Shown in pieces: positions 1 through 64,000 of a stretch of 64,000 nt of DNA; positions within the stretch are counted from its first letter, which is position 1, and each line of letters begins with the position of its first letter. The notes under the pieces are model-generated. The model had not been told where the DNA came from. It worked only from the letters and a program-made list of their open reading frames with translations, and did no database searches. A program made the translations under genes and the position numbers. Origin of the DNA: Anaeromyxobacteraceae bacterium (GTDB taxonomy: Bacteria; Myxococcota; Myxococcia; Myxococcales; Anaeromyxobacteraceae); NCBI GenBank assembly GCA_035636195.1, contig DASPZP010000034.1:715-64714 (forward strand). The letters run 5' to 3'.

Positions 1-116
1 TCGGCATGGAGCTGTCGATCAGCGGATTGATCGTCGACAGCCACGGAAGTCGCCTGTGGGGCCCAACTGCTCCTCGACCTTTTCATCAACGCGGCGAGGC
101 GATGAGCGCCATGTGA
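1..116 (+). CDS. 3-prime end of a sensor histidine kinase gene (partial, possibly degenerate tail)
   Basis: Frame 3 reads GMELSISGLIVDSHGSRLWG..., resembling the GxGLxIxxxIVExHGGxLW end of HATPase_c kinases. Stop TGA at 114-116. The ORF enters from the left edge. Confidence 0.35.
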   Translation, partial: GMELSISGLIVDSHGSRLWGPTAPRPFHQRGEAMSAM

Positions 117-317
117 TGTGAAACGGCCGCGGGAGCTGGCTTGGCCCGATCGCGTGGACACCAGGGTTAGTGCGCACGCTTCTCGGGCGACATCAGGAAC
201 CGTCCAGGCAAGGTTTGGGCAAGGTCCTGCCCAGCCGAGCGGGATTCATCGGGCCCGAACCAGCCTAGAACCTGCGTTTTGCGCCTATTTCCGAGGGTCC
301 CGCGCCGCCCGATCAAA

Positions 318-362
318 TTCCCAAGCTGAGGGTCGCCGGTTCGAATCCGGTTTCCCGCTCCA
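318..362 (+). repeat. tRNA-Gly(CCC) 3-prime half fragment, att-like copy 1 (not a functional tRNA)
   Basis: TTCCCAAGCTGAGGGTCGCCGGTTCGAATCCGGTTTCCCGCTCCA covers anticodon loop UUCCCAA, 3-prime anticodon stem, variable loop, T arm GCCGG/TTCGAAT/CCGGT, acceptor strand TTCCCGC, discriminator and CCA. No matching 5-prime acceptor strand or D arm lies upstream. Confidence 0.75.
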
Positions 363-370
363 AGTAAATC

Positions 371-400
371 AAGAGGTTCCGTCGCGAGGCGGGACCTCTT
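371..400 (+). terminator. Stem-loop immediately after att copy 1 (11-bp stem, 8-nt loop), terminator-like
   Basis: AAGAGGTTCCG-tcgcgagg-CGGGACCTCTT. The homologous hairpin after copy 2 (12632-12659) carries a compensatory A-T to G-C change. Confidence 0.4.
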
Positions 401-464
401 GGCGTTTCTGGGCAACCGGCTGGGCAACCTTCTTTCGCGGTGGGTTGCGGACGCCGGCGACTGC

Positions 465-1286
465 TCAGTCGAACCGATGACCGTAACGTATCCCCAACCG
501 GTCGAGCCCCTGGTTCGGCCGGGCGAAGCTGCCATTCGACAGGTGCTCCCAGATGACCGAGATGCCCGCGCGCCCGTGCAAGCGCCAGCCGGCCTCGAGC
601 CCGATGTGGAAGAGGAAGCGCGATCCCAGCTCGCTGCGCTGCTGAGTCGCGCGATGCAGCGCACCGTCGTGCCACGCTCCACCCAGGAACGCCTCCGCGA
701 ACGGCCCTGCACGACACGCATGGCCCCAGTCGAGGTCGGCGTAGACGTCATCCGTGTAGCCGGCGAGATTCACGGAGGCGCCCACGCGCGGTCGGGGAGA
801 ACCAATTTGGCGGAGGATCCCGGGGCTCACGAAGATGACCTCGCCGCTCACGTTGACGCCGCGCTCGTGCCGGTGGTGGAACGGGTTGGGGAACGTCAGC
901 CCCGCTCTGTCAGTGAACGCCAGGTCGTTGCTGAGCACGCCCAGGCGCAGCTCGGAGACGACCCCCCATAAAGCACCGGAGGCCCGGATCGGGCCGGCGA
1001 TCGGCGCTCGGCCGGACGGAGGGGGCGTGAACCATTCACCGATCGTGAGGCCGTTCGTGAATATGCACTCATCCAGCAGCTCCGCGCCGAGGACGATCGT
1101 GCGGTTCAGGCGGTACGCGGGGTGTACGCCGACGGGAAAGCTCCGCCCGTCGTAGCAGTAGGGCCACGTGAGGCGCGCGAGCTCAAACGCGACCGTGGGG
1201 CTCGGAGGGGAAGCGACTGCCACCTGGGCGAGGGCGCACAGGCACAGGCACCCTCGCGCGGCACGGCCCACGGGCTGATGCCTCAT
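465..1286 (-). CDS. PagL-like lipid A deacylase / acyloxyacyl hydrolase family outer-membrane protein
   Basis: 273-aa ORF with an N-terminal signal-like segment and a C-terminal VIWEHLSNGSF (His-x-Ser-Asn) motif typical of PagL-type beta-barrel deacylases. Assigned from motif recall, not a search. Confidence 0.7.
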   Translation of the reverse strand: MRHQPVGRAARGCLCLCALAQVAVASPPSPTVAFELARLTWPYCYDGRSFPVGVHPAYRLNRTIVLGAELLDECIFTNGLTIGEWFTPPPSGRAPIAGPIRASGALWGVVSELRLGVLSNDLAFTDRAGLTFPNPFHHRHERGVNVSGEVIFVSPGILRQIGSPRPRVGASVNLAGYTDDVYADLDWGHACRAGPFAEAFLGGAWHDGALHRATQQRSELGSRFLFHIGLEAGWRLHGRAGISVIWEHLSNGSFARPNQGLDRLGIRYGHRFD

Positions 1287-1527
1287 TCGTGATCACCGCG
1301 CACGCGCACGTCTGCAGCTCGGAACCGCGGTCCGAGAGGCGCGTCGTGCGATGAGGTAGTGAACCGTCTCGCGAGGGAGTTGCCGCGACTTGATGGGTCG
1401 CAGCGTGCCGCGCGACGCGGCGGAGGGCGCTCCCCCGAGAAGCGCCCGGCAGGACCACCCCTCGACGAGCACACCTTGCGGCGAACGATGAGCCGGATCG
1501 CGCGGCGCCGGGAGCCGGGCGTCGACG

Positions 1528-2400
1528 TCAGAGGCCGCGCGCCCACTCGGGACGCAGCGGGATGCCACCAGCCAGCGCGCGGTCCACCGTCTCCACGATC
1601 CGGTCTCGGTCGCGCGGCAGGCGCCCCTCGAGCGGCAAGTAGTTGGAGGCGTGGTTGGTGCGGAAGATCGCGGCCGTCGGGGCGGAGGAGACCACGACGA
1701 TGCGCAGCTCGTTCAGCATCTGCTCGACCGAGGGCAGTTCAAAGTCGCCGCGCTCAGCCAGCGTGCTGATGGGGGTGCCCGGAAGGACCGTCAAGGTCAG
1801 GAGCGAGAGGTACTCCGGATCCATCTCGGTAACGAGGCGAGCAGAGCCCTCGGCGTGCTCGCGCGATCGCTCGGTGCCGCCGGCCCCGAGCAGGAAGATG
1901 GCCGAGACCTTCATCCCCGCCCCGTGCGCGCGCTTCGCTGCAAGGGCGTGCTCGGCGAAGCCAGCTCCCTTGGCGATCCGTTGGAAGGTGATGTCGTCGC
2001 CCGTCTCGGGTCCGACGTAGAGGAGCGAGAGCCCCAGCTCGCGTAGCCGTCCCAGCTCGGCGTCACTCTTGCCGGCGACGTTCAGCGCGGTGGCGTAGGC
2101 GCTGACCCGTCGTAGGCGCGGGAAGGCCTCACGGCAGGCGGCGAGGACCGGCTCCCAGTGGCCGAGCTCCATCGCCAGCGCGTCGCCGTCAGCGACGAAG
2201 ATGCGGGTGACCTCCTGGCCGAAAGCGCTGCCGGCGGTTCGGATCTCGGCAACCAGCTCGTCAGTGGGCCGGACCCGGTAGCTCTTCGTCCGGTACATCG
2301 CGCAATAGGTACAGTGGTTCCAGGAGCACCCGATGGTGGCCTGCAGAATGAGTGAGTCGGCCTCGCTGGGCGGGCGGAAGATGGGCTCCTCGTAGTGCAT
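1528..2400 (-). CDS. Radical SAM protein (function unknown)
   Basis: CSWNHCTYC (CxxxCxxC) cluster motif about 25 aa from the MHYEEPIF start. TIM-barrel-like periodicity. Start taken at ATG 2400 rather than the ORF-track start 2514. Confidence 0.85.
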   Translation of the reverse strand: MHYEEPIFRPPSEADSLILQATIGCSWNHCTYCAMYRTKSYRVRPTDELVAEIRTAGSAFGQEVTRIFVADGDALAMELGHWEPVLAACREAFPRLRRVSAYATALNVAGKSDAELGRLRELGLSLLYVGPETGDDITFQRIAKGAGFAEHALAAKRAHGAGMKVSAIFLLGAGGTERSREHAEGSARLVTEMDPEYLSLLTLTVLPGTPISTLAERGDFELPSVEQMLNELRIVVVSSAPTAAIFRTNHASNYLPLEGRLPRDRDRIVETVDRALAGGIPLRPEWARGL

Positions 2401-2440
2401 GGCGGGTGCTGCAAGATACACGGAAACACCAACGCGCCGT

Positions 2441-2870
2441 TCAGCCGAGCTGGTTGCGCACGAGGGCGCGCAGATCGGCGGCGTTGAACGGCTTCTCCAA
2501 CCGCAGATTCGCAACCCGATCGAGGAACCGCTGCGCCGCTGGCGTGAACCCTCCGCCGGTGAGGAAGATCATGCGCGCGGCCTGCCCCGGGTCGGTCTCC
2601 ATTTGAGCTCGTGCGCGACGCCCGCCGCCAACGTGCCGATGGATACCATCCGGTCGGCGACCAGCAGGCGCTTCTGCAGGTCGCGCTCGCGGGTGATGTC
2701 GCGCACCAGCGTGACGATGGCCAGCTCACCGTCGAAGTCGAGCCGGAACCCGACCAGCTCGGCCGGCAGCGTCGTCCCATCCGCGCGGAGCAGCTCGGTC
2801 TCCTTCGGCAGGACCGTCTGCCCAACCTGGATGCGCAGGAGCCGCTTGCGAGACCAGCATTCTTCGGCTC
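2441..2870 (-). pseudogene. Hybrid histidine kinase remnant: PAS end plus H-box fused by deletion/frameshift to a receiver-domain tail
   Basis: One frame gives ...LLRADGTTLPAELVGFRLDFDGELAIVTLVRDITRERDLQKRLLVADRMVSIGTLAAGVAHELK, then stops at 2569. The +1 frame continues METDPGQAARMIFLTGGGFTPAAQRFLDRVANLRLEKPFNAADLRALVRNQLG*, a receiver C-terminus. The DHp remainder, HATPase and most of REC are missing. Confidence 0.6.
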
Positions 2871-3039
2871 GCAGAGCCGAGGGCCTGGGGTTTGAAACCT
2901 TCAACTTCCTGCGAGTGAACGCGGGAGAGTTCGATTGTGATCGCGAGGCCCGGTCCTTGCGACGCGGGTCGCGGTGCCCGCCTCGCCCGACGGCCCGCAC
3001 GTCTGGGAACGCCACCCCGGCGGCGCCTGCGCGCCGCTC

Positions 3040-3490
3040 GGACGTTACCGGAGGCGCGAGCCGGAGAAGACCCTCCTCCACCAGGTCGTGCGCGAGGAGC
3101 TCGAGACGTTCCTCGCCCGCGCTCGCGAGCACAGCGCGCACGGACGCGGCCTGCCGGCCTTCGTCGAGCGGGAGCTGTGCGCCTACCTCGACTGCGGCAT
3201 CCTAGCCCGCGGCTTCGCCCGCCTCCGCTGTCCAGACTGCGGTTTCGAGCGGCTCGTCGCCTTCTCCTGTAAGGCGCACGTGTGCCCCTCCCGCGCCACC
3301 CGGCGGATGGAAGACAGCGCCGATCACTTCGTGCGCAACGTGCTTTCCGCCGGTGCCGGTGCGCCAGAGGGTCCTCTCGCTGCCGCGGCGGGTTCGCTTC
3401 CTGGCCGCCCGCCGTCCCGCCCTCGCCTCGCGCCTGCTCGCCGTCTTCACCCGCGCCGTCTTCGCCTGGCAGCGGCGGCGTTGCTCGGTC
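3040..3490 (+). mobile_element. IS91-family (Y2/HUH) transposase N-terminal remnant, frameshifted and truncated
   Basis: YRRREPEKTLLHQVVREELETFLARAREHSAHGRGLPAFVERELCAYLDCGILARGFARLRCPDCGFERLVAFSCK... is the zinc-binding N-domain pattern. It continues in another frame as PVRQRVLSLPRRVRFLAARRPALASRLLAVFTRAVFAWQRRR. The CPSC motif is degraded and the catalytic part is absent. Confidence 0.6.
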
Positions 3491-3884
3491 TGGGCGAGGG
3501 CGCCTGCGCCGGGGACGGCGCGCTGCCGTGGCCGGCCCCTCCGGAGGCGCTGCGCGCGTCGCTTCTGCCCGTCTGCCTGCGGCCGCTGGTGAGCGCGGGC
3601 GGGGCGCGCGTCCAGCTCGCCAGCTTCCGCGGCGAGCCGGCGCAGGAGCCGCTCTACTTCACGCTTGCCGCGCGCCGGCTCCATGTCGCGCTCGAGTGGC
3701 AGCGCCGCGAGGCGGCGGCCGTGGTGGTGGACCCGACGCGGGCGCCGCCCCGGCCCGAGGCGGTGAGCGCGCTCATCGCCGGGACCGCCGCGCGGGAGCG
3801 GTCGCTCGAGCTCATGTTCCTGGTCGCGCGCGGTCTGGAGACGGCGCTCGCCGGACTGGCGGACCGGTTCATCGTGCGGGCGTC

Positions 3885-5516
3885 CTAGCGCCGCCCGGTC
3901 GCCCCGCCGCCGGCGGTCAGCTCTGTGCCCCCCGGGACCGAACTGATCGGAAGCTCCACGGCGAAGCAGGCGCCTTGGCCGAGCCGGCTCTCGACGTGGA
4001 TCGCCCCCCCGAGCCGGGTAACGATCTCGCGAACGATCCACAGGCCGAGCCCCATCCCAGCGAAGCCGGAGTGCGTCACGGCCCGCTCGAAGCGCTGGAA
4101 GATCCGCTCGTGGTCATCGGGGGCGATCCCGATGCCGCCGTCTGCGACGGAGAGCCGGGCGGTGTCTCCGTTCGACCCGGCGACGACGGAGATGGGCTTG
4201 CCTTTCCCGTACTTGATCGCATTCGAGACGAGATTGCTCACGATGTGATCGAGGCCGCTCTGGTCCCATGCACCCACGACCGGCCCATCGGCCGCGATCT
4301 CGAGCGAGCAACCCGCATCGGAGGCTTCCTGCGCATGGCGCTCGGCCACCTCTCGCACCACCGCGCAGAGGTCCACTTGCTCGATGGAGACGTGGAAGCG
4401 ACCGGCCTGAATCCGGGAGACGTCGAGCAGGTTCTTCACGAGATCGGTGAGGCGACGCACCTGCCGCGAGAGAGCAGCGATCTTGCTTCGCATGAGCGCG
4501 GGAGCGTTCGGGAGCTTCGCCATCGACCGCTCGGCGCTCGCGACGAGTAGCGTGAGGCCCGTGAGTGGCGTCTTCAGCTCGTGAGCGGCGATGGCCAGAA
4601 ATTCGTCTCGTAGGCCGATGGCCTGCTGCGCCTGGCGGTACAGGCGCGCGTTCTCGATGGCCGTCCCGGCGCGTCGCGCGATCTCCTCTGCGAACGCCAG
4701 ATCTTCGGGGCCATAGCGTCGCCCGGGCTCCGAGACGACGAGCGTGATCGCGCCCAGCACGCTCTCGCGTATCACGATCGGCACGACCATCGCCGACGCC
4801 TGGAGCTCCGGCTGCCCGCTCGCCATCACTCGCGCCGCGCCCCGTGAAGCATCCGGATGCGAGCTGGCCAGGGAGTCTTCATCGCGAAGCTCGACCGCGC
4901 AGGCATCGGCGAGCTGCGGTACGACGAGTCGCGCGACGCCGGCGAGCGTCGCTTCGTAGTCGAACGAGGCGGACAGCGCCTTGCTCGCCTCCGCCAGCAG
5001 CCTGGCCCTCCCTTCCATCACCTCGGCGATGGCGCGTGCGGCGCGCTCCTCGGCGAGCACCAGCAACTCGCGGTCCGCCCTCTGCCGGGCCAGGGTGGCG
5101 CCGACCAGGCCTGCGACGCCGAGGTGCGCCTCCAGCGCGTGCGAGGGCAGCGTCCGCTCGCCCTCGTAGCCGATCACCAACGCCGTCTCGGTGCGACCGC
5201 GCACGCTGATCGGGAGGACCACGAAGGCGATGGGCGACGGGCCGTCGAGGCTCTCCATCGCCATCAAGCCGGTCTCCATGACCTGGTCGACCGCCCGCCG
5301 GAGCACCCCGCGGTCGGCCTCGGACAGGCCGCAGTCCTCGCTGCAACGCGACGGCTCGCAGAAGCAGACGATCTCGGGCGCGAAGATGCCGCGGATGAGG
5401 TCGCGGCTCTCGGCCAGGACGTCGGCGCCGCTCAGCATGTTGGCGAAATACTGGGCGGCCCGGACGAATCCCTGTGCGCACGCATCACGGCCGAGGCGGC
5501 TACCGGCGGTGGCCAT
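3885..5516 (-). CDS. GAF-domain sensor histidine kinase (HisKA + HATPase_c)
   Basis: H-box EFLAIAAHELKTPLTGL plus N/G1/G2 boxes (VSNLVSNAIKYG, DGGIGI, GMGLGLWIV). GAF-like N-terminal half with a CFCEPSRCSEDC cysteine cluster. The start lies 2 nt after the upstream stop. Confidence 0.9.
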   Translation of the reverse strand: MATAGSRLGRDACAQGFVRAAQYFANMLSGADVLAESRDLIRGIFAPEIVCFCEPSRCSEDCGLSEADRGVLRRAVDQVMETGLMAMESLDGPSPIAFVVLPISVRGRTETALVIGYEGERTLPSHALEAHLGVAGLVGATLARQRADRELLVLAEERAARAIAEVMEGRARLLAEASKALSASFDYEATLAGVARLVVPQLADACAVELRDEDSLASSHPDASRGAARVMASGQPELQASAMVVPIVIRESVLGAITLVVSEPGRRYGPEDLAFAEEIARRAGTAIENARLYRQAQQAIGLRDEFLAIAAHELKTPLTGLTLLVASAERSMAKLPNAPALMRSKIAALSRQVRRLTDLVKNLLDVSRIQAGRFHVSIEQVDLCAVVREVAERHAQEASDAGCSLEIAADGPVVGAWDQSGLDHIVSNLVSNAIKYGKGKPISVVAGSNGDTARLSVADGGIGIAPDDHERIFQRFERAVTHSGFAGMGLGLWIVREIVTRLGGAIHVESRLGQGACFAVELPISSVPGGTELTAGGGATGRR

Positions 5517-5518
5517 CG

Positions 5519-7129
5519 CTAGTTCCTCACCGCGATGGGGCGGATGTAGAGATGGTCGAGGAAGAGATCATCGAAGGCCTCCTCCATCGAGAGGTTGATC
5601 ACCTTCGCCGTCCGTCTGATCTGCGCCAGCGCCGCCTCGGCCTCGTCGGAGACGATGATGTCGAGGGCCCCCTGCAGCGCGGAGTTGCCGACCAGCTGCA
5701 CGCGCGCGGCGGGGACGGGCGGGAGGAGGCCGATGCGGGCGGCACTCTCGACGTCGAGATGCTGGCCGAAGCTCCCCGCCACGTGGACGGCGCCGAGCTG
5801 ATCGAAGCGCACGCCTGTGCGCCGAAGGAGCACCTCGATCCCGGCTGCGACCGCTGCCTTGGCGCGCTGCAAGGTGTCGATGTCGGCCTTGCTGACTGCG
5901 AACACGGCACCATCGACGGCGAGAGTCAGCGGCTCGCGGAGAATGCGGCCGCGCTCGTCGATCTCGCCCCCGGCCCGCAGGATCGCCAGCATGTCGACCA
6001 GACCCGAGCCGCAGATGCCGCGCGGTGGCGCTGACTCGAAGACCTCGCCGCGCCAGACGCCATCCGGCGAGCGCGACAGTCGATGGATGGCGCCGGGCTC
6101 GGCCCCCATGCCACAGCCGATGCCCGTCGCTTCGAAGGCTGGCCCGCCGGCGGCCGCTGTCGCCCACAGGCGCTCGCCGTCCCACAGGGCGATCTCGGAG
6201 TTCGTGCCGAAGTCGATCAGCAGCGCTGGCGCGCCGTCCTCCGCGAGTCGGCAATGGATCGCGCCCGACAACAGGTCGGACCCCACGAAGCCGCCCAGTG
6301 GTTGCACCAACTCGATCGCGGTCGAAGGGGCCAGGTTCCAAGCCTGAGCCAGCTCCGAGACATCGCCCGGCGAGCAGTCGATCGGCGCCTCCCAGCCGGA
6401 GGGGTCGAGCAGCGCCTCCGGACTCCGGCCGCTCAGCAGGGTCAGCATGGCGGAATTGCCCACGACCCGGACAATGCCCACGCCAGGGAGGGCGATACCC
6501 TCGTCCTGCGACAGATCGAGCAGCGCGCCACCGATCGCATCGACCACCCATCGCCGGAGCCGCTGTGCGGTGAGCTCCCGGCGAGCGGCGGCGTCCAGCC
6601 GCCCGATGACGTCGGCGCCCAGGCGTGCTTGCGGATTGGAGCCCGAGCGCATGGCAAGGCGCCGGCCGCTGGCGACGTCGCAGATCGCCACGGTGATCTG
6701 GGTCGTTCCCAGGTCCACGGCGACGCCCAACGGGAGTCCCCTTGCGGCGCGGCCCGGCGCGAGCGGATAAGCGGGCTGATAGGGCGGAGCGGCCGGCGCG
6801 CGCCAGGAAGAGGGGCGGGCCTGCTCGAGCACGGTGACGTCCATGTCGCCGGAAGGGATGACCTGACAGGCGAGCCGCGTCCTGGCCGCCACGGCCTCCT
6901 CGCCGAGGTGCAGCAACTCCGCGGTGGTCGGCGGCCCTGCGGTGCCTTCGTCGATGCGCACCCGGCATAGCCCGCAGGCTCCGATACCGGAGCAGGCCGA
7001 GCGCACCCGCGCGCTGCTGGCGTTCAAGATGTCGCGCAGGCTGGCGCCCGGCCGGAAGGAGATGTGGCGGGCGGCCTCGTCCCCCTCGCCTTCGAGGCGG
7101 ACCCCGATGTGGCGGACGTTGCTGGCCAT
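5519..7129 (-). CDS. Corrinoid reductive activase-like protein (2Fe-2S ferredoxin domain + ASKHA/DUF4445 domain)
   Basis: N-terminal CSGIGACGLCRV...C plant-type ferredoxin motif, followed by a long ASKHA-like region (DLGTTQITV, IDFGTNSEIAL). ATG 7129 overlaps the stop of the upstream gene. Confidence 0.85.
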   Translation of the reverse strand: MASNVRHIGVRLEGEGDEAARHISFRPGASLRDILNASSARVRSACSGIGACGLCRVRIDEGTAGPPTTAELLHLGEEAVAARTRLACQVIPSGDMDVTVLEQARPSSWRAPAAPPYQPAYPLAPGRAARGLPLGVAVDLGTTQITVAICDVASGRRLAMRSGSNPQARLGADVIGRLDAAARRELTAQRLRRWVVDAIGGALLDLSQDEGIALPGVGIVRVVGNSAMLTLLSGRSPEALLDPSGWEAPIDCSPGDVSELAQAWNLAPSTAIELVQPLGGFVGSDLLSGAIHCRLAEDGAPALLIDFGTNSEIALWDGERLWATAAAGGPAFEATGIGCGMGAEPGAIHRLSRSPDGVWRGEVFESAPPRGICGSGLVDMLAILRAGGEIDERGRILREPLTLAVDGAVFAVSKADIDTLQRAKAAVAAGIEVLLRRTGVRFDQLGAVHVAGSFGQHLDVESAARIGLLPPVPAARVQLVGNSALQGALDIIVSDEAEAALAQIRRTAKVINLSMEEAFDDLFLDHLYIRPIAVRN

Positions 7130-8166
7130 CAAACCTCGCTCTGCCCGCTCTTCCAGGCGAGGGCGGTGCGCACCATCGCAGCGATGGTGGCCTCCTGCGA
7201 TTCCGGGGGAATCTCACATCCGGAGGAGAGGATGAAGCCTCCGCGGCGGTCGAAGACGTTAAGCAGCTGGCGGGCTTCACGCTCCACGTCGGCGGCGCTG
7301 TCCGTGACGAAGCTCAGTGACTTGATGTTGCCATCGAGGCAGAGCCGGGAGTCGCCCAGGGCCTCGAGCAGCGCTTCGGGATCGACGCAGTAGTCGAAGT
7401 TGCCGATGTCGGCGCCCAGCGCCACATAGTGCGGGAGAACAGCCCCGGTCTTCCCGGCAATGTGTAACCAGTTGCCTATTGCGCCAGCCTTCGTGAAGGC
7501 GCCGAAGAGCCACTTCAGCCGCGGGCCGATCATCTCGCGGAACAGGCCGGGAGGCACCACCTCCGGGCACGCTGCCGGCTCGAAGACCAGCACGAGATGC
7601 GCCCCGGCCGCCAGCTGGGCGAGGCCGAAAGCCTTCCCCACCGCCGCAGTGTAGTCGAGCAGCTGAAGGAACCGATCGGGATCGTCGGCGGCGAGGAACA
7701 GCGCCTTCTCGATGCCCAGGAACTGCACCGCCAGGGTCATGGGCCCCTGGACGAGCCCCACCACGAGCGCCTCGTCGCCGCACGCGTCGCGCAGGCAGGT
7801 CGCCATCTCCAGCGCCATCGGCAGGCGCCCCGCCGTCCTGGGATCGGGGATGGTCAGGCGCCGGAAATCGTCGTCGGGGGCTAAGGGCGGCCGGGCCACC
7901 GCCGGATAGACGCCCCGGCGCGACTGGACCTCGCCACCGGCCGCTTCGGCTTCCAGGGTCAAGTCGAGCACGGCGAAGACCGCGTCGTAGCCGTAGCGAG
8001 CCCGCGCCTCGATCTGGCAGGCGGCAGCGACGACCCCCGAGGCCACATAGGCGTCGACGCTGCGGCCGCATGCCAGCGCCGCGTGCGCGAACACCTGCGC
8101 GATCACGGGCGGGCGATCGCAGGCCTGGAAGGCCATGGTGCGGCGAATCCGCGCGACGCTATCCAT
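7129..8166 (-). CDS. Uroporphyrinogen decarboxylase (URO-D) family methyltransferase, MtaA/CmuA-like
   Basis: 345 aa with URO-D-family layout (MAFQACDRPPV..., GFILSSGCEIP). Lies between the corrinoid protein and activase genes and overlaps the upstream gene by 8 nt. Confidence 0.8.
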   Translation of the reverse strand: MDSVARIRRTMAFQACDRPPVIAQVFAHAALACGRSVDAYVASGVVAAACQIEARARYGYDAVFAVLDLTLEAEAAGGEVQSRRGVYPAVARPPLAPDDDFRRLTIPDPRTAGRLPMALEMATCLRDACGDEALVVGLVQGPMTLAVQFLGIEKALFLAADDPDRFLQLLDYTAAVGKAFGLAQLAAGAHLVLVFEPAACPEVVPPGLFREMIGPRLKWLFGAFTKAGAIGNWLHIAGKTGAVLPHYVALGADIGNFDYCVDPEALLEALGDSRLCLDGNIKSLSFVTDSAADVEREARQLLNVFDRRGGFILSSGCEIPPESQEATIAAMVRTALAWKSGQSEV

Positions 8167-8881
8167 GGCAAACGACCGCCGGGGTCATGGACTCGAGATA
8201 CGCGACCGCGTCGAAGGCGGTCTGCCCCACATGATCGACGTTCAGGGCGGCCACCGTGCACTGCTTCAGCGCGGCACCGCCGGCCAGCACCCTGACATGA
8301 GCCAACCCCGCCCGTGCCAGGGCCGGCTTGAGTGCTCGAACCTGCGGGATGACGCTGGAGATGAGGCCGCTCACGCACACCGCCGCCGCCCCGCACTGCG
8401 CCGCCGCGCTGATGACGGCCGCCACCGACACGTCCTTGCCGCAGTCGATCACATGGAAGCGGTTACCGGTCAGGACGATCTTGAGGATGGCCTTGCCGAT
8501 GTCATGGATGTCGCCTTCCAGGACGGCCACCACCACGTTGCCGCGCACGGCCGGCAGCGCGGCATCGTCTGGAAAGAGCCGGCGGATCACGGCCATCACC
8601 GCCCGCCCGGCCAGCATGATCTCCAGGAGATTGAACTGCTCGGCGGTACACTTCTTGTCGAGCGCCGCCATGGCCTTCTCGATGCCGCCGGTGATGATGT
8701 CGACGGAGGGCATCCCCCCGCTCACGAGGTCGGCGACGATCCGGAGCGATTGCTCCCGCTCGCCCTCGGTGAGCGCCTGGACCAAGGATTCGAGTTCGGG
8801 TGGCATCGTTTCTTGCGATGATACCGCGTCCCTGGTGGGGTGCCTATCAGCGACGCTAGGCTGCGCGGAACGGTCCGACAT
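8159..8881 (-). CDS. Cobalamin-binding corrinoid protein (B12-binding domain with N-terminal helical cap)
   Basis: DxHxxG motif (GDIHDIGK) and a Rossmann-like B12-binding domain after the helical cap LVQALTEGEREQSLRIV. An alternative start is ATG 8806. Confidence 0.85.
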   Translation of the reverse strand: MSDRSAQPSVADRHPTRDAVSSQETMPPELESLVQALTEGEREQSLRIVADLVSGGMPSVDIITGGIEKAMAALDKKCTAEQFNLLEIMLAGRAVMAVIRRLFPDDAALPAVRGNVVVAVLEGDIHDIGKAILKIVLTGNRFHVIDCGKDVSVAAVISAAAQCGAAAVCVSGLISSVIPQVRALKPALARAGLAHVRVLAGGAALKQCTVAALNVDHVGQTAFDAVAYLESMTPAVVCHG

Positions 8882-8887
8882 TCGCGC

Positions 8888-11143
8888 TCAGCGGCGGCGC
8901 GGGCCGTTGAAGGGCTCCGGCTGGGGTGTCGGCGGAGGACAGCCGGGCCCGCCTGGGCTCGCCTGGAGTGCCTTGATCGACAGGCCCATCCGCTTGCGTG
9001 CGAGATCTACGGACAGGACCTTCACTCGCACCCGATCGCCGACCTTGACGATTTCGCCGGGGTCCTTGACGAAGCGGTTGGCAAGTTCGCTCACGTGCAC
9101 GAGCCCATCCTGATGAACACCCACGTCCACGAACGCCCCGAACGCAGCCACGTTGGTGACGAGGCCATTGAGCGTCATGCCTTCCTTCACGTGAGCGAGC
9201 TCGGTCACGTTGGCATCGAAGCCAACCTCGCGGAACTCCGCCCGCGGGTCTCGCCCCGGCTTCATCAGCTCCAAGACGATGTCTCGTAGCGTCGGCACAC
9301 CGACGCCGGCCTGCTCGTCCACGTACGACTGGATGTCGATGCGTTGCGCGAGCGTGCCATTCCCGACCAGGTCTCCCCGTGGCACCCCCAGGTCCTTCGC
9401 CATCCGGGTGACGACGGCGTAGCGCTCAGGGTGGACCGCGCTCGCGTCGAGCGGCTCGGTGCCATGCGGCACGCGCAGAAAGCCCGCGCACTGTTCGAAC
9501 GCCTTGCTGCCGAGCCGCGGCACCTCCTTGATGGCAGCCCGCGTCTTGAAGGGTCCGTGGCTCGCCCGGTGCGCGACGATGGCCTTGGCGAGCGCGGGAC
9601 CCAAGCCCGCCACGTAGCGCAGCAAGGTCGGCGATGCCGTGTTCAAGTTCACGCCAACCTGGTTCACGGCGCGTTCCACCACGCGGTCGAGCGACGCCGC
9701 GAGCGCCGCCTGGTCGACGTCGTGCTGGTACTGACCGACACCGATGCTCTTGGGGTCGATCTTCACCAGCTCCGCCAGCGGGTCCTGCAATCGCCTGCCA
9801 ATCGAGACGGCGCCTCGCAAGGTGACATCCAGCTCGGGAAGCTCTTCGCGCGCCAGCTCGGAGGCAGAGTACACCGACGCTCCGGCCTCGCTCACCATGA
9901 GAACCTTGACCGTGCCCGGCAGGGCAACGAGCCTGCGAATGAAGGCCTCGGTCTCCCGCCCGGCCGTCCCGTTGCCAATGGCAATCGCCGCGGGTGCTTG
10001 GGTCCGGATGAGCCCGGCGAGGGTTGCCACCGCGGTCTGCTCCTGGCCGGTATGTGGATAGATGGTCGCGAGCGCTTTCACGTCGCCCTCCGCGTTGAGC
10101 GCCGCCACCTTGCAGCCGGTCCGCAGGCCGGGGTCGATGGCGAGGACCGGGACGGACCCGAGCGGCGCCGCGAGCAGCAGCGCCTCCAGGTTCTGCGCGA
10201 AGACACGGATGGCTTCCTCGTCGGCGCGGTCCTTGAGCTTGCGCCGCAGCTCGCTCTCGAGCGAAGGCAGAAGCAGCCGCTCTCGAGCCTCGGCGAGCGC
10301 GAGGTCGAGCTCATGGGCCAGCACGGGCGGCGCGCCCTTGCGCACCACGCGTGCCCGCACTGCCGCTGCCGCATCGTCGGGCGAGATCAGAACGCGAACG
10401 CGCAGGACACCTTCGGCCTCTCCCCGCTCGGCCGCGAGTACCCGGTGCGACGGGGCGTTCATGGCGCGCTCCCGGCGGCCCAGGTGGTCGCGGTAATGGG
10501 CGAGCTCGGGGGCCGCTGATCTTCCGCGGGCCACGTCCACCGTGAGCTCACCCTTGGTTTCGAGGAGCCGACGTACCTCGGCCCGGACGTCGGCGCGCTC
10601 GGCTACCTGCTCCGCGACGATGTCCCGCGCGCCCTGGAAGACCGCGTCCAGGTCAGGCAGCTCCTTGGCAGGAGCGACGTAAGGCGCGCCGAGTGCTTCA
10701 CGGCTCTGTGCCTTCGCACCTGGCGCCTGTTCGAGAATGAGCGCGGCGAGGGGACCGAGGCCTCTCTCCCTCGCCGTCTGCGCCCGCGTCCGGCGCTTGG
10801 GCTTGTAGGGCAAGTAAACGTCTTCCAGCTCGGTGAGCGTGGCGGCGGCGCCGACCGCACGCGCGAGCTCGGGAGTCAGGATGTTCTGCTCACGCAGCGA
10901 CTCGAGGATGCTGGTCCGGCGGGCTTCGCGGGCATCTACCCGGGCGGCGTGGTCGTGGATGCGCTGGATCGCCCCGTCGTCGAGGCCGCCCGTGACCTCT
11001 TTACGGTAGCGCGCGACGAAGGGGACGGTGGCCCCGCCGTCGAGCAGTTCGAGCGTGCGGGCCACCGCGGCGGGCGGAAGGGAGAGCTCGCGCGCGACCA
11101 TGGTGGCGCGGTCCGCAACGGCTGCGTGGGTCATGGGAAACAC
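8888..11143 (-). CDS. tex: Tex-like transcription accessory protein (S1 domain RNA-binding protein)
   Basis: 751 aa. N-terminal LLDGGATVPFVARYRKEVTGGLDD signature, YqgF/HhH middle, C-terminal S1 domain (GLVTNVAAFGAFVDVGVHQDGLVHVSE). Confidence 0.9.
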   Translation of the reverse strand: MFPMTHAAVADRATMVARELSLPPAAVARTLELLDGGATVPFVARYRKEVTGGLDDGAIQRIHDHAARVDAREARRTSILESLREQNILTPELARAVGAAATLTELEDVYLPYKPKRRTRAQTARERGLGPLAALILEQAPGAKAQSREALGAPYVAPAKELPDLDAVFQGARDIVAEQVAERADVRAEVRRLLETKGELTVDVARGRSAAPELAHYRDHLGRRERAMNAPSHRVLAAERGEAEGVLRVRVLISPDDAAAAVRARVVRKGAPPVLAHELDLALAEARERLLLPSLESELRRKLKDRADEEAIRVFAQNLEALLLAAPLGSVPVLAIDPGLRTGCKVAALNAEGDVKALATIYPHTGQEQTAVATLAGLIRTQAPAAIAIGNGTAGRETEAFIRRLVALPGTVKVLMVSEAGASVYSASELAREELPELDVTLRGAVSIGRRLQDPLAELVKIDPKSIGVGQYQHDVDQAALAASLDRVVERAVNQVGVNLNTASPTLLRYVAGLGPALAKAIVAHRASHGPFKTRAAIKEVPRLGSKAFEQCAGFLRVPHGTEPLDASAVHPERYAVVTRMAKDLGVPRGDLVGNGTLAQRIDIQSYVDEQAGVGVPTLRDIVLELMKPGRDPRAEFREVGFDANVTELAHVKEGMTLNGLVTNVAAFGAFVDVGVHQDGLVHVSELANRFVKDPGEIVKVGDRVRVKVLSVDLARKRMGLSIKALQASPGGPGCPPPTPQPEPFNGPRRR

Positions 11144-11210
11144 ACTAGCGCTTTCGCCTCCTGAAGCCGGAGGAGGCTGTCGCTTGAAGAGGCGCGTCAG
11201 GTATTCGTAG

Positions 11211-11471
11211 GTGAACCTCCAGATTCCCGAACGGAGGCGCTGCAGGGCGTCGAGCTCAGCGAGCCGCGTTCACGCGGTGCGCTACCACGGCTCTTCGCGC
11301 CACACGCCGGGCTCCGCAGCCGCGTCGTCCCCGAGTGACAAGTGGAAGGAAGCGATCGACCGTATGGAGGGGGTTGGGACGGAGGTCCCTGGCGGCAAGA
11401 AGCTGGCGGCCCTCCTCGACTACCTGGAGCGCACCCACGGGCCGGACAGCCCGGCACCCGCCAAGAAGTAA
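11211..11471 (+). CDS. Small hypothetical ORF (possibly a decayed cytochrome-c-like fragment)
   Basis: 86-aa ORF with a GTG start. Only the tail KWKEAIDRMEGVGTEVPGGKKLAALLDYLERTHG looks protein-like. No CxxCH motif. Confidence 0.25.
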   Translation: MNLQIPERRRCRASSSASRVHAVRYHGSSRHTPGSAAASSPSDKWKEAIDRMEGVGTEVPGGKKLAALLDYLERTHGPDSPAPAKK

Positions 11472-11600
11472 TACACCAGACCGGCGCCGCCGCCTCGTCC
11501 GGGGGAACAAACTCCGCTTACGCCCCGGACTGACCGTGCCCGCCCACGGTCGGTGCAGAACCTTGTGCTCCTCGGCGTTCGCAGAGACGGAGGTACGGCA

Positions 11601-12071
11601 ATGTCGACTCGGATCGGTCTCCGACAACTGCGGTCGTGGGCCGTCCTACTTGGATTAGGCACCGCGCTTGGCGCATCGGCCCAATCGAAGCAGCCCGAGC
11701 CACCGAAGGTGCCGTTCGGAAATCAGCCCTGTCAGTCGCTCTCGTCGAACGACCAGACTGCGTTGAAGATGTTCACCCCCGTCCACGCGAACGCCTCCCG
11801 CGCGCCCGGCACGCTGACGTTCGACAACGTATGCGACTACGTCCACGGCGGGACCCGGCAGGTGCAGGTCGGTTACATGACGAAGGGCGACTACGACCTC
11901 AACAGCCACGGAAACCGGAGTACGGAGAAGCAGGCCCCCGGTGACCTCCCCGGCGGGTTCTACGACGCACAGGGCGGGCTCTGGTTCGCCAAGGGCGGCT
12001 ACTACGTTGTGGTGGCCGGGAAGAGCGCGTTGCGAGAGCCCGTGGCGCGACTGATCGCAGGGAAGCTGTAA
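11601..12071 (+). CDS. Secreted hypothetical protein
   Basis: ATG 11601 is preceded by GGAGG. Signal peptide MSTRIGLRQLRSWAVLLGLGTALGASAQS. Globular-looking remainder with no recognised motif. Confidence 0.55.
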   Translation: MSTRIGLRQLRSWAVLLGLGTALGASAQSKQPEPPKVPFGNQPCQSLSSNDQTALKMFTPVHANASRAPGTLTFDNVCDYVHGGTRQVQVGYMTKGDYDLNSHGNRSTEKQAPGDLPGGFYDAQGGLWFAKGGYYVVVAGKSALREPVARLIAGKL

Positions 12072-12275
12072 CTTGAATACTTGGTCTCGCTGTCTCCACC
12101 AGCGTCACTGCTGTGGAGTCCTCCGGGCACCAACCGCAGGTTTACGTCCGTTTGCATCCGCCTGGAGCCGTTCTTCCGGGCCCACCATGACTGGAAGCTC
12201 AGGTTCTGGGAGAACGCCAAAGCCTCGCTCTGGGCGGAGGCCGTCATGTCGGCGCCGTGACGGTAGGCGCTCAGG

Positions 12276-12428
12276 TCAACACGGGGCGCGGCGAGGACTT
12301 ACGGAGATCCGGTGATGCTCCAACTCGCCGCGGCGGCACAGCGAGTACACCGTCGCGGTCGATACGCGGAGGCGCTCGGCGACGGCGCCCACGGTGAGCT
12401 CGACCTCTCCGAAACGGGCTCGGAGCAC
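12276..12428 (-). CDS. Excisionase/AlpA-type helix-turn-helix DNA-binding protein (short, possibly truncated)
   Basis: LTVGAVAERLRVSTATVYSLCRRGELEHHRIS matches the HTH_17/excisionase pattern. Lies just left of att copy 2. The GTG 12428 start is a guess. Confidence 0.45.
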   Translation of the reverse strand: MLRARFGEVELTVGAVAERLRVSTATVYSLCRRGELEHHRISVSPRRAPC

Positions 12429-12577
12429 AGCCTGGACCGTGGCACCAAGGGTGGCACCAAACTTCGGGCTACTTGCTGCGGCTTGCTGCGGCCGGTGCGG
12501 GTCGGGCTTGTCGCCCAATGCAGTAGTTGCGGGCCCTTGCGGCCGCGTGCGGCCCGGTGCGGGAGGTGTTCTTCGCC

Positions 12578-12622
12578 TTCCCAAGCTGAGGGTCGCCGGT
12601 TCGAATCCGGTTTCCCGCTCCA
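12578..12622 (+). repeat. tRNA-Gly(CCC) 3-prime half fragment, att-like copy 2
   Basis: Identical to 318-362. Followed by the same hairpin plus TGGGCAACC x2 module as copy 1. No D arm or 5-prime anticodon stem upstream. Confidence 0.75.
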
Positions 12623-12768
12623 AGTAAATCCAGGGGTTCCGACGCGAGGCGGGGCCCCTTGGCTCTGGGCAACCGTCTGGGCAACCTTTTTTCGTGATCG
12701 CGTTCGCTCCCGGCCGGCTGAGCGGGTTGCGCGTCTACCGCGCTCGCGTTCACGATTTGTGCGGTGCC

Positions 12769-13563
12769 TCTCGCCGGCGGCAGGCCGATGGAGACCACGT
12801 TCCGCGCGCGCGCCAGGCGCTCGGGCACCATGTGCTGGTAGAGCCGGGTGACGCTCTCCTCGCTGTGGCCGAGGACCTGCGCGAGGAGCCCGATGTCCGG
12901 CTGCCCAGCGAGGAAGTGAGACGCGAACGTGTGGCGCAGCGTGTGAGGCCCGCCGCGGAGACCCGCAGCCTTCCGCGCGCGGTCGAACTGCAGCTTCGGC
13001 CAGCAGGTCCAGCGCTCGCCGGTGCTGCACGGGAACACCCACTTCTCCGACCGGCGCGGCCCCGTGAGTTATGGCCAGAGCGCGTCGGAGATCGGCACCT
13101 CGCGAGGCTCGTTGTCCTTGGGCTGCCACTCGTCCGACGGCCAGATCAGGACCTGGCGCCCGGCGACGTCGATCTGCGGCCACGTGAGCGCCAGCGCCTC
13201 GCCCTTGCGCATGCCGGTGTTGAGGAGGCAGACGACGATGGGGAGCAGCTCGGGCGACTCGTCCCTGACCGCGGCGAGGAGCAGGTCGATCTCCTCGCGC
13301 GTCCAGGCGCGCACGCGCCGCTCGCTCTCCTCAAGTAGCCGGATGTGAACGTCCGCGATCGCCACCTTGCGCTCGCGCGCGGCGAAGTTGAGCACGATGC
13401 GCAGCACGCGCAGCTCGTTGTTGATCGAGACGTTCTTGAGCCCATCCTCGCGGCGCCTCCGCTTGTAGTCGTCGATGGCTCGCGCGTGGATCTCGGTGCG
13501 ACTCGAACCGCCGGATGCGGATCCGCACGTCCGGTGGTGTGGGAGGGGAGTAGCTGGACGAAC
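12769..13563 (-). pseudogene. Tyrosine recombinase (phage-type integrase) with an in-frame TAA nonsense codon
   Basis: Core-binding part ...IHARAIDDYKRRRREDGLKNVSINNELRVLRIVLNFA... and catalytic part ...LLNTGMRKGEALAL..., HTLRHTFASH, LGHSEESVTRLYQH are in one frame. That frame is interrupted at ALWP*LTGPRR (stop at 13069-13071). The N-terminus looks short. Confidence 0.8.
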
Positions 13564-13653
13564 CGGCTACCCCCTATCCCGATCACCTCTGCGCCTCACT
13601 CCGGCACAGGGCTACTCGTCGGTTTGAGGCCGAGCGCGAAGCGCGAGGCTTCG

Positions 13654-14436
13654 CTAGTGATTCTTGAGCGCGTTGCAAAGGCTGAGCGCCAATGCCTTCC
13701 GGCTTGGGTTCCCGGCGAGTTGGCTGCTGTTTGCAATGCCAGTGCAGACATCGCTGAGAGGCGTCTGAACGGCTGGTGCGACGACGGCGGGGTCATTCGT
13801 GAAAATGGTGCCGTCAGCGAGCTCGGGGCGGATGGGGCCGAAGAGGTTAAAGACGGTCCCACCCTGGCTCCAGGTGCCCTTTCGGTCATGGCACTCGGCG
13901 CAACCCAAGTTCTTAGCGGGGGACATCGTGTCGGCAACCACCTTGAAGCTAACCGCGGTGTCGACATCCGCCATCTTCTGGACGAATGGGAACGCTGCAA
14001 CCTCAGGGTCGTCCGACCCGGTCTTCTTGCTCACATCCTCGCCGATTTCGATGTGATTGATGACGCCCCCCGTCGTGCACAAGCTGAAGGACGGCCGGAA
14101 CCGCTGATCCTGAGCAATAGAGCCCGCGCAGCTGAAGATCACCCGCGGAAGCCTGGTGCCGTCTCTCAGCGTGCACCCTGGTTGCGCGCTTTCCTCGCTC
14201 AACGTCCAGGTGACGTAGCAGCCCGAAGGAACGCACGCCACAGCGTCGGCGACTGTCCTGGGTGTCGGGATCGAGGCCAGACAGGTGTCAAATGAGGAGA
14301 GACTGTTACCCGGAGCGGTCAAAGCGGCGGAATTGGTGCTCTCCGTGGCGTCGGGTGCCTGCCCCCCGCACGCCAGCAGCGAAGACATCACACCCGCGAA
14401 AGCGACATTCATCACATCTTTCACGAACAACTTCAT
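13654..14436 (-). CDS. Cysteine-rich lipoprotein with a single c-type heme motif (CAECH)
   Basis: ATG 14436 is preceded by GGAGGA. Lipobox LLACGG, one CxxCH (CAECH) and more than 10 further Cys. Sits in a visibly lower-GC patch. Confidence 0.7.
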   Translation of the reverse strand: MKLFVKDVMNVAFAGVMSSLLACGGQAPDATESTNSAALTAPGNSLSSFDTCLASIPTPRTVADAVACVPSGCYVTWTLSEESAQPGCTLRDGTRLPRVIFSCAGSIAQDQRFRPSFSLCTTGGVINHIEIGEDVSKKTGSDDPEVAAFPFVQKMADVDTAVSFKVVADTMSPAKNLGCAECHDRKGTWSQGGTVFNLFGPIRPELADGTIFTNDPAVVAPAVQTPLSDVCTGIANSSQLAGNPSRKALALSLCNALKNH

Positions 14437-15157
14437 TTCGTCCTCCCAACAGCTTACCCCGAGGGTCACTCGGAGGCAAAGGGACTGAGCTCTTTCACTA
14501 CCCCGGACTCCTCCTGTCGTCTCTTGCCTCCTTGCTCTCGAATGCACCGACGGCAAACACAGCGATACGGGCGACCGAGGGTACGGACCAGCACAGCCGG
14601 CCGCGTTGCACTGTTGGTTCAATGCTTAACGCTTGCTTCCTTCCGATCGAGGTCAGCACCGTGACTGCCCGCCGAAGAAGGCCACGGCAAGGTGCACAGC
14701 TCGTGAGGCGCGGCGTTCGGGAACTGATATGGCCTAGGAGCAGACGACGCAGCTCCTGCGCGGCAGAAATGAAGGGGTGCCTGCTAGTGGGGACCGCGCG
14801 CGGGTTTGGCAATCACGATTGGATGATGACCCAATTCGTGCGATCCGGATTGGGTCGCGGCGCGTGCAAGAGACGGCGGCTCAGGACGCCAGGCGCTCCC
14901 TGAAGGGTCATCGCGTCAGATCGCTGCTCCCCGCGAGTCCCCATGACCAGCGCGATCCCGTGACGAGCTCCTCGGGCCGTCCCACGGGAGGCGTTGTGCA
15001 TCGACGCCTACCACGCGTGCACGGTCGGTGGAACGCTGAAGTGCTGCCAGGGCGCCTGCGACGTGAGCGGCGTCTGCCCGCCGCCGACGGGGTAGCGGCT
15101 CCGGGGCCAACTCCGGCAGCATCTGGACGCCGGTTCAGCGGGTGCTAGGATGCCCGC

Positions 15158-15283
15158 GTGGTCGTCCTCGGCATCGATCCCGGCTCGCGCCGCTGCGGCT
15201 ACGGGATCGTGTCGCGATCCGGGTCCGCCCTGGCCCGCCTCGACTCGGGCGTGCTCGTGCCCGGCCCGCTCGCCACGGCCTAG
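15158..15283 (+). pseudogene. ruvC: RuvC Holliday-junction resolvase N-terminal stub (about 42 codons)
   Basis: VVVLGIDPGSRRCGYGIVSRSGSALARLDSGVLVPGPLATA* matches the RuvC N-terminus (LGIDPGSxxxGYG with the catalytic Asp). TAG at 15281-15283. Only RLGRLL follows in frame before the similarity ends. Confidence 0.6.
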
Positions 15284-15687
15284 CGCCTCGGGCGGCTCTT
15301 ACGGCGAGCGCGGCGAGGTCGCGTTCGTCCCCGCGAGCGCACGACGGCCTCCTCGAGGCCCATGTCCCGCCTGGCGCTGAAGAAGAGCGGCGCCCCGTAG
15401 GCGGTCAGCGTCGGACGCGGATCCTTCGAGTGGGTTGCCATCCTCCCGAGATCATAGCGGCTGGACGGCACCTTGGCTCCGGCCGCCCAGACCACTCCGG
15501 TCGAGGCGACCGGTCTCGTCAGTTGGCCTTCACTCGCAGTACCTCATGAGCAGGCCGCCGCCGGCGATGCGTTGGGCAACCTTTGGGCAAACCTTTTTCC
15601 CCGGAAACCGCGTTCATCCCCTCCCAACCGCTGCAACCGCCCTCGTGATTTCAGGAGCTTGGCTCCTCGCCATCCCCGGGCTGCACA

Positions 15688-15732
15688 TTCCCAAGCTGAG
15701 GGTCGCCGGTTCGCATCCGGTTTCCCGCTCCA
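15688..15732 (+). repeat. tRNA-Gly(CCC) 3-prime half fragment, att-like copy 3
   Basis: Same 45-mer with one mismatch (C at 15714 in the T loop). The downstream flank differs from copies 1 and 2. A TGGGCAACC/TGGGCAAACC pair lies about 100 bp upstream (15573-15593). Confidence 0.7.
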
Positions 15733-15866
15733 GTTTCCGAGGTGATGACGAGGGCTTCCGGGGCGACCCGGGAGCCCTTCGTCTTTCCGGCTCCCTCGAA
15801 AACCTTGCCCGGTATCTCGCGAGCCTCGCGTTCTCGGCGAAGTCACAAAGGATTCCGCCGTGACCT

Positions 15867-16454
15867 TCAGCTTCCGAGAATCGAGGCCCGCCTCCCCGCG
15901 CCGGGAACACAGACTCGCGGGCGGCGGAGCGAGCGGCGCGCCGCGAGGGGGCCGATGCTGGCGATCAGCCCGGCCGCAGCCGCCGCGGCCAGGATCGACC
16001 AGGAACCAGCGGCACCGGGCTTGACCGTCATGAGACCCAGGATCCCGACGCCTAGGGCGATGCGGAGTCGGAGCGACGCGGTCAGCGCCTGGCCGGACCG
16101 GAGCGGGAGCTCCGACGGTGGCTCGGCCGCGAGGGCTGCGCGCAGCCGCCTCGTGCGCCGGAGCGAGACGACGCTGGCCACGGCCATCCCGACGAGCCCG
16201 ACGAAGGCGCTGACGAGCCAGGGCTGAGGCCCCCAGCTCACGGCCATCATCCAGATCCCGGACGCGAGCGTTGCGGACATGGGGATGGGACCGAGGCGCC
16301 AGGGGAGCGCGAGCAGGCTCATCCAGACGCGGGCGTCCGCGGGCGTCGCCGCCCGCTGGAGCCTTCCGAGCGAGACGGTCTCGATCGCGATCGTCGCGAA
16401 GATGCCGACCGCGCCGATGACGTGGACGAAGACGATGAACGGATAGGCGGTCAT
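15867..16454 (-). CDS. Integral membrane protein (about 5 TM, DUF2269-like by recall)
   Basis: MTAYPFIVFVHVIGAVGIFATIAIE... with repeated hydrophobic spans. ATGA overlap with the upstream gene at 16451-16454. Confidence 0.65.
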   Translation of the reverse strand: MTAYPFIVFVHVIGAVGIFATIAIETVSLGRLQRAATPADARVWMSLLALPWRLGPIPMSATLASGIWMMAVSWGPQPWLVSAFVGLVGMAVASVVSLRRTRRLRAALAAEPPSELPLRSGQALTASLRLRIALGVGILGLMTVKPGAAGSWSILAAAAAAGLIASIGPLAARRSLRRPRVCVPGAGRRASILGS

Positions 16455-16990
16455 GACGTCGCGCCTCCTCCGTCGGCCACGCCGTACCCAAGCGGATGGG
16501 TCCTCCTGCGGCCGGCGCGCAGCGCCCGCACGAACCGGAGGGACGCCAGACCGGCGAACGCGGCCGGGATCACCTGAAGCACGCCGGAGATCTCGAACCA
16601 AGCGTCGTTCGGCATCTCGTAAGTCGGAGGCGGGAACATGTGCAGCAGCAAGCCCCGAGGGGCGCCCGCCAGGAACAGCGCGTCCTTGGCGAGGTGGTTG
16701 TACACGCCCTCGAAGGCGCCGATGACGAGCACGGGGAACGCCAGGACGCCCGCAGCGAGGGCCCAGCCTGCGGCGCGGCCGGCCGGCGAGCTCGGGCGCC
16801 GCCGGTACGTGAAGTAGAGGGCGAGCAGGGCCGGGCTCATCCCGAGGGCCACGACGGCCCCGTGGAGACGCCAGGGCGTGTCGTACCGGATCCCGCCGTA
16901 GGCATGGTGGGCGGCGGTGAGGCCGAGCGTCGCGAGCGCGCCGAGCAGGAGCGCTCGCGCGTGCGGGTTCGGAGCAGCGGGGTCGCGCAT
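16451..16990 (-). CDS. Integral membrane protein (4 TM), unknown function
   Basis: MRDPAAPNPHARALLLGALATLGLTAAHHAYG... has four hydrophobic spans. Translationally coupled to the downstream membrane protein and divergent from the LysR gene. Confidence 0.65.
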   Translation of the reverse strand: MRDPAAPNPHARALLLGALATLGLTAAHHAYGGIRYDTPWRLHGAVVALGMSPALLALYFTYRRRPSSPAGRAAGWALAAGVLAFPVLVIGAFEGVYNHLAKDALFLAGAPRGLLLHMFPPPTYEMPNDAWFEISGVLQVIPAAFAGLASLRFVRALRAGRRRTHPLGYGVADGGGATS

Positions 16991-17092
16991 GGTGCGTGTT
17001 ACCTCTCTCTCCCGTGCGCGCTCGCGCGGGATGCGCGCCGCGACGGGCATGCAGATGAGCTAGGTTGTGCGTGTGGTGCACGCTAGATACAT

Positions 17093-17115
17093 CCACGCAC
17101 AATACTTATGCGTGG
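17093..17115. promoter_or_regulatory. Inverted repeat CCACGCA-N9-TGCGTGG in the LysR divergent intergenic region (candidate LysR box)
   Basis: Perfect 7-bp arms at 17093-17099 and 17109-17115, with an AT-rich spacer caatactta. About 30 bp upstream of the LysR start. Confidence 0.35.
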
Positions 17116-17145
17116 AGCGCATCGACGAGGCGAACGGGAGGCGCG

Positions 17146-18045
17146 ATGGATCGGCTCGGGAACATCGAAGCGTTCGTGGAGGCCGCGGAGCTCGGCAGCT
17201 TCACGCTCGCCGCCGAGCGGCTGCGGCTCAGCCCATCGGCCCTGAGCCGGCGGGTGGCCCAGCTCGAGGAGGAGATCGGCGTGCGCCTCTTCAACCGGAC
17301 GACGCGGGCGGTCCGGCTCTCCGAGGACGGGCGGGCCTTCTTCGAGCGCTCCCGGGGTGCGCTACGGGAACTCAAGGAAGCGCAGGACGCGATGTCGCGC
17401 CTGCGCGACCGTCCCGCCGGGCTGCTGCGGGTGGAGGCCCCCTCGATCCTGGGACGCCACGTGATCGTGCCCGCCCTCGCGCGATTCGCCTCCCGCTACC
17501 CCGAGGTTCAGGTCGAGCTCTCGCTTCGCGACCACCCGAGCGACCTCGTGTCGGAGGGAATCGACGTCGCGCTGCGCCTCGGCGCGCTCGAGGACTCGGG
17601 GCTCATCGCGCGGCGGCTCGGGCGGACCCGGATGCGCGTCTGCGGCGCGCCCGGCTACCTGCGCCGCAGGGGCACGCCACGAACGGTGGAGGCCCTCTCA
17701 CGCCACGACCGGCTCGCGCTCTCCTTGCACGGCCGTGTGATCGCCTGGCGGCTGCGGGACGGAACGAAGGTGCGCGAGCTGTCCCCGAGCCAGCGGATCG
17801 TCGTGAACAGCGCCGAGGCGCTGATCGACCTCGCGGTCGGCGGCGCCGGGCTCGCCTGGGTCTGCGACTTCATGATGGCCCGGGGGCAGGCGTCCGGGCA
17901 GCTCGTCGAGGTGCTCAGCGATGCCGGGTGTGAGGAGCTCCCCATCCACGCGCTCTCGCTCCAGTCCCGAAACGTCCTCCCGAAAGTGCGCGCCTTCGTT
18001 GACTTCGTGGCGGCGGAGCTCGCGAGGAGCGGGGTCGAGACGTGA
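17146..18045 (+). CDS. LysR-family transcriptional regulator
   Basis: MDRLGNIEAFVEAAELGSFTLAAERLRLSPSALSRRVAQLEEEIGVRLFNRTTR is the canonical LysR wHTH. A substrate-binding domain follows. Confidence 0.9.
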   Translation: MDRLGNIEAFVEAAELGSFTLAAERLRLSPSALSRRVAQLEEEIGVRLFNRTTRAVRLSEDGRAFFERSRGALRELKEAQDAMSRLRDRPAGLLRVEAPSILGRHVIVPALARFASRYPEVQVELSLRDHPSDLVSEGIDVALRLGALEDSGLIARRLGRTRMRVCGAPGYLRRRGTPRTVEALSRHDRLALSLHGRVIAWRLRDGTKVRELSPSQRIVVNSAEALIDLAVGGAGLAWVCDFMMARGQASGQLVEVLSDAGCEELPIHALSLQSRNVLPKVRAFVDFVAAELARSGVET

Positions 18046-18202
18046 CCCGGCGGTGGGTCCTCTTGTCCGGCGATCCGCCACAAGAACCTGCGCCGACCGG
18101 AGCAGCCCGATCCCGACCGTAAGCGTGGCGTACACGACGAGCGTCGCGCTGGCGTAGAGGATCGCGCGCAGCGCGGGCAGGGGGCGAGGGCGACGTCCGG
18201 CC

Positions 18203-18340
18203 GTCACGCGCCGACCTGACAACGCGCAGCGAGCCGAGCTCCTCAAGCTTGCGACGCAGCGCGGGGAGTAGGGGTTCTCCTCGGTCATACGTGAGGCGCT
18301 GGAGCTCTACATCCGGCAACATCGCGCCAAGAAACAGGTC
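18203..18340 (+). pseudogene. Ribbon-helix-helix (CopG/antitoxin-like) remnant with an in-frame TAG
   Basis: ...AQRAELLKLATQRGE*GFSSVIREALELYIRQHRAKKQ. The SxxIREALxxYL tail is typical of RHH antitoxins. TAG at 18269-18271. No toxin partner nearby. Confidence 0.35.
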
Positions 18341-18387
18341 GTCGCGCAAGCCCTCGAGCTGGCGCGCTGTGCCGCGCGAATCCGCTG

Positions 18388-18560
18388 CGCAGCGAGCTCG
18401 GGTCGCGCCTCCTCTTCCACATCGGGCTCGAGGCCGGCTGGCGCTTCCGCGGGCACCAGGGTGTCTCGATCGTCTGGGAGCACCTGTCGAACAGCAGCTT
18501 CGCGCGCCCCAACCAGGGGATCGACAGGTTCGGGATCTGCCACGGTACCGGTTCAACTGA
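18388..18560 (+). pseudogene. C-terminal fragment of a second PagL-like gene (about 57 codons, frameshift near the end)
   Basis: RSELGSRLLFHIGLEAGWRFRGHQGVSIVWEHLSNSSFARPNQGIDRFGI... parallels the C-terminus of the 465-1286 product. At DNA level it is an inverted copy of 465-640. Confidence 0.65.
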
Positions 18561-18564
18561 GGCC

Positions 18565-19176
18565 TCACGCTCCGCTTGCTCGCGCCGGCTTCGCCGGCGG
18601 CAGCAGGAGGTCCTCGAGGAAGAACGCCGACAGCTCGGCTCGGCCGGAGAGCCCCGCCTTGCGGTACACCGTCAGCGCCTGCTGGCGGACGGTCTTCTCG
18701 CCGGTCCCGCGGAGGTCCGCGATCTCCTTGTGCGCGAGGCCCTTCAATAGCAGCAGCGCCACCTCGCGCTCCGCCGACGACAGCTCCCACCGATCGAACT
18801 GCGCGTCGATGGCGGCGCCGAGGCCGCGCATGAGGTCGTTCGCCTCGCGCTTCCAGCGCTCCGCCTCCGCCTGTGCCCGATCGAGGTCCCCCGCCAGCAG
18901 GCGTTCGCGCCGGCGCGTCGCGGCGAACCGGGACCAGAAGATCGCGCTCGCGGCGACCGCGATCGCCATGAGCGTGAGCTCGATCGCGGCGTGCAGGCGC
19001 ACGTCCCGCGCGTGAGCGTCCGCCAGGTAATCGGCGCAGACGAGCGCGGCAATGAGGAGGAACAGCCCGCCGGTCAACGCTGCGACCCACGGCCGAGCCG
19101 CTGCGGCATCCGTCCTGCCGCGAGTGTCGAACCCCACGCTTTTCCGTGGGTCTTTCTGATCGGGCATACGCCACAT
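18565..19176 (-). CDS. Membrane-anchored LuxR/GerE-family transcriptional regulator
   Basis: Two N-terminal hydrophobic spans, a coiled-coil-like linker and a C-terminal LSSAEREVALLLLKGLAHKEIADLRGTGEKTVRQQALTVYRKAGL GerE HTH. Start uncertain (19176, 19167 or 19212). Confidence 0.8.
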   Translation of the reverse strand: MWRMPDQKDPRKSVGFDTRGRTDAAAARPWVAALTGGLFLLIAALVCADYLADAHARDVRLHAAIELTLMAIAVAASAIFWSRFAATRRRERLLAGDLDRAQAEAERWKREANDLMRGLGAAIDAQFDRWELSSAEREVALLLLKGLAHKEIADLRGTGEKTVRQQALTVYRKAGLSGRAELSAFFLEDLLLPPAKPARASGA

Positions 19177-19233
19177 GGCGAAAGCGACGGAGGCCGGCGA
19201 CGCTCTCCGCACGAACCTGATCGGAGACCCGCC

Positions 19234-19782
19234 ATGACGACCGTACCGCTACACGCCGCCCTCGTCCACGTACCTCTCGGACTCGCCTTCGTCCTCCCGC
19301 TCCTGAGCGTCGGGCTCGCCCTCGCGCTCTGGCGCCGCCTCGTCCCGCGGAGGGCGTGGCTCATCGCCGCAGCCCTCCAGGCATGCCTCGCCCTGGGAGG
19401 AGTCGCCGCCCTGCGGACGGGAGAGCAGGACGAGGAGCGCGTGGAGCGCATCACCGGCGACGCGGCCATCGAGCGCCACGAGCGCGCCGCCGAGCGGTTC
19501 GTGTGGGGCAGCGCGATCGTCCTCGCAATCGCAGTGGCCGTCCTCGTCGTCCCCGCGCGCGCCACGGCGGCCGTCGCGGCCCTGGCGGCGCTCGGAGCCG
19601 TCGCCGTCGCGGGCCTCGCGTACCGGACGGGGAAGGCCGGTGGCGAGCTCGTCTACGCCAGGGGCGGCGCCGCGGCGTACGCCACCTCCCCTCGCGCCGC
19701 CAGCCTCACCGCCCCCGACGCGCTCGACCGCGGGCGTTTCCGAGCCCCCGAGGGCACCGCGCGCAGGGAGCACGACGACTGA
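19234..19782 (+). CDS. DUF2231-like integral membrane protein
   Basis: MTTVPLHAALVHVPLGLAFVLPLL... followed by 4 TM spans. Divergent from the LuxR gene. Confidence 0.7.
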   Translation: MTTVPLHAALVHVPLGLAFVLPLLSVGLALALWRRLVPRRAWLIAAALQACLALGGVAALRTGEQDEERVERITGDAAIERHERAAERFVWGSAIVLAIAVAVLVVPARATAAVAALAALGAVAVAGLAYRTGKAGGELVYARGGAAAYATSPRAASLTAPDALDRGRFRAPEGTARREHDD

Positions 19783-19824
19783 ATCACCCGCTGAATCACC
19801 CGACCCGATCCACAGGAGAAAGCC

Positions 19825-20481
19825 ATGATCACGAGAGCCCTCGTCACCGCTGCCGTCCTTTCCCTCGTCCCACTCTCCGCGCGCGCGCACTGCGACACGC
19901 TCGACGGGCCCGTCGTGAAGACCGCCCGCGCCGCGCTCGACGCGAACGACGTCGCCCCTGCCCTCGCGTGGGTGAAGCCGAGGCACGAGCAGCAGGTCCG
20001 CGCCGCCTTCCACAAGGCCGTCGACGCGCGCCAGCGGAGCCCCGCGTCTCACGCCGAGTCCGACCGCCGCTTCTTCGAGACGCTCGTGCGGCTCCACCGC
20101 GCCGGCGAGGGTGCCCCTTACACCGGGCTCAAGGCCGCCGTCGAAGGCGTCGGTGAGGACGTGCAGGTCGCCGAGCGCGGGATCGAGAAGTCAGATGGCG
20201 GCGAGATGGAGCGCATGCTCGTCGAGGCCGTGCGGTCGGGGCTCCGCGATCGACTCGCGACCCTGGCGGCGCGGCAGCCGCCGGGGCAGGACGTGGCGGC
20301 GGGCCGCGCCTGGGTGGAGGCGTACGTCGAGTACATCCACCACGTCGAGCGTCTGGAGGCCGCCGCACACGGCGGGGGCGCGCACCCGAACAGGCCGGCG
20401 ACTCTCGCCTCGAGCGGCAACGACCGAGGCCCGGGATCCTGCGATCCCGGGCCTCGCTCCTTCCGTGGAAATCCAGGCTAG
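19825..20481 (+). CDS. Secreted protein with HCDTLDGPVV N-terminal motif (DUF6448-like by recall)
   Basis: Signal peptide MITRALVTAAVLSLVPLSARA, then HCDTLDGPVVKTARAAL. Helical remainder with a His-rich tail. Confidence 0.7.
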   Translation: MITRALVTAAVLSLVPLSARAHCDTLDGPVVKTARAALDANDVAPALAWVKPRHEQQVRAAFHKAVDARQRSPASHAESDRRFFETLVRLHRAGEGAPYTGLKAAVEGVGEDVQVAERGIEKSDGGEMERMLVEAVRSGLRDRLATLAARQPPGQDVAAGRAWVEAYVEYIHHVERLEAAAHGGGAHPNRPATLASSGNDRGPGSCDPGPRSFRGNPG

Positions 20482-20555
20482 CAACGGCCTCAATTGCTCG
20501 CGCGGGCCGGATCACGCCGTCCGCGTTAGTGGTTCAAGGCGTTTTGAAGGACATC

Positions 20556-20586
20556 GGGCCGGCCTGGGTTCCGGCCTTCTTCTTTC
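20556..20586 (+). terminator. Rho-independent terminator candidate
   Basis: GGCCGG-cctgggtt-CCGGCC stem-loop followed by TTCTTCTTTC, about 75 bp after the 19825-20481 stop. Confidence 0.45.
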
Positions 20587-20794
20587 GGTCCTGCTCTCCG
20601 GTAGCAAGTCGGCAGCAAACCGCGCCACCTCGCGCCGCCCCGCACGGCGCAGCATCAGCCGATCGGGAATGGGGTCCCTGGGCCGCCGCTGCCCTGGCGT
20701 CCGCTGCGAAACGCCACAGATTTGGAGCGGAGGTCGACGTGGAATCGAAAGCTCGAATGTCTGCCGCGCAAGAGGACCGTTCACGGAGGACACC

Positions 20795-21499
20795 ATGACG
20801 TTCAAAAATGAAACGCGGACAGTGGAGCTCGCACTGGGTGACCTGGAGCTCACCGGCGATCTCATGATGCCGGAGGGGGCGACCGCGATCGTCCTGTTCG
20901 CGCACGGCAGCGGCTCGTCGCGGCTGAGCCGCCGGAATCGCTTCGTCGCCCGCCAGCTCGCGGACGCCGGACTCTCGACCTTGCTGTTCGACCTGCTCAC
21001 GCCCGAAGAGGAAGAGGAGGAGAGCCGTTCCGGCGCGCTCCGATTCGACATCCCGATGCTGGCCGACCGACTGGAGCGCGCGACCGAGTTCGTCCGCGGA
21101 CACTCCGACACGCGCCACCTCGCGATTGGCTACTTCGGCGCGAGCACCGGGGCCGCGGCGGCGCTCATCTCCGCCGCGGCACGCACGGAGATCGTCGAAG
21201 CGGTCGTGTCGCGTGGCGGCCGACCCGACCTCGCCGAAGAGGCGCTCGATCGTGTGACCTGTCCCACCCTGCTCATCGTCGGGGGAGCCGATCAGCCGGT
21301 CCTCGACCTCAACGCGCGGGCATACGCTCGGCTCCGATGCAAGAAGCGCATCGAGGTCATCCCCGGCGCCACGCATCTCTTCGAGGAGCCCGGCGCGCTC
21401 GAGGAGGTCGCCCGGGTCGCGCGCGAGTGGTTCCGGCGCTTCCTCGTGGAAGAGACCGCACCGCGAGGGCTCCTCGAGGGCCCGGACCAGCACCCGTGA
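20795..21499 (+). CDS. Alpha/beta hydrolase, dienelactone-hydrolase-like
   Basis: ATG 20795 is preceded by GGAGGA. IVLFAHGSGSSRLSRRN..., nucleophile elbow GASTG and C-terminal GATHLF. The long N-terminal extension in the ORF track is Arg/Ser-rich and judged non-coding. Confidence 0.85.
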   Translation: MTFKNETRTVELALGDLELTGDLMMPEGATAIVLFAHGSGSSRLSRRNRFVARQLADAGLSTLLFDLLTPEEEEEESRSGALRFDIPMLADRLERATEFVRGHSDTRHLAIGYFGASTGAAAALISAAARTEIVEAVVSRGGRPDLAEEALDRVTCPTLLIVGGADQPVLDLNARAYARLRCKKRIEVIPGATHLFEEPGALEEVARVAREWFRRFLVEETAPRGLLEGPDQHP

Positions 21500-21532
21500 C
21501 ACGCGTCTCGCTCTCGCCACGCTCACCGTGAT

Positions 21533-21979
21533 TCATTCCTGTTCACGTCCTCGCAGCGCTTCCTCGCGCTGTTTGAGCTCATCGAGCGGCACGTCCTGCA
21601 GGTGCGTGGAGATGTACCAGCGGTTCCCGCAGGGATCCTCCACGTCACCTTCCCGATCGCCGTAGAACCGATCGGCGGGCTCCCTCAAGGAGGAAGCACC
21701 CGCGCGCATGGCGCGCTGGTACACGGCGTCTGCGTCCTGTACGTAGAAATGGATGGCGCACGGCATCGGCTTGAGCTTGCCGTCTGCGTCCGTCATTTCA
21801 ATGAACGAGTCGCCAATCTCCACCCGCGCGTGCGAGATCGTCCCATCCGGACGGTTTGCCCGGAAGATCTCACGCGCTTCGAAGGCGTCTTGTAGGAACT
21901 CGATCAGCTTCGCGGCGCCGTTCACCTGCAGGTACGGCGTCACGCTGTGGTAGCCCTGCGGTATGGGTGCTGTTGCCAT
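21533..21979 (-). CDS. VOC/glyoxalase-bleomycin resistance family protein
   Basis: 148 aa. YHSVTPYLQVNGAAKLIEFLQDAF...HARVEIGDSFIEM...DPCGNRWYIST is the typical paired beta-alpha-beta-beta-beta VOC pattern. Confidence 0.85.
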   Translation of the reverse strand: MATAPIPQGYHSVTPYLQVNGAAKLIEFLQDAFEAREIFRANRPDGTISHARVEIGDSFIEMTDADGKLKPMPCAIHFYVQDADAVYQRAMRAGASSLREPADRFYGDREGDVEDPCGNRWYISTHLQDVPLDELKQREEALRGREQE

Positions 21980-22142
21980 GGTTCACCGCCCTGACCCAAA
22001 CCTGCGGCAGCGACCCGGTCACCGCACGTCCTGGGCCGGGCGAGCGCACGAGCTGGCGTATCGCTCGTAGGCTCACGAGCGACGCCCTGCTTGGACCACC
22101 GCCCCCACACGGACATGCGCCAGGCGAGTGCTCCGGAAGGCG

Positions 22143-22591
22143 CTACGGAGGCCAGGGCTGGTGCGGACCCGAGAGCGTGCGCGCCGCGTTCACCAGCGCC
22201 ACGTGGGAGAACGCCTGTGGGAAGTTGCCGACGAACCGGCGCGCGGACGTGTCGTATTCTTCAGCGAGCAGCCCGACGTCGTTGCGAATCGCGAGCAGCC
22301 GCTCGAAGAGAGCGCGCGCCTCCTCTTCCCGCCCGACGAGCGCGAGGCACCGCAGCGGAACTCGGTGTCGAGGACCAGCGTCTCGCCTCGATAGGCACGG
22401 GTGACGCCTCGGGCCGGGAGCGCCGGCCCGAGGATCCAGCGCCCGTGCTCGGGGCCGCCGAGCAGCGCCGCGAAGCAGGCGTCGGAGTCGAAGCACGGAA
22501 AGCACAGCCAGTCGATGGACCCGTCCTTGCCGACGAGCGCCGCGGTCTGCCTGTCGCCGACGATCGCGTAGTCCTCGAGCCGCAAAGCCAT
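22143..22591 (-). pseudogene. GH15 (glucoamylase/trehalase-like) gene with a large internal deletion
   Basis: N-terminus MALRLEDYAIVGDRQTAALVGKDGSIDWLCFPCFDSDACFAALLG...TLVLDTEF, then in another frame the extreme C-terminus ...EEARALFERLLAIRNDVGLLAEEYDTSARRFVGNFPQAFSHVALVNAA. The central catalytic barrel, several hundred aa, is absent. Confidence 0.7.
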
Positions 22592-22715
22592 GGCGTCACC
22601 GATCTCGGAGCATCACCTCGACACAATTGCTCATGCCGCCACCGAGCCGCGTGCCCGACCGCCAGGAGACGCAGCGCGCGACCGGCGGGACGCCTCGATG
22701 ACGGACGAGCGAGCT

Positions 22716-24065
22716 TCAAAGCACGCGGCCATTCGATGCGATGACGCTGGAGTAGAAGTGAGCGCTGGCCTTCGGCGTCCGACGCTGCGACGCGAAGTCG
22801 ACGTGCACGATCCCGAAGCGCTTGGAGAAGCCGTGCGCCCACTCGAGATTGTCGAGCAGTGACCACACGAAGTAGCCGCGCACGTCGCAGCCTGCCACGA
22901 GGGCACGCCGCAGGGCGCGCAGGTGCGCGCGGAGATACTCCACGCGCAGGGGGTCCTCCACGACAGCAGCAGCCGGCGCTGGCACCGGGTCGGGAAAGGC
23001 CGCGCCGTTCTCGGTGACATACAGCGGCACGTCGCCATAGCGCTGCTTCACCCAGGACAAGGTGTCCTGGAGGCCCTGGGCGTACACCTCCCACCCGGTC
23101 TCGCTGTAGGTAGCCCCTGCCTGCCGTACCGCCGAGGCCCGCAGCGGCCAGCTCTCCGCGTCGGCCCGCATGACACTGCGGGTGTAGTAGTTGACGCCGA
23201 GGAAATCGACGCGTGCGCGAAGGGCGGCCACTTCCTCGGGCGGCCAGCCGGGCCAGGCCTCGCCGAAGACCTCCTGGAGCTCCTCGGGGTATCGGCCCTG
23301 GAGCGCGGGGTCGAGGTACTGGCGATTCATGTAGGCGTCGGCGCGCTGCGTGGCCGCGGCATCCTCCGGGCTCGGCGAGGCGGGATGTTTCGGCTCCAGG
23401 TTGACGACGAGGCCGATCTGGTGCCGCCCCTCGGCGCGGTACGCCGCCACCGAGGCCGCGTGCGCCCGCAGGAGGTTGTGCGAGGCGCGCGGGGCCTCGT
23501 AGGGGCTCTGATGACCGGGCGCCAGCACGCCGTGCAGATAGCCACCGTCGGCCACCACCCAGGGCTCGTTGATGGTCGCCCACAGGCGGACGCGATCGTC
23601 CAGCCGCCGGAACACCGCGCGCGAGTATTCCGCGAACCACTGCGAGCTGTCCGGGTTGAGCCAGCCGCCGCGGTCGTCCAGGGCAGCGGGAAGGTCCCAG
23701 TGATACAGGGTCGCCATGGGCTGGATCCCGTGGGCGAGCAGCTCATCCACGAGCTGCTCGTAGTGGTCGAGCCCTCTGGAATTGACCGCGCCGGTGCCCC
23801 CCGGGAGGACGCGCGCCCAGGAGATGCTGAAGCGATACGCCTTCAGCCCCAGCTCGCGCATCAGCGCGACGTCCTCTCGAAAGCGCCGGTAGTGGTCGCA
23901 GGCCACGTCCCCGGTGTCGCCGTCGCGGATTCTTCCAGGCGTGTGCGCGAAGCGGTGCCAGATGCTTGGCCCGGCCCCGCCGACCAGCGGAGAGCCCTCG
24001 ATCTGATACGCCGAGGTCGCCGCGCCCCACAGGAAGTGCTGCGGAAAGGTCTCGTGGTCGTCCAC
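22716..24065 (-). CDS. GH1 beta-glucosidase
   Basis: FPQHFLWGAATSAYQIEGS, YRFSISWARV, TINEPW (acid/base Glu) and YVTENGAAF (nucleophile Glu). GTG 24065 lies 2 nt after the GH94 stop. The ORF-track N-terminal extension overlaps GH94 and is rejected. Confidence 0.9.
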   Translation of the reverse strand: MDDHETFPQHFLWGAATSAYQIEGSPLVGGAGPSIWHRFAHTPGRIRDGDTGDVACDHYRRFREDVALMRELGLKAYRFSISWARVLPGGTGAVNSRGLDHYEQLVDELLAHGIQPMATLYHWDLPAALDDRGGWLNPDSSQWFAEYSRAVFRRLDDRVRLWATINEPWVVADGGYLHGVLAPGHQSPYEAPRASHNLLRAHAASVAAYRAEGRHQIGLVVNLEPKHPASPSPEDAAATQRADAYMNRQYLDPALQGRYPEELQEVFGEAWPGWPPEEVAALRARVDFLGVNYYTRSVMRADAESWPLRASAVRQAGATYSETGWEVYAQGLQDTLSWVKQRYGDVPLYVTENGAAFPDPVPAPAAAVVEDPLRVEYLRAHLRALRRALVAGCDVRGYFVWSLLDNLEWAHGFSKRFGIVHVDFASQRRTPKASAHFYSSVIASNGRVL

Positions 24066-24067
24066 GG

Positions 24068-27000
24068 TCAGCTCAGCTCCACGCGCAGGACGTCGGGTGC
24101 ATCCGCACGCTGGTGCGCGGCCCACTCTTCCAGCGGGATCGCAGCACCACCGGCGCGGTACGGGTTGTCGACGCGATCGAAGGTCAGGCGCCGCCCGTTG
24201 AGGACGACGACCTGCGGGGAGTACCCGTTCCGGTCGACCTGGTACTCCACCTGCACGCGTCGGCCCAGCACGGACACCTCGGCGCGCAGTCCCCTCAGCT
24301 CGGGCGCGATCACCGGGTCGATCACCACCGCGCTCCCTTCGCGGCGCACGCCCAGCAGGTTGGTCACGACGACCGAAAGGGCAATGCCTGGACCGCTCGA
24401 GTACACCCGCCAGCCGCCATCCAGGGCGACGGTGCCTGCGGCCACCTGCGCGTAGCTCCGCTGGGCCTCGTAGCGATCGCGAAACGCCGCATCGGAGCTG
24501 GAGAAGTAGCAGTTCGCCTGCCGCAGGCTGGCTCGAGGCAAGCGATCGCGGAGCTGGATCGGGTGCGCCAGGGCCAGCGACTGCAACAGCCCGCGGGCAT
24601 CGCCCACGTGCGCCTGCATCTGCGCGTAGCGGAGGTGCGCGTGCATGTACATGACGCCGACCTCGCGCCCGAAGAAGGCGCTGGTCTCGGCGCGCTGGAA
24701 CAGGCGCTCGATCCCTCCGCGGTAGGGCAAGGGGCGATCGAACAGGCGCGCGCCATCGGGAGCCCACAGGTGCTCGCGCATGAGGGCGAGGTGCGCCGCG
24801 GCCTCCTCCGGCGTGCACAGGTCCTCCAGGATGGCGTGCATCATGGGCAACAGGCTGTAACGCACACCCGTCTGACGGTCGCGCGGGTGGAGCAAGGGCT
24901 CGGGCGCAGCGCCCGCGGAGAAGACGACGTAGCCCACCAGGACTCCGTCCACCATCAAGTGCTTGCGAAGATCACGCTGGATGCGCCCGGCCTCCGACTG
25001 CAGCGACGTCGCTCGCGCGGCATGCCCGGCGAACTTCATGGCCCTCGCCAGAGTCGTCCATGTCTGATGGTGCAGGATCACCGTCCAGGCGCTGCACAGC
25101 CTGTCGCGCATGGACGGGTCGGCGGGTTGCAGCGAGTCATTCCAGTCCCCGTGGCCGTATGCCGCCAGCGCGGTCCCGGGCACGCGGCGCCGGCTGATGA
25201 CGTCGAGCGCACGGTCCACGTGCCCCAGGACCGTCGCCGACGATCTCGTGCGACCCGGGGCGCAGTGGAAGGGCACCTGCGCATCGAGCAGGGACGTATC
25301 GCCCGTGCTCAGCACATGGCGCGCCGCGGCGAGCAGCGGCCAGAAGACGATGTCGCCATGCGAGTCCCGCGCCCGCTGCTCCCGCTCGCGCTCGATGAAC
25401 TGAAACCACTGCGGCCAGTCGCCATCCTCGTTCTGTGCGGCGAACACGCGCAGCAGGAGATCGCGCGCGGCTTCGGGGCAGTCCAGCGCGAGCAACATCT
25501 CCAGCGGACCCTGGCACACATCGCGGGTGCCCCAGCCCCCACCGGAATACTGCTCGAGCCCGCGCGGGGTGAGGTAGTGCACCTGCGCGTTGTTCAGCCA
25601 CCACGGGAGCATCTCCGCGAGCCGGCCCACCTCGGCCGGAGCAGCACTCTTCCCGGGTGCGTTCAGCGTGGGCAAGGGCGGGGGCAACGATGCGGAGTGC
25701 ACGTCGGGCAAGAGCCTGCCGAGCAGCTCCAGGCCGAAGGCGGTGCACGCCGCACCTTCCAGGACGAGGAATGGCAGCCCTCGTGTCTTCCCGTCCGTGA
25801 ACAGGCGCCCGTCGCCGTGCACGCCGGCCAGGACGGTGTCACCGAGCGGCGCCACCACGAATGCCCCCTCCGGGAAGCGCGCGTGCAGGTCACTCCCTTC
25901 AGGCACCTCGAGGACGACGTCCTTCCCGTTCATGCGCCACACGATGGGCCGGGAAGCATTGCCGTCGTCGCCGGCCAGCGCGACGTGCAGCGTCGCGAGC
26001 CACGGCACGGGCGGACCGTCGAGGACGCGCGCCCGGAGGCTCAGGGCATGCGCGCCGTCCTGCGCGGCGCTGGTGAGCTCGATGGCGCCGTGGGCGTGTC
26101 GGTAGATCCATCGACAGGAGCCGGGCTGCATCTCGAATGCGGAGGGCACCCCGAGGAGCTGCCATCGGCCGTCCACCTGCACGAAGACCCGCAAGCCGTG
26201 AGAGCGGAACAGCCCCAACCAGCTGTGCGCGGTGGACAGGAAGCGGTTGATGCTGACGTGGCCCTGCGTGACCATGGAGTGGAAGACGCCCGACATCCAC
26301 ACCGTGGACGTCAGCGAGGATTCCTCGGGGACCCGTGCCTGGCCGGTCCGGAGGATGTGGCCGTGCGGTCGCTGCGTCCGCGTCTCCTTGGCGCGCAGCA
26401 CCACGTGGCCGTGCTCGCCGCAGAAGAAGGACAAGAGCCCGGCGCCGTCGCGCTCCTCGTGCCGCCACGAGGATCGGAAGAGTCGCCGCAGCTCCGCCTC
26501 ATCCAGGTCCTGACACTCCAGCAGAGGCGCCATGCTGAAGAGCGTGGAGTCGACGGAACGGCCGCCCCTGCCGGCCCGGCTGGCGGAAGGCCTCTCGAGA
26601 GAACCGGCCCACGACAGCGCCGCGTCCACGGCTGCCAGGTCCTCGGTGGAGGTGGCCCGGGGATGATCGGGTTCCAGGGCGACGAAGAATCCACCGGCCC
26701 AGACGGCACCGGGAGTCAGCGTGACCGCCTCATCCTGAACGGCGGCCATGGCGTGCTCGTGCTGCAGCCGCTGGGTGGGCAGCCCATCTCGCACTCCGGC
26801 GGGCATGCCGCCCAGCCGCTGAGCGAGGCCGAAGAGCTGCAGGCCGTCGGTGGCGAAGCCGGTGGCTCGCCGCAGGGAGCCGACGACCGCCCAGGGGTGC
26901 CGCCCGCCCTGCTCGAGGTTCTGCCGCGCAGCCACCACCCAGCCGCAGCGCGCATGCTCCATGGGGCTGAAGTCGATGTAGTGGCTGACATAGTGCTCGT

Positions 27001-27427
27001 TCAGACGCACCGCGCCAGGGCTCGCGAGCGCGAGGTCCTGGCCGTACAGCAGGTCGACGGCTCGCTCCTGAGACGAGCGGTTCTCGAGCCGTACTTGCCA
27101 GCACCAGGCGGCCTCCTGCTCGCCGAGCACGAGGCGCAGCGCGATGCCCATACCCTGCCACTCGCCACGGCTCTGGAACCCACCGCTGCTGCCCCGGGAC
27201 GCGCGCGCCCGCAACGGGGACTGTGGCCCGAGCAGGGGCACCGCCTCCACGCCGTTGGCGCGGTGCAACCGCAACCAGACATTGGTGGGCCCCGGCTCCA
27301 TGCCATTGCCCATGAAGAGGTTGACCACATCGTCCCGGAACTGGATACGCCGCACACCGCCGTCAGGGTTGAGCTGCAGGCTCAGGCCCGCCGCATTGAC
27401 CAGTTGCGTGGGGGCGCCCCTCATCAT
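24068..27427 (-). CDS. Large GH94-family glycoside phosphorylase (cellobiose / beta-1,2-oligoglucan phosphorylase-like)
   Basis: 1119 aa with an (alpha/alpha)6 catalytic region containing YGHGDWNDSL (GH94 DWND motif). The size resembles the long beta-1,2-oligoglucan phosphorylases. ATGA overlap with the upstream gene. Confidence 0.8.
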   Translation of the reverse strand: MMRGAPTQLVNAAGLSLQLNPDGGVRRIQFRDDVVNLFMGNGMEPGPTNVWLRLHRANGVEAVPLLGPQSPLRARASRGSSGGFQSRGEWQGMGIALRLVLGEQEAAWCWQVRLENRSSQERAVDLLYGQDLALASPGAVRLNEHYVSHYIDFSPMEHARCGWVVAARQNLEQGGRHPWAVVGSLRRATGFATDGLQLFGLAQRLGGMPAGVRDGLPTQRLQHEHAMAAVQDEAVTLTPGAVWAGGFFVALEPDHPRATSTEDLAAVDAALSWAGSLERPSASRAGRGGRSVDSTLFSMAPLLECQDLDEAELRRLFRSSWRHEERDGAGLLSFFCGEHGHVVLRAKETRTQRPHGHILRTGQARVPEESSLTSTVWMSGVFHSMVTQGHVSINRFLSTAHSWLGLFRSHGLRVFVQVDGRWQLLGVPSAFEMQPGSCRWIYRHAHGAIELTSAAQDGAHALSLRARVLDGPPVPWLATLHVALAGDDGNASRPIVWRMNGKDVVLEVPEGSDLHARFPEGAFVVAPLGDTVLAGVHGDGRLFTDGKTRGLPFLVLEGAACTAFGLELLGRLLPDVHSASLPPPLPTLNAPGKSAAPAEVGRLAEMLPWWLNNAQVHYLTPRGLEQYSGGGWGTRDVCQGPLEMLLALDCPEAARDLLLRVFAAQNEDGDWPQWFQFIEREREQRARDSHGDIVFWPLLAAARHVLSTGDTSLLDAQVPFHCAPGRTRSSATVLGHVDRALDVISRRRVPGTALAAYGHGDWNDSLQPADPSMRDRLCSAWTVILHHQTWTTLARAMKFAGHAARATSLQSEAGRIQRDLRKHLMVDGVLVGYVVFSAGAAPEPLLHPRDRQTGVRYSLLPMMHAILEDLCTPEEAAAHLALMREHLWAPDGARLFDRPLPYRGGIERLFQRAETSAFFGREVGVMYMHAHLRYAQMQAHVGDARGLLQSLALAHPIQLRDRLPRASLRQANCYFSSSDAAFRDRYEAQRSYAQVAAGTVALDGGWRVYSSGPGIALSVVVTNLLGVRREGSAVVIDPVIAPELRGLRAEVSVLGRRVQVEYQVDRNGYSPQVVVLNGRRLTFDRVDNPYRAGGAAIPLEEWAAHQRADAPDVLRVELS

Positions 27428-30400
27428 GGAAGCAGGAGGATCGTTGCGGGCCCGGTCGGCAGGACGAGCTCACGGCCCACCCAGCCGAGCTCGCGGCCCT
27501 GGTGCTGGGCACGCGGCAGCGGCCCCGGCAATGGCCAGGCGAGGCGCACCCCGCCCGCGGGCGGCACCACGCCCCCGGCCAACTCCAGGACGTGGCCCCC
27601 CGCGACGGTCGAGAGGCGGTAGGTCAGCGGACCATGAGGCGTGGACAGGTTCTTCACGGCGACTCCGGCAGCCGCCCATTCCTCGCTCAGGCCTGCGCCC
27701 AGGACCAGCACGTCGTCGTCCTCGCGCTCGTAGGCGAACATGTCGAGCACCGAGCGGAGGTAGTCGGAGGCCACCCAGGCGTGCGGCATGTCCCCGAGGA
27801 AGTGCGGTTCCCGCGCGTCGGCCATCACGACCTCGGCCCACTGGTTCCATCCGTCCGGCCGGCGGAAGCGCAGGAACCACTGCAGCATCCCGTTCGCCCG
27901 CCGCGGCCTTCCGAGCCGCACCAGCGCACCCACCGTGCGCAGCTCGTAGGGTGTGTAGTCCTTCCATGGGCGCGCGCCAGAGCGGCGCTGCTCCCCGTCC
28001 TCCCAGTACCGGTCGAAGGTGCGCTGCAGGAGCAGCGGTGGGAGCCGCGCCTGGGCGGGATTGAGCGCCGCGGTCGTCGAGGTGGGGTCGAAATCGCCGC
28101 GGTCGGCGGCGCCCGCGACGGTGTCCATGCCGAACCGCGCCGCGGTGGCCTCGACGGAACGCGCCAGATCGTCCTGAAGCTCGTCCCGCCACTGCGCCCA
28201 CTCCGCCGCCAGCTGCAGTTGGCCCAGCGCCCGCGCGATGTGGACCGCGTCCTTGTATCCGCGCACCGCCCAGAAGTCGTCCCAGTAGGAGTAGGCGGGC
28301 TTGTCCGAGTAGCCCTCATGGCTGATGGAGGGGGGCAAGAGGCCCCGGAGGTTGGCCGGCTGCGCGGCCCTGAACTCCTCGGTGCGGGTGCTCCTCCGCA
28401 GGCTCTCGAGGTGCGTCACGACGCGCTGCACGACGGCCCAGTGGCGCGCGAGGAAGGCCGCATCCCCGGAATGCTGCCAGACCTCGGCCACGGCATGCAG
28501 GTACTGCCCGTGGCTGTCGTTCTCGGCCACCGGGTCGGCGCCGCGGGCGTCCACGCAGCACGGCACCTTCCCCGAGAGGAACACGTACGGGCCGAACCAG
28601 TCCACGAAGTCGCGCGCGACGTCGACCTCGCCCATGCGGACCAGGCCGGCCACCATCATCGCGCCGTCGCGAATCCACGAGCGCGCATAGGAGCGGGTGC
28701 CGGGCTCGAGCGCGGCACCGTCGCGCGACATGAGGATCTGCGCCAATGTCGTCCGCAGCGTGTCGGACACCTGCTGCGACGACGCGGGCAAGGTGAGCTG
28801 CATCCGGTTCAGGCGCGCGCGCCAGCCTTCGGCCACGCGATCGAGGCGCGCGTCGACCGTCTTCGGAGTATGAGGGGGCTGCGGCTTCATCGCGGCCCCC
28901 TCATGTGAGGCTGAGCCGGAAATGAGCGGCGCGGTCCAGGTCACCACGCGCGTCTCGCCTGGCGAGAGCCTCAGCTCCCATTGCAGCAGGGCCGAGGCCT
29001 GGCCCTGCGCATCCGAGAGCTCTCGCAGGGCCGCGGCATCGAGCAAGGCGTGCAGGTCGACCCCCCCGGCCCCGGGCAGCGCGGTGACGCGGCTCGGCAC
29101 CTCGTCGAAGCATGGCCCCACGGCGCCGTTCACGGAGAGCCGAGGCGTCTGCCACTGCAGGCGCTCGATGCGGCGTGCACCTCCGGGCGTGTTGAGGAAC
29201 TGCTGCGGGGGGTTCACCTGCCAGGGACGAACGGCCAGCAGGAGCGTGAAGGCGCGTGCCGCGCTGCCCGTGTTCGTCAGCGCGTACCGCACCAGAGCTT
29301 GCGGCGCCCCCGCCTGCCCTTCGGCCGCTGCCGCGACGTGGAGCGCAAACCCGTCGTGCCGCCAGCGCACCTCCGGCATGGGCAGGTAGCCGTCCCGAAG
29401 GGAGTGGCCGATCTGCACATCGGCCCAGGTCACGAGCTGCCCCCCATCCGTCAGGACGGCGGGCTCCACGCTGAAGCCCCCGCGCCCGAGCTCCAGCGCC
29501 CCATCCTCGCTCAGCAGCGCCGAGCGCTCGCCACCCCCATCCACGCCCACCAGCGTCCAGTAGTTCTGCTCGCCGAGGAACGCGCGCGGGACGTGTCCGC
29601 GCGGCGCGTGCCGGGCGAGCTCGGACAGGGCTGCATTGAGGTCGGGCCACTGCTTGCTGTCGCGCAGCTCCGCCCGAGGCGCCGCTCGCGACTCCCGCAG
29701 GCGGATCCTCAGGTGACGGGCCTCGCTCTCCGGGAGGAAGAGCGCCTCGAACCCGCCCGAGCTCCGCTGCACCCGCCGCAAGAGCCTCCAGCGCTGGGCG
29801 TCCTCCGAGGCGAGCACGTCGTAGCTCTCCGGCCGCGCTGGCCCGGGCCACTGCAACGTGAGCCCGTTGAACTCGCGCGGGCGGCGATAGTCGAGATCGA
29901 GCGTCCCCGCCTGCCTGCGCACCAGCGGCTCCGGCCAGACCGCAGGGTCGGCTTCGCGCTCCTGCACGCGCACGCGCGACACGCACAGCGCCCCCTTGCC
30001 CCCCTGGCGCCGTGCCACGACGAGCTCCAGGGTCTCGGTGCGCTCCAGCGTGCGATCCGGGGTGGGCCCCCAGGCGAAGCTGAAATGTCGGCTCCGGAAG
30101 GTGACGTCGGTCAGGGAGCGCGGCAGCGGGAAGCCCGGCCGGTTCACCCACCAGACGTTGTCGCCGCTCGCGTCCACCAGCTTGACCTGGAGGTCGTTGA
30201 CGGAGCCGCGCCCCTTCAGGCGCAGCTGCAGGGCGAAGGCGGCGGGCCATTGCACGGGGAGGACATGCCTCAGGACCGCATAGCCCGACACCGAATGGAA
30301 GTCGTACTCCAGGCAGACGCTGCCGTCGGCGTCCCGCCGCAGGACAGCGCCGACCTGCTCGGACGCCTGGGCCTGCCAGGCGCCCATGTCGCGAAGATCC

Positions 30401-30474
30401 AGGACCACGCGCCCGCTCGGCGCAGCCTGCGCGCGGCCCGCCAGCGCAGCCAGGAGCAGGGCGATCCCCTTCAT
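27424..30474 (-). CDS. Secreted multidomain putative glycoside hydrolase (CBM-like + discoidin/F5-8 type C + GH15-like alpha/alpha barrel)
   Basis: Signal peptide MKGIALLLAALAGRAQA. N-terminal beta-sandwich regions (FNGLTLQWPG...ARHLRIRL is discoidin-like). C-terminal SYARSWIRDGAMMVAGL and HGQYLHAV resemble glucoamylase-type barrels. Start 30474 forms an ATGA overlap with the permease stop. Confidence 0.7.
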   Translation of the reverse strand: MKGIALLLAALAGRAQAAPSGRVVLDLRDMGAWQAQASEQVGAVLRRDADGSVCLEYDFHSVSGYAVLRHVLPVQWPAAFALQLRLKGRGSVNDLQVKLVDASGDNVWWVNRPGFPLPRSLTDVTFRSRHFSFAWGPTPDRTLERTETLELVVARRQGGKGALCVSRVRVQEREADPAVWPEPLVRRQAGTLDLDYRRPREFNGLTLQWPGPARPESYDVLASEDAQRWRLLRRVQRSSGGFEALFLPESEARHLRIRLRESRAAPRAELRDSKQWPDLNAALSELARHAPRGHVPRAFLGEQNYWTLVGVDGGGERSALLSEDGALELGRGGFSVEPAVLTDGGQLVTWADVQIGHSLRDGYLPMPEVRWRHDGFALHVAAAAEGQAGAPQALVRYALTNTGSAARAFTLLLAVRPWQVNPPQQFLNTPGGARRIERLQWQTPRLSVNGAVGPCFDEVPSRVTALPGAGGVDLHALLDAAALRELSDAQGQASALLQWELRLSPGETRVVTWTAPLISGSASHEGAAMKPQPPHTPKTVDARLDRVAEGWRARLNRMQLTLPASSQQVSDTLRTTLAQILMSRDGAALEPGTRSYARSWIRDGAMMVAGLVRMGEVDVARDFVDWFGPYVFLSGKVPCCVDARGADPVAENDSHGQYLHAVAEVWQHSGDAAFLARHWAVVQRVVTHLESLRRSTRTEEFRAAQPANLRGLLPPSISHEGYSDKPAYSYWDDFWAVRGYKDAVHIARALGQLQLAAEWAQWRDELQDDLARSVEATAARFGMDTVAGAADRGDFDPTSTTAALNPAQARLPPLLLQRTFDRYWEDGEQRRSGARPWKDYTPYELRTVGALVRLGRPRRANGMLQWFLRFRRPDGWNQWAEVVMADAREPHFLGDMPHAWVASDYLRSVLDMFAYEREDDDVLVLGAGLSEEWAAAGVAVKNLSTPHGPLTYRLSTVAGGHVLELAGGVVPPAGGVRLAWPLPGPLPRAQHQGRELGWVGRELVLPTGPATILLLP

Positions 30475-31292
30475 CCCTTCACGCTCCCCACCAGCAGGCC
30501 CTGCATGTAGTAACGCTGCAGGGCCAGGAAGAGCAGCAACACCGGCAGCACCGTGATCACGGCCCCGGCCATCATCAGCTCCACGTCCTGCACGTGCTCG
30601 CGCGAGAGCGCGGCCAGGGCGACCGGAAGCGTCTGCACGTCGTGGTCGGTGAGCACGATGAGGGGCCACATGAAGTCGTTCCACGAGCCGAGGAAGGTGA
30701 GCACCGCCAGCGTCACGACGATGGGCTTGAGCAGTGGCAGCACCACCGAGGCGAAGATGCGCAGCTCGCCCGCGCCGTCGATACGCGCCGCCTCGAGGAG
30801 CTCGTCGGGGATCGTCAGCGCGTACTGCCGCACCAGGTAGATGCCGAAGACGCTCGCCAGCCAAGGTACGAGCGCGCCGGCATAGCTGTTCACCAGCCCC
30901 AGCTCCTTGAGCATCAGGAAGAGAGGCATCATGGTCACCTGCGCGGGGATGACCAGCGCTCCCAGCAGCAGGCGAAAGATGCGCTCGCGCCCGGCGAACC
31001 GCAGCTTGGCGAACGCGTAGCCCGCGCTCAGGTTGAATGCCAAGGACAGCCCGGTGGCGAGCAGCGAGATGAGCAGGCTGTTGGCGGCCTGCCGGACGAT
31101 GCCGTGCTCCGCGAACAGGAGCCGATAGTTCGCGAGCGTCGCGGCGCGCGGCAGCATGGGCGGCGGGTAGGTGCTGGCCTCGCCAGGCGCCATGAGCGAC
31201 GCGCACACCATCCAGACCAGCGGAAAGAGGGTGAGCCCGGCGGCGAGCGCCAGCGCCAGATTGACCGACAGGAAAGCGATCGGACGCCTCAT
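30471..31292 (-). CDS. Carbohydrate ABC transporter permease (MalG-like)
   Basis: 6 TM with EAA loop DELLEAARIDGAGELRIF. ATGA overlaps at both ends. Confidence 0.9.
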   Translation of the reverse strand: MRRPIAFLSVNLALALAAGLTLFPLVWMVCASLMAPGEASTYPPPMLPRAATLANYRLLFAEHGIVRQAANSLLISLLATGLSLAFNLSAGYAFAKLRFAGRERIFRLLLGALVIPAQVTMMPLFLMLKELGLVNSYAGALVPWLASVFGIYLVRQYALTIPDELLEAARIDGAGELRIFASVVLPLLKPIVVTLAVLTFLGSWNDFMWPLIVLTDHDVQTLPVALAALSREHVQDVELMMAGAVITVLPVLLLFLALQRYYMQGLLVGSVKG

Positions 31293-32167
31293 GACGACCC
31301 CGCACGCCGGGTGACGCGCGCCTGCAACAGCGTGAACCCCAGCATGAACACGAAGAGCACGAACGCCACCGCGGACGCCGAGCCCAGGCTCCACCACTTG
31401 AAGCCATCTTCGTACATCAGGTACAGCACCGTGACCGTGCGCTCGGCCGGTCCGCCCTGCGTCATCACGTAGGGCTCGGCGAAGATCTGGAAGTGGCCCG
31501 CCATGGTGAGGACGCTCACCATCAGCAGCATGGGCGCCAGCGCAGGCACCGTGATGTGCCGGAACAGCGCGCCCGCCCCAGCGCCATCCAGCCGCGCGGC
31601 CTCGTACTGATCGCCCGGGATCGCCTGCAGGCCCGCCAGCAGGATGATCATGTTGTAGCCGAAGTTCTTCCACACCGAGAGCAGCACGATGGCCGGCATC
31701 GCCCAGCGCGGATCACCCAGCCAATCCACCGGACGCAGGCCCAGCCACGCCAGGCCGTAATTGAGCAGGCCGTAGCGGGTGTGCAGCAGGAAGACCCACA
31801 CCACCGCCACCGCCGCGAGCGTGGTGACCACCGGCGCGAACAGCGCGGTGCGGTAGAAGCCCTGGAAGCGTGCCAGGCGGGAGTGGAGCAGCAGCGCCGC
31901 TCCCAGTGAGGCGGCGATGGACAGCGGGACGCCGATCACCACGAAGAACAGGGTGTTGAGCAGCGCTCGCCAGAACAGCGGCCGCTGCAGCAGCTGGAGG
32001 TAGTTATCGAGCCCGATGAAGCGCACGTTGCGCAGGTCGGCCAGCCCGTAGATGTCGAAGTCGGTGGCGCTCATGAGCAGGGCGGCCGAGACCGGCACCA
32101 CGAAGAATACGGCAATCGCCAGCAGGGCCGGCGCGACGAACAGCCAGCCGGCGCGCGACGGCTTCAT
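31289..32167 (-). CDS. Carbohydrate ABC transporter permease (MalF-like)
   Basis: 6 TM with EAA loop YEAARLDGAGAGALFRHITVP. ATGA overlaps at both ends. Confidence 0.9.
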   Translation of the reverse strand: MKPSRAGWLFVAPALLAIAVFFVVPVSAALLMSATDFDIYGLADLRNVRFIGLDNYLQLLQRPLFWRALLNTLFFVVIGVPLSIAASLGAALLLHSRLARFQGFYRTALFAPVVTTLAAVAVVWVFLLHTRYGLLNYGLAWLGLRPVDWLGDPRWAMPAIVLLSVWKNFGYNMIILLAGLQAIPGDQYEAARLDGAGAGALFRHITVPALAPMLLMVSVLTMAGHFQIFAEPYVMTQGGPAERTVTVLYLMYEDGFKWWSLGSASAVAFVLFVFMLGFTLLQARVTRRAGSS

Positions 32168-33453
32168 CCATGCGCCCTTCGGTCGAGCATCCAGCGGCGC
32201 TTCTCGAGGATGCGGTCCGCTCGCGCGTCGAGCTCCTCCGGCACGCCCTTCGCGGTGACATCGCCGCGCACCACCTTCTCCATCATCAGCCTCAGCTCGG
32301 TGGCGATGCGCTCCCACTCCGGCACCTGCGGCACCGGGCGCACGCGTTCCAGCTGGTCACGGAAGGCCCGCGCATGCGGATCCTGCGCCAGGCCCGCGTC
32401 GGCCCAGGCGGACCGCCGTGCTGGCAGGTTGCCGGTGAGGCGGTAGAATTGCTGCTGCACCTGCGGGCGAGAGAGGAACTCCACCAGCTTCCAGGCCGCG
32501 GCCTTGCGCGGGGAACGCCGGAAGATCGCCAGGCTCGACCCGCCGGCGATGGATGCGCCGGGGCCCGTGGGGCCAGGGAGGGGCGCCGTCATCCAGGCCG
32601 ACTGGAGCCCGGGAGGCAGCCGCCTCTTGAACTCGCCGATCTGCCACGGCCCGGAGATGTAGAAGCTGAAGTAGCCGCGGGCAAACTCGTTCCAGACGTT
32701 GGCGATCTCGTTGTGCGCGATCGGTGGCGCCAGGCGCCGCTCGTACATCGCCAGGTAGAACTGCAGGGTGCGCGCGAAGCCCTGGCTACGGAAGTTTCCC
32801 CGGCGGCCGCCGTCACGCAGCAGCGGCTCGCCCTGTTGCAGCCAGAGCGCCACCATCGGCTCGTACTCGTTCAGCGGCAGCAGCAGCGCGTAACGCTCGG
32901 GCCCCACGCGCTGCTTGATGGCACCGAGCATGCGCATCCATTCGTCCCATTCGCGCGGCGGTGCGGCGTAGCCCGCCTGAGCGAGCAGGTCACGCCGGTA
33001 GAAGAGCACCCGGGTGTCCACGTACCAGGGCACGCCGTATTGCCGCCCCTCCACCAGGTTGGTGTCCACGATGCCGGCGTCGTAGTCGGCGAGATCGACC
33101 TGCCGCGACCCGCGAATCCTCGGGTCCAGGGGCTCCAGCGCGTCCACCGCGACGAATTCGGGGAGCCAGGTGTTGCCCATCTGGGCGAGGTCCGGCGTGG
33201 CATTCCCGGCAAACGCGGTGAGCAGCTTCTCGTGGGCCGCGCTCCAGGGCAGCTGCTCCACCCGGACGCGCAGGCCGCTCTCGCGCTCGAACGCCTTCAG
33301 CAGCTGCGTCGCCACCTCGCCCTCGCGCCCCATGGCCCAGAAGCGCAGCAGGCGGTCATCCTGGCGCACGCAGGCGGTGGCACACAGGCCGGCGATCGCG
33401 CGGAGGAACCCGCGGCGTGACCAGGAGGGCGTATCGCTCGCTGCGCTGCTCAT
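32164..33453 (-). CDS. Extracellular sugar-binding protein of an ABC transporter (family 1 SBP, Tat-type signal)
   Basis: SRRGFLRAIAGLCATACV twin-arginine signal followed by a typical sugar-SBP sequence (PDLAQMGNTWLPEF...). First gene of the operon. Confidence 0.9.
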   Translation of the reverse strand: MSSAASDTPSWSRRGFLRAIAGLCATACVRQDDRLLRFWAMGREGEVATQLLKAFERESGLRVRVEQLPWSAAHEKLLTAFAGNATPDLAQMGNTWLPEFVAVDALEPLDPRIRGSRQVDLADYDAGIVDTNLVEGRQYGVPWYVDTRVLFYRRDLLAQAGYAAPPREWDEWMRMLGAIKQRVGPERYALLLPLNEYEPMVALWLQQGEPLLRDGGRRGNFRSQGFARTLQFYLAMYERRLAPPIAHNEIANVWNEFARGYFSFYISGPWQIGEFKRRLPPGLQSAWMTAPLPGPTGPGASIAGGSSLAIFRRSPRKAAAWKLVEFLSRPQVQQQFYRLTGNLPARRSAWADAGLAQDPHARAFRDQLERVRPVPQVPEWERIATELRLMMEKVVRGDVTAKGVPEELDARADRILEKRRWMLDRRAHG

Positions 33454-33512
33454 ACCCGGAGGAAGTGTGGATTCAGTCGTCCTACCCGACGAGGGCACGT
33501 CGGGCCACGCGA

Positions 33513-34505
33513 TCAACTCGAGTCCGAGATGGTCAGGTAGACCATCGTCTGGTTCAGCAGCTGATAGGCGATCTCACCGAATGTGATGGGTCCGATGATC
33601 GCTCCCGTGCTCCGGCCCTCCAGCGACGAATGGACGAAGTTGAGGACGCAGTTGCACGAGAACGCGATTCGATTCTCGAGCCCGGCGGGTAGCGCGGAGA
33701 CGAACGCGTCCACGTAGTCGGGGACCGGCCGGGCGTGGTGGTAGCCGATGCCGGCGAAGACCGGAGCGTAGAACCGAACCTCGCCCCCGGGCTGACCGAC
33801 GGCGAGGAAGCTCACGTTGATGCGGGCGCCACAGTAGTCGGCGACGAGGGGCAGGCGCGTGTCGATGCCGGTTTCCTGGATGTACTCGGCGAAGTTGCGC
33901 GGGCGTCCGTCGATGTGGGCGACGGTGGCGGAGAACCCTGTCCTCGGGAAGGTGATCTCGGCGCCGTCCCCCTTCTCGAAGATGTTGAGGATCCCGAGCT
34001 CTGCCGTCTTCCCAGGAGGGAAGCAGACGTGCATCACCACGGCCTCCTGCTCCAGCGCCTCACCCGTGGTGCCGTCGAGCACCTTGGGCGTCACCTCACC
34101 GATCTCGGACAGGTGGACGCCCGAGATCCACCCGAAGAGCGGAGCGGTCGCGAACTTGTCATACCGCGGGGCGTCCACCGCAAACGAGAGGTGCACCCGG
34201 CTGCCGCTCGGGACGATGATGATGCCCATCCCCTTGGCCGGTAGATCCGCGTACACCCGCGCGATGCCGCCCTCGTCGTAGCGGCGAATGCCCGCGTACT
34301 CGAACCGCTCCGGCAGCTTCTCGACGAAGATCCGGCGGCGATCGACGACGCCGCCCTCGTCGCTCATGAAGTACGGGATGGTGCCCGCGATCCATCTTCC
34401 CCTGGGCAGCCGGCGCAGCAGGCTCTCGTCACCAGCCAGTAGCAGCGCCTCTCCCCGGCGAATCATCGCCGCGACCTCGTCGACCTCCAGGAGATGCCGC
34501 AGCAT
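33513..34505 (-). CDS. Conserved hypothetical protein, FIST-like sensory fold (tentative)
   Basis: 330 aa from ATG 34505. Segments GTIPYFMSDEGG, SCNCVLNF..LEG and GEIAYQLLNQTMVYL recall FIST_N/FIST_C. The upstream 400-aa extension in the ORF track is antisense to the kinase gene. Confidence 0.55.
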   Translation of the reverse strand: MLRHLLEVDEVAAMIRRGEALLLAGDESLLRRLPRGRWIAGTIPYFMSDEGGVVDRRRIFVEKLPERFEYAGIRRYDEGGIARVYADLPAKGMGIIIVPSGSRVHLSFAVDAPRYDKFATAPLFGWISGVHLSEIGEVTPKVLDGTTGEALEQEAVVMHVCFPPGKTAELGILNIFEKGDGAEITFPRTGFSATVAHIDGRPRNFAEYIQETGIDTRLPLVADYCGARINVSFLAVGQPGGEVRFYAPVFAGIGYHHARPVPDYVDAFVSALPAGLENRIAFSCNCVLNFVHSSLEGRSTGAIIGPITFGEIAYQLLNQTMVYLTISDSS

Positions 34506-34685
34506 GCCTCGCCTCAGTATATCTGGCGTGAGCTTCCATTTCCGCGCCCGACGGGGATCGCGGGTGGCACTGCACGCCAGCCGCCCGGCGCGTGTTCTGC
34601 CCTGCTGGCGCTGGCCGATGGGGCGCTCGCGCGCCGCCACGGATATGGGTGGTGGCGGCCAGGCCCCTGTGCGTCCACCTCCGAA

Positions 34686-36206
34686 ATGAACCTGCTCGCC
34701 GAACAGCTCCGGATCAGCGCGATGCAGGTGGAAGCCACTCGCTTCCAGCGGTTCGCGCGGGACGCTCCCATCGGCATCGTCTTCATCAGCAGCGACGGCC
34801 GGGTGCAGTTCGCGAATGACGAGTACCTGCGGATCATCGATCGCTCGCGCGAGGAGTTCGAGGCGGAGCGGTTTCGCCCGGGTCCGGGCGGGGTCCCCAG
34901 ATGGTTGCGCCCCGAGCTCGGCGCGCGACACGAGAGCGAATACGTCCGGAGCGACGGTACCCGGGTCCCGATCCTCGTCGGCCTTTCGAGTCAACCGGAC
35001 GGCCTGGCGGCGTTCGTCATCGATCTGACCTCCGAGAAGTCGGCGCAGCTCGCGCGGCAGGAGAGCGAGGAGCGCTACCGCGCGATCGCCGAGAAGCTCG
35101 AGGAGGCGGATCGCCGCAAGAACGAGTTCTTGAGCGTGCTCTCGCACGAGTTGCGGAACCCGCTCGCGCCGATCCGGAACGCGCTGCATCTCCTCGCCCG
35201 CGCGCCGGACGACCTCGCGCGAACGGCGCGGGCTCGCGACGTGATCGCCCGACAGTTCGGGCACCTCTCGCGGCTGGTGGACGACCTCCTCGACATCACC
35301 CGCATCACGCGCGGACGGATCGAGCTCCATCGCGAGCCGCTCGATCTCTCGCGGCTCGTGCGCGACACCGTCGAGGACCATCGCGGCGAGCTCGAGGCCG
35401 CGGGGCTCCGCCTCCTCCTGGAGGTGCCGACCGCGGTCGTCCCGATCGACGGCGACGCGACCCGGCTCGCCCAGGTCCTCGGGAACCTGCTCGCCAACTC
35501 GGCCAAGTTCACGGCGCGCGGCGGCACGGTCGCGGTGCGCATTGGGGAGGAACCTGGGGGCGCCGCGCTCATCGAGGTCCGCGACACGGGCGAGGGCATC
35601 GAGGCCGACGTGCTCTCGCGCCTCTTCCAGCCGTTCTCCCAGGCGGACCGCAGCCTCGCGCGCTCCCGCGGCGGGCTGGGCCTCGGGCTCACGGTCGTGA
35701 AGGGCCTCGTCGAGCTGCACGGCGGAACGGTCGCCGTGACGAGCGGCGGCCGCGGCGCCGGGACGAAGGTCGTGGTCCGCCTGCCGCTCGCTCCGGCGCT
35801 ACCGCCGCCCGGGCCACGCGCCGACACCGCCCCGTCCATCGCGCACGTCCTGATCGTCGAGGACAACGTCGACGCGGCCGAGACGCTGCGGGAGGCGCTG
35901 AAGCTCGAGGGGATGGCAGTCACGGTCGCGTATGACGGCGATGCCGGCCTCGATGCGGCCCGGCGGAACGTGCCGGACCTCGTCATCTGCGACATCGGCC
36001 TGCCTGGAGACCTCGACGGCTACGGCGTCGCGCGCGCGATCCGGGCGGACCCGGCGCTGCGCCACACGCCGCTCGTGGCGCTGACCGGCTACGCGGGGCC
36101 GGAGGATCAGGCGCGCGCGCTGGAGGCGGGGTTCGACCGGCACCTGGCGAAGCCGATCGGGATCGAGGACCTGCTGCACGCGATCGCTCCCCTCACGCGG
36201 CACTGA
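34686..36206 (+). CDS. Hybrid sensor histidine kinase (PAS-HisKA-HATPase_c-REC)
   Basis: H-box FLSVLSHELRNPLAPI, N/G boxes (LLANSAKFT, DTGEGI, GLGLGLTVV) and a C-terminal receiver (VLIVEDNVDAAE...DIGLPGDLDGY...KPI). Confidence 0.9.
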   Translation: MNLLAEQLRISAMQVEATRFQRFARDAPIGIVFISSDGRVQFANDEYLRIIDRSREEFEAERFRPGPGGVPRWLRPELGARHESEYVRSDGTRVPILVGLSSQPDGLAAFVIDLTSEKSAQLARQESEERYRAIAEKLEEADRRKNEFLSVLSHELRNPLAPIRNALHLLARAPDDLARTARARDVIARQFGHLSRLVDDLLDITRITRGRIELHREPLDLSRLVRDTVEDHRGELEAAGLRLLLEVPTAVVPIDGDATRLAQVLGNLLANSAKFTARGGTVAVRIGEEPGGAALIEVRDTGEGIEADVLSRLFQPFSQADRSLARSRGGLGLGLTVVKGLVELHGGTVAVTSGGRGAGTKVVVRLPLAPALPPPGPRADTAPSIAHVLIVEDNVDAAETLREALKLEGMAVTVAYDGDAGLDAARRNVPDLVICDIGLPGDLDGYGVARAIRADPALRHTPLVALTGYAGPEDQARALEAGFDRHLAKPIGIEDLLHAIAPLTRH

Positions 36207-36248
36207 TCGAGCAAGCACGGGAGCGGCCGCGCCCACTAGAACTGTGGG

Positions 36249-38282
36249 GTGCTCGAACACCGACGGACACTCTGCGTCGCGGCCGTCGTCCTGGCCATGG
36301 GCTGCGCAACTGGGGAGAGACGAGATCTCCCCCAGGTGCACTCGGTGCGAATCGAGGGCGCGAGAAAGGTCCAAGAGGGGGACATCAAGAAGCACATCCT
36401 CACCACCGAGAACAGCTGGGTCCCTTTCTCGCGGAGACAGTACTTCGAGGAAGATGCGTGGAAGACGGACCTCCGCCGCATCGAGAAGTTCTACCGGGCG
36501 CAGGGCTTCTACCAGGCGAAGGTGACCGGAGCGGAAGTGAAGGCCCACGGGCAGAAGGAGGTGGACGTCTTCGCCACGGTGGAAGAGGGCGACCCGACCC
36601 GCATCAGCTCGGTCAACATCCAGGGGCTGGATGACCTCCCCGACGGGGACCGGAAGCAGCTCCTCGAGCAAGTCGAGCTCAAGGTGGGGCAGATCTTCAT
36701 CGTGGAGCGCTGGGACGGGCTCAAGGAGAAGCTCCTCCACACTCTTCTGGAAGAGGGCTACGCGGCGGCCACGGCGCAGGGGGAGGTGAAGGTGGGCCTC
36801 GATACGCACGCGGCCGAGGTCACCGTCAGCGTCGACCATGGCCCGCGATACCGGTTCGGCGCCGTGTCGGTGAAGAAGTACACGCCTTCGCGAGTGTCGC
36901 CTTGGCGCATCACGGAGCAAGCCACGGCGGAGGCTACGCCGGGCGACTGGTACTCCTTGAAGGCGCAGAGCGAAGCGGAAGCGCGCGTCTTCAAGATGGG
37001 CGTCTTCGGAGCGGTGAAGTTGAAGCCGGCGGAGCCCGATCCAGGGACCCTCACCGTTCCCTTGCAGGTGGACGCCCAGGAGTCGCGCTTTCATACCGTC
37101 AGCGTCGGAGGCGGCATCGCGGTTGACCAGACCCGGCAGGAGCTCCGCGCGACGTCGCGCTATATTGACCGGGATTTCTTGGGCGGCCTGCGCAGGCTTA
37201 CCCTCAACGCAATGGCCGGCTACGCGTGGATTCCGACTTTCTACGCATCGACCGCGTCGGGCGCCCAGCGCGGCGTGGTGGGCAGCCTCAGCGGGGAGCT
37301 CGAGCAGCCCAGGCTCCTCTCCTCCCGCGACCTCAAGCTCGATTCCAAGCTCACGCTGGAGCGGGGGCTCGAGCCTGCCTATAGCTACTACGGGGGACGC
37401 GCGAAGCTGGCTGTGGTCTACGCGCCGACGAACCACCTCACGATCACGCCATCGTACAATCTCGAGTTCTACCGACTCGAGTCCGGGTCTGCCCAGCTCA
37501 CCGGCCCAGCACCGGCGCTCCTCTTCGGCTGCCCGGAGAACTGCGTGCTCTCCTACGCAGAGGAGCTCGTCGAATGGGACATGCGAGATGACCGCCAGGA
37601 GCCCCACCGCGGCTATTACCTCGCCCTGTCGCTCCAGGAGGGCGGCGGGATACTGGGCGGAAGCTTCGGCTATTTCCGCATCGTCCCCGAGGCTCGCGGC
37701 TACGTTTCGTTCCTCGAGCAGGACAAGCTGACGTTCGCAGCGCGGGTGAAGGTGGGGACGCTCATCCCCGGAAACGGGAACGACGCGTCGAGCCCCATCG
37801 TCTCGCGGTTCTACTCGGGCGGAAACGACATGCGCGGCTTCAACAGCCGGAGGCTCTCCCCCGAGTTCGTCGTACCTCAGCCTGGGTCGACGACGCTGGG
37901 TTACACCGTCCCGGTTGGCGGAAACGGCTTGTTCGAGTCCTCCTTCGAGGCCCGCTACAACCTTACCGGCGCCCTGGTGCTGGCGGCCTTCGTCGACACG
38001 GGCTTCGTCACGCGCGAGCGCCTCGACGCGAGGGCCTTCCGCGACGACATCCTGGTGGCCTTCGGTGCCGGGCTCCGGTACCGGACTCCGGTCGGGCCGA
38101 TCCGTGTGGACTTCGGCTACCGTCCGGACATCGGCCCTCCCCTGGCCGTGACTCAATCGCCCGGCACCTCGCTCACTGCGCCGACGAGATCCAGCTGCTT
38201 TGGGCTCGGGAGCGGAGGACCCAGGGCGGGCGCCCCCGAAGGCCCCTGCGTCCTCCACATTTCGATCGGCGAGGCCTTCTAG
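36249..38282 (+). CDS. tamA: Omp85-family outer membrane protein, TamA/BamA-like (POTRA repeats + beta-barrel)
   Basis: POTRA-like repeats (VRIEGARKVQEGDI..., ISSVNIQGL...) and a C-terminal barrel ending ...HISIGEAF. Lies directly upstream of a TamB-like gene. GTG start and a lipobox-like LAMGC. Confidence 0.8.
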   Translation: MLEHRRTLCVAAVVLAMGCATGERRDLPQVHSVRIEGARKVQEGDIKKHILTTENSWVPFSRRQYFEEDAWKTDLRRIEKFYRAQGFYQAKVTGAEVKAHGQKEVDVFATVEEGDPTRISSVNIQGLDDLPDGDRKQLLEQVELKVGQIFIVERWDGLKEKLLHTLLEEGYAAATAQGEVKVGLDTHAAEVTVSVDHGPRYRFGAVSVKKYTPSRVSPWRITEQATAEATPGDWYSLKAQSEAEARVFKMGVFGAVKLKPAEPDPGTLTVPLQVDAQESRFHTVSVGGGIAVDQTRQELRATSRYIDRDFLGGLRRLTLNAMAGYAWIPTFYASTASGAQRGVVGSLSGELEQPRLLSSRDLKLDSKLTLERGLEPAYSYYGGRAKLAVVYAPTNHLTITPSYNLEFYRLESGSAQLTGPAPALLFGCPENCVLSYAEELVEWDMRDDRQEPHRGYYLALSLQEGGGILGGSFGYFRIVPEARGYVSFLEQDKLTFAARVKVGTLIPGNGNDASSPIVSRFYSGGNDMRGFNSRRLSPEFVVPQPGSTTLGYTVPVGGNGLFESSFEARYNLTGALVLAAFVDTGFVTRERLDARAFRDDILVAFGAGLRYRTPVGPIRVDFGYRPDIGPPLAVTQSPGTSLTAPTRSSCFGLGSGGPRAGAPEGPCVLHISIGEAF

Positions 38283-38397
38283 CCCTACACACGCATGCCA
38301 AACGGACGGGCCACCAGGTGCTCGCCGTGCGGTTCCAGTCGCGATTCGGCGCCCTTACCTATGAGGAGGCAGCCCTCTTTTGGGCAAGGGGTGCGTC

Positions 38398-41300
38398 ATG
38401 GCGTCACCGAAGTCGAGCGGTGGCGGGAGCCGGAGCCCGAAGTGGCACAAGGGGCTGAGATGGCTCGCCATCGCCGCGCTGTCGCTCGTCGGGCTCGTGC
38501 TCGTCCTCGTCCTCGGGACGCTCACGTACGTCGCGACGCCGTCCGGCGGAGAGCGGCTCCGCAAGCTCGTCGTCGAGAAGGCGAACGCCACCATCGAAGG
38601 AGCCATCGCGGTTCAGAAGCTCTCCCTGCGTGGCGGGCACCTGATGCTCGAAGGCCTCGAGCTCCGTGACCCGGACGGCGAGATGGTCGCGAGCGTCGCC
38701 GCGCTCGAGGTCCGACTTCGCCTCACGGCGCTCGTACGAAAGCGCCTCGATGTCATGCTCGTCCGACTGGACGGGCAGGAACTTCACCTCGAACAGGACG
38801 AGAGCGGGAGCAACCTCGAGCGCGCGATCGCGGAGCGGAACCCGACGCCCAAGCTCGAGAAGGCGAGCGAGAAGGGCGGCGTGGGGCTCATCCTCGAGGA
38901 CATCGAGATTGCCCACGGCGTCGTCGACGTCGTGCAGCGCTCCGCGGGCACCTCGCGCCACATCCACCTCGATGACCTCGTGGCACATGGCTCCGCCAAG
39001 GCGGTGGGGGATGCGCTCGGAGCGCGGCTGGACATGACCGGGAACTTCGCTGCTCCCTTCGAAGGCCCCTTTCACCTCGGCCTCGTCGCTGCGGGCGCGG
39101 GTGAGCGCAAGGACGCGCGGCTCGCGCTCGAGCTCGGGACGGCGAAGCTCGTGGCCACGGGGCACATGGAGGACGAGAGCCGCGCGGATGTCAGGATCGA
39201 GTCGCTCCTGGTCCCGCCGGAGATTGCTCGGGCGTTCTCGTCGAGCTACCCGCTCCGTGCGGTGGCGTCGCTTTCGGCGGAGGCCAAGCGGAACGGTGAT
39301 GAGCTCTCTCTGCGCCTCGAAGCCAAGGCCGCCTCGGCGACCGCACAGGTGGACGGGGACTTCAACCTGGCCACCCAGCGCACCCATCGGACGACGGTCG
39401 TCGTTCGCCACGTGGATCTGAGCGAGCTGACCGACGACGGTCCACCCTCCGACATCGCCTTGAGCCTGGAGGCGTCGGGGGGAGGGAACTCGCTCGACGA
39501 TCTCGTCGGCCGGCTGGAGATGAGTGTGCCCTCCTCGCCGATGGCGGGCGAGACGATGGGTCCGGTGCACGTGCTGGCGACCGCGAAGGATGCCGAGGTG
39601 CAGCTGCCGGAGCTCCTGATCAACGTACCAGGCGTTCGAATCGAGGCGCGGGGGCGAGCAAGCAAGGACCGACTGGCATTGGGTGGGAAGCTCCTGGCGA
39701 GCGATCTCCGCGCGCTCAGCCGGACTCTGGGCAAGCTCGCGGGTCCCAAGGGTATCTCCTTGAAGGGACAGGGGCAGCTCTCCTTCGCGGTCGCGGGCTT
39801 GGTGGAGCATCCCTCGCTCGAGGCGGACGGCAGCTTCCCCGTCCTCGCGTACCAGAAGAACCGGGTGGGCGGCCTGGCGCTGCACGTCGATACGCCGGAC
39901 CTGAAGGTGCCCACCGGTACGAAGGCGCGCGTGACGGCGAGGACGCTGGCGCTCGCACCCAGGAAGGTATTCCGCGCGGTGCTCCTCGAGGTGGACGGCA
40001 GCGGCCGGGAGCTGAGCCTGGACGCAGCCGTGCACGGCTACGCGGAGCTGGCCCTCCGGGCGCAGGCCACGCTCTCTCCGGACGGTCACGCGGGGACGCT
40101 GAATGCGCTGTCGTTGCGTTACCCCGAGGCGCAATGGACGCTGGAGGCGCCGGTACAGATCGAGTCTCGCCCAGGCCTGCTCGCGCTTTCACCCTTGACT
40201 CTGCGGTCGGGTGAGGAGGCCGTCTCGGCGAGGGTGCTCGAGCGCGGGACGAAACTCGACGCGTCGCTCGGGCTCCGTTCCTTCGACCTCGGGAAGCTTC
40301 CGCGGGCATTCGTCGATCCGGCGCTCGCGCTCGGAGGGATCCTGAATGTCGAGGTACGCGCGAAAGGCTCGAGCGGGAAGCCGGACGTGGTGGCCAAGGT
40401 CGATCTCCAGGGTGGCCGGTTCAAGAAGTATCGGAACGTCCAGCTCCGCCTGGACGCGTCCTACGCCAAGGACGAGGCGAAGGGAACGATCGCTGCGAAC
40501 GGCGAGGGTATCAAGCTGACCGGTGCCTTCGACCTGCCCGTGAAGGCGCTCAGGCAGGGGCGGCACGTACCGGTGAAGATGGAGCTCGAGGTACCCGAGT
40601 TCCGCCTGGATGAATCGCTCCGGCAGCTCGGACTCGAGAAGCCCATCTCCGGGCTCCTGTCGGCGCAGGTCTCCTTGAGAGGGACGGCGGATGATCCGCG
40701 GCTCGAGGCCGCGTTCAAGGGGCGCAGGCTCCAGGTGAAGCAGCTCAGGCCTACGGACATGGACGTCGCCCTGGCGAGCGCAGACGACGGCCGGCTCGGG
40801 GCTCGCGTGGACCTCACGCTGGAAGGGAAGAAGAGCTTCGTCGAGATGAGGACGCCGTTCACAGTCGGCCAGGTAATCCGCAAACCGCCAAACCGGGCCG
40901 CGCTCATGTCGGCCGAGTTCGTGCTCGAGGCGGACGTCCGAGAGCTCCCGCTGAAGCTCCTGTCCGAGGCAGGCTTGAGCGACGAGCCCCTGGATGGCGC
41001 GTTGAGCGCGCGGGCGCATGTGACCGGCACGGCCATGTCTCCCGCCGGCGAGGTCTCCGTGAGCGGGAAAGGGATCGCGACACAGGGCTTGAAGGCTCTG
41101 GACGCGAGCATCCACCTCCGGGCGGCAGACGATCTCCGTGTGGACATGCGCGCCGAGCAGCGCGGAAAGGCCATCTTCACGGCCAAGGCCCGCGTGGGCG
41201 CCGGCCCGAAGCAGCTCAACGAGCCCGACCGCCTGGCTCAGGCTGCGCTCTCGCTCGATGCGAGCGTCGGTCCCTTGTCCCTGTCCGAGCTGCAAGCCGC

Positions 41301-43002
41301 ACTTCAGCCGACCGATGTGGATCCAGCGCGGGCGCCACCGAAGATCCGTGGCACGCTCGCGGGTCAGCTCGCCGTGGGCGGCACCCTCCAGGACCCGCGG
41401 GTTGTGCTCCGGACGCGTGTGGACGGGCTCGGCGCGGAGAGATCGCCAGACGGACGGGTGGCGCTCAACTTCGATTACGTGAACGCGAAGGAGACGCTCG
41501 ACCTCCTCTTGAAGTCGCAGAACAAGGGCGAGCTGCACGCCGCGGCGGCCGCCCAGGTCGACCTCTCGTATCCGGCCGTGACCCGGACCCGGGGGCTCGA
41601 CACCACACCGGTGGACGCGACGCTCACGGCGAAGGACTTCGACCCGGGCTTCCTCTCGCACCTGACCGGCGCAGTGGCGAAGGTGGGAGGGCTCCTGTAC
41701 GCCGACGCCCGCCTGACCGGGACGATGCGATCGCCCGCGGTGAAGGGCCGGCTCGAGTGGAAGGACGGCCTCCTCTCCACTCACGGAAACGGTGACTTCA
41801 CGAACATTCACCTCCTCGCGATCGGCGACAACGACCGGATCGAGCTCAAGGAGCTGAGCGCGAAGAGCGGAAGCGGAACGGCCAAGCTCTCGGCCCTGGC
41901 GACGCGGACCGGCAGCAAGGAGTTCAAGCTTCACGCCGCCGCGGAGATGAACAAGTTCCCGGTGATGTCCCAGGGACAGGTCGCGGCGACGCTGTCGATC
42001 CGGAGCACCGCCGACGGCGCTGCCTCCCCGACCAGCGTGAGCATCAAGAACCTCGACATCCCCGAGGCGCACGTGCAGCTCCCTGACGTGCAGCGGAAGG
42101 ACGTCCAGAAGCTGGATGATCCGCCGGACGTCCTGTTGACCGTCAACGGCAAGCCGATCCGGGGCACGAAGGCGAAGTCGCCGGGGGAAGCGAGCGCTGC
42201 CGCGGAGCCGGGTGACAGTGGCTCCGGAAGCGCCGAGCCTGGCTCGTCCGGCTCCGAGCGTGCGGGAGCTCAGGTGACGGTGCTCGTGAATGCTCCGAGG
42301 AACCTCTGGATCCAGGGCAACGACATCAACACCGAGATCGGCCTCTCCGACGGCTTCCGCGTCGAGTACGCCACTGCGCCGAAAGTATTCGGCGACGTGA
42401 ACGTGCTCCGGGGACGACTCGACGTCTTCGGGCGGCGCTTCGACCTGCAGCGGGACTCCAAGATCTCCTTCACGGGTCCGGCGTTACAGCCCGATCTGAA
42501 CGTCACGGCGACGTACAAGAACGAGATCGAGCAGGTGACCGTCTATCTCAAGGTACAGGGGGAGGCGGAGAAGCTGCAGCTGCAGCCGACCTCGGAGCCG
42601 CCGCTCCCCGAGACCGAGATCTACACGCTGCTCGCGACCGGCCACACGTCTCTCCATCACGGCACCGGGAAGTCGTCGCCCGCGGGCGAGGCGGCGTCGC
42701 TCGTGGGTTCGGCGGCGGCGTCCCAGCTGAAGAAGACGCTCTCCGGCAAGCTTCCGCTCGACGTCCTCTCCATCGAGGCCGGGGACAGCGGCATCGCAGG
42801 CTCGAAGCTCGAGGCCGGCACCTACGTGAACGACCGGTTCTACGTCGGCTTCACGGGCCGGATCGGTGCAGACCCCATGCGCGGGGAGAACTCCAACGAG
42901 GTGGAGCTCGAGTACCAGCTCTCGAAGCACTGGAGCGTCAACGGCAGCTACGGGGACGCACGCGCGGGCGGAGCCGGCGTGAACTGGCGCAAGGACTACT
43001 GA
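38398..43002 (+). CDS. tamB: Translocation and assembly module protein TamB-like (DUF490/AsmA-like)
   Basis: About 1535 aa with an N-terminal TM anchor, a very long beta-rich repetitive body and a DUF490-like C-terminus (...YLKVQGEAEKLQLQPTSEPPLPETEIYTLLATG...ELEYQLSKHWSV). Confidence 0.85.
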   Translation: MASPKSSGGGSRSPKWHKGLRWLAIAALSLVGLVLVLVLGTLTYVATPSGGERLRKLVVEKANATIEGAIAVQKLSLRGGHLMLEGLELRDPDGEMVASVAALEVRLRLTALVRKRLDVMLVRLDGQELHLEQDESGSNLERAIAERNPTPKLEKASEKGGVGLILEDIEIAHGVVDVVQRSAGTSRHIHLDDLVAHGSAKAVGDALGARLDMTGNFAAPFEGPFHLGLVAAGAGERKDARLALELGTAKLVATGHMEDESRADVRIESLLVPPEIARAFSSSYPLRAVASLSAEAKRNGDELSLRLEAKAASATAQVDGDFNLATQRTHRTTVVVRHVDLSELTDDGPPSDIALSLEASGGGNSLDDLVGRLEMSVPSSPMAGETMGPVHVLATAKDAEVQLPELLINVPGVRIEARGRASKDRLALGGKLLASDLRALSRTLGKLAGPKGISLKGQGQLSFAVAGLVEHPSLEADGSFPVLAYQKNRVGGLALHVDTPDLKVPTGTKARVTARTLALAPRKVFRAVLLEVDGSGRELSLDAAVHGYAELALRAQATLSPDGHAGTLNALSLRYPEAQWTLEAPVQIESRPGLLALSPLTLRSGEEAVSARVLERGTKLDASLGLRSFDLGKLPRAFVDPALALGGILNVEVRAKGSSGKPDVVAKVDLQGGRFKKYRNVQLRLDASYAKDEAKGTIAANGEGIKLTGAFDLPVKALRQGRHVPVKMELEVPEFRLDESLRQLGLEKPISGLLSAQVSLRGTADDPRLEAAFKGRRLQVKQLRPTDMDVALASADDGRLGARVDLTLEGKKSFVEMRTPFTVGQVIRKPPNRAALMSAEFVLEADVRELPLKLLSEAGLSDEPLDGALSARAHVTGTAMSPAGEVSVSGKGIATQGLKALDASIHLRAADDLRVDMRAEQRGKAIFTAKARVGAGPKQLNEPDRLAQAALSLDASVGPLSLSELQAALQPTDVDPARAPPKIRGTLAGQLAVGGTLQDPRVVLRTRVDGLGAERSPDGRVALNFDYVNAKETLDLLLKSQNKGELHAAAAAQVDLSYPAVTRTRGLDTTPVDATLTAKDFDPGFLSHLTGAVAKVGGLLYADARLTGTMRSPAVKGRLEWKDGLLSTHGNGDFTNIHLLAIGDNDRIELKELSAKSGSGTAKLSALATRTGSKEFKLHAAAEMNKFPVMSQGQVAATLSIRSTADGAASPTSVSIKNLDIPEAHVQLPDVQRKDVQKLDDPPDVLLTVNGKPIRGTKAKSPGEASAAAEPGDSGSGSAEPGSSGSERAGAQVTVLVNAPRNLWIQGNDINTEIGLSDGFRVEYATAPKVFGDVNVLRGRLDVFGRRFDLQRDSKISFTGPALQPDLNVTATYKNEIEQVTVYLKVQGEAEKLQLQPTSEPPLPETEIYTLLATGHTSLHHGTGKSSPAGEAASLVGSAAASQLKKTLSGKLPLDVLSIEAGDSGIAGSKLEAGTYVNDRFYVGFTGRIGADPMRGENSNEVELEYQLSKHWSVNGSYGDARAGGAGVNWRKDY

Positions 43003-43042
43003 GCTCGCGCCGACACGGCGCGCAAGCGCGTCGCCGCCAGGC

Positions 43043-44095
43043 GTGCGTCCGCTCCGCCGCGTGCATAGCTTCGGAAGCATCCGGAGGTGCAATGTGACAG
43101 GCGCCGTCGTCCACCACGCTTGGTGCCAGGGCCATGACCCGGGGCCGGAGCACCCGGAGGGCGCCGATCGCCTGGAGGGCATCCTCGGCGCGGTCCGGGC
43201 CGACACGGCCCTCCGCGGCGCGGTGCGAGAGGTGCAAGCCCGGCCGGCGACGCTCCAGGACCTGCTGCGCGTCCATGCGCCGGAGCACCTGGCGCTCGTG
43301 CGGAAGGCGGCGGAGGAGGCCAGCTCGGCCGGAGGCGTCCGCTGGCTCGATCCCGACACGGCCGTCTCCGCGCTCTCCTTCGAGGCGGCGCTCGCCTCGG
43401 CGGGGTGCGCCATCGAGGCCGCGGAGCTCGTCGCGCGAGGCGAGGCAAGCGCCGCGTTCGCGTGCTGTCGTCCCCCTGGCCACCACGCCACGCCCGACCG
43501 CGCGATGGGATTCTGCCTCTTCAACAACGTGGCGGTCGCTGCCCGGCGCCTGCAAGCGCGCTTCGCGATGGAGCGGCTGCTCATCGTCGACTGGGACGTC
43601 CATCACGGCAACGGCACGCAGGAGATCTTCTGGGAGGACCCCTCGATCTACTACCTGTCACTCCACCTGTACCCCCACTACCCTGGCACCGGCGCCGCCT
43701 CGGAGCGCGGCGCGGGTGCAGGCGCGGGCACGACCCGGAACGTCCCGCTCGGCCACGGGACGACGGCCGCCGAGTACCGCGATGCCTTCCGCGAGGCCCT
43801 CGACGCCACGCTCGAGGAGTTCACGCCGGAGATGGTGCTCGTCTCTGCCGGGTTCGACTGCCTCGCCGGCGATCCGCTCGGCGGAATCCTGCTCGAGCCC
43901 GCGGATCTGCACGCGATCGCCTCGGACCTGCTCGAGCGCACCCGCTCCGCGACCGATGGACGCATCGCTGCGGTGCTCGAGGGCGGATACGTCCCAGCGC
44001 GCATGGGCCAGGCCGTCGCGGACGTGCTGCGGTCCTTCTGCGGCCTGCCCGCCTCGGCAGGCGAGGCCACGTCGCCGTCGCCCGCGGCGCCCTGA
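43043..44095 (+). CDS. Histone deacetylase-family protein (acetoin utilisation / acetylpolyamine amidohydrolase-like)
   Basis: CRPPGHHA, FCLFNNVAVAA, DWDVHHGNGTQEIF and GFDCLAGDPLG are the class I/II HDAC catalytic motifs. The start may instead be GTG 43094. Confidence 0.9.
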   Translation: MRPLRRVHSFGSIRRCNVTGAVVHHAWCQGHDPGPEHPEGADRLEGILGAVRADTALRGAVREVQARPATLQDLLRVHAPEHLALVRKAAEEASSAGGVRWLDPDTAVSALSFEAALASAGCAIEAAELVARGEASAAFACCRPPGHHATPDRAMGFCLFNNVAVAARRLQARFAMERLLIVDWDVHHGNGTQEIFWEDPSIYYLSLHLYPHYPGTGAASERGAGAGAGTTRNVPLGHGTTAAEYRDAFREALDATLEEFTPEMVLVSAGFDCLAGDPLGGILLEPADLHAIASDLLERTRSATDGRIAAVLEGGYVPARMGQAVADVLRSFCGLPASAGEATSPSPAAP

Positions 44096-44162
44096 CGGAC
44101 GATCGGCGTGCCCCCTGACGCACGCCACCGCCGCGACTCTCACCCACGGAAGAGATCGACGC

Positions 44163-44834
44163 TCAGTCGAGGCTCGACAGCGCCTCGGCCACCCCGACCA
44201 GGTCATCCGCCGAGATGTCCGGCGGCTCCATGGCGGGGTGGTAGCGGCGCTCGAGCCGGGAGGCCCAGGCGGTGACGAGCCCGGCCCGGCGAGCACCCTC
44301 CAGATCCCATGCGTGGACGGCGACCATCGCGACGCGACCGGGGGCGAGCCCCATCGTCCGGGCGGCGTGCAGGTAGATGTCCTTCGCGGGCTTGTAGCGG
44401 CGGATCTCGTCGACGCCCATGACCCTCGCCACGAGCGGCAGGAGGCCGCATCGGTCGAGGAGGCCGCGCGTGGTCGCGACGCCGCCGTTCGAGAGCGTCG
44501 CCACGGTGACGCCTCGCGCGCGCAGCAGCTCGAAGGCCGGCCTCACGTCGGGGTGGGGCTCGAGCGTCCCGAACGCATCGAGGACCGCGTCGAGCCCGGC
44601 ACGGTCGGGCGCCAGGCCGTGCTGGGCGGCGAGCACCTCGAGCGCGCCGCCGGCGATCTCACGAAACGGCTTGAACGTGCCGCTCGCGTCGAGGGCAAAG
44701 GCGTCCCGCAGGATGCGCGTGAAGAAGAGGTCGAGCGCATCCGGGAGGCCCAGCGCCGCGAGCTTCGGGCGCAGGGGCGCGAGCGGGAAGAGCGTCTCGA
44801 TGACGTCGAAGACGGCAGCCGCGGGGCGGGGCAT
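44163..44834 (-). CDS. Haloacid dehalogenase type II (HAD superfamily)
   Basis: Nucleophile motif AVFDVIETLF, TLSNGG, YKPAKDIY and AVHAWDLEGA are type II HAD signatures. Confidence 0.85.
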   Translation of the reverse strand: MPRPAAAVFDVIETLFPLAPLRPKLAALGLPDALDLFFTRILRDAFALDASGTFKPFREIAGGALEVLAAQHGLAPDRAGLDAVLDAFGTLEPHPDVRPAFELLRARGVTVATLSNGGVATTRGLLDRCGLLPLVARVMGVDEIRRYKPAKDIYLHAARTMGLAPGRVAMVAVHAWDLEGARRAGLVTAWASRLERRYHPAMEPPDISADDLVGVAEALSSLD

Positions 44835-44844
44835 GCACGCTTGG

Positions 44845-46335
44845 CTAATGGGGAGCCGCGTCCGTCGCCGCCACCATCGAGCCGAGCCACCCACCGGTGA
44901 AGCCGGCCCTCCTGAGCCCGGCGGTCACGTCGGCGTTCTTCTTCAGGAGGTCCCACACGAACCCCGTGCGGTGGTTCTCGATCATCAGCAGGATGGGTCC
45001 CTGGTCGATGGCCAGGTACTGATCGTCGAACCAGCCCTGCCCGCCGGACTTGTCCGGATAGGACAGGTTGAAGGCGTCCGTGAATCCGTACTTGCGGTAC
45101 AGCCGGTCCCCGAAGCGGTCGCGCAGGTGCATCAGGGTCGGGATGGCCACCTCCGGAGCGAAGGGGACGGAGCCACCCGCCGCCGTGGGCGCGATGGTCC
45201 CATCGTCCGCCGTCGGGTCCGAGCCGGCCCCTCGCGCCCAGTAGGCGTGGAAGGGCGTCGACCCGCGTCCGTCGCTGGCGCCGTTGAGGGGGCCGTCCGA
45301 CGCCGTCAACCCCCACACCAGCTCCCCGTAGCCCTTCCACTGTCCCGGATTGGCGATGCAATAGGCGCGGTTGGCGTAAGTGGCCTGCACGGAGTTCGCG
45401 AAGTAGTCGCTCCGCTTCGACAGCATGAAGGGATCCTGGATCCCGCGGAAGTCGATCCAGACATGGGAATACTGGTGCCCGAACAGCGGGCCGAACGTCA
45501 CGTGGGCCGGCCCCTGGGCGCTCTCCCACGGGTAGGAGCGCGTCCACTCCTCCCACGCCTGCGGATCGATGGGGTGAGTCGGCGAGCCGATGGCGAGCAG
45601 GTACAGGAGCATGCCTTCGTTGTAGCCGCGCCAGTCGATGTCGATGAATCCATGCTCCGGGCTCCAGCCCATGCTGAGCAGCGGCTTGTGCCGGGGCGAG
45701 TACGCCCACGCCCAGTCGACCCGCTGGTACAGGCGGTCGGAGAGCAGGCGGATGGACCGCTCCGTCTCGTCCTGCCGGTCGAAGTACGCCTTGGAGGTGA
45801 GGACGCCGGCCATCAGCAAGGCCGTGTCGATGGTGGACAGCTCCGACTGGTCCGCGCGGACGCCGCGGCGGCTGTCCAGGAAGTGGTAGAAGAGCCCCCT
45901 GTAACCGGAGACACCGTCGGCAGCAGGACCCTGCGGCGCCCGCCACAAGGTCTCGAGGGTGGCCAGCGTCCGCGCAGCGGCCTCGCCCCGGGAGACGTAC
46001 CCCCGCTCGACCCCGACCAGGTAGGACGTCAGCGCGAAGCCGACGGCGGCCACGCTGGAGACGTCCGACCCCGGAGCGCGGTCGGGCGTGAGCCCGGTGC
46101 CCGACGGTGACGCGTCCCAGAAGAACTTGAACGTGTCGCGCTGGAGCTCGTCGAGGAACGCCTGCTGCTGGGGCGAGGGCCGATACGGCTGCGCCGCGGC
46201 TGGCCGAGGCGCCGCATTTTCGTCACGCGCCGGCACGGTCGCAGGCATGAGGCCCAGCAGCACCGGCCCAGCGTACAGCAGCACACACGCGCTGGTGCGG
46301 ACGAGCCTCGAACGTCCGTCTGGTCGTCTGTCCAT
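44845..46335 (-). CDS. Secreted GH144-like (DUF3131 / putative glucoamylase fold) candidate endo-beta-1,2-glucanase
   Basis: Signal-like N-terminus. LDELQRDTFKFFWD, TIDTALLMAGVL and YLAIDQGPILLMIENHRTG match my recall of the DUF3131/GH144 family. Divergent from opgG. Confidence 0.7.
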   Translation of the reverse strand: MDRRPDGRSRLVRTSACVLLYAGPVLLGLMPATVPARDENAAPRPAAAQPYRPSPQQQAFLDELQRDTFKFFWDASPSGTGLTPDRAPGSDVSSVAAVGFALTSYLVGVERGYVSRGEAAARTLATLETLWRAPQGPAADGVSGYRGLFYHFLDSRRGVRADQSELSTIDTALLMAGVLTSKAYFDRQDETERSIRLLSDRLYQRVDWAWAYSPRHKPLLSMGWSPEHGFIDIDWRGYNEGMLLYLLAIGSPTHPIDPQAWEEWTRSYPWESAQGPAHVTFGPLFGHQYSHVWIDFRGIQDPFMLSKRSDYFANSVQATYANRAYCIANPGQWKGYGELVWGLTASDGPLNGASDGRGSTPFHAYWARGAGSDPTADDGTIAPTAAGGSVPFAPEVAIPTLMHLRDRFGDRLYRKYGFTDAFNLSYPDKSGGQGWFDDQYLAIDQGPILLMIENHRTGFVWDLLKKNADVTAGLRRAGFTGGWLGSMVAATDAAPH

Positions 46336-46463
46336 GCGGTCGCTGAAACCGGCCGGATGGCAGACGATATTCCCCCTTCAGAGGGCTCAGAAACTTGCGG
46401 GGGCGAAATGGGCCGCTGACTACCCAGGATTGCTGTCCGGCCTCATCGTGAGCAAAAGCACAA

Positions 46464-48068
46464 ATGGCCGCAATCCCAAGACGAAAATTCCGACCAGCTC
46501 TGCGCTGGGAACCGCTGCTGCTGGCCACGCTCGGGACGGGCTTCGCGATGGCCGCTGCGGCTCAGGGAGCGGCCGAGCGCCCGCCCGATGGGGGCTCGCC
46601 CGCCCAGCCGGGCATCGCCCGCAGCGGGTCGTTCGACGCCGAGACGGTGGTCGGGCTGGCCCGCGCCCTGGCGAGGTCCCCCTTCGTCCCACCGGTCTCG
46701 ACGGTTCCCGAGTCTCTGGCGAAGCTGCAGTACGATCAGTATCGAGACATTCGCTTCGACCCCGCCGCCAGCCTCTGGGCCCAGCCGGGCCGGAAGTTCC
46801 GTCTGCAGCTCCTCTCGCTCGGGTACCTCTTCACCACCCCGGTCGAGATCGCGATCATCGCGGACGGCAAGGCTCAACACCTCGCCTACCGCGCGGACAT
46901 GTTCACGATTGGTAAGCTCGTCCCGGTGCCCCTGCCGACGCAGGACATCGGCTTCTCGGGATTCCGCCTGCTCTACCCGATCAACGACCCGCGACGCTTC
47001 GACGAGGTGGCGGTCTTCCAGGGCGCGAGCTACTTCCGCTCGCTCGGTCGCGACCAGGCCTACGGCTTGTCCGCGCGCGGGCTCGCCCTCAAGGTCGGAG
47101 ACGCGACGGGCGAGGAGTTCCCGACGTTCCGCGCGTTCTGGATCGAGGAGCCCAAGCCCCGGAGCTCCACCGTGACGCTGCACGCGCTGCTCGACAGCCC
47201 GAGCGTCACGGGAGCTTTCCGCTTCGAGGTCCGCCCTGGCCGTGAAACCACCATGCTCGTCGAGGCGGTGCTCTTTCCCAGGGTCGAGCTGAAGGAGGTG
47301 GGGTTCGCCCCGGGCACCAGCATGTTCATGTTCTCGGCGAGCGGCCGCATCGGCGTCGACGATTTTCGCCCCCAGGTCCACGACTCGGATGGGCTCCTTG
47401 TCCTCAACGGTCGCGGCGAGCACCTGTGGAGACCGCTGGCGAATCCGGCCAAGCTCCAGCTCAGCTCCTTCGCGGATCAGAACCCACGGGGGTTCGGGCT
47501 CATGCAGCGCAACCGGAATCTCGCCGACTACCAGGACTTCGGTGCGCACCACGAGCGCCGCCCGAGCCTGTGGGTCGAGCCGGTTGGCGACTGGGGAGAG
47601 GGTGACGTGATCCTGACCGAGATCCCATCCGACGCGGAGATCCACGACAACGTCGTGGCCTTCTGGCGCCCCCGCAAACCTCTGGCTGCGGGATCCGAGT
47701 TCCACGTTGCGTACCGGCTGTCCTGGGGTGACGAGCCGAGCGCCGCCCAGGACCGCCTCCGCGTGCTGGCGACCGCCTTCGGCCGGGCGGACGTCAAGGC
47801 CCCCACGACGGTGCGGCGGTTCGTCATCGACTACTCGCCGGAGCAGCAGGAGGGCCGCACCGCGCGCGCGCCGCCGAACGCCACCGTGACGGCCTCGGCC
47901 GGCAAGGTCCAGGACGTGGTCGTGAGCGACAACCCGCTCACCCGCGGCTACCGGGTCACCTTCACGCTCGACCCGGAGAAGTCGGAGGTGTGCGAGCTGC
48001 GCCTCGAATTGGCTTTCGACGAAGACCGGTGTGCGGAGGTCTGGCTGTACCGATGGACGAAGCCTTGA
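46464..48068 (+). CDS. opgG: Periplasmic glucan biosynthesis protein OpgG/MdoG family
   Basis: 534 aa. YDQYRDIRF, GFSGFRL, FQGASYFRS, GLSARGLA and EEFPTFRAFWIE are MdoG-family motifs. Confidence 0.9.
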   Translation: MAAIPRRKFRPALRWEPLLLATLGTGFAMAAAAQGAAERPPDGGSPAQPGIARSGSFDAETVVGLARALARSPFVPPVSTVPESLAKLQYDQYRDIRFDPAASLWAQPGRKFRLQLLSLGYLFTTPVEIAIIADGKAQHLAYRADMFTIGKLVPVPLPTQDIGFSGFRLLYPINDPRRFDEVAVFQGASYFRSLGRDQAYGLSARGLALKVGDATGEEFPTFRAFWIEEPKPRSSTVTLHALLDSPSVTGAFRFEVRPGRETTMLVEAVLFPRVELKEVGFAPGTSMFMFSASGRIGVDDFRPQVHDSDGLLVLNGRGEHLWRPLANPAKLQLSSFADQNPRGFGLMQRNRNLADYQDFGAHHERRPSLWVEPVGDWGEGDVILTEIPSDAEIHDNVVAFWRPRKPLAAGSEFHVAYRLSWGDEPSAAQDRLRVLATAFGRADVKAPTTVRRFVIDYSPEQQEGRTARAPPNATVTASAGKVQDVVVSDNPLTRGYRVTFTLDPEKSEVCELRLELAFDEDRCAEVWLYRWTKP

Positions 48069-50221
48069 GGGAGCTCGGTCACAACGCCATCTCGATCGAC
48101 CGGGGCGCGGGGGGCATGCCGCCCGAGGCTCCGAGCCCGATGCCGTCGCAACCCCTCGCGCGGTTCGACGAGCGGTCCCGGCGAACTCTGCGGCGCGCTC
48201 GGCGATTGCGCTCGAGCTTGCGGAGGCTGCTCGTCCTCGGGACGTCCGCGGCGCTGGCCGCGGTCGCGATCGACGAGATGCGGCTCGCCCTGGCGGTCGG
48301 CCACGTGACCGTCCTCTCGATCGTGGCCCTGACGCTCTTCGCCATCAACATCGCCTGGATCAGCATTCCGTTCGTGGTGTCGGTCGTCGGCTTCCTGCGG
48401 GTGGTCGGTCGCCGCGGCAGCGCACCGCCGCACGGCGGCGCGCTGTCGAGCCGCACGGCGCTCCTGATGCCCACCTACAACGAGGATCCCGCCCGCGTCG
48501 CCGCGGCGCTCGACGCGATGGCGCACGACCTCGTGGCCCACGGCGAAGGACACTCGTTCGACGTCTTCCTGCTCAGCGACTCCACGCGCGGCGACATCGC
48601 CCTCGGCGAGCAGGAAGCGGTATGGACCTTGCGCCGCCGTCTCGGCGACGGCATCCGCATCTACTACCGCCGGCGCGCCGAGAACACCGCGCGCAAGCCC
48701 GGCAACATCCGGGACTTCTGCGAGCGCTGGGGGAGAGCCTACGACCACCTGCTGATCCTGGACGCCGACAGCCTGATGGACGGCGCCACCCTCGTGCGCC
48801 TGGCGCAGCGCATGGAGGCGGACCCGGACGCAGGGCTCATCCAGACGTTGCCGCGCCTCCACCAGGGGAAGACGCTGCTGGCCCGGCTGCACCAGTTCGC
48901 CGGGAGGCTCTACGGCTCGATGCTGGGGGAGGGCCTCGCGTGGTGGGCCGGGGACGAGGCCACCTTCTGGGGCCACAACGCCATCCTGCGGACGGAGGCC
49001 TTCATGACCTCCGCCGGTCTCCCGGTGCTCCCGGGCGAGCCGCCCTTCGGCGGACCCATCCTGAGCCACGACTTCGTCGAGGCGGCGCTGATCCGGCGAG
49101 GCGGCTGGAGCGTGTCGATCGCCGCCGACCTGGAGGGTTCGTACGAGGAGTGCCCCTCCTCGCTCGTCGACCAGGCGATCCGCGATCGGCGCTGGTGCCA
49201 GGGCAACCTCCAGCACGTGCGCGTCCTGACGGCGAAGGGCCTGCACTGGGTCAGTCGACTGCACCTCGTCGCCGGCATCATGTCGTACCTGTCATCGCCG
49301 TTCTGGCTGCTGTTCGTCGTGTCCGCGCTGGCGCTCGGCGTCCAGTACGAGTTCGCACGGCAGCAGTACTTCGCCCACACCCCCACGCTCTTTCCCCTCT
49401 GGCCGCGCATCGATCCCGAGCGGGCGATCCGACTCTTCGGCCTCACCATGGGGATCCTGCTCGGCCCCAAGGTGCTGGGGTGGCTCTCGGTCGTCGTGAG
49501 CCCGCGGCGGCTGCGCGAGAGCGGTGGGCTCCTGCTGGTCTCGCTCGGCTTCCTGCTGGAGCTGCTGGTCTCGGCGCTCATCGCTCCCATCCAGGCGCTG
49601 ATTCACTGCGGGTTGGTGGCGGACGTGTTGCGCGGCCGGGACTCGGGCTGGCGGGCGCAGCACCGCGAAGGAGCCAGCTTGCCGTGGTCCCTCGTCCTCC
49701 GCCGCCACCGCTGGCACGCCGTCGCAGGCGTGGCGCTGGCGCTCGTCGCCTACGGCATCTCGTGGCAGATGCTGGCCTGGCTCGCGCCAGCCGTCGTCGG
49801 GATGGTGCTCTCGGCACCCTTGTCCAAGCTCGTCGCCTCCTCCGGCGTGGGCCGCCGCGTCCAGCGCCTCGGCCTCTTGCGAACGCCGGAGGAGACACGG
49901 GTGCCGGCGATCGCCCGGGCCGCCGACGCAGCCTTCCCGCTGTATCGCGAGGCCCTCGCCCGGACGCCGGACCTGGCCGGCGTCGCCGGCGACGCCAAGC
50001 TGCTGGAGCGCCACCTCGCCCTCACCGACCGGGCGCCCCCGCGGCCGAACGGGAACTTCGACGCGGTGGAAGCGCTGGCGGAGAAGAAGATCCGGGTCGC
50101 GCGCAGCAGGAGGGAGGCCGTCGCCAGCCTCACTCCGGAGGAGCGGGCTCGCGTCCAGGCGCTGCCTCCGCTGCTGAGCTTGCTCTCCCGGCTCGTTCCC
50201 AACGAAGAACTCAAGTCGTGA
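48053..50221 (+). CDS. opgH: Glucans biosynthesis glucosyltransferase OpgH/MdoH (GT2)
   Basis: LMPTYNEDP, DADSLM, QTLP and RWCQGNLQH (QxxRW-type) with flanking TM bundles. Overlaps opgG by 16 nt. Confidence 0.9.
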   Translation: MDEALRELGHNAISIDRGAGGMPPEAPSPMPSQPLARFDERSRRTLRRARRLRSSLRRLLVLGTSAALAAVAIDEMRLALAVGHVTVLSIVALTLFAINIAWISIPFVVSVVGFLRVVGRRGSAPPHGGALSSRTALLMPTYNEDPARVAAALDAMAHDLVAHGEGHSFDVFLLSDSTRGDIALGEQEAVWTLRRRLGDGIRIYYRRRAENTARKPGNIRDFCERWGRAYDHLLILDADSLMDGATLVRLAQRMEADPDAGLIQTLPRLHQGKTLLARLHQFAGRLYGSMLGEGLAWWAGDEATFWGHNAILRTEAFMTSAGLPVLPGEPPFGGPILSHDFVEAALIRRGGWSVSIAADLEGSYEECPSSLVDQAIRDRRWCQGNLQHVRVLTAKGLHWVSRLHLVAGIMSYLSSPFWLLFVVSALALGVQYEFARQQYFAHTPTLFPLWPRIDPERAIRLFGLTMGILLGPKVLGWLSVVVSPRRLRESGGLLLVSLGFLLELLVSALIAPIQALIHCGLVADVLRGRDSGWRAQHREGASLPWSLVLRRHRWHAVAGVALALVAYGISWQMLAWLAPAVVGMVLSAPLSKLVASSGVGRRVQRLGLLRTPEETRVPAIARAADAAFPLYREALARTPDLAGVAGDAKLLERHLALTDRAPPRPNGNFDAVEALAEKKIRVARSRREAVASLTPEERARVQALPPLLSLLSRLVPNEELKS

Positions 50222-50293
50222 AGGCTCGTCGCCGCCGCGCCTACAGTCGCTCACGTCTGCATTCACGGTAAGTAGACGTGAACGGGCAGCGCG

Positions 50294-50323
50294 TTGACAG
50301 TCGCCCTCGGAGATCCGTACGGT
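50294..50323 (+). promoter_or_regulatory. Sigma-70-type promoter candidate TTGACA-N18-TACGGT
   Basis: Exact -35 hexamer at 50294-50299 and a TAnnnT hexamer at 50318-50323, in the lower-GC intergenic region upstream of the Roadblock/PATAN operon. Confidence 0.3.
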
Positions 50324-50330
50324 TCCTTCT

Positions 50331-50364
50331 GCGGCAATAAGCCGCGTCCGCGGCAATCAGCCGC
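50331..50364. promoter_or_regulatory. Two tandem 15-bp palindromes GCGGCAATAAGCCGC / GCGGCAATCAGCCGC (operator or 5-prime UTR hairpins)
   Basis: 50331-50345 and 50350-50364, centres 19 bp apart. They lie directly downstream of the promoter candidate and abut ATG 50365. Confidence 0.35.
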
Positions 50365-52512
50365 ATGAGCCGTCTCCTCGGATCTCCGGGAACCGCCGAT
50401 GGCCGAAGCATTCCCCACCGACGACGGTGCAGCCGGCCGGCACCTCCCATGAGCACGCCATCCCTGTTCGACGGGCTGTCAGGAATCCGCGGAGCAGTGA
50501 CGGCCGACCTGCGCGGCCTGCGACTGCGCGGGCCCACCGGCGCGCCGGAGCTACCCGGGCACGACGCCCACGCCACGGCAGCCGCCATGTCCGAGCTCAT
50601 GGCCGCCGGCATCGCCGCGGGACTGACGCGCCTCGACCTCGTCTCGATCAAGGGAGACCGTTCGTCCACCGTGACCGCGGTCCGGCCCGACGCGTTCATC
50701 GTGGTGGCGCTCGATCCGGCGAGCCGGACGATCGGGCTCGAGAAGGCGCTGCAGGCCTGGACGCCGGCGGCCAGGTCCAGCTCGCCCGAGCGGAGCCCAG
50801 CGGAGCCGCGTCCGGCGTCGATCGCGCCGGCGCCCCCGTCGCCAGAGGCTCCGCAGGTTGCTCCGGCCCAGCCGGCCGCTGCTTCGGGCGGGCCGGCCCG
50901 CGACGACCCCTGGGCCTGCCTGCGCTGGTCGCTCGTGCGCGGTCAGCTCACCGAGGCGGCCTCGCGGCAGCGGGACCTCGGCGCCGCCGAGGAAACCGGC
51001 CGCCCTGGCGCGGAACCCCTGGAGGCGGCCGAGCGCGACTGCGCGATGCAGGCCCTGCTCGAGGGGATCGGCGGCGTCATGGCCGGCGATGGCGTGGGTG
51101 GCGCGCGCAGCCTGCGTGACGTCGCCAGCCCATCGCAGCGCAACCTCTCCTTCCGCTGGCTCGCGCTCCACTGGACGGCGCGCGCCGCCCTCGAGGGCGG
51201 CGGCTTCGCCGCGGCGCGCCCGCACGTCAAGGAGGCGCTCGCACTCGCCCAGCAGCTCGACGTCGAGACCCGCGCGGTGAGCCAGTGGACCGCCGCCGAG
51301 GTCCTCGCGCGCGGCGGCGATCACGACCGGGCGCTCGCCTGGCTCGGCGAGGCTCGCGCGCGCTTCACGCGGATCGGAGACCGGTGGGGACTCGCGCAGA
51401 CCTGGCTCTGTCAATCCCGGATGCTGTCCTCGCTGCAGCGCGAGGAAGAAGCGGCCGAGGCCGCGCGCCAGGCGTGGGCGGCCGATCCGAGCGGGGACGA
51501 GCCGCCGATCTTCCTGGCGCGCTGCGCCCTGTTGCGCCAGGACGTCCCCGAGGCAGAGCGGATCCTGCGCTCCGTCGCGACTCCGGCGGCGGACCGCGTT
51601 CGGACGCTCATCGCGGCGCTGCGCCAAGGCTTGGTGAACCAGGCCGATGCGAGCGAGTTCCTGCGCGAGCACGCCGCGCCTCCCACCGCCGCTGCCATCG
51701 GCGCGCTGGAACGGATCGCCGGAACGTCGCCCCGCTTCCTGCAGGCGCGCGAGTCGCTGGCCTGGATGCTGCTCAAGGTGGGGCGCTACGCCGAGTCGAG
51801 CACCATCTTTCGCGGGCTCCTGGAGCAACCGCTGACCCCCGGGGATCGATCGTCGGTGATGCTCGGGCTCGGCTGCATCTCCAACGCGCAGCAGGCCGGG
51901 GCGGCGCAGGCGGCGCCTCCCCCGCTGCCACGGACGCCCGGCCCGGCCGCACCGGCGGGGCGGCGGCCCGCCGAAGGGTCCGGCGCCAACGCGATGTTCT
52001 CCGGGCAGCTCAGCATCTTCGCGCTGCCCGACCTGCTCGAGTTCCTGCGGAGCGCGCGGCGCACGGGGCTCCTCGTGTGCAGCTCGGCGGCCGGGATGGG
52101 CAAGCTCCGCCTCCGCGATGGCCGCATCACGAGCGCCGTCTCGCCGGGGGGCACTCCCGGCGTCGGCCAGCTCCTCCTCCACGCCCGGAAGGTCTCGCCG
52201 CTCGCGCTCACGGCCATCGCCCCGAAGGACCTGGCGGAGCAGCCCGACCACGTGGTCGGCCAGCGGCTCGTCCGCGAGGGCCTGGTGGAGGCCGCCGACG
52301 TGCACGCGGCGCTGGAGCGCCGGGTCGAGCTGACCGTGCGGGAGCTCCTCGCGTGGAAGGACGGGGAGTTCGCCTTCAGCCGCGACGGCGAGGGCGAGCC
52401 TGAGCGGACCGAGCTCTCGGTGGAGGTGGATCCGCAGGTGGTGCTGCTCAACTTCTTCAAGGAGCAGGACGAGTACGGCCGCGCTGGCGCGGCCGCCGGA
52501 GCGCAGCGCTAG
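50365..52512 (+). CDS. Roadblock/LC7-like N-domain + TPR-like helical region + C-terminal DUF4388 (PATAN) domain protein
   Basis: N-terminus LFDGLSGIRGAVTADLRG...VSIKGDRSSTVTAVRPDAFIVVALDP is Roadblock-like. C-terminus FSGQLSIFALPDLLEFLRSARRTGLLVCSS is the DUF4388 signature. The start may be ATG 50449. Confidence 0.75.
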   Translation: MSRLLGSPGTADGRSIPHRRRCSRPAPPMSTPSLFDGLSGIRGAVTADLRGLRLRGPTGAPELPGHDAHATAAAMSELMAAGIAAGLTRLDLVSIKGDRSSTVTAVRPDAFIVVALDPASRTIGLEKALQAWTPAARSSSPERSPAEPRPASIAPAPPSPEAPQVAPAQPAAASGGPARDDPWACLRWSLVRGQLTEAASRQRDLGAAEETGRPGAEPLEAAERDCAMQALLEGIGGVMAGDGVGGARSLRDVASPSQRNLSFRWLALHWTARAALEGGGFAAARPHVKEALALAQQLDVETRAVSQWTAAEVLARGGDHDRALAWLGEARARFTRIGDRWGLAQTWLCQSRMLSSLQREEEAAEAARQAWAADPSGDEPPIFLARCALLRQDVPEAERILRSVATPAADRVRTLIAALRQGLVNQADASEFLREHAAPPTAAAIGALERIAGTSPRFLQARESLAWMLLKVGRYAESSTIFRGLLEQPLTPGDRSSVMLGLGCISNAQQAGAAQAAPPPLPRTPGPAAPAGRRPAEGSGANAMFSGQLSIFALPDLLEFLRSARRTGLLVCSSAAGMGKLRLRDGRITSAVSPGGTPGVGQLLLHARKVSPLALTAIAPKDLAEQPDHVVGQRLVREGLVEAADVHAALERRVELTVRELLAWKDGEFAFSRDGEGEPERTELSVEVDPQVVLLNFFKEQDEYGRAGAAAGAQR

Positions 52513-52524
52513 CCGCTCCCTGCC

Positions 52525-54000
52525 ATGAACCGCTCCGCATCCTTCCCGCTGCCCGGCGCACCGTCCACCGCGGACCTGACCCACCTGGTCGGCGTGAAGC
52601 TCGGCAATTACCGGCTGGAGCGCTTGATCGGGCGCGGCAGGATGGGCGTCGTGTACCTCGCCAACGACGTGGCGCTGCTGCGGCCGACCGCGGTCAAGGT
52701 GCTGTCGTGGAGCGCCGCCGAGGCCCAGGGCCAGGACCCCGTGCAGTGGTTCCTCGCGGAGGCGCGGCTCGTCGCGCGGATCAACCATCCGCGCGTCGTG
52801 CAGATCTATGGGGCCGCGCGTCACGGCGGCTACTGCTACATCGCGATGGAGTACGTGCCCGGCCAGTCGGTCGAGGCGGCGCTCGCCGAGTGCGGGACCA
52901 TGCCGCCGGAGCGCGCGACCGACGTCCTGTTGCAGGCGGCGTCCGCGTTGCACGCGGCGCACCGCTCGGGCGTGGTCCACCGCGACGTGAAGCCGGCGAA
53001 CCTCCTCATCGGCAGCGACGGCGTCACCAAGCTCGGGGACTTCGGGATGGCGTTCGGCGCGGCGGGCGCTCCCGTCGGGCAAGCGCGCGTGCGGGCCGGG
53101 ACGCCCTATTACACCGCGCCGGAGGTCTGGCGGGGAGAGCCCGCCACCGCCGCCTCGGACATCTATTCGCTGGGTGCGACCTACTTCGAGCTCCTCACCG
53201 GGCGCCCGCCGTTTCCTGGCACGGACGTCGCGGCGGTCGAGCAGGCGCACCTGCGCGCGCCGGTCCCCGACCCGCGCGAGGTCGCGCCGGGCCTCCCCGC
53301 CTCGTGCGCTGCGCTGCTCCAGCGCGCGCTGGCGAAGTCGCCGCGGGAGCGCCACGCCTCGGCGCAGCTGCTGGCGCAGGACGGGCGGCAGGTGCTGCAG
53401 GAGCTCACGGCGGCAGGCGAGTCCGTGGCGGGGCCTCGGACACGCACGCCGCCTTCGCCGCCGGCGCGCCGGCCCCTCTCTCCCGTCGAGGGGCTCCTGG
53501 CGAGCGAGCTCGGCTTCGCTCACCGTCCGTTCTTCACGGCCGACCCGTCGGCGTGCGCGCCGCTCGCTCGCGAGCAGGTCCCGGCCTACGTCCGGAGCTG
53601 GGTCGAGGCGACGCTCGCGCCGCACGCGGCGCCCATCGTCTTCTCTCCCGACGCGCTCCGCTTGATGGCGCTCCGCTCCGAAGGCGCGCTCCCCCAGCTC
53701 GACTGCATCGCCGAGAACATGCTGGTGCTCGCCGCCGCTGGACATTGCCGCACGCTCACGTCCTGGCACGCCTGGGCGGCCTCGGACCGGGAGCGCTGGT
53801 CGGTGCAGCCGCCGCCCACCGCGCTGCCGACGCGCCCCGCCCACTGGCCCCCACCGGACGTGATCGCCGTCCTCGATGCGTGCCGCCGCGGCGCTGGCGT
53901 CCCGCCCTGGCCGCGGGCGAGCCGCGCGGTGGACGCCGCGGTCGCGGTGGTCGGTAGCCCGCAGATACCTTCTGTAGCGACGAGACGAGGTGACCCGTGA
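52525..54000 (+). CDS. Ser/Thr protein kinase (Hanks type) with an uncharacterised C-terminal domain
   Basis: GRGRMGVVY...AVK, HRDVKPANLL, DFG and APE motifs. The C-terminal 200 aa resemble the tail of ExeA-like AAA proteins but show no Walker motifs. Confidence 0.9.
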   Translation: MNRSASFPLPGAPSTADLTHLVGVKLGNYRLERLIGRGRMGVVYLANDVALLRPTAVKVLSWSAAEAQGQDPVQWFLAEARLVARINHPRVVQIYGAARHGGYCYIAMEYVPGQSVEAALAECGTMPPERATDVLLQAASALHAAHRSGVVHRDVKPANLLIGSDGVTKLGDFGMAFGAAGAPVGQARVRAGTPYYTAPEVWRGEPATAASDIYSLGATYFELLTGRPPFPGTDVAAVEQAHLRAPVPDPREVAPGLPASCAALLQRALAKSPRERHASAQLLAQDGRQVLQELTAAGESVAGPRTRTPPSPPARRPLSPVEGLLASELGFAHRPFFTADPSACAPLAREQVPAYVRSWVEATLAPHAAPIVFSPDALRLMALRSEGALPQLDCIAENMLVLAAAGHCRTLTSWHAWAASDRERWSVQPPPTALPTRPAHWPPPDVIAVLDACRRGAGVPPWPRASRAVDAAVAVVGSPQIPSVATRRGDP

Positions 54001-54049
54001 TGCCGGCGAGCGCTTCGCAGCGGTCCAGCGTGTTCCAGGGAGCGAGCCC

Positions 54050-54373
54050 ATGTTCGATCTGGCGTTGATAGGCGGAGTACCGGGGGTGAGGAGCGCCGTG
54101 CTCGGCGACCTCTCGGGTGGATACCTCGACGCGCTCCGCGAGCCGGACGGCGAGGGCGTCGCCGCGGTGATGGGCTTCCTCTCCAGCGCCATGACCCAGG
54201 CCGGCGACCAGCTGGGGTTGGGCGACCTGCGGCGGATCTCGTTTGCCGGCGAGGGGACCGCCTGCGTGGTCGCCTTCGCAGGAGCTTCCGTGATGGCCGC
54301 CCGGATCGAGCCCGCCCGGTCCCTCGCCGCTGTCGAGAAGGCCCTCGAGGCCTCTCTGCTTGGGAAGGGATGA
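54050..54373 (+). CDS. Roadblock/LC7 (MglB-like) domain protein
   Basis: About 107 aa. LIGGVPGVRSAVLGDLSGGYLDAL...ISFAGEGTACVVAFAGASVMAARIEP has the Roadblock alpha-beta pattern. ATGA overlap with the next gene. Confidence 0.7.
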   Translation: MFDLALIGGVPGVRSAVLGDLSGGYLDALREPDGEGVAAVMGFLSSAMTQAGDQLGLGDLRRISFAGEGTACVVAFAGASVMAARIEPARSLAAVEKALEASLLGKG

Positions 54374-55116
54374 TCATGGAAGCCATCCTTCAGGAGCTGC
54401 TGGACCTGGCCGGCGTGGGCGCGGCCATGGTGTTCGACGGCACCGGTCGGCTCGCCGGACACCGGGGACGCGCCATCTACGACCGCACCCTCTGTGAGCA
54501 GGTGAGCGGCACCCTGGTGAAGGCGATCGACTCGATCCAGCTGCAGCAGGCCGACTGGGACTCGGTCACCGCGCAGTTCGCCGACGGCAAGCTCATCCTG
54601 CGCAATCTGGGCAGCCCCGGCGGGCGCGCGCACACGCTGGCCGTGGTCGCGGACGCGACCCTGAACTCGTCCTTCGCCACGGTCGCCATCCGGGTCGCCG
54701 CCAACAAGGTGCGCAAGTCGATCGTCGAAGGCGGAACCCCAGCGCCGACGGCCGGCGCCGTCCCCGCCGCCGCGCCAGCCGGGGCACCTTCTGCGTCCTC
54801 TCCTCAGCTTCCCGGCGAGTCGAAGCCCGCGCTGGGGAGCTCGGGCCTCAGCTGGTCGAAGGTGTCGAGCGTGGGCTTCTCGACCATCGCCGTGGCGGAC
54901 CCCGCCTCGTCGGCGTTCCTCACCAGCTGCGCCAAGAAGCTCGCCCGCCACGTGGGCCCGATCGCGAAGGTCTACGTGGAGGAGGCGGTGCGGCGAGTGT
55001 CCCCGGACGCACCGTTCTCCGTGTCGATCGGCGGCCGGCTGGTCCAGGACCTCGCCGGCCAGATCGAGGACGCCGACGACCGAGCCCAGTTCCTCGCCTC
55101 AATCGAGAAGGTCTAG
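54370..55116 (+). CDS. Roadblock/LC7 domain protein with Pro/Ala linker and a small C-terminal domain
   Basis: N-terminus LLDLAGVGAAMVFDGTGRLAG...AQFADGKLILRNLG...LAVVADATLN is Roadblock-like. C-terminus LARHVGPIAKVYVEEAVRRV is unassigned. Confidence 0.7.
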   Translation: MIMEAILQELLDLAGVGAAMVFDGTGRLAGHRGRAIYDRTLCEQVSGTLVKAIDSIQLQQADWDSVTAQFADGKLILRNLGSPGGRAHTLAVVADATLNSSFATVAIRVAANKVRKSIVEGGTPAPTAGAVPAAAPAGAPSASSPQLPGESKPALGSSGLSWSKVSSVGFSTIAVADPASSAFLTSCAKKLARHVGPIAKVYVEEAVRRVSPDAPFSVSIGGRLVQDLAGQIEDADDRAQFLASIEKV

Positions 55117-55147
55117 ACCCACGGTCTCGCAGTCCAGGAGGTAGACG

Positions 55148-56065
55148 ATGTCCATCGTTCTCGCGGTCCGGAAGAGCCTCAGCGCGAAGACCGCGCTGAC
55201 GCTCGCGGTCGTCCTGCTCGTGCTGACGGCGATCGCCGCCAGCGTCATCACCACCCAGCAAACGCGACAGATGGAGGAGCTGACGCTGGAGAAGGCCCGC
55301 GTCGCCGCGGCCATCGGCGCCCGCCAGTACGGCGACGTCTTCGACAACTCGATCGACGCCGGCGTGCTGACCGTCAACGACGTCTTCGACAGGAGCTACG
55401 TCGAGATCAAGGGGTACAGCTGGGGCGGGAAGCCCAAGTTCCACACCCGGTACGACCAGGTCACCGACCGGGCCATCCTCGTCTTCCAGGACAAGTTCCT
55501 CGAGTACGAGGACTTCGTCTTCGCGGTGGGCGTCGACGAGAACGGCTACCTGCCCACGCACAACACCCAGTTCCAGAAGCCCCTGACCGGCGCTCCGGAG
55601 CAGGACCTCGCGGGCAACCGGACGAAGCGCATGTTCAACGATCCGGTCGGGCTGGCGGCCGCGAAGAACGTCGAGCCGAGCTTCCTCCAGGTCTACCGGC
55701 GGGACACCGGCGAGACGATGTGGGACGTCTCCTCGCCGATCTTCGTGAAGGGGAAGCACTGGGGCGGGTTCCGGGTGGGGGTGTCGATGGAGCGGATCGA
55801 GGCGCGCAAGCGGGCCCTCATCCTCTCGCTCATCGCCACCTTCGGCTGCTTCGTCCTGGTGACGATCGTCACCATGTTCGTGGTGGTCCAGCGGGCGATG
55901 AAGCCGGTCGTCGCGCTCACCCTGGCGGCGGAGCAGATCGGCCTGGGCGAGGAGCTCGAGACCCCCATCAAGTCGGAAGCGGTCGACGAGATCGGCCAGT
56001 TGACCAAGACGATCGATCGCCTGCGCGTCAGCATGAAGGCGGCGATGAGCCGCCTCAGCGCCTAG
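55148..56065 (+). CDS. Membrane sensor: TM - periplasmic PDC/Cache-like domain - TM - HAMP, with no output domain
   Basis: Two TM spans flank about 190 aa (GYLPTHN, NRTKRMFND, YRRDTGE, HWGGFRVG). A HAMP segment (VVVQRAMKPVVALT...IGQLTKTIDRL) follows, and the protein ends about 15 aa later. Confidence 0.8.
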   Translation: MSIVLAVRKSLSAKTALTLAVVLLVLTAIAASVITTQQTRQMEELTLEKARVAAAIGARQYGDVFDNSIDAGVLTVNDVFDRSYVEIKGYSWGGKPKFHTRYDQVTDRAILVFQDKFLEYEDFVFAVGVDENGYLPTHNTQFQKPLTGAPEQDLAGNRTKRMFNDPVGLAAAKNVEPSFLQVYRRDTGETMWDVSSPIFVKGKHWGGFRVGVSMERIEARKRALILSLIATFGCFVLVTIVTMFVVVQRAMKPVVALTLAAEQIGLGEELETPIKSEAVDEIGQLTKTIDRLRVSMKAAMSRLSA

Positions 56066-56085
56066 CTCGAGAAGGAGATCCCACC

Positions 56086-56721
56086 ATGACCCGTCCATTC
56101 CACAGCTGCTTTGCGATCCTGGCGCTGGCGTCCGTCGCTCTCGCTCCCGTCGCCGCTCGAGCACAGGCGAGGGCGCCCGCGATCATCCCGGCCGACCTGC
56201 CTGCGCAGGAGCGGGAGATGCTGGTACTGGCCCACGACTTCGCCAGGCGCTGCGCCGACGCCCTGGAGAAATGGATCGCCAGCAAGGAGGTCACCGAGGA
56301 GAAGCTCTTCAGCTCCCTGTACTATCCGATGCCGAAGACGGACCCACCGAAGTACACCACCGACTGGGACCGGCTCTCGGACCGCGACATCCTCCCCATC
56401 GAGGAGAGCATCCTCGCCAGGTCGCCCACGATCCTCTTCACGGTCATGGTGGACAAGTTCGGGTACCTCCCGACGCACAACCAGCGCTACTCGCTGCCGC
56501 TCACCGGTAACGCCGCCGCCGACCTGGTCAACAACCGCACCAAGCGGATCTTCAACGACCGGACCGGGCTGGCGGCGGCGAAGAGCCAGGCGCCCTTCCT
56601 GATCCAGCGTTACCAGCGCGACACCGGGGAGACGCTGGTGGACCTCTCGGTGCCGCTGTTCGTGCGCGGCGCGCACTGGGGTGCCGTGCGCATCGGATAC
56701 CGGCCCCTCGACGCCCGCTAG
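56086..56721 (+). CDS. Periplasmic stand-alone paralog of the preceding sensor domain
   Basis: Signal peptide, then the same motifs in the same order (GYLPTHN, NRTKRIFND, YQRDTGE, HWGAVRIGY). No TM or HAMP segment. Confidence 0.75.
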   Translation: MTRPFHSCFAILALASVALAPVAARAQARAPAIIPADLPAQEREMLVLAHDFARRCADALEKWIASKEVTEEKLFSSLYYPMPKTDPPKYTTDWDRLSDRDILPIEESILARSPTILFTVMVDKFGYLPTHNQRYSLPLTGNAAADLVNNRTKRIFNDRTGLAAAKSQAPFLIQRYQRDTGETLVDLSVPLFVRGAHWGAVRIGYRPLDAR

Positions 56722-56759
56722 GTCGCGGGACGGCTGCGGGTCTCCACAGTAGCGCCGCG

Positions 56760-56796
56760 GGTCCCTCCCTGTGCAAAGATGGCACCGGGAGGGACC
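56760..56796 (+). promoter_or_regulatory. 10-bp stem hairpin sequestering the Shine-Dalgarno of the DctP-like gene
   Basis: GGTCCCTCCC (56760-56769) pairs perfectly with GGGAGGGACC (56787-56796). The latter contains the GGAGG directly before ATG 56797. The loop is 17 nt. Confidence 0.4.
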
Positions 56797-57852
56797 ATGG
56801 TCGGTCTGTGGACGAGCCTCGGCATCGCTTCGGCGCTGGTCCTGCCCCTGGCAGCGCTGGCCGAAGCTGCGCCCATCGTGATCAAGTTCAGTCACGTGGT
56901 GGCGACGGAGACGCCGAAGGGCCAGGCCGCGCTCCGCTTCAAGCAGCTCGCGGAGGAGGCCACCCAGGGCCGGGTCAGGGTCGAGGTCTATCCGAACAGC
57001 GAGCTCTACAAGGACAAGGAGGAGCTGGAGGCGCTGCAGCTCGGCGCGGTCCAGATGCTCGCGCCCTCGCTCGCCAAGTTCGCCCCGCTGGGCGTGAAGG
57101 AGTTCGAGCTCTTCGACCTCCCGTTCATCTTCGACAGCTACGAGCAGCTGCACAAGATCACGCAGGGACCCATCGGCCAGAAGCTGCTCGACAAGCTCGA
57201 GCCCAAGGGCATCCAGGGCCTCGCGTACTGGGACAACGGCTTCAAGGTGATGAGCTCCAACAAGCCGCTGAGGACGCCCGCCGACTTCAAGGGTCAGCAG
57301 CTGCGCATCCAGTCCTCGCGGGTGCTCGACACGCAGATGCGCTCGATGGGAGCCATCCCGCAGGTCATGTCCTTCTCGGAGGTCTACCAGGCGCTGCAGG
57401 CCGGGGTCGTGGATGGCACCGAGAATCCACCGTCGAACCTCTACACGCAGCGGATGTACGAGGTGCAGAAGTACGTGACCCTCTCCAACCACGGCTATCT
57501 CGGCTACGCCGTCATCGTGAACAAGTCGTTCTGGAGCGGCTTGCCGGCAGGCATCCGCGGCCAGCTGGAACGCGCCCTGAAGGCCGCCACCGCCTACGCC
57601 AACGAGATCGCGAAGAAGGACAACGAGGACGCCTTGGCCGCCGTGAAGAGCTCCGGCAAGTGCCAGTTCGTCACGCTGACCGCCGAGGAGCGCGCGGCCT
57701 GGAAGGCGACCATGGATCGGGCCCACCAGGAGCACGTCGGCCGGATCGGCGCAGCGCTGATCGGCGAGGTCTACCAGGCGACCGGGTACCAGCCGAGCTC
57801 CAGCGCTCCAGCCATGCCGAGTGGACCCGGGAGCTTGCGCCTGGGCGAATGA
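56797..57852 (+). CDS. dctP: TRAP-type DctP-family C4-dicarboxylate-binding periplasmic protein (orphan, no DctQM)
   Basis: Signal peptide, then IKFSHVVATETPKGQAALRFK..., YWDNGFK, RIQSSRV and ENPPSN are typical of the DctP family. No TRAP membrane components occur in the window. Confidence 0.85.
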   Translation: MVGLWTSLGIASALVLPLAALAEAAPIVIKFSHVVATETPKGQAALRFKQLAEEATQGRVRVEVYPNSELYKDKEELEALQLGAVQMLAPSLAKFAPLGVKEFELFDLPFIFDSYEQLHKITQGPIGQKLLDKLEPKGIQGLAYWDNGFKVMSSNKPLRTPADFKGQQLRIQSSRVLDTQMRSMGAIPQVMSFSEVYQALQAGVVDGTENPPSNLYTQRMYEVQKYVTLSNHGYLGYAVIVNKSFWSGLPAGIRGQLERALKAATAYANEIAKKDNEDALAAVKSSGKCQFVTLTAEERAAWKATMDRAHQEHVGRIGAALIGEVYQATGYQPSSSAPAMPSGPGSLRLGE

Positions 57853-58042
57853 CGCAGCGCGCGAGCGGGGTCGGTCGGCGCACGTGTGGTTTTCCACAAT
57901 AGCGACCTCCGCCTGGAACCGGGCAGAGTGGTTCTCGCTGCCATCCAACGGGACCGAGAGACCAGCGACACGCGTTCCACGTGTCGCGCGCCGCCGACAT
58001 CTTGCCAATTTCACGAACCGTGAACCTTTTGAGGGAGCGCCC

Positions 58043-59431
58043 ATGAAGCGCAACGTCGTCGAGGATGAGGCCGCCCGGAAGCTCGCGGCGGGCGAGGACG
58101 CAGAGCTGCCCATACACGTCGTGGACGCCGCGGACGAGAAGCCCCTGTCCGTCGGGGGGCGCCTGAAGCGCTCCGCGTCGAAGCTGTACAACTGGGTGGC
58201 GCTCATGATCGTGCTGGGCGCCTTGCTGGGGCATTTCTTCCCTGCGGCCGGCGTGGCCATGCAGCCCGTCGCCGACGGGTTCATCAACCTCATCAAGATG
58301 CTCATCCCGGCGGTGATCCTGTGCACCGTGGTGCTGGGGATCGCGGGCTCGGGCAGCATCAAGAAGGCCGGCCGCGTGGGCGGCAAGGCCATCCTCTACT
58401 TCGAGGTCGTCAGCACCTTCGCCCTGGTGGTCGGCCTGGGCATGGGCAACTTCTTCGGGCCGGGGAGGAGCTTCCACGCCGATCCTTCGAAGCTCGATCC
58501 CAAGCTGGTGGCGAACTACGTCACGCAAGCGCAGCACATGACGGTCAAGGATCACATCCTCAAGATCATCCCGAAGACCCTCTTCAGTGCGTTCACGGAG
58601 GGCGACATCCTCCAGGTGCTGCTGATCTCGGTGCTCCTGGGGTTTGCTCTGGCGCGCCTGCCCGAAAAGTACAAGACGCCGCTCATGGGCTTCATGGACA
58701 ACGTGAGCAAGATGCTGTTCGGCGTCATGCGGATCATCCTGTACGCCGCGCCGATCGGCGCCGGCGCCGCCATCGCCTTCACCATCGGCAAGTTCGGACT
58801 GAAGTCGTTGCTGCCGATGGGGGAGCTCATCCTGCTCTTCTATGCGACGTGCGCCGTGTTCGTCCTGGTCGTGCTGGGGGCCATCGCTGCGGCGTCCGGG
58901 TTCAACATCCTGAAGCTGCTGCGTTACATCAAGAGCGAGCTGTTGCTGGTCCTCGCGACCAGCTCCTCCGAGTCGGCGCTCATCCCGCTGATGGAGAAGC
59001 TGGAGCGCATCGGCCTCTCGAAGTCGGTCGTCGGCCTGGTCGTGCCGACGGGCTATTCGTTCAACCTGGATGGCACCAACATCTACATGACGCTCGCCTC
59101 GCTCTTCATCGCCCAGGCGCTGGGCATCGAGCTCACGCTGGGTCAGCAACTGGGCATCCTGGTGGTGGCCATGATCACGAGCAAGGGCGCGACCGGAGTC
59201 ACGGGCTCCGGATTCATCACGCTGGCCGCGACCCTGGCGGTGGTCCCGGGCATCCCGGTGGCCGGCATGGCGCTCATCCTCGGGATCGACAAGTTCATGT
59301 CCGAGGCGCGAGCGATCACCAACCACATCGGAAACTGCGTGGCGGCGGTGGTGCTCGCGAGCTGGGAAGGCGAGATCGACTGGCCCAAGTTCCGCGAGGC
59401 GATGAAGAAGGGCAGCCAGGCGTCGATCTGA
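58043..59431 (+). CDS. dctA: C4-dicarboxylate/cation symporter DctA (DAACS family)
   Basis: FINLIKMLI, SSSE(S)ALIP, TGYSFNLDGT and AMITSKGATGVTGSGF are DAACS signatures. About 462 aa from ATG 58043. Confidence 0.9.
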   Translation: MKRNVVEDEAARKLAAGEDAELPIHVVDAADEKPLSVGGRLKRSASKLYNWVALMIVLGALLGHFFPAAGVAMQPVADGFINLIKMLIPAVILCTVVLGIAGSGSIKKAGRVGGKAILYFEVVSTFALVVGLGMGNFFGPGRSFHADPSKLDPKLVANYVTQAQHMTVKDHILKIIPKTLFSAFTEGDILQVLLISVLLGFALARLPEKYKTPLMGFMDNVSKMLFGVMRIILYAAPIGAGAAIAFTIGKFGLKSLLPMGELILLFYATCAVFVLVVLGAIAAASGFNILKLLRYIKSELLLVLATSSSESALIPLMEKLERIGLSKSVVGLVVPTGYSFNLDGTNIYMTLASLFIAQALGIELTLGQQLGILVVAMITSKGATGVTGSGFITLAATLAVVPGIPVAGMALILGIDKFMSEARAITNHIGNCVAAVVLASWEGEIDWPKFREAMKKGSQASI

Positions 59432-59518
59432 AGCGCCCGTGCTCCGCCGTGGAGGAATGGGGGCCGCCAGCGGCGCCATTCCTCCACTCGGGCCGGGGCA
59501 CCTGACCGTCGCACCCCG

Positions 59519-61528
59519 GTGCGTGTAGAATCGGCGTCCAGCACCGTGTTCCCCGCTCCTCGCGCCATGCCCGACGACCGCTCCAGGGCCACCCTCGGGT
59601 GGCGCTGGGTCGCGCCTCGCGCCGGCGTCCTCCTCATCGTCGCGGCGCTGCTGGGTCTGGTGTGGATTCCACTGCGGCAGGAGCAGGAGGAGAACCGGGC
59701 CGGCCTCATCCGCGACGTCCTGTGGCTCGAGCAGAACATCCAGTTCAGCCTGACGAGCGACGCGGGCCAGCTCTCGCACCTCGCCCAGGACTCCACCGTC
59801 AGGGACCTCGACCAGCGCCAGCTCGAGCTCCGGGTGAAGCACCTCCTGCCGAACTGCCCGGGCCTGGTCCAGATCGTCCTGCTCGACCGCGACGGTGCGC
59901 TCCGGGCGAGCTCGCCGGTAGGAGTCCCGGCTCGAGCCACCCAGCTCTGGCCTGACTCGGTCAGCGAGCCCGCCTATCGGCTCGCCAGGAGCACCGGGAA
60001 GCCCGCCTACGGCCCCCCGCACCCCTCGCAGAGCGACCATCAGTTCGAGATCTTCGTCCCGTATCACCGTGACGGCTCGAACGCAGGTACGGTGGTCGGC
60101 GTCTACAGCCTGAGGTCCTTCCTGGCGGGCATCGTCCCCTGGTGGCTCGCCGAGAAGCACCGCGTCACCATCCGGGACGCGAGCGACGGCGTGCTCGCGG
60201 CGAAGTCCAACGTCGCGGCCTCGGGCCGGCCCGAGCTGACCCACCAGACTCCACTCGATCCGCCCGGGTACGGGATGTTGCTGCACGTGGAGTCTTACGG
60301 CTCGCACACGAAGCTCTTGCGGAACGTGCTGGTGGTCACGATCCTGAGCCTGGCGGGTGGAGTGTTCTGGAGCCTGTGGTCGCTGCGGCGCCACATCGCG
60401 CGGCGCCTCGTCACCGAGCAGGAGCTGCGCGAGGAGCACGCCTTCCGCAAGGCGATGGAGGACTCGCTCGAGACGGGCATGCGCGCCGTCGACCTCGACG
60501 GGCGGATCGTCTACGTGAACCCCGCCTTCTGCCGGATGGTCGGGTACTCGGCGAGCGAGCTCATCGGCCATGGGACGCCCCCGCAGTACTGGCCGCCCGA
60601 GGTGCGCGAGCACAACGAGCGCGTGGTCACGGCGGCGCGCACCATCGCCGGGCCCCGGGCCGGCATCGAGCTCGAGTGCGCGCGGCGGGACGGGCAGCGC
60701 TTCGACGCGTTGCTCTACGAGGCGCCGCTCGTCGACGCCCACGGCCGGCAGACCGGCTGGATGGGCTCGATCCTCGACATCACCGAGCGCAAGCAAGCGC
60801 GCGAGCGCGCGCGCCACCACCAGGAGAAGGTCGCCGCGACGGCCCGGCTCGTCGCGATGGGCGAGATGGCCTCCTCGATCGCGCACGAGCTGAACCAGCC
60901 GCTCTCCGCCATCGCGAGCTACAGCACCGGGTGCCTGAACGTGCTCGAGAGCGGCGCGGCCTCGACGGACGAGGTCAAGGACGCGCTCCGGAAGACGAAC
61001 CAGCAGGCCCAGCGCGCCGGCCGCATCATCCGCCGCATCCACGACTTCGTCCGCAAGAGCGAGCCCTCGAGGACCCGCGTGCGGCTGAACGCCCTGCTCG
61101 TGGAGGCGGCCGAGTTCGCCGAGGCCGAGGCCCGCAAGCGCCGGGTCCGGATCCGGTCGGAGCTGCCGGGCGAGGACCTCGAGCTCGACGCCGACCCGGT
61201 CCTGCTCCAGCAGGTGCTGCTGAACCTCCTGCGGAACGGGATGGACGCCATGGCCGAGACCGACGCCGAGCGGCGCGAGCTCCTCGTCTACACCGAGCGG
61301 AACGGCTCGACCATCACGGTGCGGGTGGCCGATCGCGGCTGCGGGCTCTCGCCGGAGGTGGAGCGGCAGCTGTTCGAGCCGTTCTTCACCACCAAGGCCG
61401 AGGGGATGGGGATGGGGCTCAACATCTGCCGCTCGATCATGGAGCTCCACCGGGGCCGGATCTGGGCCGAGCCCGCGCCCGGCGGCGGCACGATCTTCTC
61501 GTTCTCGTTGCCGCTGGAGGCCGCGTGA
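59519..61528 (+). CDS. FixL/DctS-like sensor histidine kinase (periplasmic domain, PAS, HisKA, HATPase_c)
   Basis: Two TM spans flank a periplasmic region, then PAS (AMEDSLETGMRAVDLDGRIVYVNPAF), H-box SSIAHELNQPLSAI and G-boxes. The start may be ATG 59567. Confidence 0.85.
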   Translation: MRVESASSTVFPAPRAMPDDRSRATLGWRWVAPRAGVLLIVAALLGLVWIPLRQEQEENRAGLIRDVLWLEQNIQFSLTSDAGQLSHLAQDSTVRDLDQRQLELRVKHLLPNCPGLVQIVLLDRDGALRASSPVGVPARATQLWPDSVSEPAYRLARSTGKPAYGPPHPSQSDHQFEIFVPYHRDGSNAGTVVGVYSLRSFLAGIVPWWLAEKHRVTIRDASDGVLAAKSNVAASGRPELTHQTPLDPPGYGMLLHVESYGSHTKLLRNVLVVTILSLAGGVFWSLWSLRRHIARRLVTEQELREEHAFRKAMEDSLETGMRAVDLDGRIVYVNPAFCRMVGYSASELIGHGTPPQYWPPEVREHNERVVTAARTIAGPRAGIELECARRDGQRFDALLYEAPLVDAHGRQTGWMGSILDITERKQARERARHHQEKVAATARLVAMGEMASSIAHELNQPLSAIASYSTGCLNVLESGAASTDEVKDALRKTNQQAQRAGRIIRRIHDFVRKSEPSRTRVRLNALLVEAAEFAEAEARKRRVRIRSELPGEDLELDADPVLLQQVLLNLLRNGMDAMAETDAERRELLVYTERNGSTITVRVADRGCGLSPEVERQLFEPFFTTKAEGMGMGLNICRSIMELHRGRIWAEPAPGGGTIFSFSLPLEAA

Positions 61529-62127
61529 GCGACCCGACCGTGCACGTGGTCGACGACGACGCCGCCATCCGCGACGCGCTCTCCTGGCTGCTCCGGTCGC
61601 GCGGCCTGCGCGCCCGCAGCTGGGACTCGGGCGAGGCCTTCCTCGCCGCCTGGTCGCCGGACATGGTGGGCTGCATCGTGCTCGACGTCCGCATGGACGG
61701 GATGAGCGGGGTCGAGGCGTACGACCAGCTGCTCGATCGCGGCTGCGCGATGCCGGTGCTGTTCCTCACCGGCCACGGCGACGTCCCGCTCGCGGTCGAG
61801 GCGCTGAAGAAGGGCGCGTTCGACTTCGTGGAGAAGCCGTTCAACGACAACCAGCTCGTCGATCGGCTCCTGGAGGCGCTCCGCTCGGACGAGGCGCTGC
61901 GCCGCGCGCGCGAGGCCCAGGCGAGCGTCGCCGAGCGGCTCGCCCACCTCACCCCGCGCGAGCGCGAGGTCATGGACCGGATCCTGGCCGGTGAGTACAA
62001 CAAGACGATCGCCGACGGGCTCGCGATCGCCGTGCGGACGGTGGAGGTCCACCGCGCCCGCGTGTTCGAGAAGATGGGCGTCCGCTCCGCGGTCGAGCTG
62101 GCGCGCCTGGTCGCGCGCGAGGGCTGA
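61525..62127 (+). CDS. FixJ/DctR-like response regulator (REC + LuxR/GerE HTH)
   Basis: GTG 61525 overlaps the kinase stop (GTGA). VHVVDDDAAIRDAL...LDVRMDGMSG...KPF, then LTPREREVMDRILAGEYNKTIADGLAIAVRTVEVHRARVFEKMG. Confidence 0.9.
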   Translation: MSDPTVHVVDDDAAIRDALSWLLRSRGLRARSWDSGEAFLAAWSPDMVGCIVLDVRMDGMSGVEAYDQLLDRGCAMPVLFLTGHGDVPLAVEALKKGAFDFVEKPFNDNQLVDRLLEALRSDEALRRAREAQASVAERLAHLTPREREVMDRILAGEYNKTIADGLAIAVRTVEVHRARVFEKMGVRSAVELARLVAREG

Positions 62128-62227
62128 GGGGCGCTCGGCAGCTCGGATCCCCGACGGGCTGCGAGCTGCCCGCGAGCTGCCGACGCCGGCGCACGGCGTT
62201 AGACGTGGGGGCTCACGAGGCATCCCC

Positions 62228-64000
62228 ATGACGTCGCAGGACGCGGGTGGACGGAGCGGCACACGAATCGCGGCGCGCGCCGACGCGGAGCTCCTCATCG
62301 CGCTGGCGGAGGAGCTCAACCAGGACGTCAACCTGACGCAGGTGATCGCGACCGCCTTGAAGCGAGGCGTCGAGCTGCTCGGCGGCGTAGATGGGGCGCT
62401 CTTCCTGCTGGAGCGAGACCCTCGGATCCTCCGCGGCGCCCAGGAGCTCTGGCCGAAGGGGCGTGCCGGCGCCGTCCTCGAGCTGGAGCGCCTCCCCACC
62501 ACCGCGACGGCGCTCGAGGCGGAGACGCCGCGCTTCTGCACCCGCGCCGAGGCGGTCGGGGACGAAGCGGCCTGGATGGACGCGATCGGTGTGTGCGCGT
62601 CGCTCGTCGTGCCGATGCTCGTCGAGCGCGACTGCGCCGGGTTCGTCTTCGTCAACTACTCGGATCCGCTCCGGTGCCCATCCGCCGACGAGCTGCGCCT
62701 GGCCAGGTACCTCGGGGGCCAGTGCGGGCTCGCGATCGCGCGCGCCCAGGTCTACGACGCCGAGCGCGTCGCTCGCGCTCGCGCCGAGGTGCTCGAGCGC
62801 GAGGCCCAGCTCGCGACCGCGCGCGTCTCCAGGCTCCAGGATTTCACCGCCGCGCTCTCGTCCGCCACGACGATGAAGGAGGTGGCCCGCGTCCTGTTCG
62901 AGCAGGGTCTCGAGCAGCTCGGGGCGAAGGGGCTGGGGATCGTCTGGATGATGCGCCCCGGTGAGCTGCAGCTCGTGTTCGGCCGCGGCGTGAGCGAGCC
63001 GGAGTTCCGGTTCCTGGACGCGGCGGCGCGCGCCGGCAAGCGCCTCCCCATCCGCGACGCGCTCCTCGGGCGACGCTCCGTCTGGCTCGAGAGCGCCGAC
63101 GAGATCCGGGCGCAGTATCCAGCGCTGGAGCCGCTCCGGGCGCGGCGCGGAGAATCCGGCTGCGCGGTCGTGCCGCTGGTCGTGGGCGCTCACTGTCCCG
63201 GCGTGATCGCGTTCACGTTCGCGCAGGGCCGCCGCCTCTCCTCCGCCGAGCGCAACTTCGTGGAGACGCTGGCCCAGCTGAGCGCGCAGGCGTTCCACCG
63301 GGCGCGGCTCTTCGAGGCCGAGCAGGAGGCGCGCCGCGAGGCGGAGCGCATCGGCCGGCTCCAGGAGCAGCTCGTGGCGGTCGTGGGCCACGATCTGCGC
63401 ACCCCGCTCTCGGCCATCCGCCTGGGGGCGGGGCTCCTGCTGGAGAACGGTGGGCTCTCGGCACACCAGGCCGCGACCGTCACCCGCATCTGCCACAGCG
63501 CCGAGCGCATGAGCGCGATCGTTCGCGACCTGCTCGACGTCAGTCGCGCCAGGCAGGGCCTCGGGATCTCCGTCCGGTGCGAGCCCGCCGATCTCGGGGA
63601 GATCGCGCGCCGCGCGCTGCTGGAGTTCTCGGACGCCGAACACGACGGGCGGCTCTCGCTCATCGTCACGGGCGACGCGATCCTCGAGTGCGACGAGGCG
63701 CGCCTCGTGCGGGTCATCTCGAACCTGGTCGGGAACGCGCTCAAGCACGGTGCTGGCGCGCCCGTCCTCGTCGCGATCGACGCTGGCGAGGCCGAGGTGC
63801 GCCTCCGGGTCCACAACGACGGCCCTCCGATTCCGGCCGCCGAGCTGGCCCACCTCTTCGAGCCCTTCACGCGGGGCGACGAGCACCGCGCGAACGACGC
63901 TCAGGGTGGAGGGATCGGGCTCGGCCTCTTCATCGTGCGCGAGGTCGTCCTCGCCCACGGCGGCACGGTGGGCGTGCAGTCGCAGGAGGGGCAGGGGACG
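62228..64000 (+). CDS. Tandem-GAF sensor histidine kinase (partial, continues past the right edge; absent from the ORF track)
   Basis: My own translation from ATG 62228 is open to the window end: MTSQDAGGRSG...GAF-like regions...H-box LVAVVGHDLRTPLSAI, N-box ISNLVGNALKHG and G-boxes NDGPPI, GGGIGLGLFIVREVV. Confidence 0.85.
   Translation, partial: MTSQDAGGRSGTRIAARADAELLIALAEELNQDVNLTQVIATALKRGVELLGGVDGALFLLERDPRILRGAQELWPKGRAGAVLELERLPTTATALEAETPRFCTRAEAVGDEAAWMDAIGVCASLVVPMLVERDCAGFVFVNYSDPLRCPSADELRLARYLGGQCGLAIARAQVYDAERVARARAEVLEREAQLATARVSRLQDFTAALSSATTMKEVARVLFEQGLEQLGAKGLGIVWMMRPGELQLVFGRGVSEPEFRFLDAAARAGKRLPIRDALLGRRSVWLESADEIRAQYPALEPLRARRGESGCAVVPLVVGAHCPGVIAFTFAQGRRLSSAERNFVETLAQLSAQAFHRARLFEAEQEARREAERIGRLQEQLVAVVGHDLRTPLSAIRLGAGLLLENGGLSAHQAATVTRICHSAERMSAIVRDLLDVSRARQGLGISVRCEPADLGEIARRALLEFSDAEHDGRLSLIVTGDAILECDEARLVRVISNLVGNALKHGAGAPVLVAIDAGEAEVRLRVHNDGPPIPAAELAHLFEPFTRGDEHRANDAQGGGIGLGLFIVREVVLAHGGTVGVQSQEGQGT

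Follow-up and report, generated by a model that had tools for sequence, protein, structure and literature searches.

Four intact open reading frames lie on the minus strand at positions 3885-8881 of the window, by which we mean the whole 64,000-nucleotide stretch of Anaeromyxobacteraceae DNA that was analyzed. They encode a corrinoid protein (CP), a methyltransferase, a RACo-type activase, and a GAF histidine kinase, and their GC3 of 0.86-0.88 is high, as in real genes of the window. The CP and methyltransferase genes overlap by 8 nt (8159-8166), the methyltransferase stop and the RACo ATG have 1 nt in common (TGATG, 7131-7127), and a 2-nt gap separates RACo from the kinase gene. All of these ORFs, coordinates, overlaps, and the gap had been described in an earlier note and were recovered here. 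Its assignments also stood: a CP with the motif GDIHDIGK, a URO-D-family methyltransferase, a corrinoid reductive activase with 2Fe-2S and ASKHA parts, and a GAF sensor kinase (Pfam GAF, HisKA, and HATPase_c in 3885-5516). The features are as follows.

8159..8881, minus strand: corrinoid (B12-binding) protein; Pfam B12-binding_2 and B12-binding; longest ORF 240 aa
8818..8846, minus strand: promoter-like site in the gap that separates the tex stop from ATG 8806 (TAGGCA-17-TATCAT); a consensus match only
8648-8650, minus strand: Cys78 of the CP, a family-specific cap cysteine
8495-8512, minus strand: DxHxxG motif of the CP (D124-H126-G129)
7129..8166, minus strand: URO-D-fold, MtaA-like corrinoid methyltransferase, 345 aa; Pfam URO-D, E = 2.7e-56
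7462-7464 (His235) and 7216-7218 (Cys317), minus strand: putative metal site of the methyltransferase (His235, Ala237, Cys317-Glu318)
5519..7132, minus strand: RACo-type ATP-dependent reductive activase of corrinoid proteins; Pfam Fer2, Raco_middle, and RACo_C_ter
3885..5516, minus strand: soluble histidine kinase, 543 aa; Pfam, orthologue alignment A1, and AlphaFold2 (AF2; mean pLDDT 84.9)
5067..5516, minus strand: N-GAF, a cassette-specific GAF-fold input domain, residues 1-150; AF2, Foldseek, and synteny
5331..5366, minus strand: Cys cluster C51-F-C53-EPSR-C58-SED-C62, in the beta1 strand and next loop of N-GAF
4737..4958, minus strand: second, degenerate GAF (GAF2), residues 187-260; only the C-terminal part of Pfam GAF models matched
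3945..4610, minus strand: kinase core, HisKA residues 303-372 and HATPase_c 418-524; Pfam 9.5e-13 and 1.5e-29

The stop codon of tex ends at 8888, and ATG 8881 begins 6 nt further on, the spacing given in the earlier note. The true start of the corrinoid gene is probably ATG 8806, which would yield a protein of 215 aa and leave an 81-nt gap after tex; we prefer it because orthologues are 212-217 aa long and align from residue 26-30. The promoter-like site is the one sigma-70-type match in 3400-9300 (0.1 expected in shuffles). Read-through from tex, which had been suggested for the operon, did not hold up as a feature of the cassette: tex lies upstream in none of the relatives, even at 94-95% identity, and read-through is therefore not conserved. 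The locus was found in no RNA run. The flanking ORFs in the window are PagL, a radical SAM protein, an IS91 fragment, and an integrase fragment. As previously claimed, neither a second methyltransferase nor a regulator is found among the neighboring ORFs, the nearest receiver domains in the window being at about 35.8 kb and 61.5 kb. A wrecked receiver reported near the cassette was looked for in the window and not found.

Among solved structures, those closest to the CP belong to methyltransferase systems and are likewise corrinoid proteins (1y80, MttC 7xcn, and MtaC 2i2x), and its family alignment (n = 76) keeps LDxKCTxEQFNLLEIML, LEGDvHDlGK, SGL, and AGGAALKQ. MtaA (4ay7) is the relative of known structure that best matches the methyltransferase. 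TIGR01463 scored it at 120.9 bits, under the cut-off of 235, and the NCBIfam equivalog cut-offs were all missed by the cassette proteins. Ala237 replaces an MtaA Cys, giving a putative His-Ala-Cys zinc site instead of the usual His-Cys-Cys, and the motifs WLHIAG and SSGCEIPPE are invariant in the subfamily. No part of the cassette is better conserved than the methyltransferase, which shares 46-62% identity with relatives in other phyla and archaea. RACo (537 aa from TTG 7132, 536 aa from ATG 7129) has Fer2 (residues 22-93), middle (135-297), and ASKHA (303-530) domains and matches the RACo structures 3zyy/4c1n at 1.5e-63.

The kinase is laid out as N-GAF, a long helix, the degenerate GAF2, HisKA (His312 at 4581-4583), and HATPase_c; its H box (HELKTP) and its N, G1, F, and G2 boxes are intact and are invariant columns in alignment A1. 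The GAF that Pfam detects proved dispensable: it is wholly absent from P0010 (397 aa, a 95%-identical relative) and from P0038, and most orthologues have extra residues in it (about 50 alignment columns) that are missing from the window protein. It is a decaying second GAF, and the coupling domain is the unannotated N-terminal one. N-GAF had no Pfam match. Its AF2 model (pLDDT 90.6, pTM 0.86) found its best Foldseek matches in the GAF domains of NifA, NLH1, KdpD, and CodY (TM 0.6-0.68), and on the strength of this model we are confident of a GAF fold. The best-kept positions fall in helix 1, in the C-terminal signaling helix, and where alpha3 meets beta2, and the conserved motifs are AQY (Q22, Y23), VLESGF (V79, G83, F84), FLP (P102), L128, L132, and R144. 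The family amounts to 216-407 clusters at 50% identity, with N-GAF at the N-terminus in nearly all of the best 150 matches listed. The unusual Cys cluster to which the earlier note drew attention is indeed present but is missing from the wider family: the CFCEPSRCSEDC cluster is limited to an Anaeromyxobacteraceae-like clade, other relatives having VAFxxR. Only in that clade does conservation of C51 and C53 reach 90% or more, C58 and C62 are variable, and in the model the cluster falls in a loop of lower confidence.

A search seeded with the methyltransferase returned 80 loci, which belong to archaea as well as bacteria and represent at least 15 phylum-level groups. The downstream position was on the contig, and hence testable, at 76 of them, and in every case the next gene opened with a homologue of N-GAF (the first ~150 residues of the kinase). 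The reciprocal search of metagenome loci, seeded with N-GAF, likewise found synteny at all 31 testable loci (behind RACo or Fer2 at 29, behind the methyltransferase at two), and both CP and methyltransferase were present at the 23 of 23 loci with enough upstream sequence. RACo was altogether absent from seven loci. Among 85 loci there were 60 complete copies in this same gene order, translational coupling is conserved (median junctions -4, 0, and +8 nt), and the four-gene block is fixed in over 200 bacterial and archaeal species. A chance adjacency of unrelated genes packed in a compact genome, or an annotation artefact, has generally high gene density in its favor and nothing more; bacteria and archaea alike keep the order and the start/stop overlaps, in the complete copies and in every partial copy that could be tested, and we rejected this explanation as having next to no probability. 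The cassette moves as a whole, its flanks differing across these groups and even among copies with 94-95% identical proteins. P0035 (L001), the sole orthologue found without nearby corrinoid genes, is a natural control; it has lost the near-invariant Q22-Y23.

Behind N-GAF the outputs vary (n = 78): HisKA/HATPase in 42-48, GGDEF in 11, HD-GYP in seven, and SpoIIE in four, with HisKA_2, HWE_HK, and receiver domains as further types. That only the first ~150 aa are kept while the outputs swap marks N-GAF as a sensory input domain, one that is dedicated and previously unnamed. A full RACo is fused to N-GAF at two loci (L012 and L014), and Fer2 alone, its Cys ligands intact, directly precedes N-GAF at at least 10. 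A single frame reads through at eight of these 12 loci (L012, L014, L040, L044, L053, L086, L092, and L093), the other four fusions being deduced from adjacent tblastn matches. The fusions thus tie the signaling protein physically to the cobalt-reducing machinery. No fusion of the CP to N-GAF was seen among the loci surveyed, and so it is only by way of RACo and Fer2 that we infer a contact between the CP and the GAF domain. Beyond the cassette itself, no gene is conserved across the 10-kb flanks of its loci, be it a second methyltransferase family or a response regulator; a receiver follows the cassette at only seven of 47.

We consider it somewhat more probable than the contrary that the four genes, rather than being part of a catabolic pathway, make up one self-contained signaling device whose sensory input is the corrinoid triad (CP, methyltransferase, and RACo), and that N-GAF reads the state of the CP's cobalt. 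That the kinase reads the CP, as the earlier note proposed, is favored over a plain pathway on comparative-genomic grounds, by the swapped outputs and the N-GAF fusions. The CP would be the signal-carrying subunit, the MtaA-like methyltransferase would write or erase a methyl group on its cobalt (Co(I) + CH3-X <-> CH3-Co(III) + X-), and RACo, with ATP and its [2Fe-2S] cluster, would return oxidized Co(II) to Co(I). N-GAF would dock the CP and tell apart its states, for example CH3-Co(III) and Co(II), one of which would count as "on"; the long helix would relay the signal to the DHp/CA core, altering autophosphorylation, and the phosphate would go to an unlinked response regulator. The device would respond, as its stimulus, to whatever governs the balance of "reductive methylation." Our best guess is the supply of a small methyl donor, with contributions from low-potential reducing power and ATP. 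The donor may be O-linked, given the His-Ala-Cys zinc site, a clue that follows a rule of thumb quoted in PMC10418091. We found no publication describing the cassette, which points to an undescribed mode of sensing, that of the chemical state of protein-bound vitamin B12.

Counting against a signaling device, some loci (the seven noted above) have no RACo, and regulators are often encoded beside the operons they control. The CP, methyltransferase, and RACo could be the shared core of a corrinoid methyl-transfer pathway whose substrate-specific methyltransferase or methyl acceptor enzyme lies elsewhere, with the kinase as a co-located regulator; N-GAF would then bind substrate or product directly, like the MsmS/RdmS kinases beside the Methanosarcina mts genes. 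All of the enzyme domains are of catalytic type, small molecules are the usual GAF ligands, and kinases of M. acetivorans regulate the corrinoid methyltransferase genes they adjoin. The identity of ~50% between bacterial and archaeal methyltransferases is unusually high, so a housekeeping enzymatic role would fit too. Moreover, genuine corrinoid pathway parts can be scattered, as are MtqC, MtqA/RamQ, and MttB-type enzymes in separate clusters of E. limosum (PMC8604678), so that the missing second methyltransferase is not diagnostic by itself, and UroD-type clusters without a folate methyltransferase exist that are thought to be metabolic (PMC10418091). Nevertheless, we regard such a pathway as a rather unlikely alternative: GGDEF, HD-GYP (c-di-GMP), and PP2C outputs at many loci would be odd for a regulator of one operon, a partner methyltransferase occurs in none of about 130 flanks, the fusions with Fer2 and RACo would have no rationale were N-GAF a mere metabolite binder, and the 1:1 association is tighter than is usual between regulator and operon.

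The cassette is commonest in anaerobes of dark habitats (methanogens, syntrophs, and Nitrospirota of rock fractures and sediments) and occurs also in phototrophic Chloroflexales (Chloroploca and Oscillochloris). The phototrophs would suit a light sensor in which N-GAF reads CH3-Co(III)-CP as a photolabile chromophore; the Co-C bond would be cleaved by light to give Co(II), and the dark state would be restored by RACo (reduction) and the methyltransferase (re-methylation). A single methyltransferase would therefore suffice, and there is only one at every locus. Modules of B12-binding_2 and B12-binding serve as photoreceptors in CarH and photoglobin-B12 (PMC8717448), and 8j2w, 8j2x, and 8j2y are among the PDB relatives matched by the CP. 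The most frequent hosts live in the dark, however, and the CP matches methyltransferase corrinoid proteins far better than CarH (model NF052513, E = 4e-4); a light sensor strikes us as distinctly improbable. An oxidant sensor would instead have O2, N2O, or NO oxidize Co(I) and short-circuit the cycle driven by the methyltransferase and RACo, N-GAF reporting the build-up of Co(II)/Co(III)-CP. In its favor, O2 and N2O oxidize cob(I)alamin, as in the inactivation of MetH and corrinoid enzymes; the sensor protein carries a fused redox domain, Fer2, at no fewer than 10 loci; and most hosts live in soils, peat, and sediments as anaerobes or microaerophiles, among them lineages of denitrifiers and N2O reducers such as Anaeromyxobacteraceae and Sulfuricella. 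Such a sensor, if real, would alert anaerobes to agents that poison all corrinoid enzymes. Yet its need for the methyltransferase, the best-conserved component, is not obvious, and nos and nor genes are not among the conserved neighbors of the cassette; we hold it, too, to be distinctly improbable.

The signaling device that we favor can be set beside several known systems. The cassette shares with MtaABC, MtbA/MtbC, and MtqA/MtqC with RamA/RACo a DxHxxG CP with a four-helix cap, an MtaA-like methyltransferase, and a [2Fe-2S]/ASKHA activase. Unlike these methanogen and acetogen systems, it has one methyltransferase per locus, with a His-Ala-Cys zinc site, ends obligately in a signaling protein, and spans many non-methylotrophic lineages. 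It likewise resembles the Type 1 mlp clusters (Kountz & Balskus 2023, PMC10418091) in its UroD-type MtaA-like enzyme, corrinoid protein, and Ram/RACE-type activase, in lacking a folate methyltransferase, and in being widespread in anaerobes. Those clusters, however, are mostly from Firmicutes, contain two or three Mlps whose site is always His-Cys-Cys, have no conserved gene order, lie near genes of S/Se metabolism, and have no reported signaling partner (PMC10418091), whereas the cassette has one His-Ala-Cys methyltransferase, a fixed order, and a dedicated N-GAF protein.

As with the multi-GAF/PAS kinases MsmS/RdmS of Methanosarcina acetivorans, which are linked to the regulation of the corrinoid methyltransferase genes beside them, the kinase gene adjoins such genes. 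MsmS/RdmS sense redox through heme/thiol in their own GAF and regulate transcription of the mts genes; they are not known to read the state of any corrinoid protein. N-GAF differs from them in having no Pfam GAF match and no Cys residues kept family-wide. Two further systems offer analogies of working only, with no sequence relationship to the cassette. In PII-GlnD-NtrB an enzyme covalently marks a small carrier and a kinase reads the mark, and in MetH Co(II) is rescued by a one-electron reduction pulled by methylation, a reactivation that uses flavodoxin and SAM. Finally, CarH, AerR/PpaA, and photoglobin-B12 couple a B12-binding_2 and B12-binding module to HK, GGDEF, and SpoIIE outputs, with the state of a tetrapyrrole cofactor as the signal, as we propose for the cassette (PMC8717448). 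In those sensors the B12 module works with a DNA-binding or globin domain, either as a fusion or as a partner, and does without a methyltransferase or activase, whereas the B12 protein of the cassette is separate, similar to catalytic corrinoid proteins, and accompanied by Co(I)-cycling enzymes, and its partner domain, unlike a globin, is an alpha/beta GAF.

The four genes are packed on the minus strand of the window between positions 3885 and 8881. All four open reading frames are intact and, as the earlier note had held, are joined by overlaps of 8 nt and 1 nt (TGATG) and then a gap of 2 nt; searches against Pfam and NCBIfam assigned their domains as follows.

8159-8881, minus strand: corrinoid protein (Pfam B12-binding_2 and B12-binding; GDIHDIGK present)
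7129-8166, minus strand: URO-D-fold protein, nearest to the MtaA/CmuA methyltransferases (Pfam, NCBIfam)
5519-7132, minus strand: RACo-type reductive activase (Pfam Fer2, Raco_middle, and RACo_C_ter)
3885-5516, minus strand: soluble histidine kinase (Pfam GAF, HisKA, and HATPase_c)

With GC3 values of 0.86-0.88, the reading frames resemble real genes of this window of ~69% G+C. Just upstream is tex (8888-11143, with ten Tex-type Pfam domains), the stop codon of which is 6 nt from the ATG at 8881. Judging from alignments, the true start of the corrinoid protein gene is more probably the ATG at 8806 than that at 8881, because its orthologs are 212-217 residues long and align only from residue 26-30. 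The sole σ70-like match in the interval 3400-9300 (TAGGCA-17-TATCAT, 8846-8818) sits between the tex stop codon and the ATG at 8806, and no terminator-like site was found. The proximity to tex, from which read-through had been proposed, stands, but tex was not upstream of the cassette in any relative examined, including copies with 94-95% identical proteins. Read-through from tex is therefore not conserved, and the four genes change location together.

On the 3′ side of the kinase gene are an IS91-type transposase fragment, an open reading frame with a weak PAS match, and genes for a radical-SAM protein and for PagL. The first of these (2974-3888, plus strand) has an IS91-type transposase zinc-binding domain (PF14319, 8.8e-11) and no catalytic-domain match; it is convergent with the kinase gene, overlaps its stop codon by 4 nt, and is probably the remnant of a mobile element that marks where the cassette was rearranged on its 3′ side. 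Upstream of tex, the stretch 11200-16450 is almost devoid of reading frames with high GC3, its G+C content dips to 0.63 at 14-15 kb, and it contains a phage-integrase fragment (13069-13407, minus strand); ten more reading frames from this stretch and near the cassette had no match in a Pfam scan. The stretch looks like a decayed integrated element. The locus was detected in soil DNA metagenomes only, with no RNA run among those matching, and the nearest relatives are metagenome-assembled genomes (MAGs) of Anaeromyxobacteraceae.

How widely is this arrangement conserved? Full-length homologs of the window kinase ranged from 53% to 100% identity. The contigs encoding three of them (P0034, 55% identity; P0018, 64%; P0010, 95%) carry the cassette genes in identical order, and the retained portions of two partial contigs (those of P0012, 65%, and P0007, 92%) match that order. 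Start/stop overlaps are visible on the complete contigs, and the flanking genes are unrelated. Conservation of the URO-D protein far exceeds that of the kinase (52-63% identity with counterparts in other phyla), and an alignment-based scan for its subfamily, in which each GTDB species was represented by a single genome, located relatives in 202 stretches. All reading frames of the best 80 loci were compared with the window proteins, and the counts below are for 85 loci; most carriers are MAGs. Among the best 80 loci were representatives of Myxococcota, Desulfobacterota sensu lato, Nitrospirota, Chloroflexota (including Chloroploca and Oscillochloris), Alpha-, Beta-, and Gammaproteobacteria (Acetobacteraceae, Sulfuricella, and Chromatiales), Acidobacteriota, Actinomycetota, Campylobacterota, Bacillota, Planctomycetota, Thermotogota, Fibrobacterota, and Elusimicrobiota and, among the archaea, Methanocellaceae, Methanospirillum, and Promethearchaeota.

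The complete order, corrinoid protein, methyltransferase, RACo, and then a signaling protein, was found at 60 of the 85 loci. Seven loci (L023, L041, L052, L075, L076, L081, and L083), from Actinomycetota, Promethearchaeota, an uncultured archaeon, Syntrophomonadaceae, and a deltaproteobacterium, have the same order without RACo; at five of the 85, RACo or its [2Fe-2S] domain (Fer2) alone is fused to the signaling protein, and the remaining loci are truncated by contig ends. Median junctions across loci were -4, 0, and +8 nt, with the starts of the relatives' reading frames estimated from alignments. At almost every locus, the gene behind RACo or the methyltransferase begins with a sequence that matches residues ~15-151 of the window kinase. 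A profile HMM of this N-terminal region, which we call N-GAF (~150 residues, 5067-5516), matched 81 of 85 loci. Since all four loci that it missed end before that position, N-GAF was present at 76 of 76 testable loci found through the methyltransferase.

A reciprocal search of JGI metagenome contigs, with one N-GAF subfamily (sub-alignment A9) as query, yielded 49 loci. At all 31 with at least 1.7 kb of upstream sequence, N-GAF is directly behind RACo or Fer2 (29 loci) or the methyltransferase (two loci), and a corrinoid protein and methyltransferase are present at all 23 with at least 3.4 kb upstream; one short contig, L120, has no RACo within its 725 upstream bases. Thus synteny of the kinase with the corrinoid genes outside the window, on which the earlier note had made its reading depend, was looked for in both directions and found. 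We propose to define the cassette as a corrinoid protein, a URO-D methyltransferase, RACo or Fer2, and a protein that begins with N-GAF; the window has all four parts in order. Two loci of a further alignment (A5) have MEDS domains (PF14417, "methanogen/methylotroph DcmR sensory domain"), another predicted sensor family tied to methyl metabolism, just upstream of the cassette. At L134, which encodes a 95%-identical relative, cupredoxin/COX2-like, methyl-accepting chemotaxis protein (MCP), and split hybrid-cluster (Prismane) genes are near the cassette (17932-19061 and 11933-13920); none of these is near the window copy.

The conserved part of the signaling protein, to judge from the alignments, is its N-terminus only. 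N-GAF is predicted to have a GAF fold: an AlphaFold2 model (pLDDT 90.6, pTM 0.86) has the order α-α-β-α-β-β-β followed by a long helix, and the top 25 Foldseek matches to it were all GAF domains (TM 0.47-0.68, 9-21% identity), among them those of NifA, NLH1, KdpD, CodY, and cyanobacteriochromes (TM 0.6-0.68, 10-18% identity). An α/β GAF fold is not that of a photoglobin, a candidate that we rejected. The Pfam GAF models (PF01590, PF13185, and PF13492) matched the window kinase at residues 206-289 only, with nothing over residues 1-150. Residues conserved family-wide are Q22-Y23 in helix 1, V79, G83, and F84 (VLESGF), P102 (FLP), a VGH/VGY strand, and L128, L132, and R144 of the exit helix, and the motifs are AQY, VLESGF, FLP, and LLNxYLAxAGL. 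The window copy retains Q22, Y23, V79, G83, P102, L128, L132, and R144, whereas the near-invariant F84 is replaced by Leu. With N-GAF as query, 1.84 billion representative proteins yielded 216 clusters with E≤1e-30 and 407 with E≤1e-10, and in nearly all of the 150 best matches listed, proteins of 130-1900 residues, the domain is located at residue 1-15; a homolog search with the N-GAF profile A6 gave seven proteins only.

The description of the fourth gene as a GAF sensor kinase holds insofar as GAF, HisKA, and HATPase_c domains are present, but the GAF domain visible to Pfam is not the conserved part. This second GAF (residues 187-260; 4737-4958) is shortened in the window and full-length in most orthologs, which are proteins of ~580 residues. 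It is absent from P0010 (397 residues, from soil; L134/L135), in which N-GAF joins the DHp helix directly; from such comparisons it appears that the second GAF is being lost. With an internal part deleted in the window and the whole domain missing from P0010 and another homolog, P0038, it was rejected as the coupling domain. Nor is the cluster of Cys residues that had been singled out in the kinase a conserved feature. It is located in β1 and the following loop of N-GAF; C51 and C53 are kept in an Anaeromyxobacteraceae-like clade only, C58 and C62 vary even there, and other lineages have VAFxxR or VAF/AFG instead, which eliminates the cluster as a conserved sensing element. The remainder of the window kinase, for which an exact-sequence lookup gave no database record, is predicted to be a kinase of the classical HisKA kind: it matches PF00512 and PF02518, with HELKTP (His312), NAIKYG, DGGIGI, FERA, and GMGLGL conserved.

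One homolog, P0035 (53% identity; L001, 10001-11743), stands alone: it is encoded on a contig of 2.6 Mb where no corrinoid gene lies within 10 kb of it. The protein lacks the near-invariant Q22-Y23 (AARLL instead) and C53, and from its sequence may be an uncoupled paralog. A PaaK-like AMP-binding gene is near this kinase gene in L001 and directly behind the kinase gene in L003/L004. In a Phycisphaerales MAG (L069, 12616-14409), N-GAF extends over two overlapping reading frames, a frameshift that reflects either a pseudogene or an assembly error.

Behind N-GAF, output domains are freely exchanged. A Pfam census of 78 members found HATPase_c in 48, HisKA in 42, Response_reg in 14, GGDEF in 11, HD_5 (HD-GYP) in seven, SpoIIE in four, HisKA_2 in three, and HWE_HK in two; PAS and GAF repeats are common, too. 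On the other side, N-GAF is sometimes continuous with the activase. The RACo of the window is a predicted standard three-domain activase, with a [2Fe-2S] ferredoxin domain, a middle domain, and an ASKHA ATPase domain (PF00111, PF17651, and PF14574 above cut-offs; match to PDB 3zyy, 1.5e-63). At L012 and L014 an entire RACo runs in frame into N-GAF. At six other loci (L040, L044, L053, L086, L092, and L093) the frame reads through from Fer2 to N-GAF with no ASKHA domain; Fer2 is here ~100 residues long, has intact C-x5-C-x2-C...C ligands, and is connected by a ~20-residue linker. The same arrangement at L085, L094, L095, L116, L123, and L132 is suggested by adjacent tblastn matches only. In several lineages, then, the signaling protein is predicted to be physically attached to the domain that donates electrons to cobalt. 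The domain content of the Fer2-only variants would imply either ATP-independent reduction or a RACo encoded elsewhere.

An obligate, translationally coupled association that spans bacteria and archaea, freely exchanged outputs, and fusions to the cobalt-reducing module together lead us to favor, with somewhat better than even confidence, the view that the corrinoid triad is itself a sensory apparatus. The methyltransferase and RACo or Fer2 would set the state of the cobalt on the corrinoid protein, and N-GAF would read that state.

Such an apparatus would account for the absence of a second methyltransferase. As had been noted for the window, each cassette has a single URO-D gene, with no second methyltransferase family conserved in its flanks: MttB, MtaB, and pterin-binding domains were not among the most frequent Pfam families of the next same-strand reading frames, 47 downstream and 50 upstream. 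In an all-against-all clustering of 3623 reading frames from the loci, only the corrinoid protein, the methyltransferase, and RACo or the signaling protein, plus their antisense shadows, were widely shared; neither a second methyltransferase nor a response regulator is a conserved neighbor. With the synteny described above, both of the outcomes that the earlier note had named as refuting its reading thus failed to appear. The two activities (MT1 and MT2) of a complete methyl-transfer pathway are thus not both encoded at cassette loci, and the other could be elsewhere in the genome. One methyltransferase would be enough for a system that equilibrates its carrier with a donor/acceptor pair (or re-methylates it) rather than one that sustains carbon throughput. 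Alternatively, the triad could be a metabolic core whose partner enzyme is encoded elsewhere and with which a regulator is merely co-encoded. Dispersed encoding of pathway parts is documented in E. limosum (PMC8604678), and Methanosarcina has kinases beside corrinoid methyltransferase genes. This alternative, the main rival, which leaves the c-di-GMP and PP2C outputs and the fusions of Fer2 or RACo to N-GAF unexplained, seems to us rather unlikely.

A cognate regulator is absent from the neighborhood as well, with no receiver within ~27 kb of the cassette in the window. The wrecked receiver said to be nearby did not turn up: neither a Pfam scan of 20 neighboring reading frames nor tblastn with three receiver sequences as queries detected a receiver nearer than position 35.8 kb. 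The sole receiver-domain matches in the 64-kb window (35844-36203 and 61537-61869, plus strand) could belong to unrelated systems and have no evident link to the cassette. Among relatives, the next same-strand reading frame downstream has a Response_reg match at seven of 47 loci. The window kinase is not encoded as one of an adjacent pair; orphan kinases are common in Myxococcota.

The corrinoid protein has the B12-binding Rossmann domain and four-helix cap (PF02310, 1.7e-14; PF02607, 2e-6), with GDIHDIGK, SGL, and AGGAALKQ conserved among 76 family members. It scores below curated NCBIfam cut-offs (TIGR02370, 93.3 versus 215.3; MtaC NF040655, 83 versus 420) but keeps every B12 motif, and its likeness is to catalytic corrinoid proteins. 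Against the CarH family of B12 photoreceptors (NF052513) it scored 19.7 bits, with a cut-off of 400. The cap motif is family specific, LDxKCTxEQFNLLEIML as against the usual F/Y...F(L/V)P. At the position that is Phe or Tyr in MtaC, MttC, and MtmC, cassette proteins have a Cys that is at least 90% conserved (Cys78, or Cys53 from the ATG at 8806; 8648-8650), possibly an upper-face ligand or a reactive thiol.

The methyltransferase has the URO-D (TIM-barrel) fold (PF01208, 2.7e-56) and most resembles methylcobamide:CoM methyltransferases. The PDB entry that matches it best is MtaA (4ay7; 1.8e-16 from the sequence alone, 5e-37 from a profile), although it scores 120.9 bits against TIGR01463, below the cut-off of 235.4. 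Kinship with an O-demethylase MT1 was rejected: CdmB (9rui) is remote (6e-6), far behind MtaA. The protein does not have the His-x-Cys...Cys zinc site by which thiol substrates are activated; in the alignment, LHICG of 4ay7 is LHIAG and PGCGI is SGCEI. Its putative metal site is His235-x-Ala237...Cys317-Glu318, in which Ala237 is nearly invariant and the other three residues are invariant in the subfamily. A His-Cys-Cys site marks S/Se-methyltransferases, whereas O-methyltransferases have typically lost a Cys (PMC10418091), so the lack of one Cys is a weak hint of an O-linked methyl donor. For the sensory apparatus that we prefer, the favored stimulus is a "reductive methylation" balance of methyl donor, reducing power, and ATP; variants that are reset by light or that sense oxidants strike us as quite improbable. 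What the cassette gauges could be a methyl donor, low-potential reducing power, or oxidants that poison corrinoids, such as N2O or O2. We know of no dedicated N2O sensor.

More broadly, we see about an even chance, from sequence comparison and structure prediction, that the cassette represents an unrecognized class of prokaryotic sensory input, in which the enzyme-written methyl or redox state of a protein-bound corrinoid is read by a dedicated GAF domain and relayed to outputs of the kinase, c-di-GMP, or PP2C kind; its carriers would be more than 200 bacterial and archaeal species from at least 15 phylum-level groups. If true, this would be a new principle of sensing, in which enzymes write the state of a cofactor on a carrier protein and the outputs are interchangeable. 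It would give a function to genes annotated "uroporphyrinogen decarboxylase family protein," "corrinoid protein," and "ASKHA domain protein," which are widespread in non-methylotrophs of soil, peat, and sediment (Anaeromyxobacteraceae, Sulfuricella, Nitrospirota, Chloroflexota, syntrophs, and Methanocellaceae), and would warn annotators of metagenome surveys that cassette genes are not evidence of methylotrophy. N-GAF would also become a new subfamily of GAF domains, one whose partner can be tested, and the four soluble proteins of the cassette would be a tractable in vitro system for how anaerobes perceive methyl donors, reducing power, and corrinoid-inactivating gases.

No description of the cassette was found in a full-text literature search, of which most subscription journals were outside the reach. 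According to published descriptions of Mlps, type 1 mlp clusters have at least Mlp2 and Mlp3 (two or more UroD-type genes), His-Cys-Cys sites, and no signaling partner (PMC10418091), whereas the cassette has a single UroD-type gene with His-Ala-Cys; we rejected identity with such clusters on gene content and zinc ligands. Photoglobin-B12 modules have a globin partner and no enzymes (PMC8717448). MsmS/RdmS, too, are among the nearest published items. The cassette thus joins two known kinds of system, corrinoid methyltransferase systems and B12-based sensors. To our knowledge, corrinoid methyltransferase triads have been known solely as catabolic machinery and B12-based sensors solely as switches that respond to light or to the availability of B12.

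What the first reader, a model, noticed from the sequence alone, without database searches (positions are those of the whole stretch)
50365..56721. Six-gene signalling operon: three Roadblock/LC7 domains, PATAN (DUF4388), Ser/Thr kinase and an output-less HAMP sensor, with no small GTPase
Six co-directional genes have junctions ranging from a 4-nt overlap to a 49-nt gap:
1. Roadblock-like N-domain + TPR-like region + DUF4388/PATAN
2. Hanks-type Ser/Thr kinase with an unassigned C-terminal domain
3. stand-alone Roadblock protein
4. Roadblock + Pro/Ala linker + small C-terminal domain
5. TM-sensor-TM-HAMP protein with no output
6. periplasmic paralog of that sensor domain

In established systems Roadblock/LC7 proteins act as dimeric platforms, GAPs or GEFs for Ras-like GTPases. 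Examples are MglB with MglA, the Streptomyces conservons (sensor kinase-like protein, Roadblock, DUF742 and GTPase) and eukaryotic Ragulator.

Here three Roadblock paralogs are linked to a membrane HAMP sensor as in conservons. The GTPase and DUF742 slots, however, are occupied by a eukaryotic-like kinase and a PATAN protein. This looks like an undescribed variant of Roadblock-based signalling. Periplasmic sensing may be relayed to Ser/Thr phosphorylation, or to a GTPase encoded in trans.
Basis: partly seen in the sequence, partly recalled or inferred. Interest (0 to 1): 0.72.

Follow-up and report, generated by a model that had tools for sequence, protein, structure and literature searches.

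The report
Roadblock–PATAN–kinase sensor cassette without GTPase
A real, tightly conserved six-gene signalling cassette of soil Anaeromyxobacter-type bacteria links a membrane sensor lacking an output domain to three Roadblock domains, a PATAN protein and a Ser/Thr kinase. No small GTPase sits beside it in about 40 genomes, so it is an undescribed variant of Roadblock-based signalling rather than a broken copy of a known system.

Summary
**Observation: confirmed.** Six co-directional genes lie at 50449-56721, with junctions from -4 to +49 nt.

- All three Roadblock assignments hold: by profile for G3 and the G1 N-terminus, by structure for G4.
- The PATAN domain, an intact Hanks kinase, a TM-sensor-TM-HAMP protein that ends after HAMP, and its secreted paralog are all there.
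- The cassette keeps its gene order in about 35 Anaeromyxobacteraceae genomes and contigs despite unrelated flanks. It recurs, rearranged, in Polyangiaceae MAGs. No small GTPase accompanies it anywhere.

- The kinase's "unassigned" C-terminus is the remnant of an AAA_22 P-loop domain. Orthologs (about 635 aa) carry that domain, mostly with a degenerate Walker A. The window's lineage deleted its core.
- The kinase is dispensable in three lineages. The invariant core is PATAN + two Roadblocks + a HAMP-only sensor.
- G4's C-terminus is DUF8082, a small helical module often fused to Ser/Thr kinases elsewhere.
- The conservon parallel is analogy, not membership.

**Best reading (inferred):** the periplasmic sensor pair signals through HAMP to a Roadblock platform, which couples to the PATAN output and the kinase. 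Action on a GTPase encoded elsewhere is the main rival.

**Novelty:** new variant of a known kind; moderately interesting.

The parts
50449..52512 (+). G1: Roadblock (N-terminal, about aa 1-105) - Pro/Ala linker - TPR region - PATAN/DUF4388 (C-terminal). The longest ORF starts at 50365, but the conserved start is 50449.
   Evidence: Pfam DUF4388 E=3.7e-21 and TPR_19 E=3.2e-10. N-terminal profile vs PDB Roadblock 7f8m E=1.7e-4 and LC7b 0.0096. Paralog of G3 by hhalign, probability 99.3%. Start inferred from orthologs.
52000..52473 (+). PATAN (DUF4388) domain of G1
   Evidence: PF14332 matches residues 546-703 of the 715-aa ORF, covering 1-120 of 122 profile positions.
52525..54000 (+). G2: Hanks-type Ser/Thr kinase (aa 29-285) + linker + remnant (lid/C-terminal part) of an AAA_22 domain whose P-loop core is deleted in this lineage.
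   Evidence: Pkinase E=1.9e-49. Motifs GRGRMG, AVK, HRDVKPAN, DFG and APE are present. Orthologs of about 635 aa carry PF13401 AAA_22. Walker A/B alignment and the window's gap. A close relative at 88% G4 identity still has 659 aa with AAA_22; relatives at 92% have 491 aa.
54050..54373 (+). G3: stand-alone Roadblock/LC7 protein, 107 aa
   Evidence: Robl_LC7 22.8 bits. Ortholog profile vs PDB Roadblock 7f8m E=2.6e-5 and 7yh1 0.031. Conserved start from alignment.
54370..55116 (+). G4: Roadblock domain (aa 1-120) - disordered Pro/Ala/Ser linker (121-169) - DUF8082 three-helix domain (about 170-248). Start overlaps the G3 stop by 4 nt.
   Evidence: AF2 mean pLDDT 73.6, with domains at 78-90. Foldseek MglB, MglC, LAMTOR and Asgard Roadblock hits, probability 1.00. 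Precomputed PF26309 DUF8082.
55148..56065 (+). G5: TM1 (aa 10-39) - periplasmic PDC/Cache-like domain (about 40-220) - TM2 (221-255) - HAMP (246-295), ending at residue 305. No output domain.
   Evidence: HAMP E=4.3e-6. Hydropathy. AF2 pLDDT 70.6 and Foldseek hits to WalK, KinD, CitA and DcuS sensor domains. Best PDB sequence match of the HAMP is Af1503, E=1.3e-6.
56086..56721 (+). G6: secreted (signal peptide, aa 4-27) stand-alone paralog of the G5 periplasmic domain
   Evidence: BLASTP G5 vs G6: 43% identity over 155 aa, E=4e-42, sharing the motifs GYLPTHN, NRTKR.FND and RDTGE. RBS and start. No Pfam family.

Best explanation
This is a conserved, self-contained transmembrane signalling cassette of Anaeromyxobacteraceae, with rearranged relatives in other Myxococcota. 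Its invariant core is a PATAN protein, two Roadblock proteins and a HAMP-only receptor.

Proposed mechanism, with shown and inferred steps marked:
1. G5 is an inner-membrane receptor with a PDC/Cache-like periplasmic domain. Its secreted paralog G6 shares the same conserved, mostly basic motifs (shown). G6 probably acts as a co-sensor or partner for the same ligand (inferred).
2. G5 has nothing after its HAMP (shown), so the HAMP itself must be read by another protein. Kinase-less variants swap the sensor for dCache_1 but keep the same HAMP tail, DEIGxL...RLRxSMKAAMxR (shown). This points to the HAMP as the interface with the cytoplasmic partners (inferred).
3. The readers are a Roadblock platform: G3 and G4, whose genes are translationally coupled and which likely form a heterodimer, plus the G3-paralogous Roadblock domain of G1 (inferred).
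4. The platform carries two outputs. [quoted passage not shown] The other is the Hanks kinase G2, probably engaged through G4's DUF8082, because that module is fused directly to Ser/Thr kinases in other bacteria (inferred from domain fusions).

On this reading the Roadblock domains work as a kinase/effector scaffold, like MglC or eukaryotic MP1-p14, rather than as a GAP for an adjacent GTPase.
For: - **Co-conservation.** Order G1-G6 is kept in about 35 loci with unrelated flanks. Polyangiaceae MAGs keep all six with G1-G2 divergent from G3-G6.
- **Operon-like junctions.** Medians are 1 nt for G3-G4, 23 for G5-G6, 21 for G1-G2 and 55 for G4-G5.
- **No GTPase.** There is no Walker A in the window and no conserved small P-loop ORF in any locus.
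- **Roadblock folds** are verified.
- **HAMP-only receptor.** The Af1503-like HAMP is the last domain. The sensor is swapped with the HAMP tail retained in L036 and L038.
- **DUF8082-kinase link.** 15 of 83 representative DUF8082 proteins carry Pkinase, for example the Bryobacterales kinase in L043.
- **PATAN as an output** that binds PilB1/PilC: 10.1101/2021.06.11.447907.
- **The kinase is catalytically intact**.
- **G5 and G6 are the most conserved members**, at 65-78% identity against 42-57% for G1. This fits a conserved ligand.
Against: - No interaction or phosphorylation was tested; every contact is inferred from gene linkage and domain logic.
- DUF8082 persists in the three kinase-less variants, so it cannot depend only on the cis kinase.
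- DUF8082 is also fused to TIR, CHAT, FHA and EAD domains, so it may be a general adaptor.
- The sensor fold call rests on a medium-confidence model (pLDDT 70.6, with the conserved loops below 50) and modest TM-scores.
- Anaeromyxobacter genomes do encode orphan MglA-family GTPases, one of them beside a PATAN gene. A GTPase encoded elsewhere remains possible.
- No link to pili or motility is visible in any neighbourhood.
Confidence: 0.45

Rival explanations
1. The cassette is the sensory and regulatory half of a small-GTPase system whose GTPase is encoded elsewhere. G3/G4 and G1-N would act as GAP, GEF or platform for an orphan MglA-family protein (SofG-like). The PATAN and kinase would tune that switch in response to the periplasmic signal.
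For: - G4's structural neighbours are MglB itself.
- Roadblock proteins classically regulate or host small GTPases (PMC4316618).
- Sequenced Anaeromyxobacter strains each encode, besides the mglBA pair, an orphan MglA homolog (230-271 aa) and a 335-356 aa MglA homolog next to a PATAN gene.
- PATAN-MglA and PATAN-MglB neighbourhoods are documented.
Against: - No GTPase lies within 10 kb in any of about 40 loci spanning two families. [quoted passage not shown]
- MglC shows that Roadblock proteins can be pure adaptors.
- The genomes that carry this cassette could not be searched as wholes, so co-occurrence with an orphan GTPase is untested.
Confidence: 0.3
2. The Roadblock proteins regulate the P-loop (AAA_22) domain fused to the kinase. 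This would be the 'NTPase regulator' role originally proposed for the superfamily, with nucleotide state gating kinase activity.
For: - Orthologous kinases carry an AAA_22 domain above Pfam's cut-off in L019, L039 and L041.
- That domain is the only NTPase-like module ever present in the cassette.
- Koonin and Aravind's NTPase-regulation hypothesis is cited in PMC4316618.
Against: - The Walker A lysine is Arg, Ala, His or Gly in all but one of 25 aligned orthologs that keep the region (only L019 has GKT).
- The P-loop core is deleted outright in the window, in L014, and in L044/L045.
- Three lineages lack the kinase-AAA protein altogether yet keep the Roadblocks.
Confidence: 0.1
3. It is an anti-phage or conflict system, with a kinase plus STAND-like NTPase plus adaptor domains.
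For: - DUF8082 co-occurs with TIR, CHAT, EAD1 and EAD7 in a few proteins.
- The kinase matches PADLOC kinase models such as PD-T4-6.
- The cassette sits in different genomic contexts even between close relatives.
Against: - The PADLOC hits cover only the generic kinase domain. The other five proteins hit nothing.
- Dedicated periplasmic sensor proteins, a PATAN domain and high sequence conservation across a whole family fit housekeeping signalling rather than defence.
- There is no effector (nuclease, TIR, protease) in the cassette.
Confidence: 0.03

Closest known systems
MglA/MglB polarity module and the Roadblock adaptor MglC (Myxococcus xanthus, Thermus thermophilus)
   Same: Same Roadblock/LC7 fold: G4's best structural matches are MglB 3t1r, 1j3w, 6izw and 6hjm, and MglC 7ct3 also matches. 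Same phylum. Several Roadblock paralogs cooperate. MglC is a precedent for a Roadblock protein that acts as an adaptor rather than a GAP.
   Different: There is no MglA-family GTPase in or near the cassette in any genome examined. The Roadblock domains are fused to TPR-PATAN (G1) and DUF8082 (G4). The cassette is coupled to a membrane HAMP receptor and a Hanks kinase.
Actinobacterial conservons / AGPS (CvnA histidine kinase with HAMP, CvnB Roadblock, CvnC DUF742, CvnD GTPase)
   Same: A membrane protein with TM segments and HAMP is encoded together with Roadblock protein(s) in a conserved multi-gene signalling operon (PMC4316618).
   Different: G5 stops after HAMP, with no HisKA or HATPase domain. 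There is no DUF742 and no GTPase. Extra components are present: PATAN, a Ser/Thr kinase with AAA_22, DUF8082 and a periplasmic paralog. The phylum is different. The resemblance is architectural analogy, not homology of the set.
Eukaryotic MP1-p14 (LAMTOR3/2) and the Ragulator scaffold
   Same: Several Roadblock domains are assembled into a membrane-associated platform linked to Ser/Thr kinase signalling. LAMTOR chains are among G4's structural matches (5y3a, 5x6u, 6ehp, 1veu).
   Different: There is no detectable sequence relationship beyond the fold. Ragulator also hosts Rag GTPases. A scaffold role for G3/G4/G1 is inferred, not shown.
PatA-type PATAN regulators (PixG, PixE, PatA) of cyanobacteria
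   Same: Same PATAN/DUF4388 domain, which is the output module and binds PilB1/PilC in Synechocystis. PATAN genes are known to neighbour mglB-like and mglA genes.
   Different: G1 has no receiver domain. Its input side is a Roadblock domain plus TPR, so control would come from protein-protein contact or Ser/Thr phosphorylation rather than His-Asp phosphotransfer.
Af1503 of Archaeoglobus fulgidus (receptor with TM-sensor-TM-HAMP and no output domain)
   Same: Same architecture. The G5 HAMP profile's best solved-structure match is the Af1503 HAMP, E=1.3e-6.
   Different: No partners are known for Af1503. Here the HAMP-only receptor has a fixed set of co-conserved cytoplasmic partners, which offers a handle on what such receptors signal to.
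MasABK of M. xanthus (membrane protein MasA, lipoprotein MasB, kinase MasK, adjacent to mglBA)
   Same: [quoted passage not shown] They are tied genetically to the Mgl system and type IV pili (PMC3546991).
   Different: MasA (505 aa) and MasB (68 kDa lipoprotein) differ in size from G5 and G6. No HAMP or Roadblock is mentioned in the paper. Homology was not tested here because no sequences were available.

Membership tests
Roadblock/LC7 superfamily | alpha-beta-beta-alpha-beta-beta-beta-alpha fold of about 100-120 aa, with sequence or structure similarity to solved members | tested here: met
   G3 profile vs 7f8m E=2.6e-5. G1-N profile vs 7f8m E=1.7e-4 and LC7b 0.0096. G1-N vs G3 hhalign probability 99.3%. 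G4 model topology and Foldseek MglB hits, probability 1.00, target TM-score 0.7-0.8. G4-N is not supported by sequence alone (hhalign vs G3 probability 10.6%).
MglB-type GAP coupled to an MglA GTPase | An MglA-family GTPase gene within about four genes of the Roadblock gene (Wuichet and Sogaard-Andersen coupling criterion) | tested here: not met
   No GxxxxGK[ST] in the 64-kb window. No conserved small P-loop ORF within +/-10 kb in 38 related loci.
MglB-type GAP coupled to an MglA GTPase | GAP activity or an MglA-binding surface | not testable with these tools
   Needs biochemistry or complex modelling with the genome's MglA paralogs, which could not be retrieved.
Conservon / AGPS | CvnA-type sensor with a histidine-kinase core (HisKA/HATPase) after the HAMP | tested here: not met
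   G5 ends at residue 305, about 10 residues after HAMP. It gives only HAMP-region matches to histidine-kinase models.
Conservon / AGPS | CvnC (DUF742) and CvnD (small GTPase) genes in the operon | tested here: not met
   No DUF742 or GTPase family hit in any of the six proteins. No P-loop ORF.
PATAN (DUF4388, PF14332) domain proteins | Match to PF14332 above the gathering score | tested here: met
   75.8 bits against a cut-off of 25. Orthologs score 74-81 bits.
PatA-type response regulators | PATAN fused to a receiver (REC) domain | tested here: not met
   No Response_reg hit in G1.
Hanks-type Ser/Thr protein kinases | Pkinase domain with Gly-rich loop, catalytic Lys, HRDxKxxN, DFG and APE | tested here: met
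   168.9 bits. All motifs found.
AAA_22 (PF13401) P-loop NTPase domain on the kinase | Walker A and Walker B core | tested here: not met
   Absent from the window's G2, where the alignment shows a gap. Present above cut-off in orthologs L019, L039 and L041, but with non-canonical Walker A in nearly all.
HAMP-only receptors (Af1503 type) | TM - extracytoplasmic domain - TM - HAMP, with no further domain | tested here: met
   Two TM segments. HAMP 27.4 bits. Af1503 HAMP is the best PDB match. The C-terminus follows directly after HAMP.
Cache/PDC extracytoplasmic sensor domains | PDC fold (long N-terminal helix plus a five-stranded sheet with flanking helices), or a match to a Cache family profile | tested here: inconclusive
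   No Pfam Cache hit for G5 or G6. The AF2 model (pLDDT 70.6) gives Foldseek hits to the WalK, KinD, CitA and DcuS sensor domains at E 1e-3 to 1e-7, with target TM-scores up to 0.6.
DUF8082 (PF26309) | Match to the Pfam family | tested here: met
   Precomputed PF26309 hit on the window's own G4 and all 120 listed homologs. The family is missing from the local hmmscan copy.

The most novel reading that the evidence does not exclude
Roadblock domains here form a GTPase-independent scaffold. The scaffold reads the conformational state of an output-less HAMP receptor and relays it to a Hanks kinase and a PATAN effector. That would be a bacterial counterpart of the MP1-p14/Ragulator kinase scaffold. 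It would also give the first defined downstream partners for a HAMP-only (Af1503-type) receptor.
Probability: 0.3. Interest if true: 0.75.

Novelty: new variant of a known kind. Interest (0 to 1): 0.58.

Why it matters
Roadblock/LC7 proteins are usually interpreted as partners of small GTPases. Yet nearly half of bacterial MglB homologs are 'orphans' (328 of 749 in PMC4316618), and very few have been studied. This cassette is a clean, strongly conserved case in which three Roadblock domains are locked to a receptor, a kinase and a PATAN output, with no GTPase nearby.

If the scaffold reading is right, it would:
- extend Roadblock function in bacteria to kinase and effector scaffolding, as in eukaryotic MP1-p14;
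- explain how a receptor ending in a bare HAMP domain can signal;
- give DUF8082 and PATAN testable partners.

Cultured hosts exist (A. oryzae, A. terrae, A. soli), so it is experimentally tractable. If instead a GTPase encoded elsewhere is the target, the cassette would identify the sensory input of an orphan MglA paralog.

Tried and rejected
- **Small GTPase search.** I looked for a Walker A in all six frames of the window (none strict, two relaxed and irrelevant) and for P-loop ORFs in 43 loci. The only hits were unrelated ABC/ParA/EF-G-type genes and one kinase-internal P-loop. That last hit led to the AAA_22 finding.
- **NCBIfam** gave no specific names for G1 and G3-G6.
- **Sequence-only tests of the G4 N-domain** failed: PDB profile search found nothing and hhalign against G3 gave probability 10.6%. 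Structure prediction was needed.
- **Sensor-domain family.** No Pfam family matched G5 or G6. A PDB profile search matched only the HAMP.
- **Promoter and terminator scans** were uninformative in this 70% GC DNA.
- **Defence-system reading** was rejected after PADLOC returned only generic kinase hits.
- **Literature searches** for DUF8082/PF26309 returned nothing. Searches combining PATAN, Roadblock and kinase found no description of this cassette.
- **MasABK** was considered as a possible homolog. Sizes and descriptions differ, and no sequences were available to test it.


Full report
**1. What is in the sequence**

The region lies in 70-76% GC DNA. Third-position GC of 0.84-0.97 picks out six co-directional genes, and independent gene calls on related contigs agree.

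Refined coordinates:
- G1: 50449-52512. Ortholog alignments and the 689-aa call in L044 place the start at M29 of the 50365 ORF.
- G2: 52525-54000.
- G3: 54050-54373, 107 aa. The upstream GTG extension is not conserved.
- G4: 54370-55116.
- G5: 55148-56065.
- G6: 56086-56721, 211 aa, preceded by GAAGGAG.

Across orthologous loci the median junctions are 1 nt (G3-G4), 23 (G5-G6), 21 (G1-G2) and 55 (G4-G5). This fits one operon with G3 and G4 translationally coupled, but transcription itself was not tested. The promoter and terminator scan was uninformative.

**2. Domain checks**

- **G1.** A strong PATAN/DUF4388 domain at the C-terminus (E=3.7e-21) and a TPR region. Alone, the N-terminus hits Robl_LC7 only at E=0.044. 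A profile of 19 orthologs, however, matches solved Roadblock proteins (7f8m at 1.7e-4, dynein LC7b at 0.0096, further dynein roadblock light chains and CvnB5 only at E 0.1-1). The N-terminus is also clearly paralogous to G3 (hhalign probability 99.3%, E=4e-20).
- **G3.** Scores 22.8 bits against Robl_LC7 (cut-off 23). Its profile matches 7f8m at 2.6e-5.
- **G4.** The N-domain is not recognisable by sequence. An AlphaFold2 model (pLDDT 73.6, with domain blocks at 78-90) has the Roadblock alpha-beta-beta-alpha-beta-beta-beta-alpha topology. Foldseek returns MglB from Thermus and Myxococcus, a Streptomyces Roadblock domain, Asgard Roadblocks, LAMTOR subunits and MglC at probability 1.00, with target TM-scores mostly 0.7-0.8. 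After a disordered Pro/Ala/Ser linker comes a three-helix domain annotated in the database as Pfam DUF8082.
- **G2.** A Hanks kinase with all catalytic motifs.
- **G5.** Two TM segments, a periplasmic domain, a HAMP, and nothing after it. The best solved-structure match of its HAMP is Af1503, the classic output-less HAMP receptor (E=1.3e-6). The G5 model (pLDDT 70.6) gives a PDC/Cache-like periplasmic fold resembling the WalK, KinD, CitA and DcuS sensor domains. This is a fold-level suggestion only, because no Cache profile matches.
- **G6.** Has a signal peptide and is 43% identical to the G5 periplasmic domain (E=4e-42). The two share the motifs GYLPTHN, NRTKRxFND and RDTGE.

**3. Whose genome, and is the set conserved?**

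G4 homologs are annotated as Anaeromyxobacter or Anaeromyxobacteraceae. A pattern scan of one genome per species (185,579 species) with a G4 alignment gave 38 loci. All but one are Myxococcota, mostly Anaeromyxobacteraceae, including the cultured A. oryzae, A. terrae and A. soli. Because the scan used two peptide patterns, it may under-count.

A tblastn search of all six proteins against the loci shows G1-G2-G3-G4-G5-G6 in the same order wherever the contig spans them. The flanks are unrelated:
- MdoG/MdoH and DctP in the window and its 92% relatives;
- TraB and a TPR protein in A. oryzae;
- a phosphoribosyltransferase and hemerythrin in L003;
- a cNMP-binding oxidoreductase and a cytochrome in an 88% relative.

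Variants:
- Two Polyangiaceae MAGs keep all six genes but place G1-G2 divergently upstream of G3-G6.
- L036 and L038 have G1-G3-G4 followed by a different HAMP-only receptor. It has a dCache_1 sensor but the same HAMP tail, DEIGxL...RLRxSMKAAMxR, and these loci have no kinase.
- L042 has a short 283-aa PATAN protein followed by G3-G6, with no kinase.
- Extra G5-G6 pairs occur in L008 (tandem) and L009 (5 kb away).

The invariant core is thus PATAN + two Roadblock proteins + a HAMP-only receptor. The kinase is a frequent but dispensable member, and G5-G6 behaves as a duplicable two-gene unit.

**4. The GTPase question**

No strict Walker A exists anywhere in the 64-kb window in any frame. No small P-loop ORF recurs within +/-10 kb in any locus.

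One P-loop hit inside the L019 kinase led to a correction. Orthologous kinases are about 635 aa and carry an AAA_22 domain between the kinase and the conserved C-terminus (PF13401: 49.8 bits in L019, 40.2 in L041, 35.3 in L039, 15.5 in A. oryzae). Its Walker A lysine is Arg, Ala, His or Gly in all aligned orthologs except L019. In the window, in its 92% relatives L044/L045 and in L014, the P-loop core is deleted and only the lid/C-terminal part remains. An 88% relative still has the 659-aa form.

The 'unassigned C-terminal domain' is therefore a decayed NTPase module. The cassette once had an NTPase-like part, but that part is not a small GTPase and appears non-catalytic in most lineages.

**5. 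DUF8082**

A search of 1.84 billion cluster representatives with G4's C-terminal 99 residues found 133 relatives. Most have the G4 architecture. Of 83 scanned, 15 carry a Pkinase domain, and single cases carry TIR, CHAT, FHA, EAD1/EAD7 or a cyclase domain. One example is a Bryobacterales kinase ending in ...LYVGPIAKVYVRRAVKK... (L043).

This domain-fusion pattern links G4 functionally to Ser/Thr kinases. The persistence of DUF8082 in the kinase-less variants tempers that inference.

**6. Mechanism**

*Shown:* the components, their topology, their paralogies, their co-conservation, and the absence of a cis GTPase.

*Inferred:*
- G5, helped by its secreted paralog G6, senses a periplasmic ligand. 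The conserved His/Arg/Lys-rich motifs hint at an anion.
- The bare HAMP is read by a Roadblock platform made of G3-G4 and G1's Roadblock domain.
- The platform positions or controls G1's TPR-PATAN arm and the kinase.

PATAN is the output module of cyanobacterial PatA-type regulators and binds PilB1 and PilC, so control of type IV pili or a related ATPase is a reasonable guess. Nothing in the neighbourhoods supports it directly.

The main rival is action on a GTPase encoded elsewhere. Sequenced Anaeromyxobacter strains encode, besides mglBA, an orphan MglA homolog and a longer MglA homolog next to a PATAN gene. I could not search the cassette-bearing genomes as wholes.

Two weaker rivals remain. 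Regulation of the fused AAA_22 domain is undermined by its decay and loss. A defence role is not supported by PADLOC beyond generic kinase hits.

**7. Comparison with known systems**

The cassette works like a Roadblock-based membrane signalling module. It is not a member of the Mgl GAP-GTPase pair class (coupling criterion not met). It is not a conservon (no histidine-kinase core, DUF742 or GTPase). It is not a PatA-type regulator (no REC).

PATAN-MglB-like gene linkage and numerous orphan MglB homologs (328 of 749) were already noted. What appears undescribed is this fixed combination with a HAMP-only receptor, a periplasmic sensor paralog, DUF8082 and a kinase-AAA_22 protein. Literature searches found nothing on it.

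The closest functional analogies are:
- MglC, a Roadblock adaptor;
- MP1-p14/Ragulator, a Roadblock scaffold for kinases;
- Af1503, a HAMP-only receptor;
- M. xanthus MasABK, an envelope proteins plus kinase operon beside mglBA.

**8. Verdict**

I rate it a new variant of a known kind. It is of moderate interest (0.58), is experimentally tractable in cultured Anaeromyxobacter species, and has a clear decisive test: does an orphan GTPase track the cassette, and do the Roadblocks bind the HAMP or a GTPase?

Noticed in passing
window 24068-27427 (-), 44845-46335 (-), 46464-48068 (+), 47990-50221 (+): A beta-1,2-glucan / osmoregulated periplasmic glucan gene set surrounds the cassette: a SOGP-type 1,2-beta-oligoglucan phosphorylase, a 'Glycoamylase' PF10091 protein, OpgG (MdoG) and an OpgH-like GT2. 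The link to the cassette is not conserved in other genomes.
   Followed up: partly
window 56779-61528 (+): Directly downstream lie a DctP-type TRAP solute-binding protein, an SDF dicarboxylate symporter and a dCache-PAS histidine kinase, followed by a GerE response regulator in relative L044. This looks like a C4-dicarboxylate sensing and uptake unit. It is adjacent only in the window's own lineage.
   Followed up: partly
window 36249-43002 (+): A TamA-like Omp85/POTRA protein followed by a 1540-aa TamB/AsmA-like protein: an outer-membrane translocation and assembly module pair.
   Followed up: no
whole window: There is no canonical Walker A (GxxxxGK[ST]) in any of the six frames over 64 kb. 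Only two relaxed [AG]xxxxGK[ST] matches occur, at 25692 (+) and 2088 (-). This is unusual for a bacterial stretch of this length.
   Followed up: partly
L044/L045 vs L046/L047: Relatives at 92% and 88% G4 identity carry the cassette in completely different genomic contexts. They also differ by the roughly 170-aa deletion of the kinase's AAA_22 core. This implies recent relocation of the whole cassette and recent domain loss.
   Followed up: partly
L008 3241-6544; L009 16783-18371: Extra copies of the G5-G6 pair occur: two in tandem in L008, and one 5 kb away next to unrelated genes in L009. In L008 a DUF6976 gene is inserted between G4 and the first pair.
   Followed up: partly
P0241-P0372 (DUF8082 relatives): DUF8082 occurs up to four times per protein in some 600-800-aa proteins. 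It is occasionally fused to TIR, CHAT, FHA, EAD1/EAD7 and cyclase domains. This suggests a general adaptor or interaction module.
   Followed up: partly
window 5519-8166 (-): A RACo-type reductive activator of corrinoid proteins (Fer2 + RACo middle and C-terminal domains) sits next to further small genes. It may be part of a corrinoid methyltransferase system.
   Followed up: no
L030 1353-2759: In one Anaeromyxobacter MAG the G4 ortholog runs on to 468 aa, with an unassigned C-terminal extension of about 200 aa. No other cassette gene was detected on the 3.5-kb contig.
   Followed up: no
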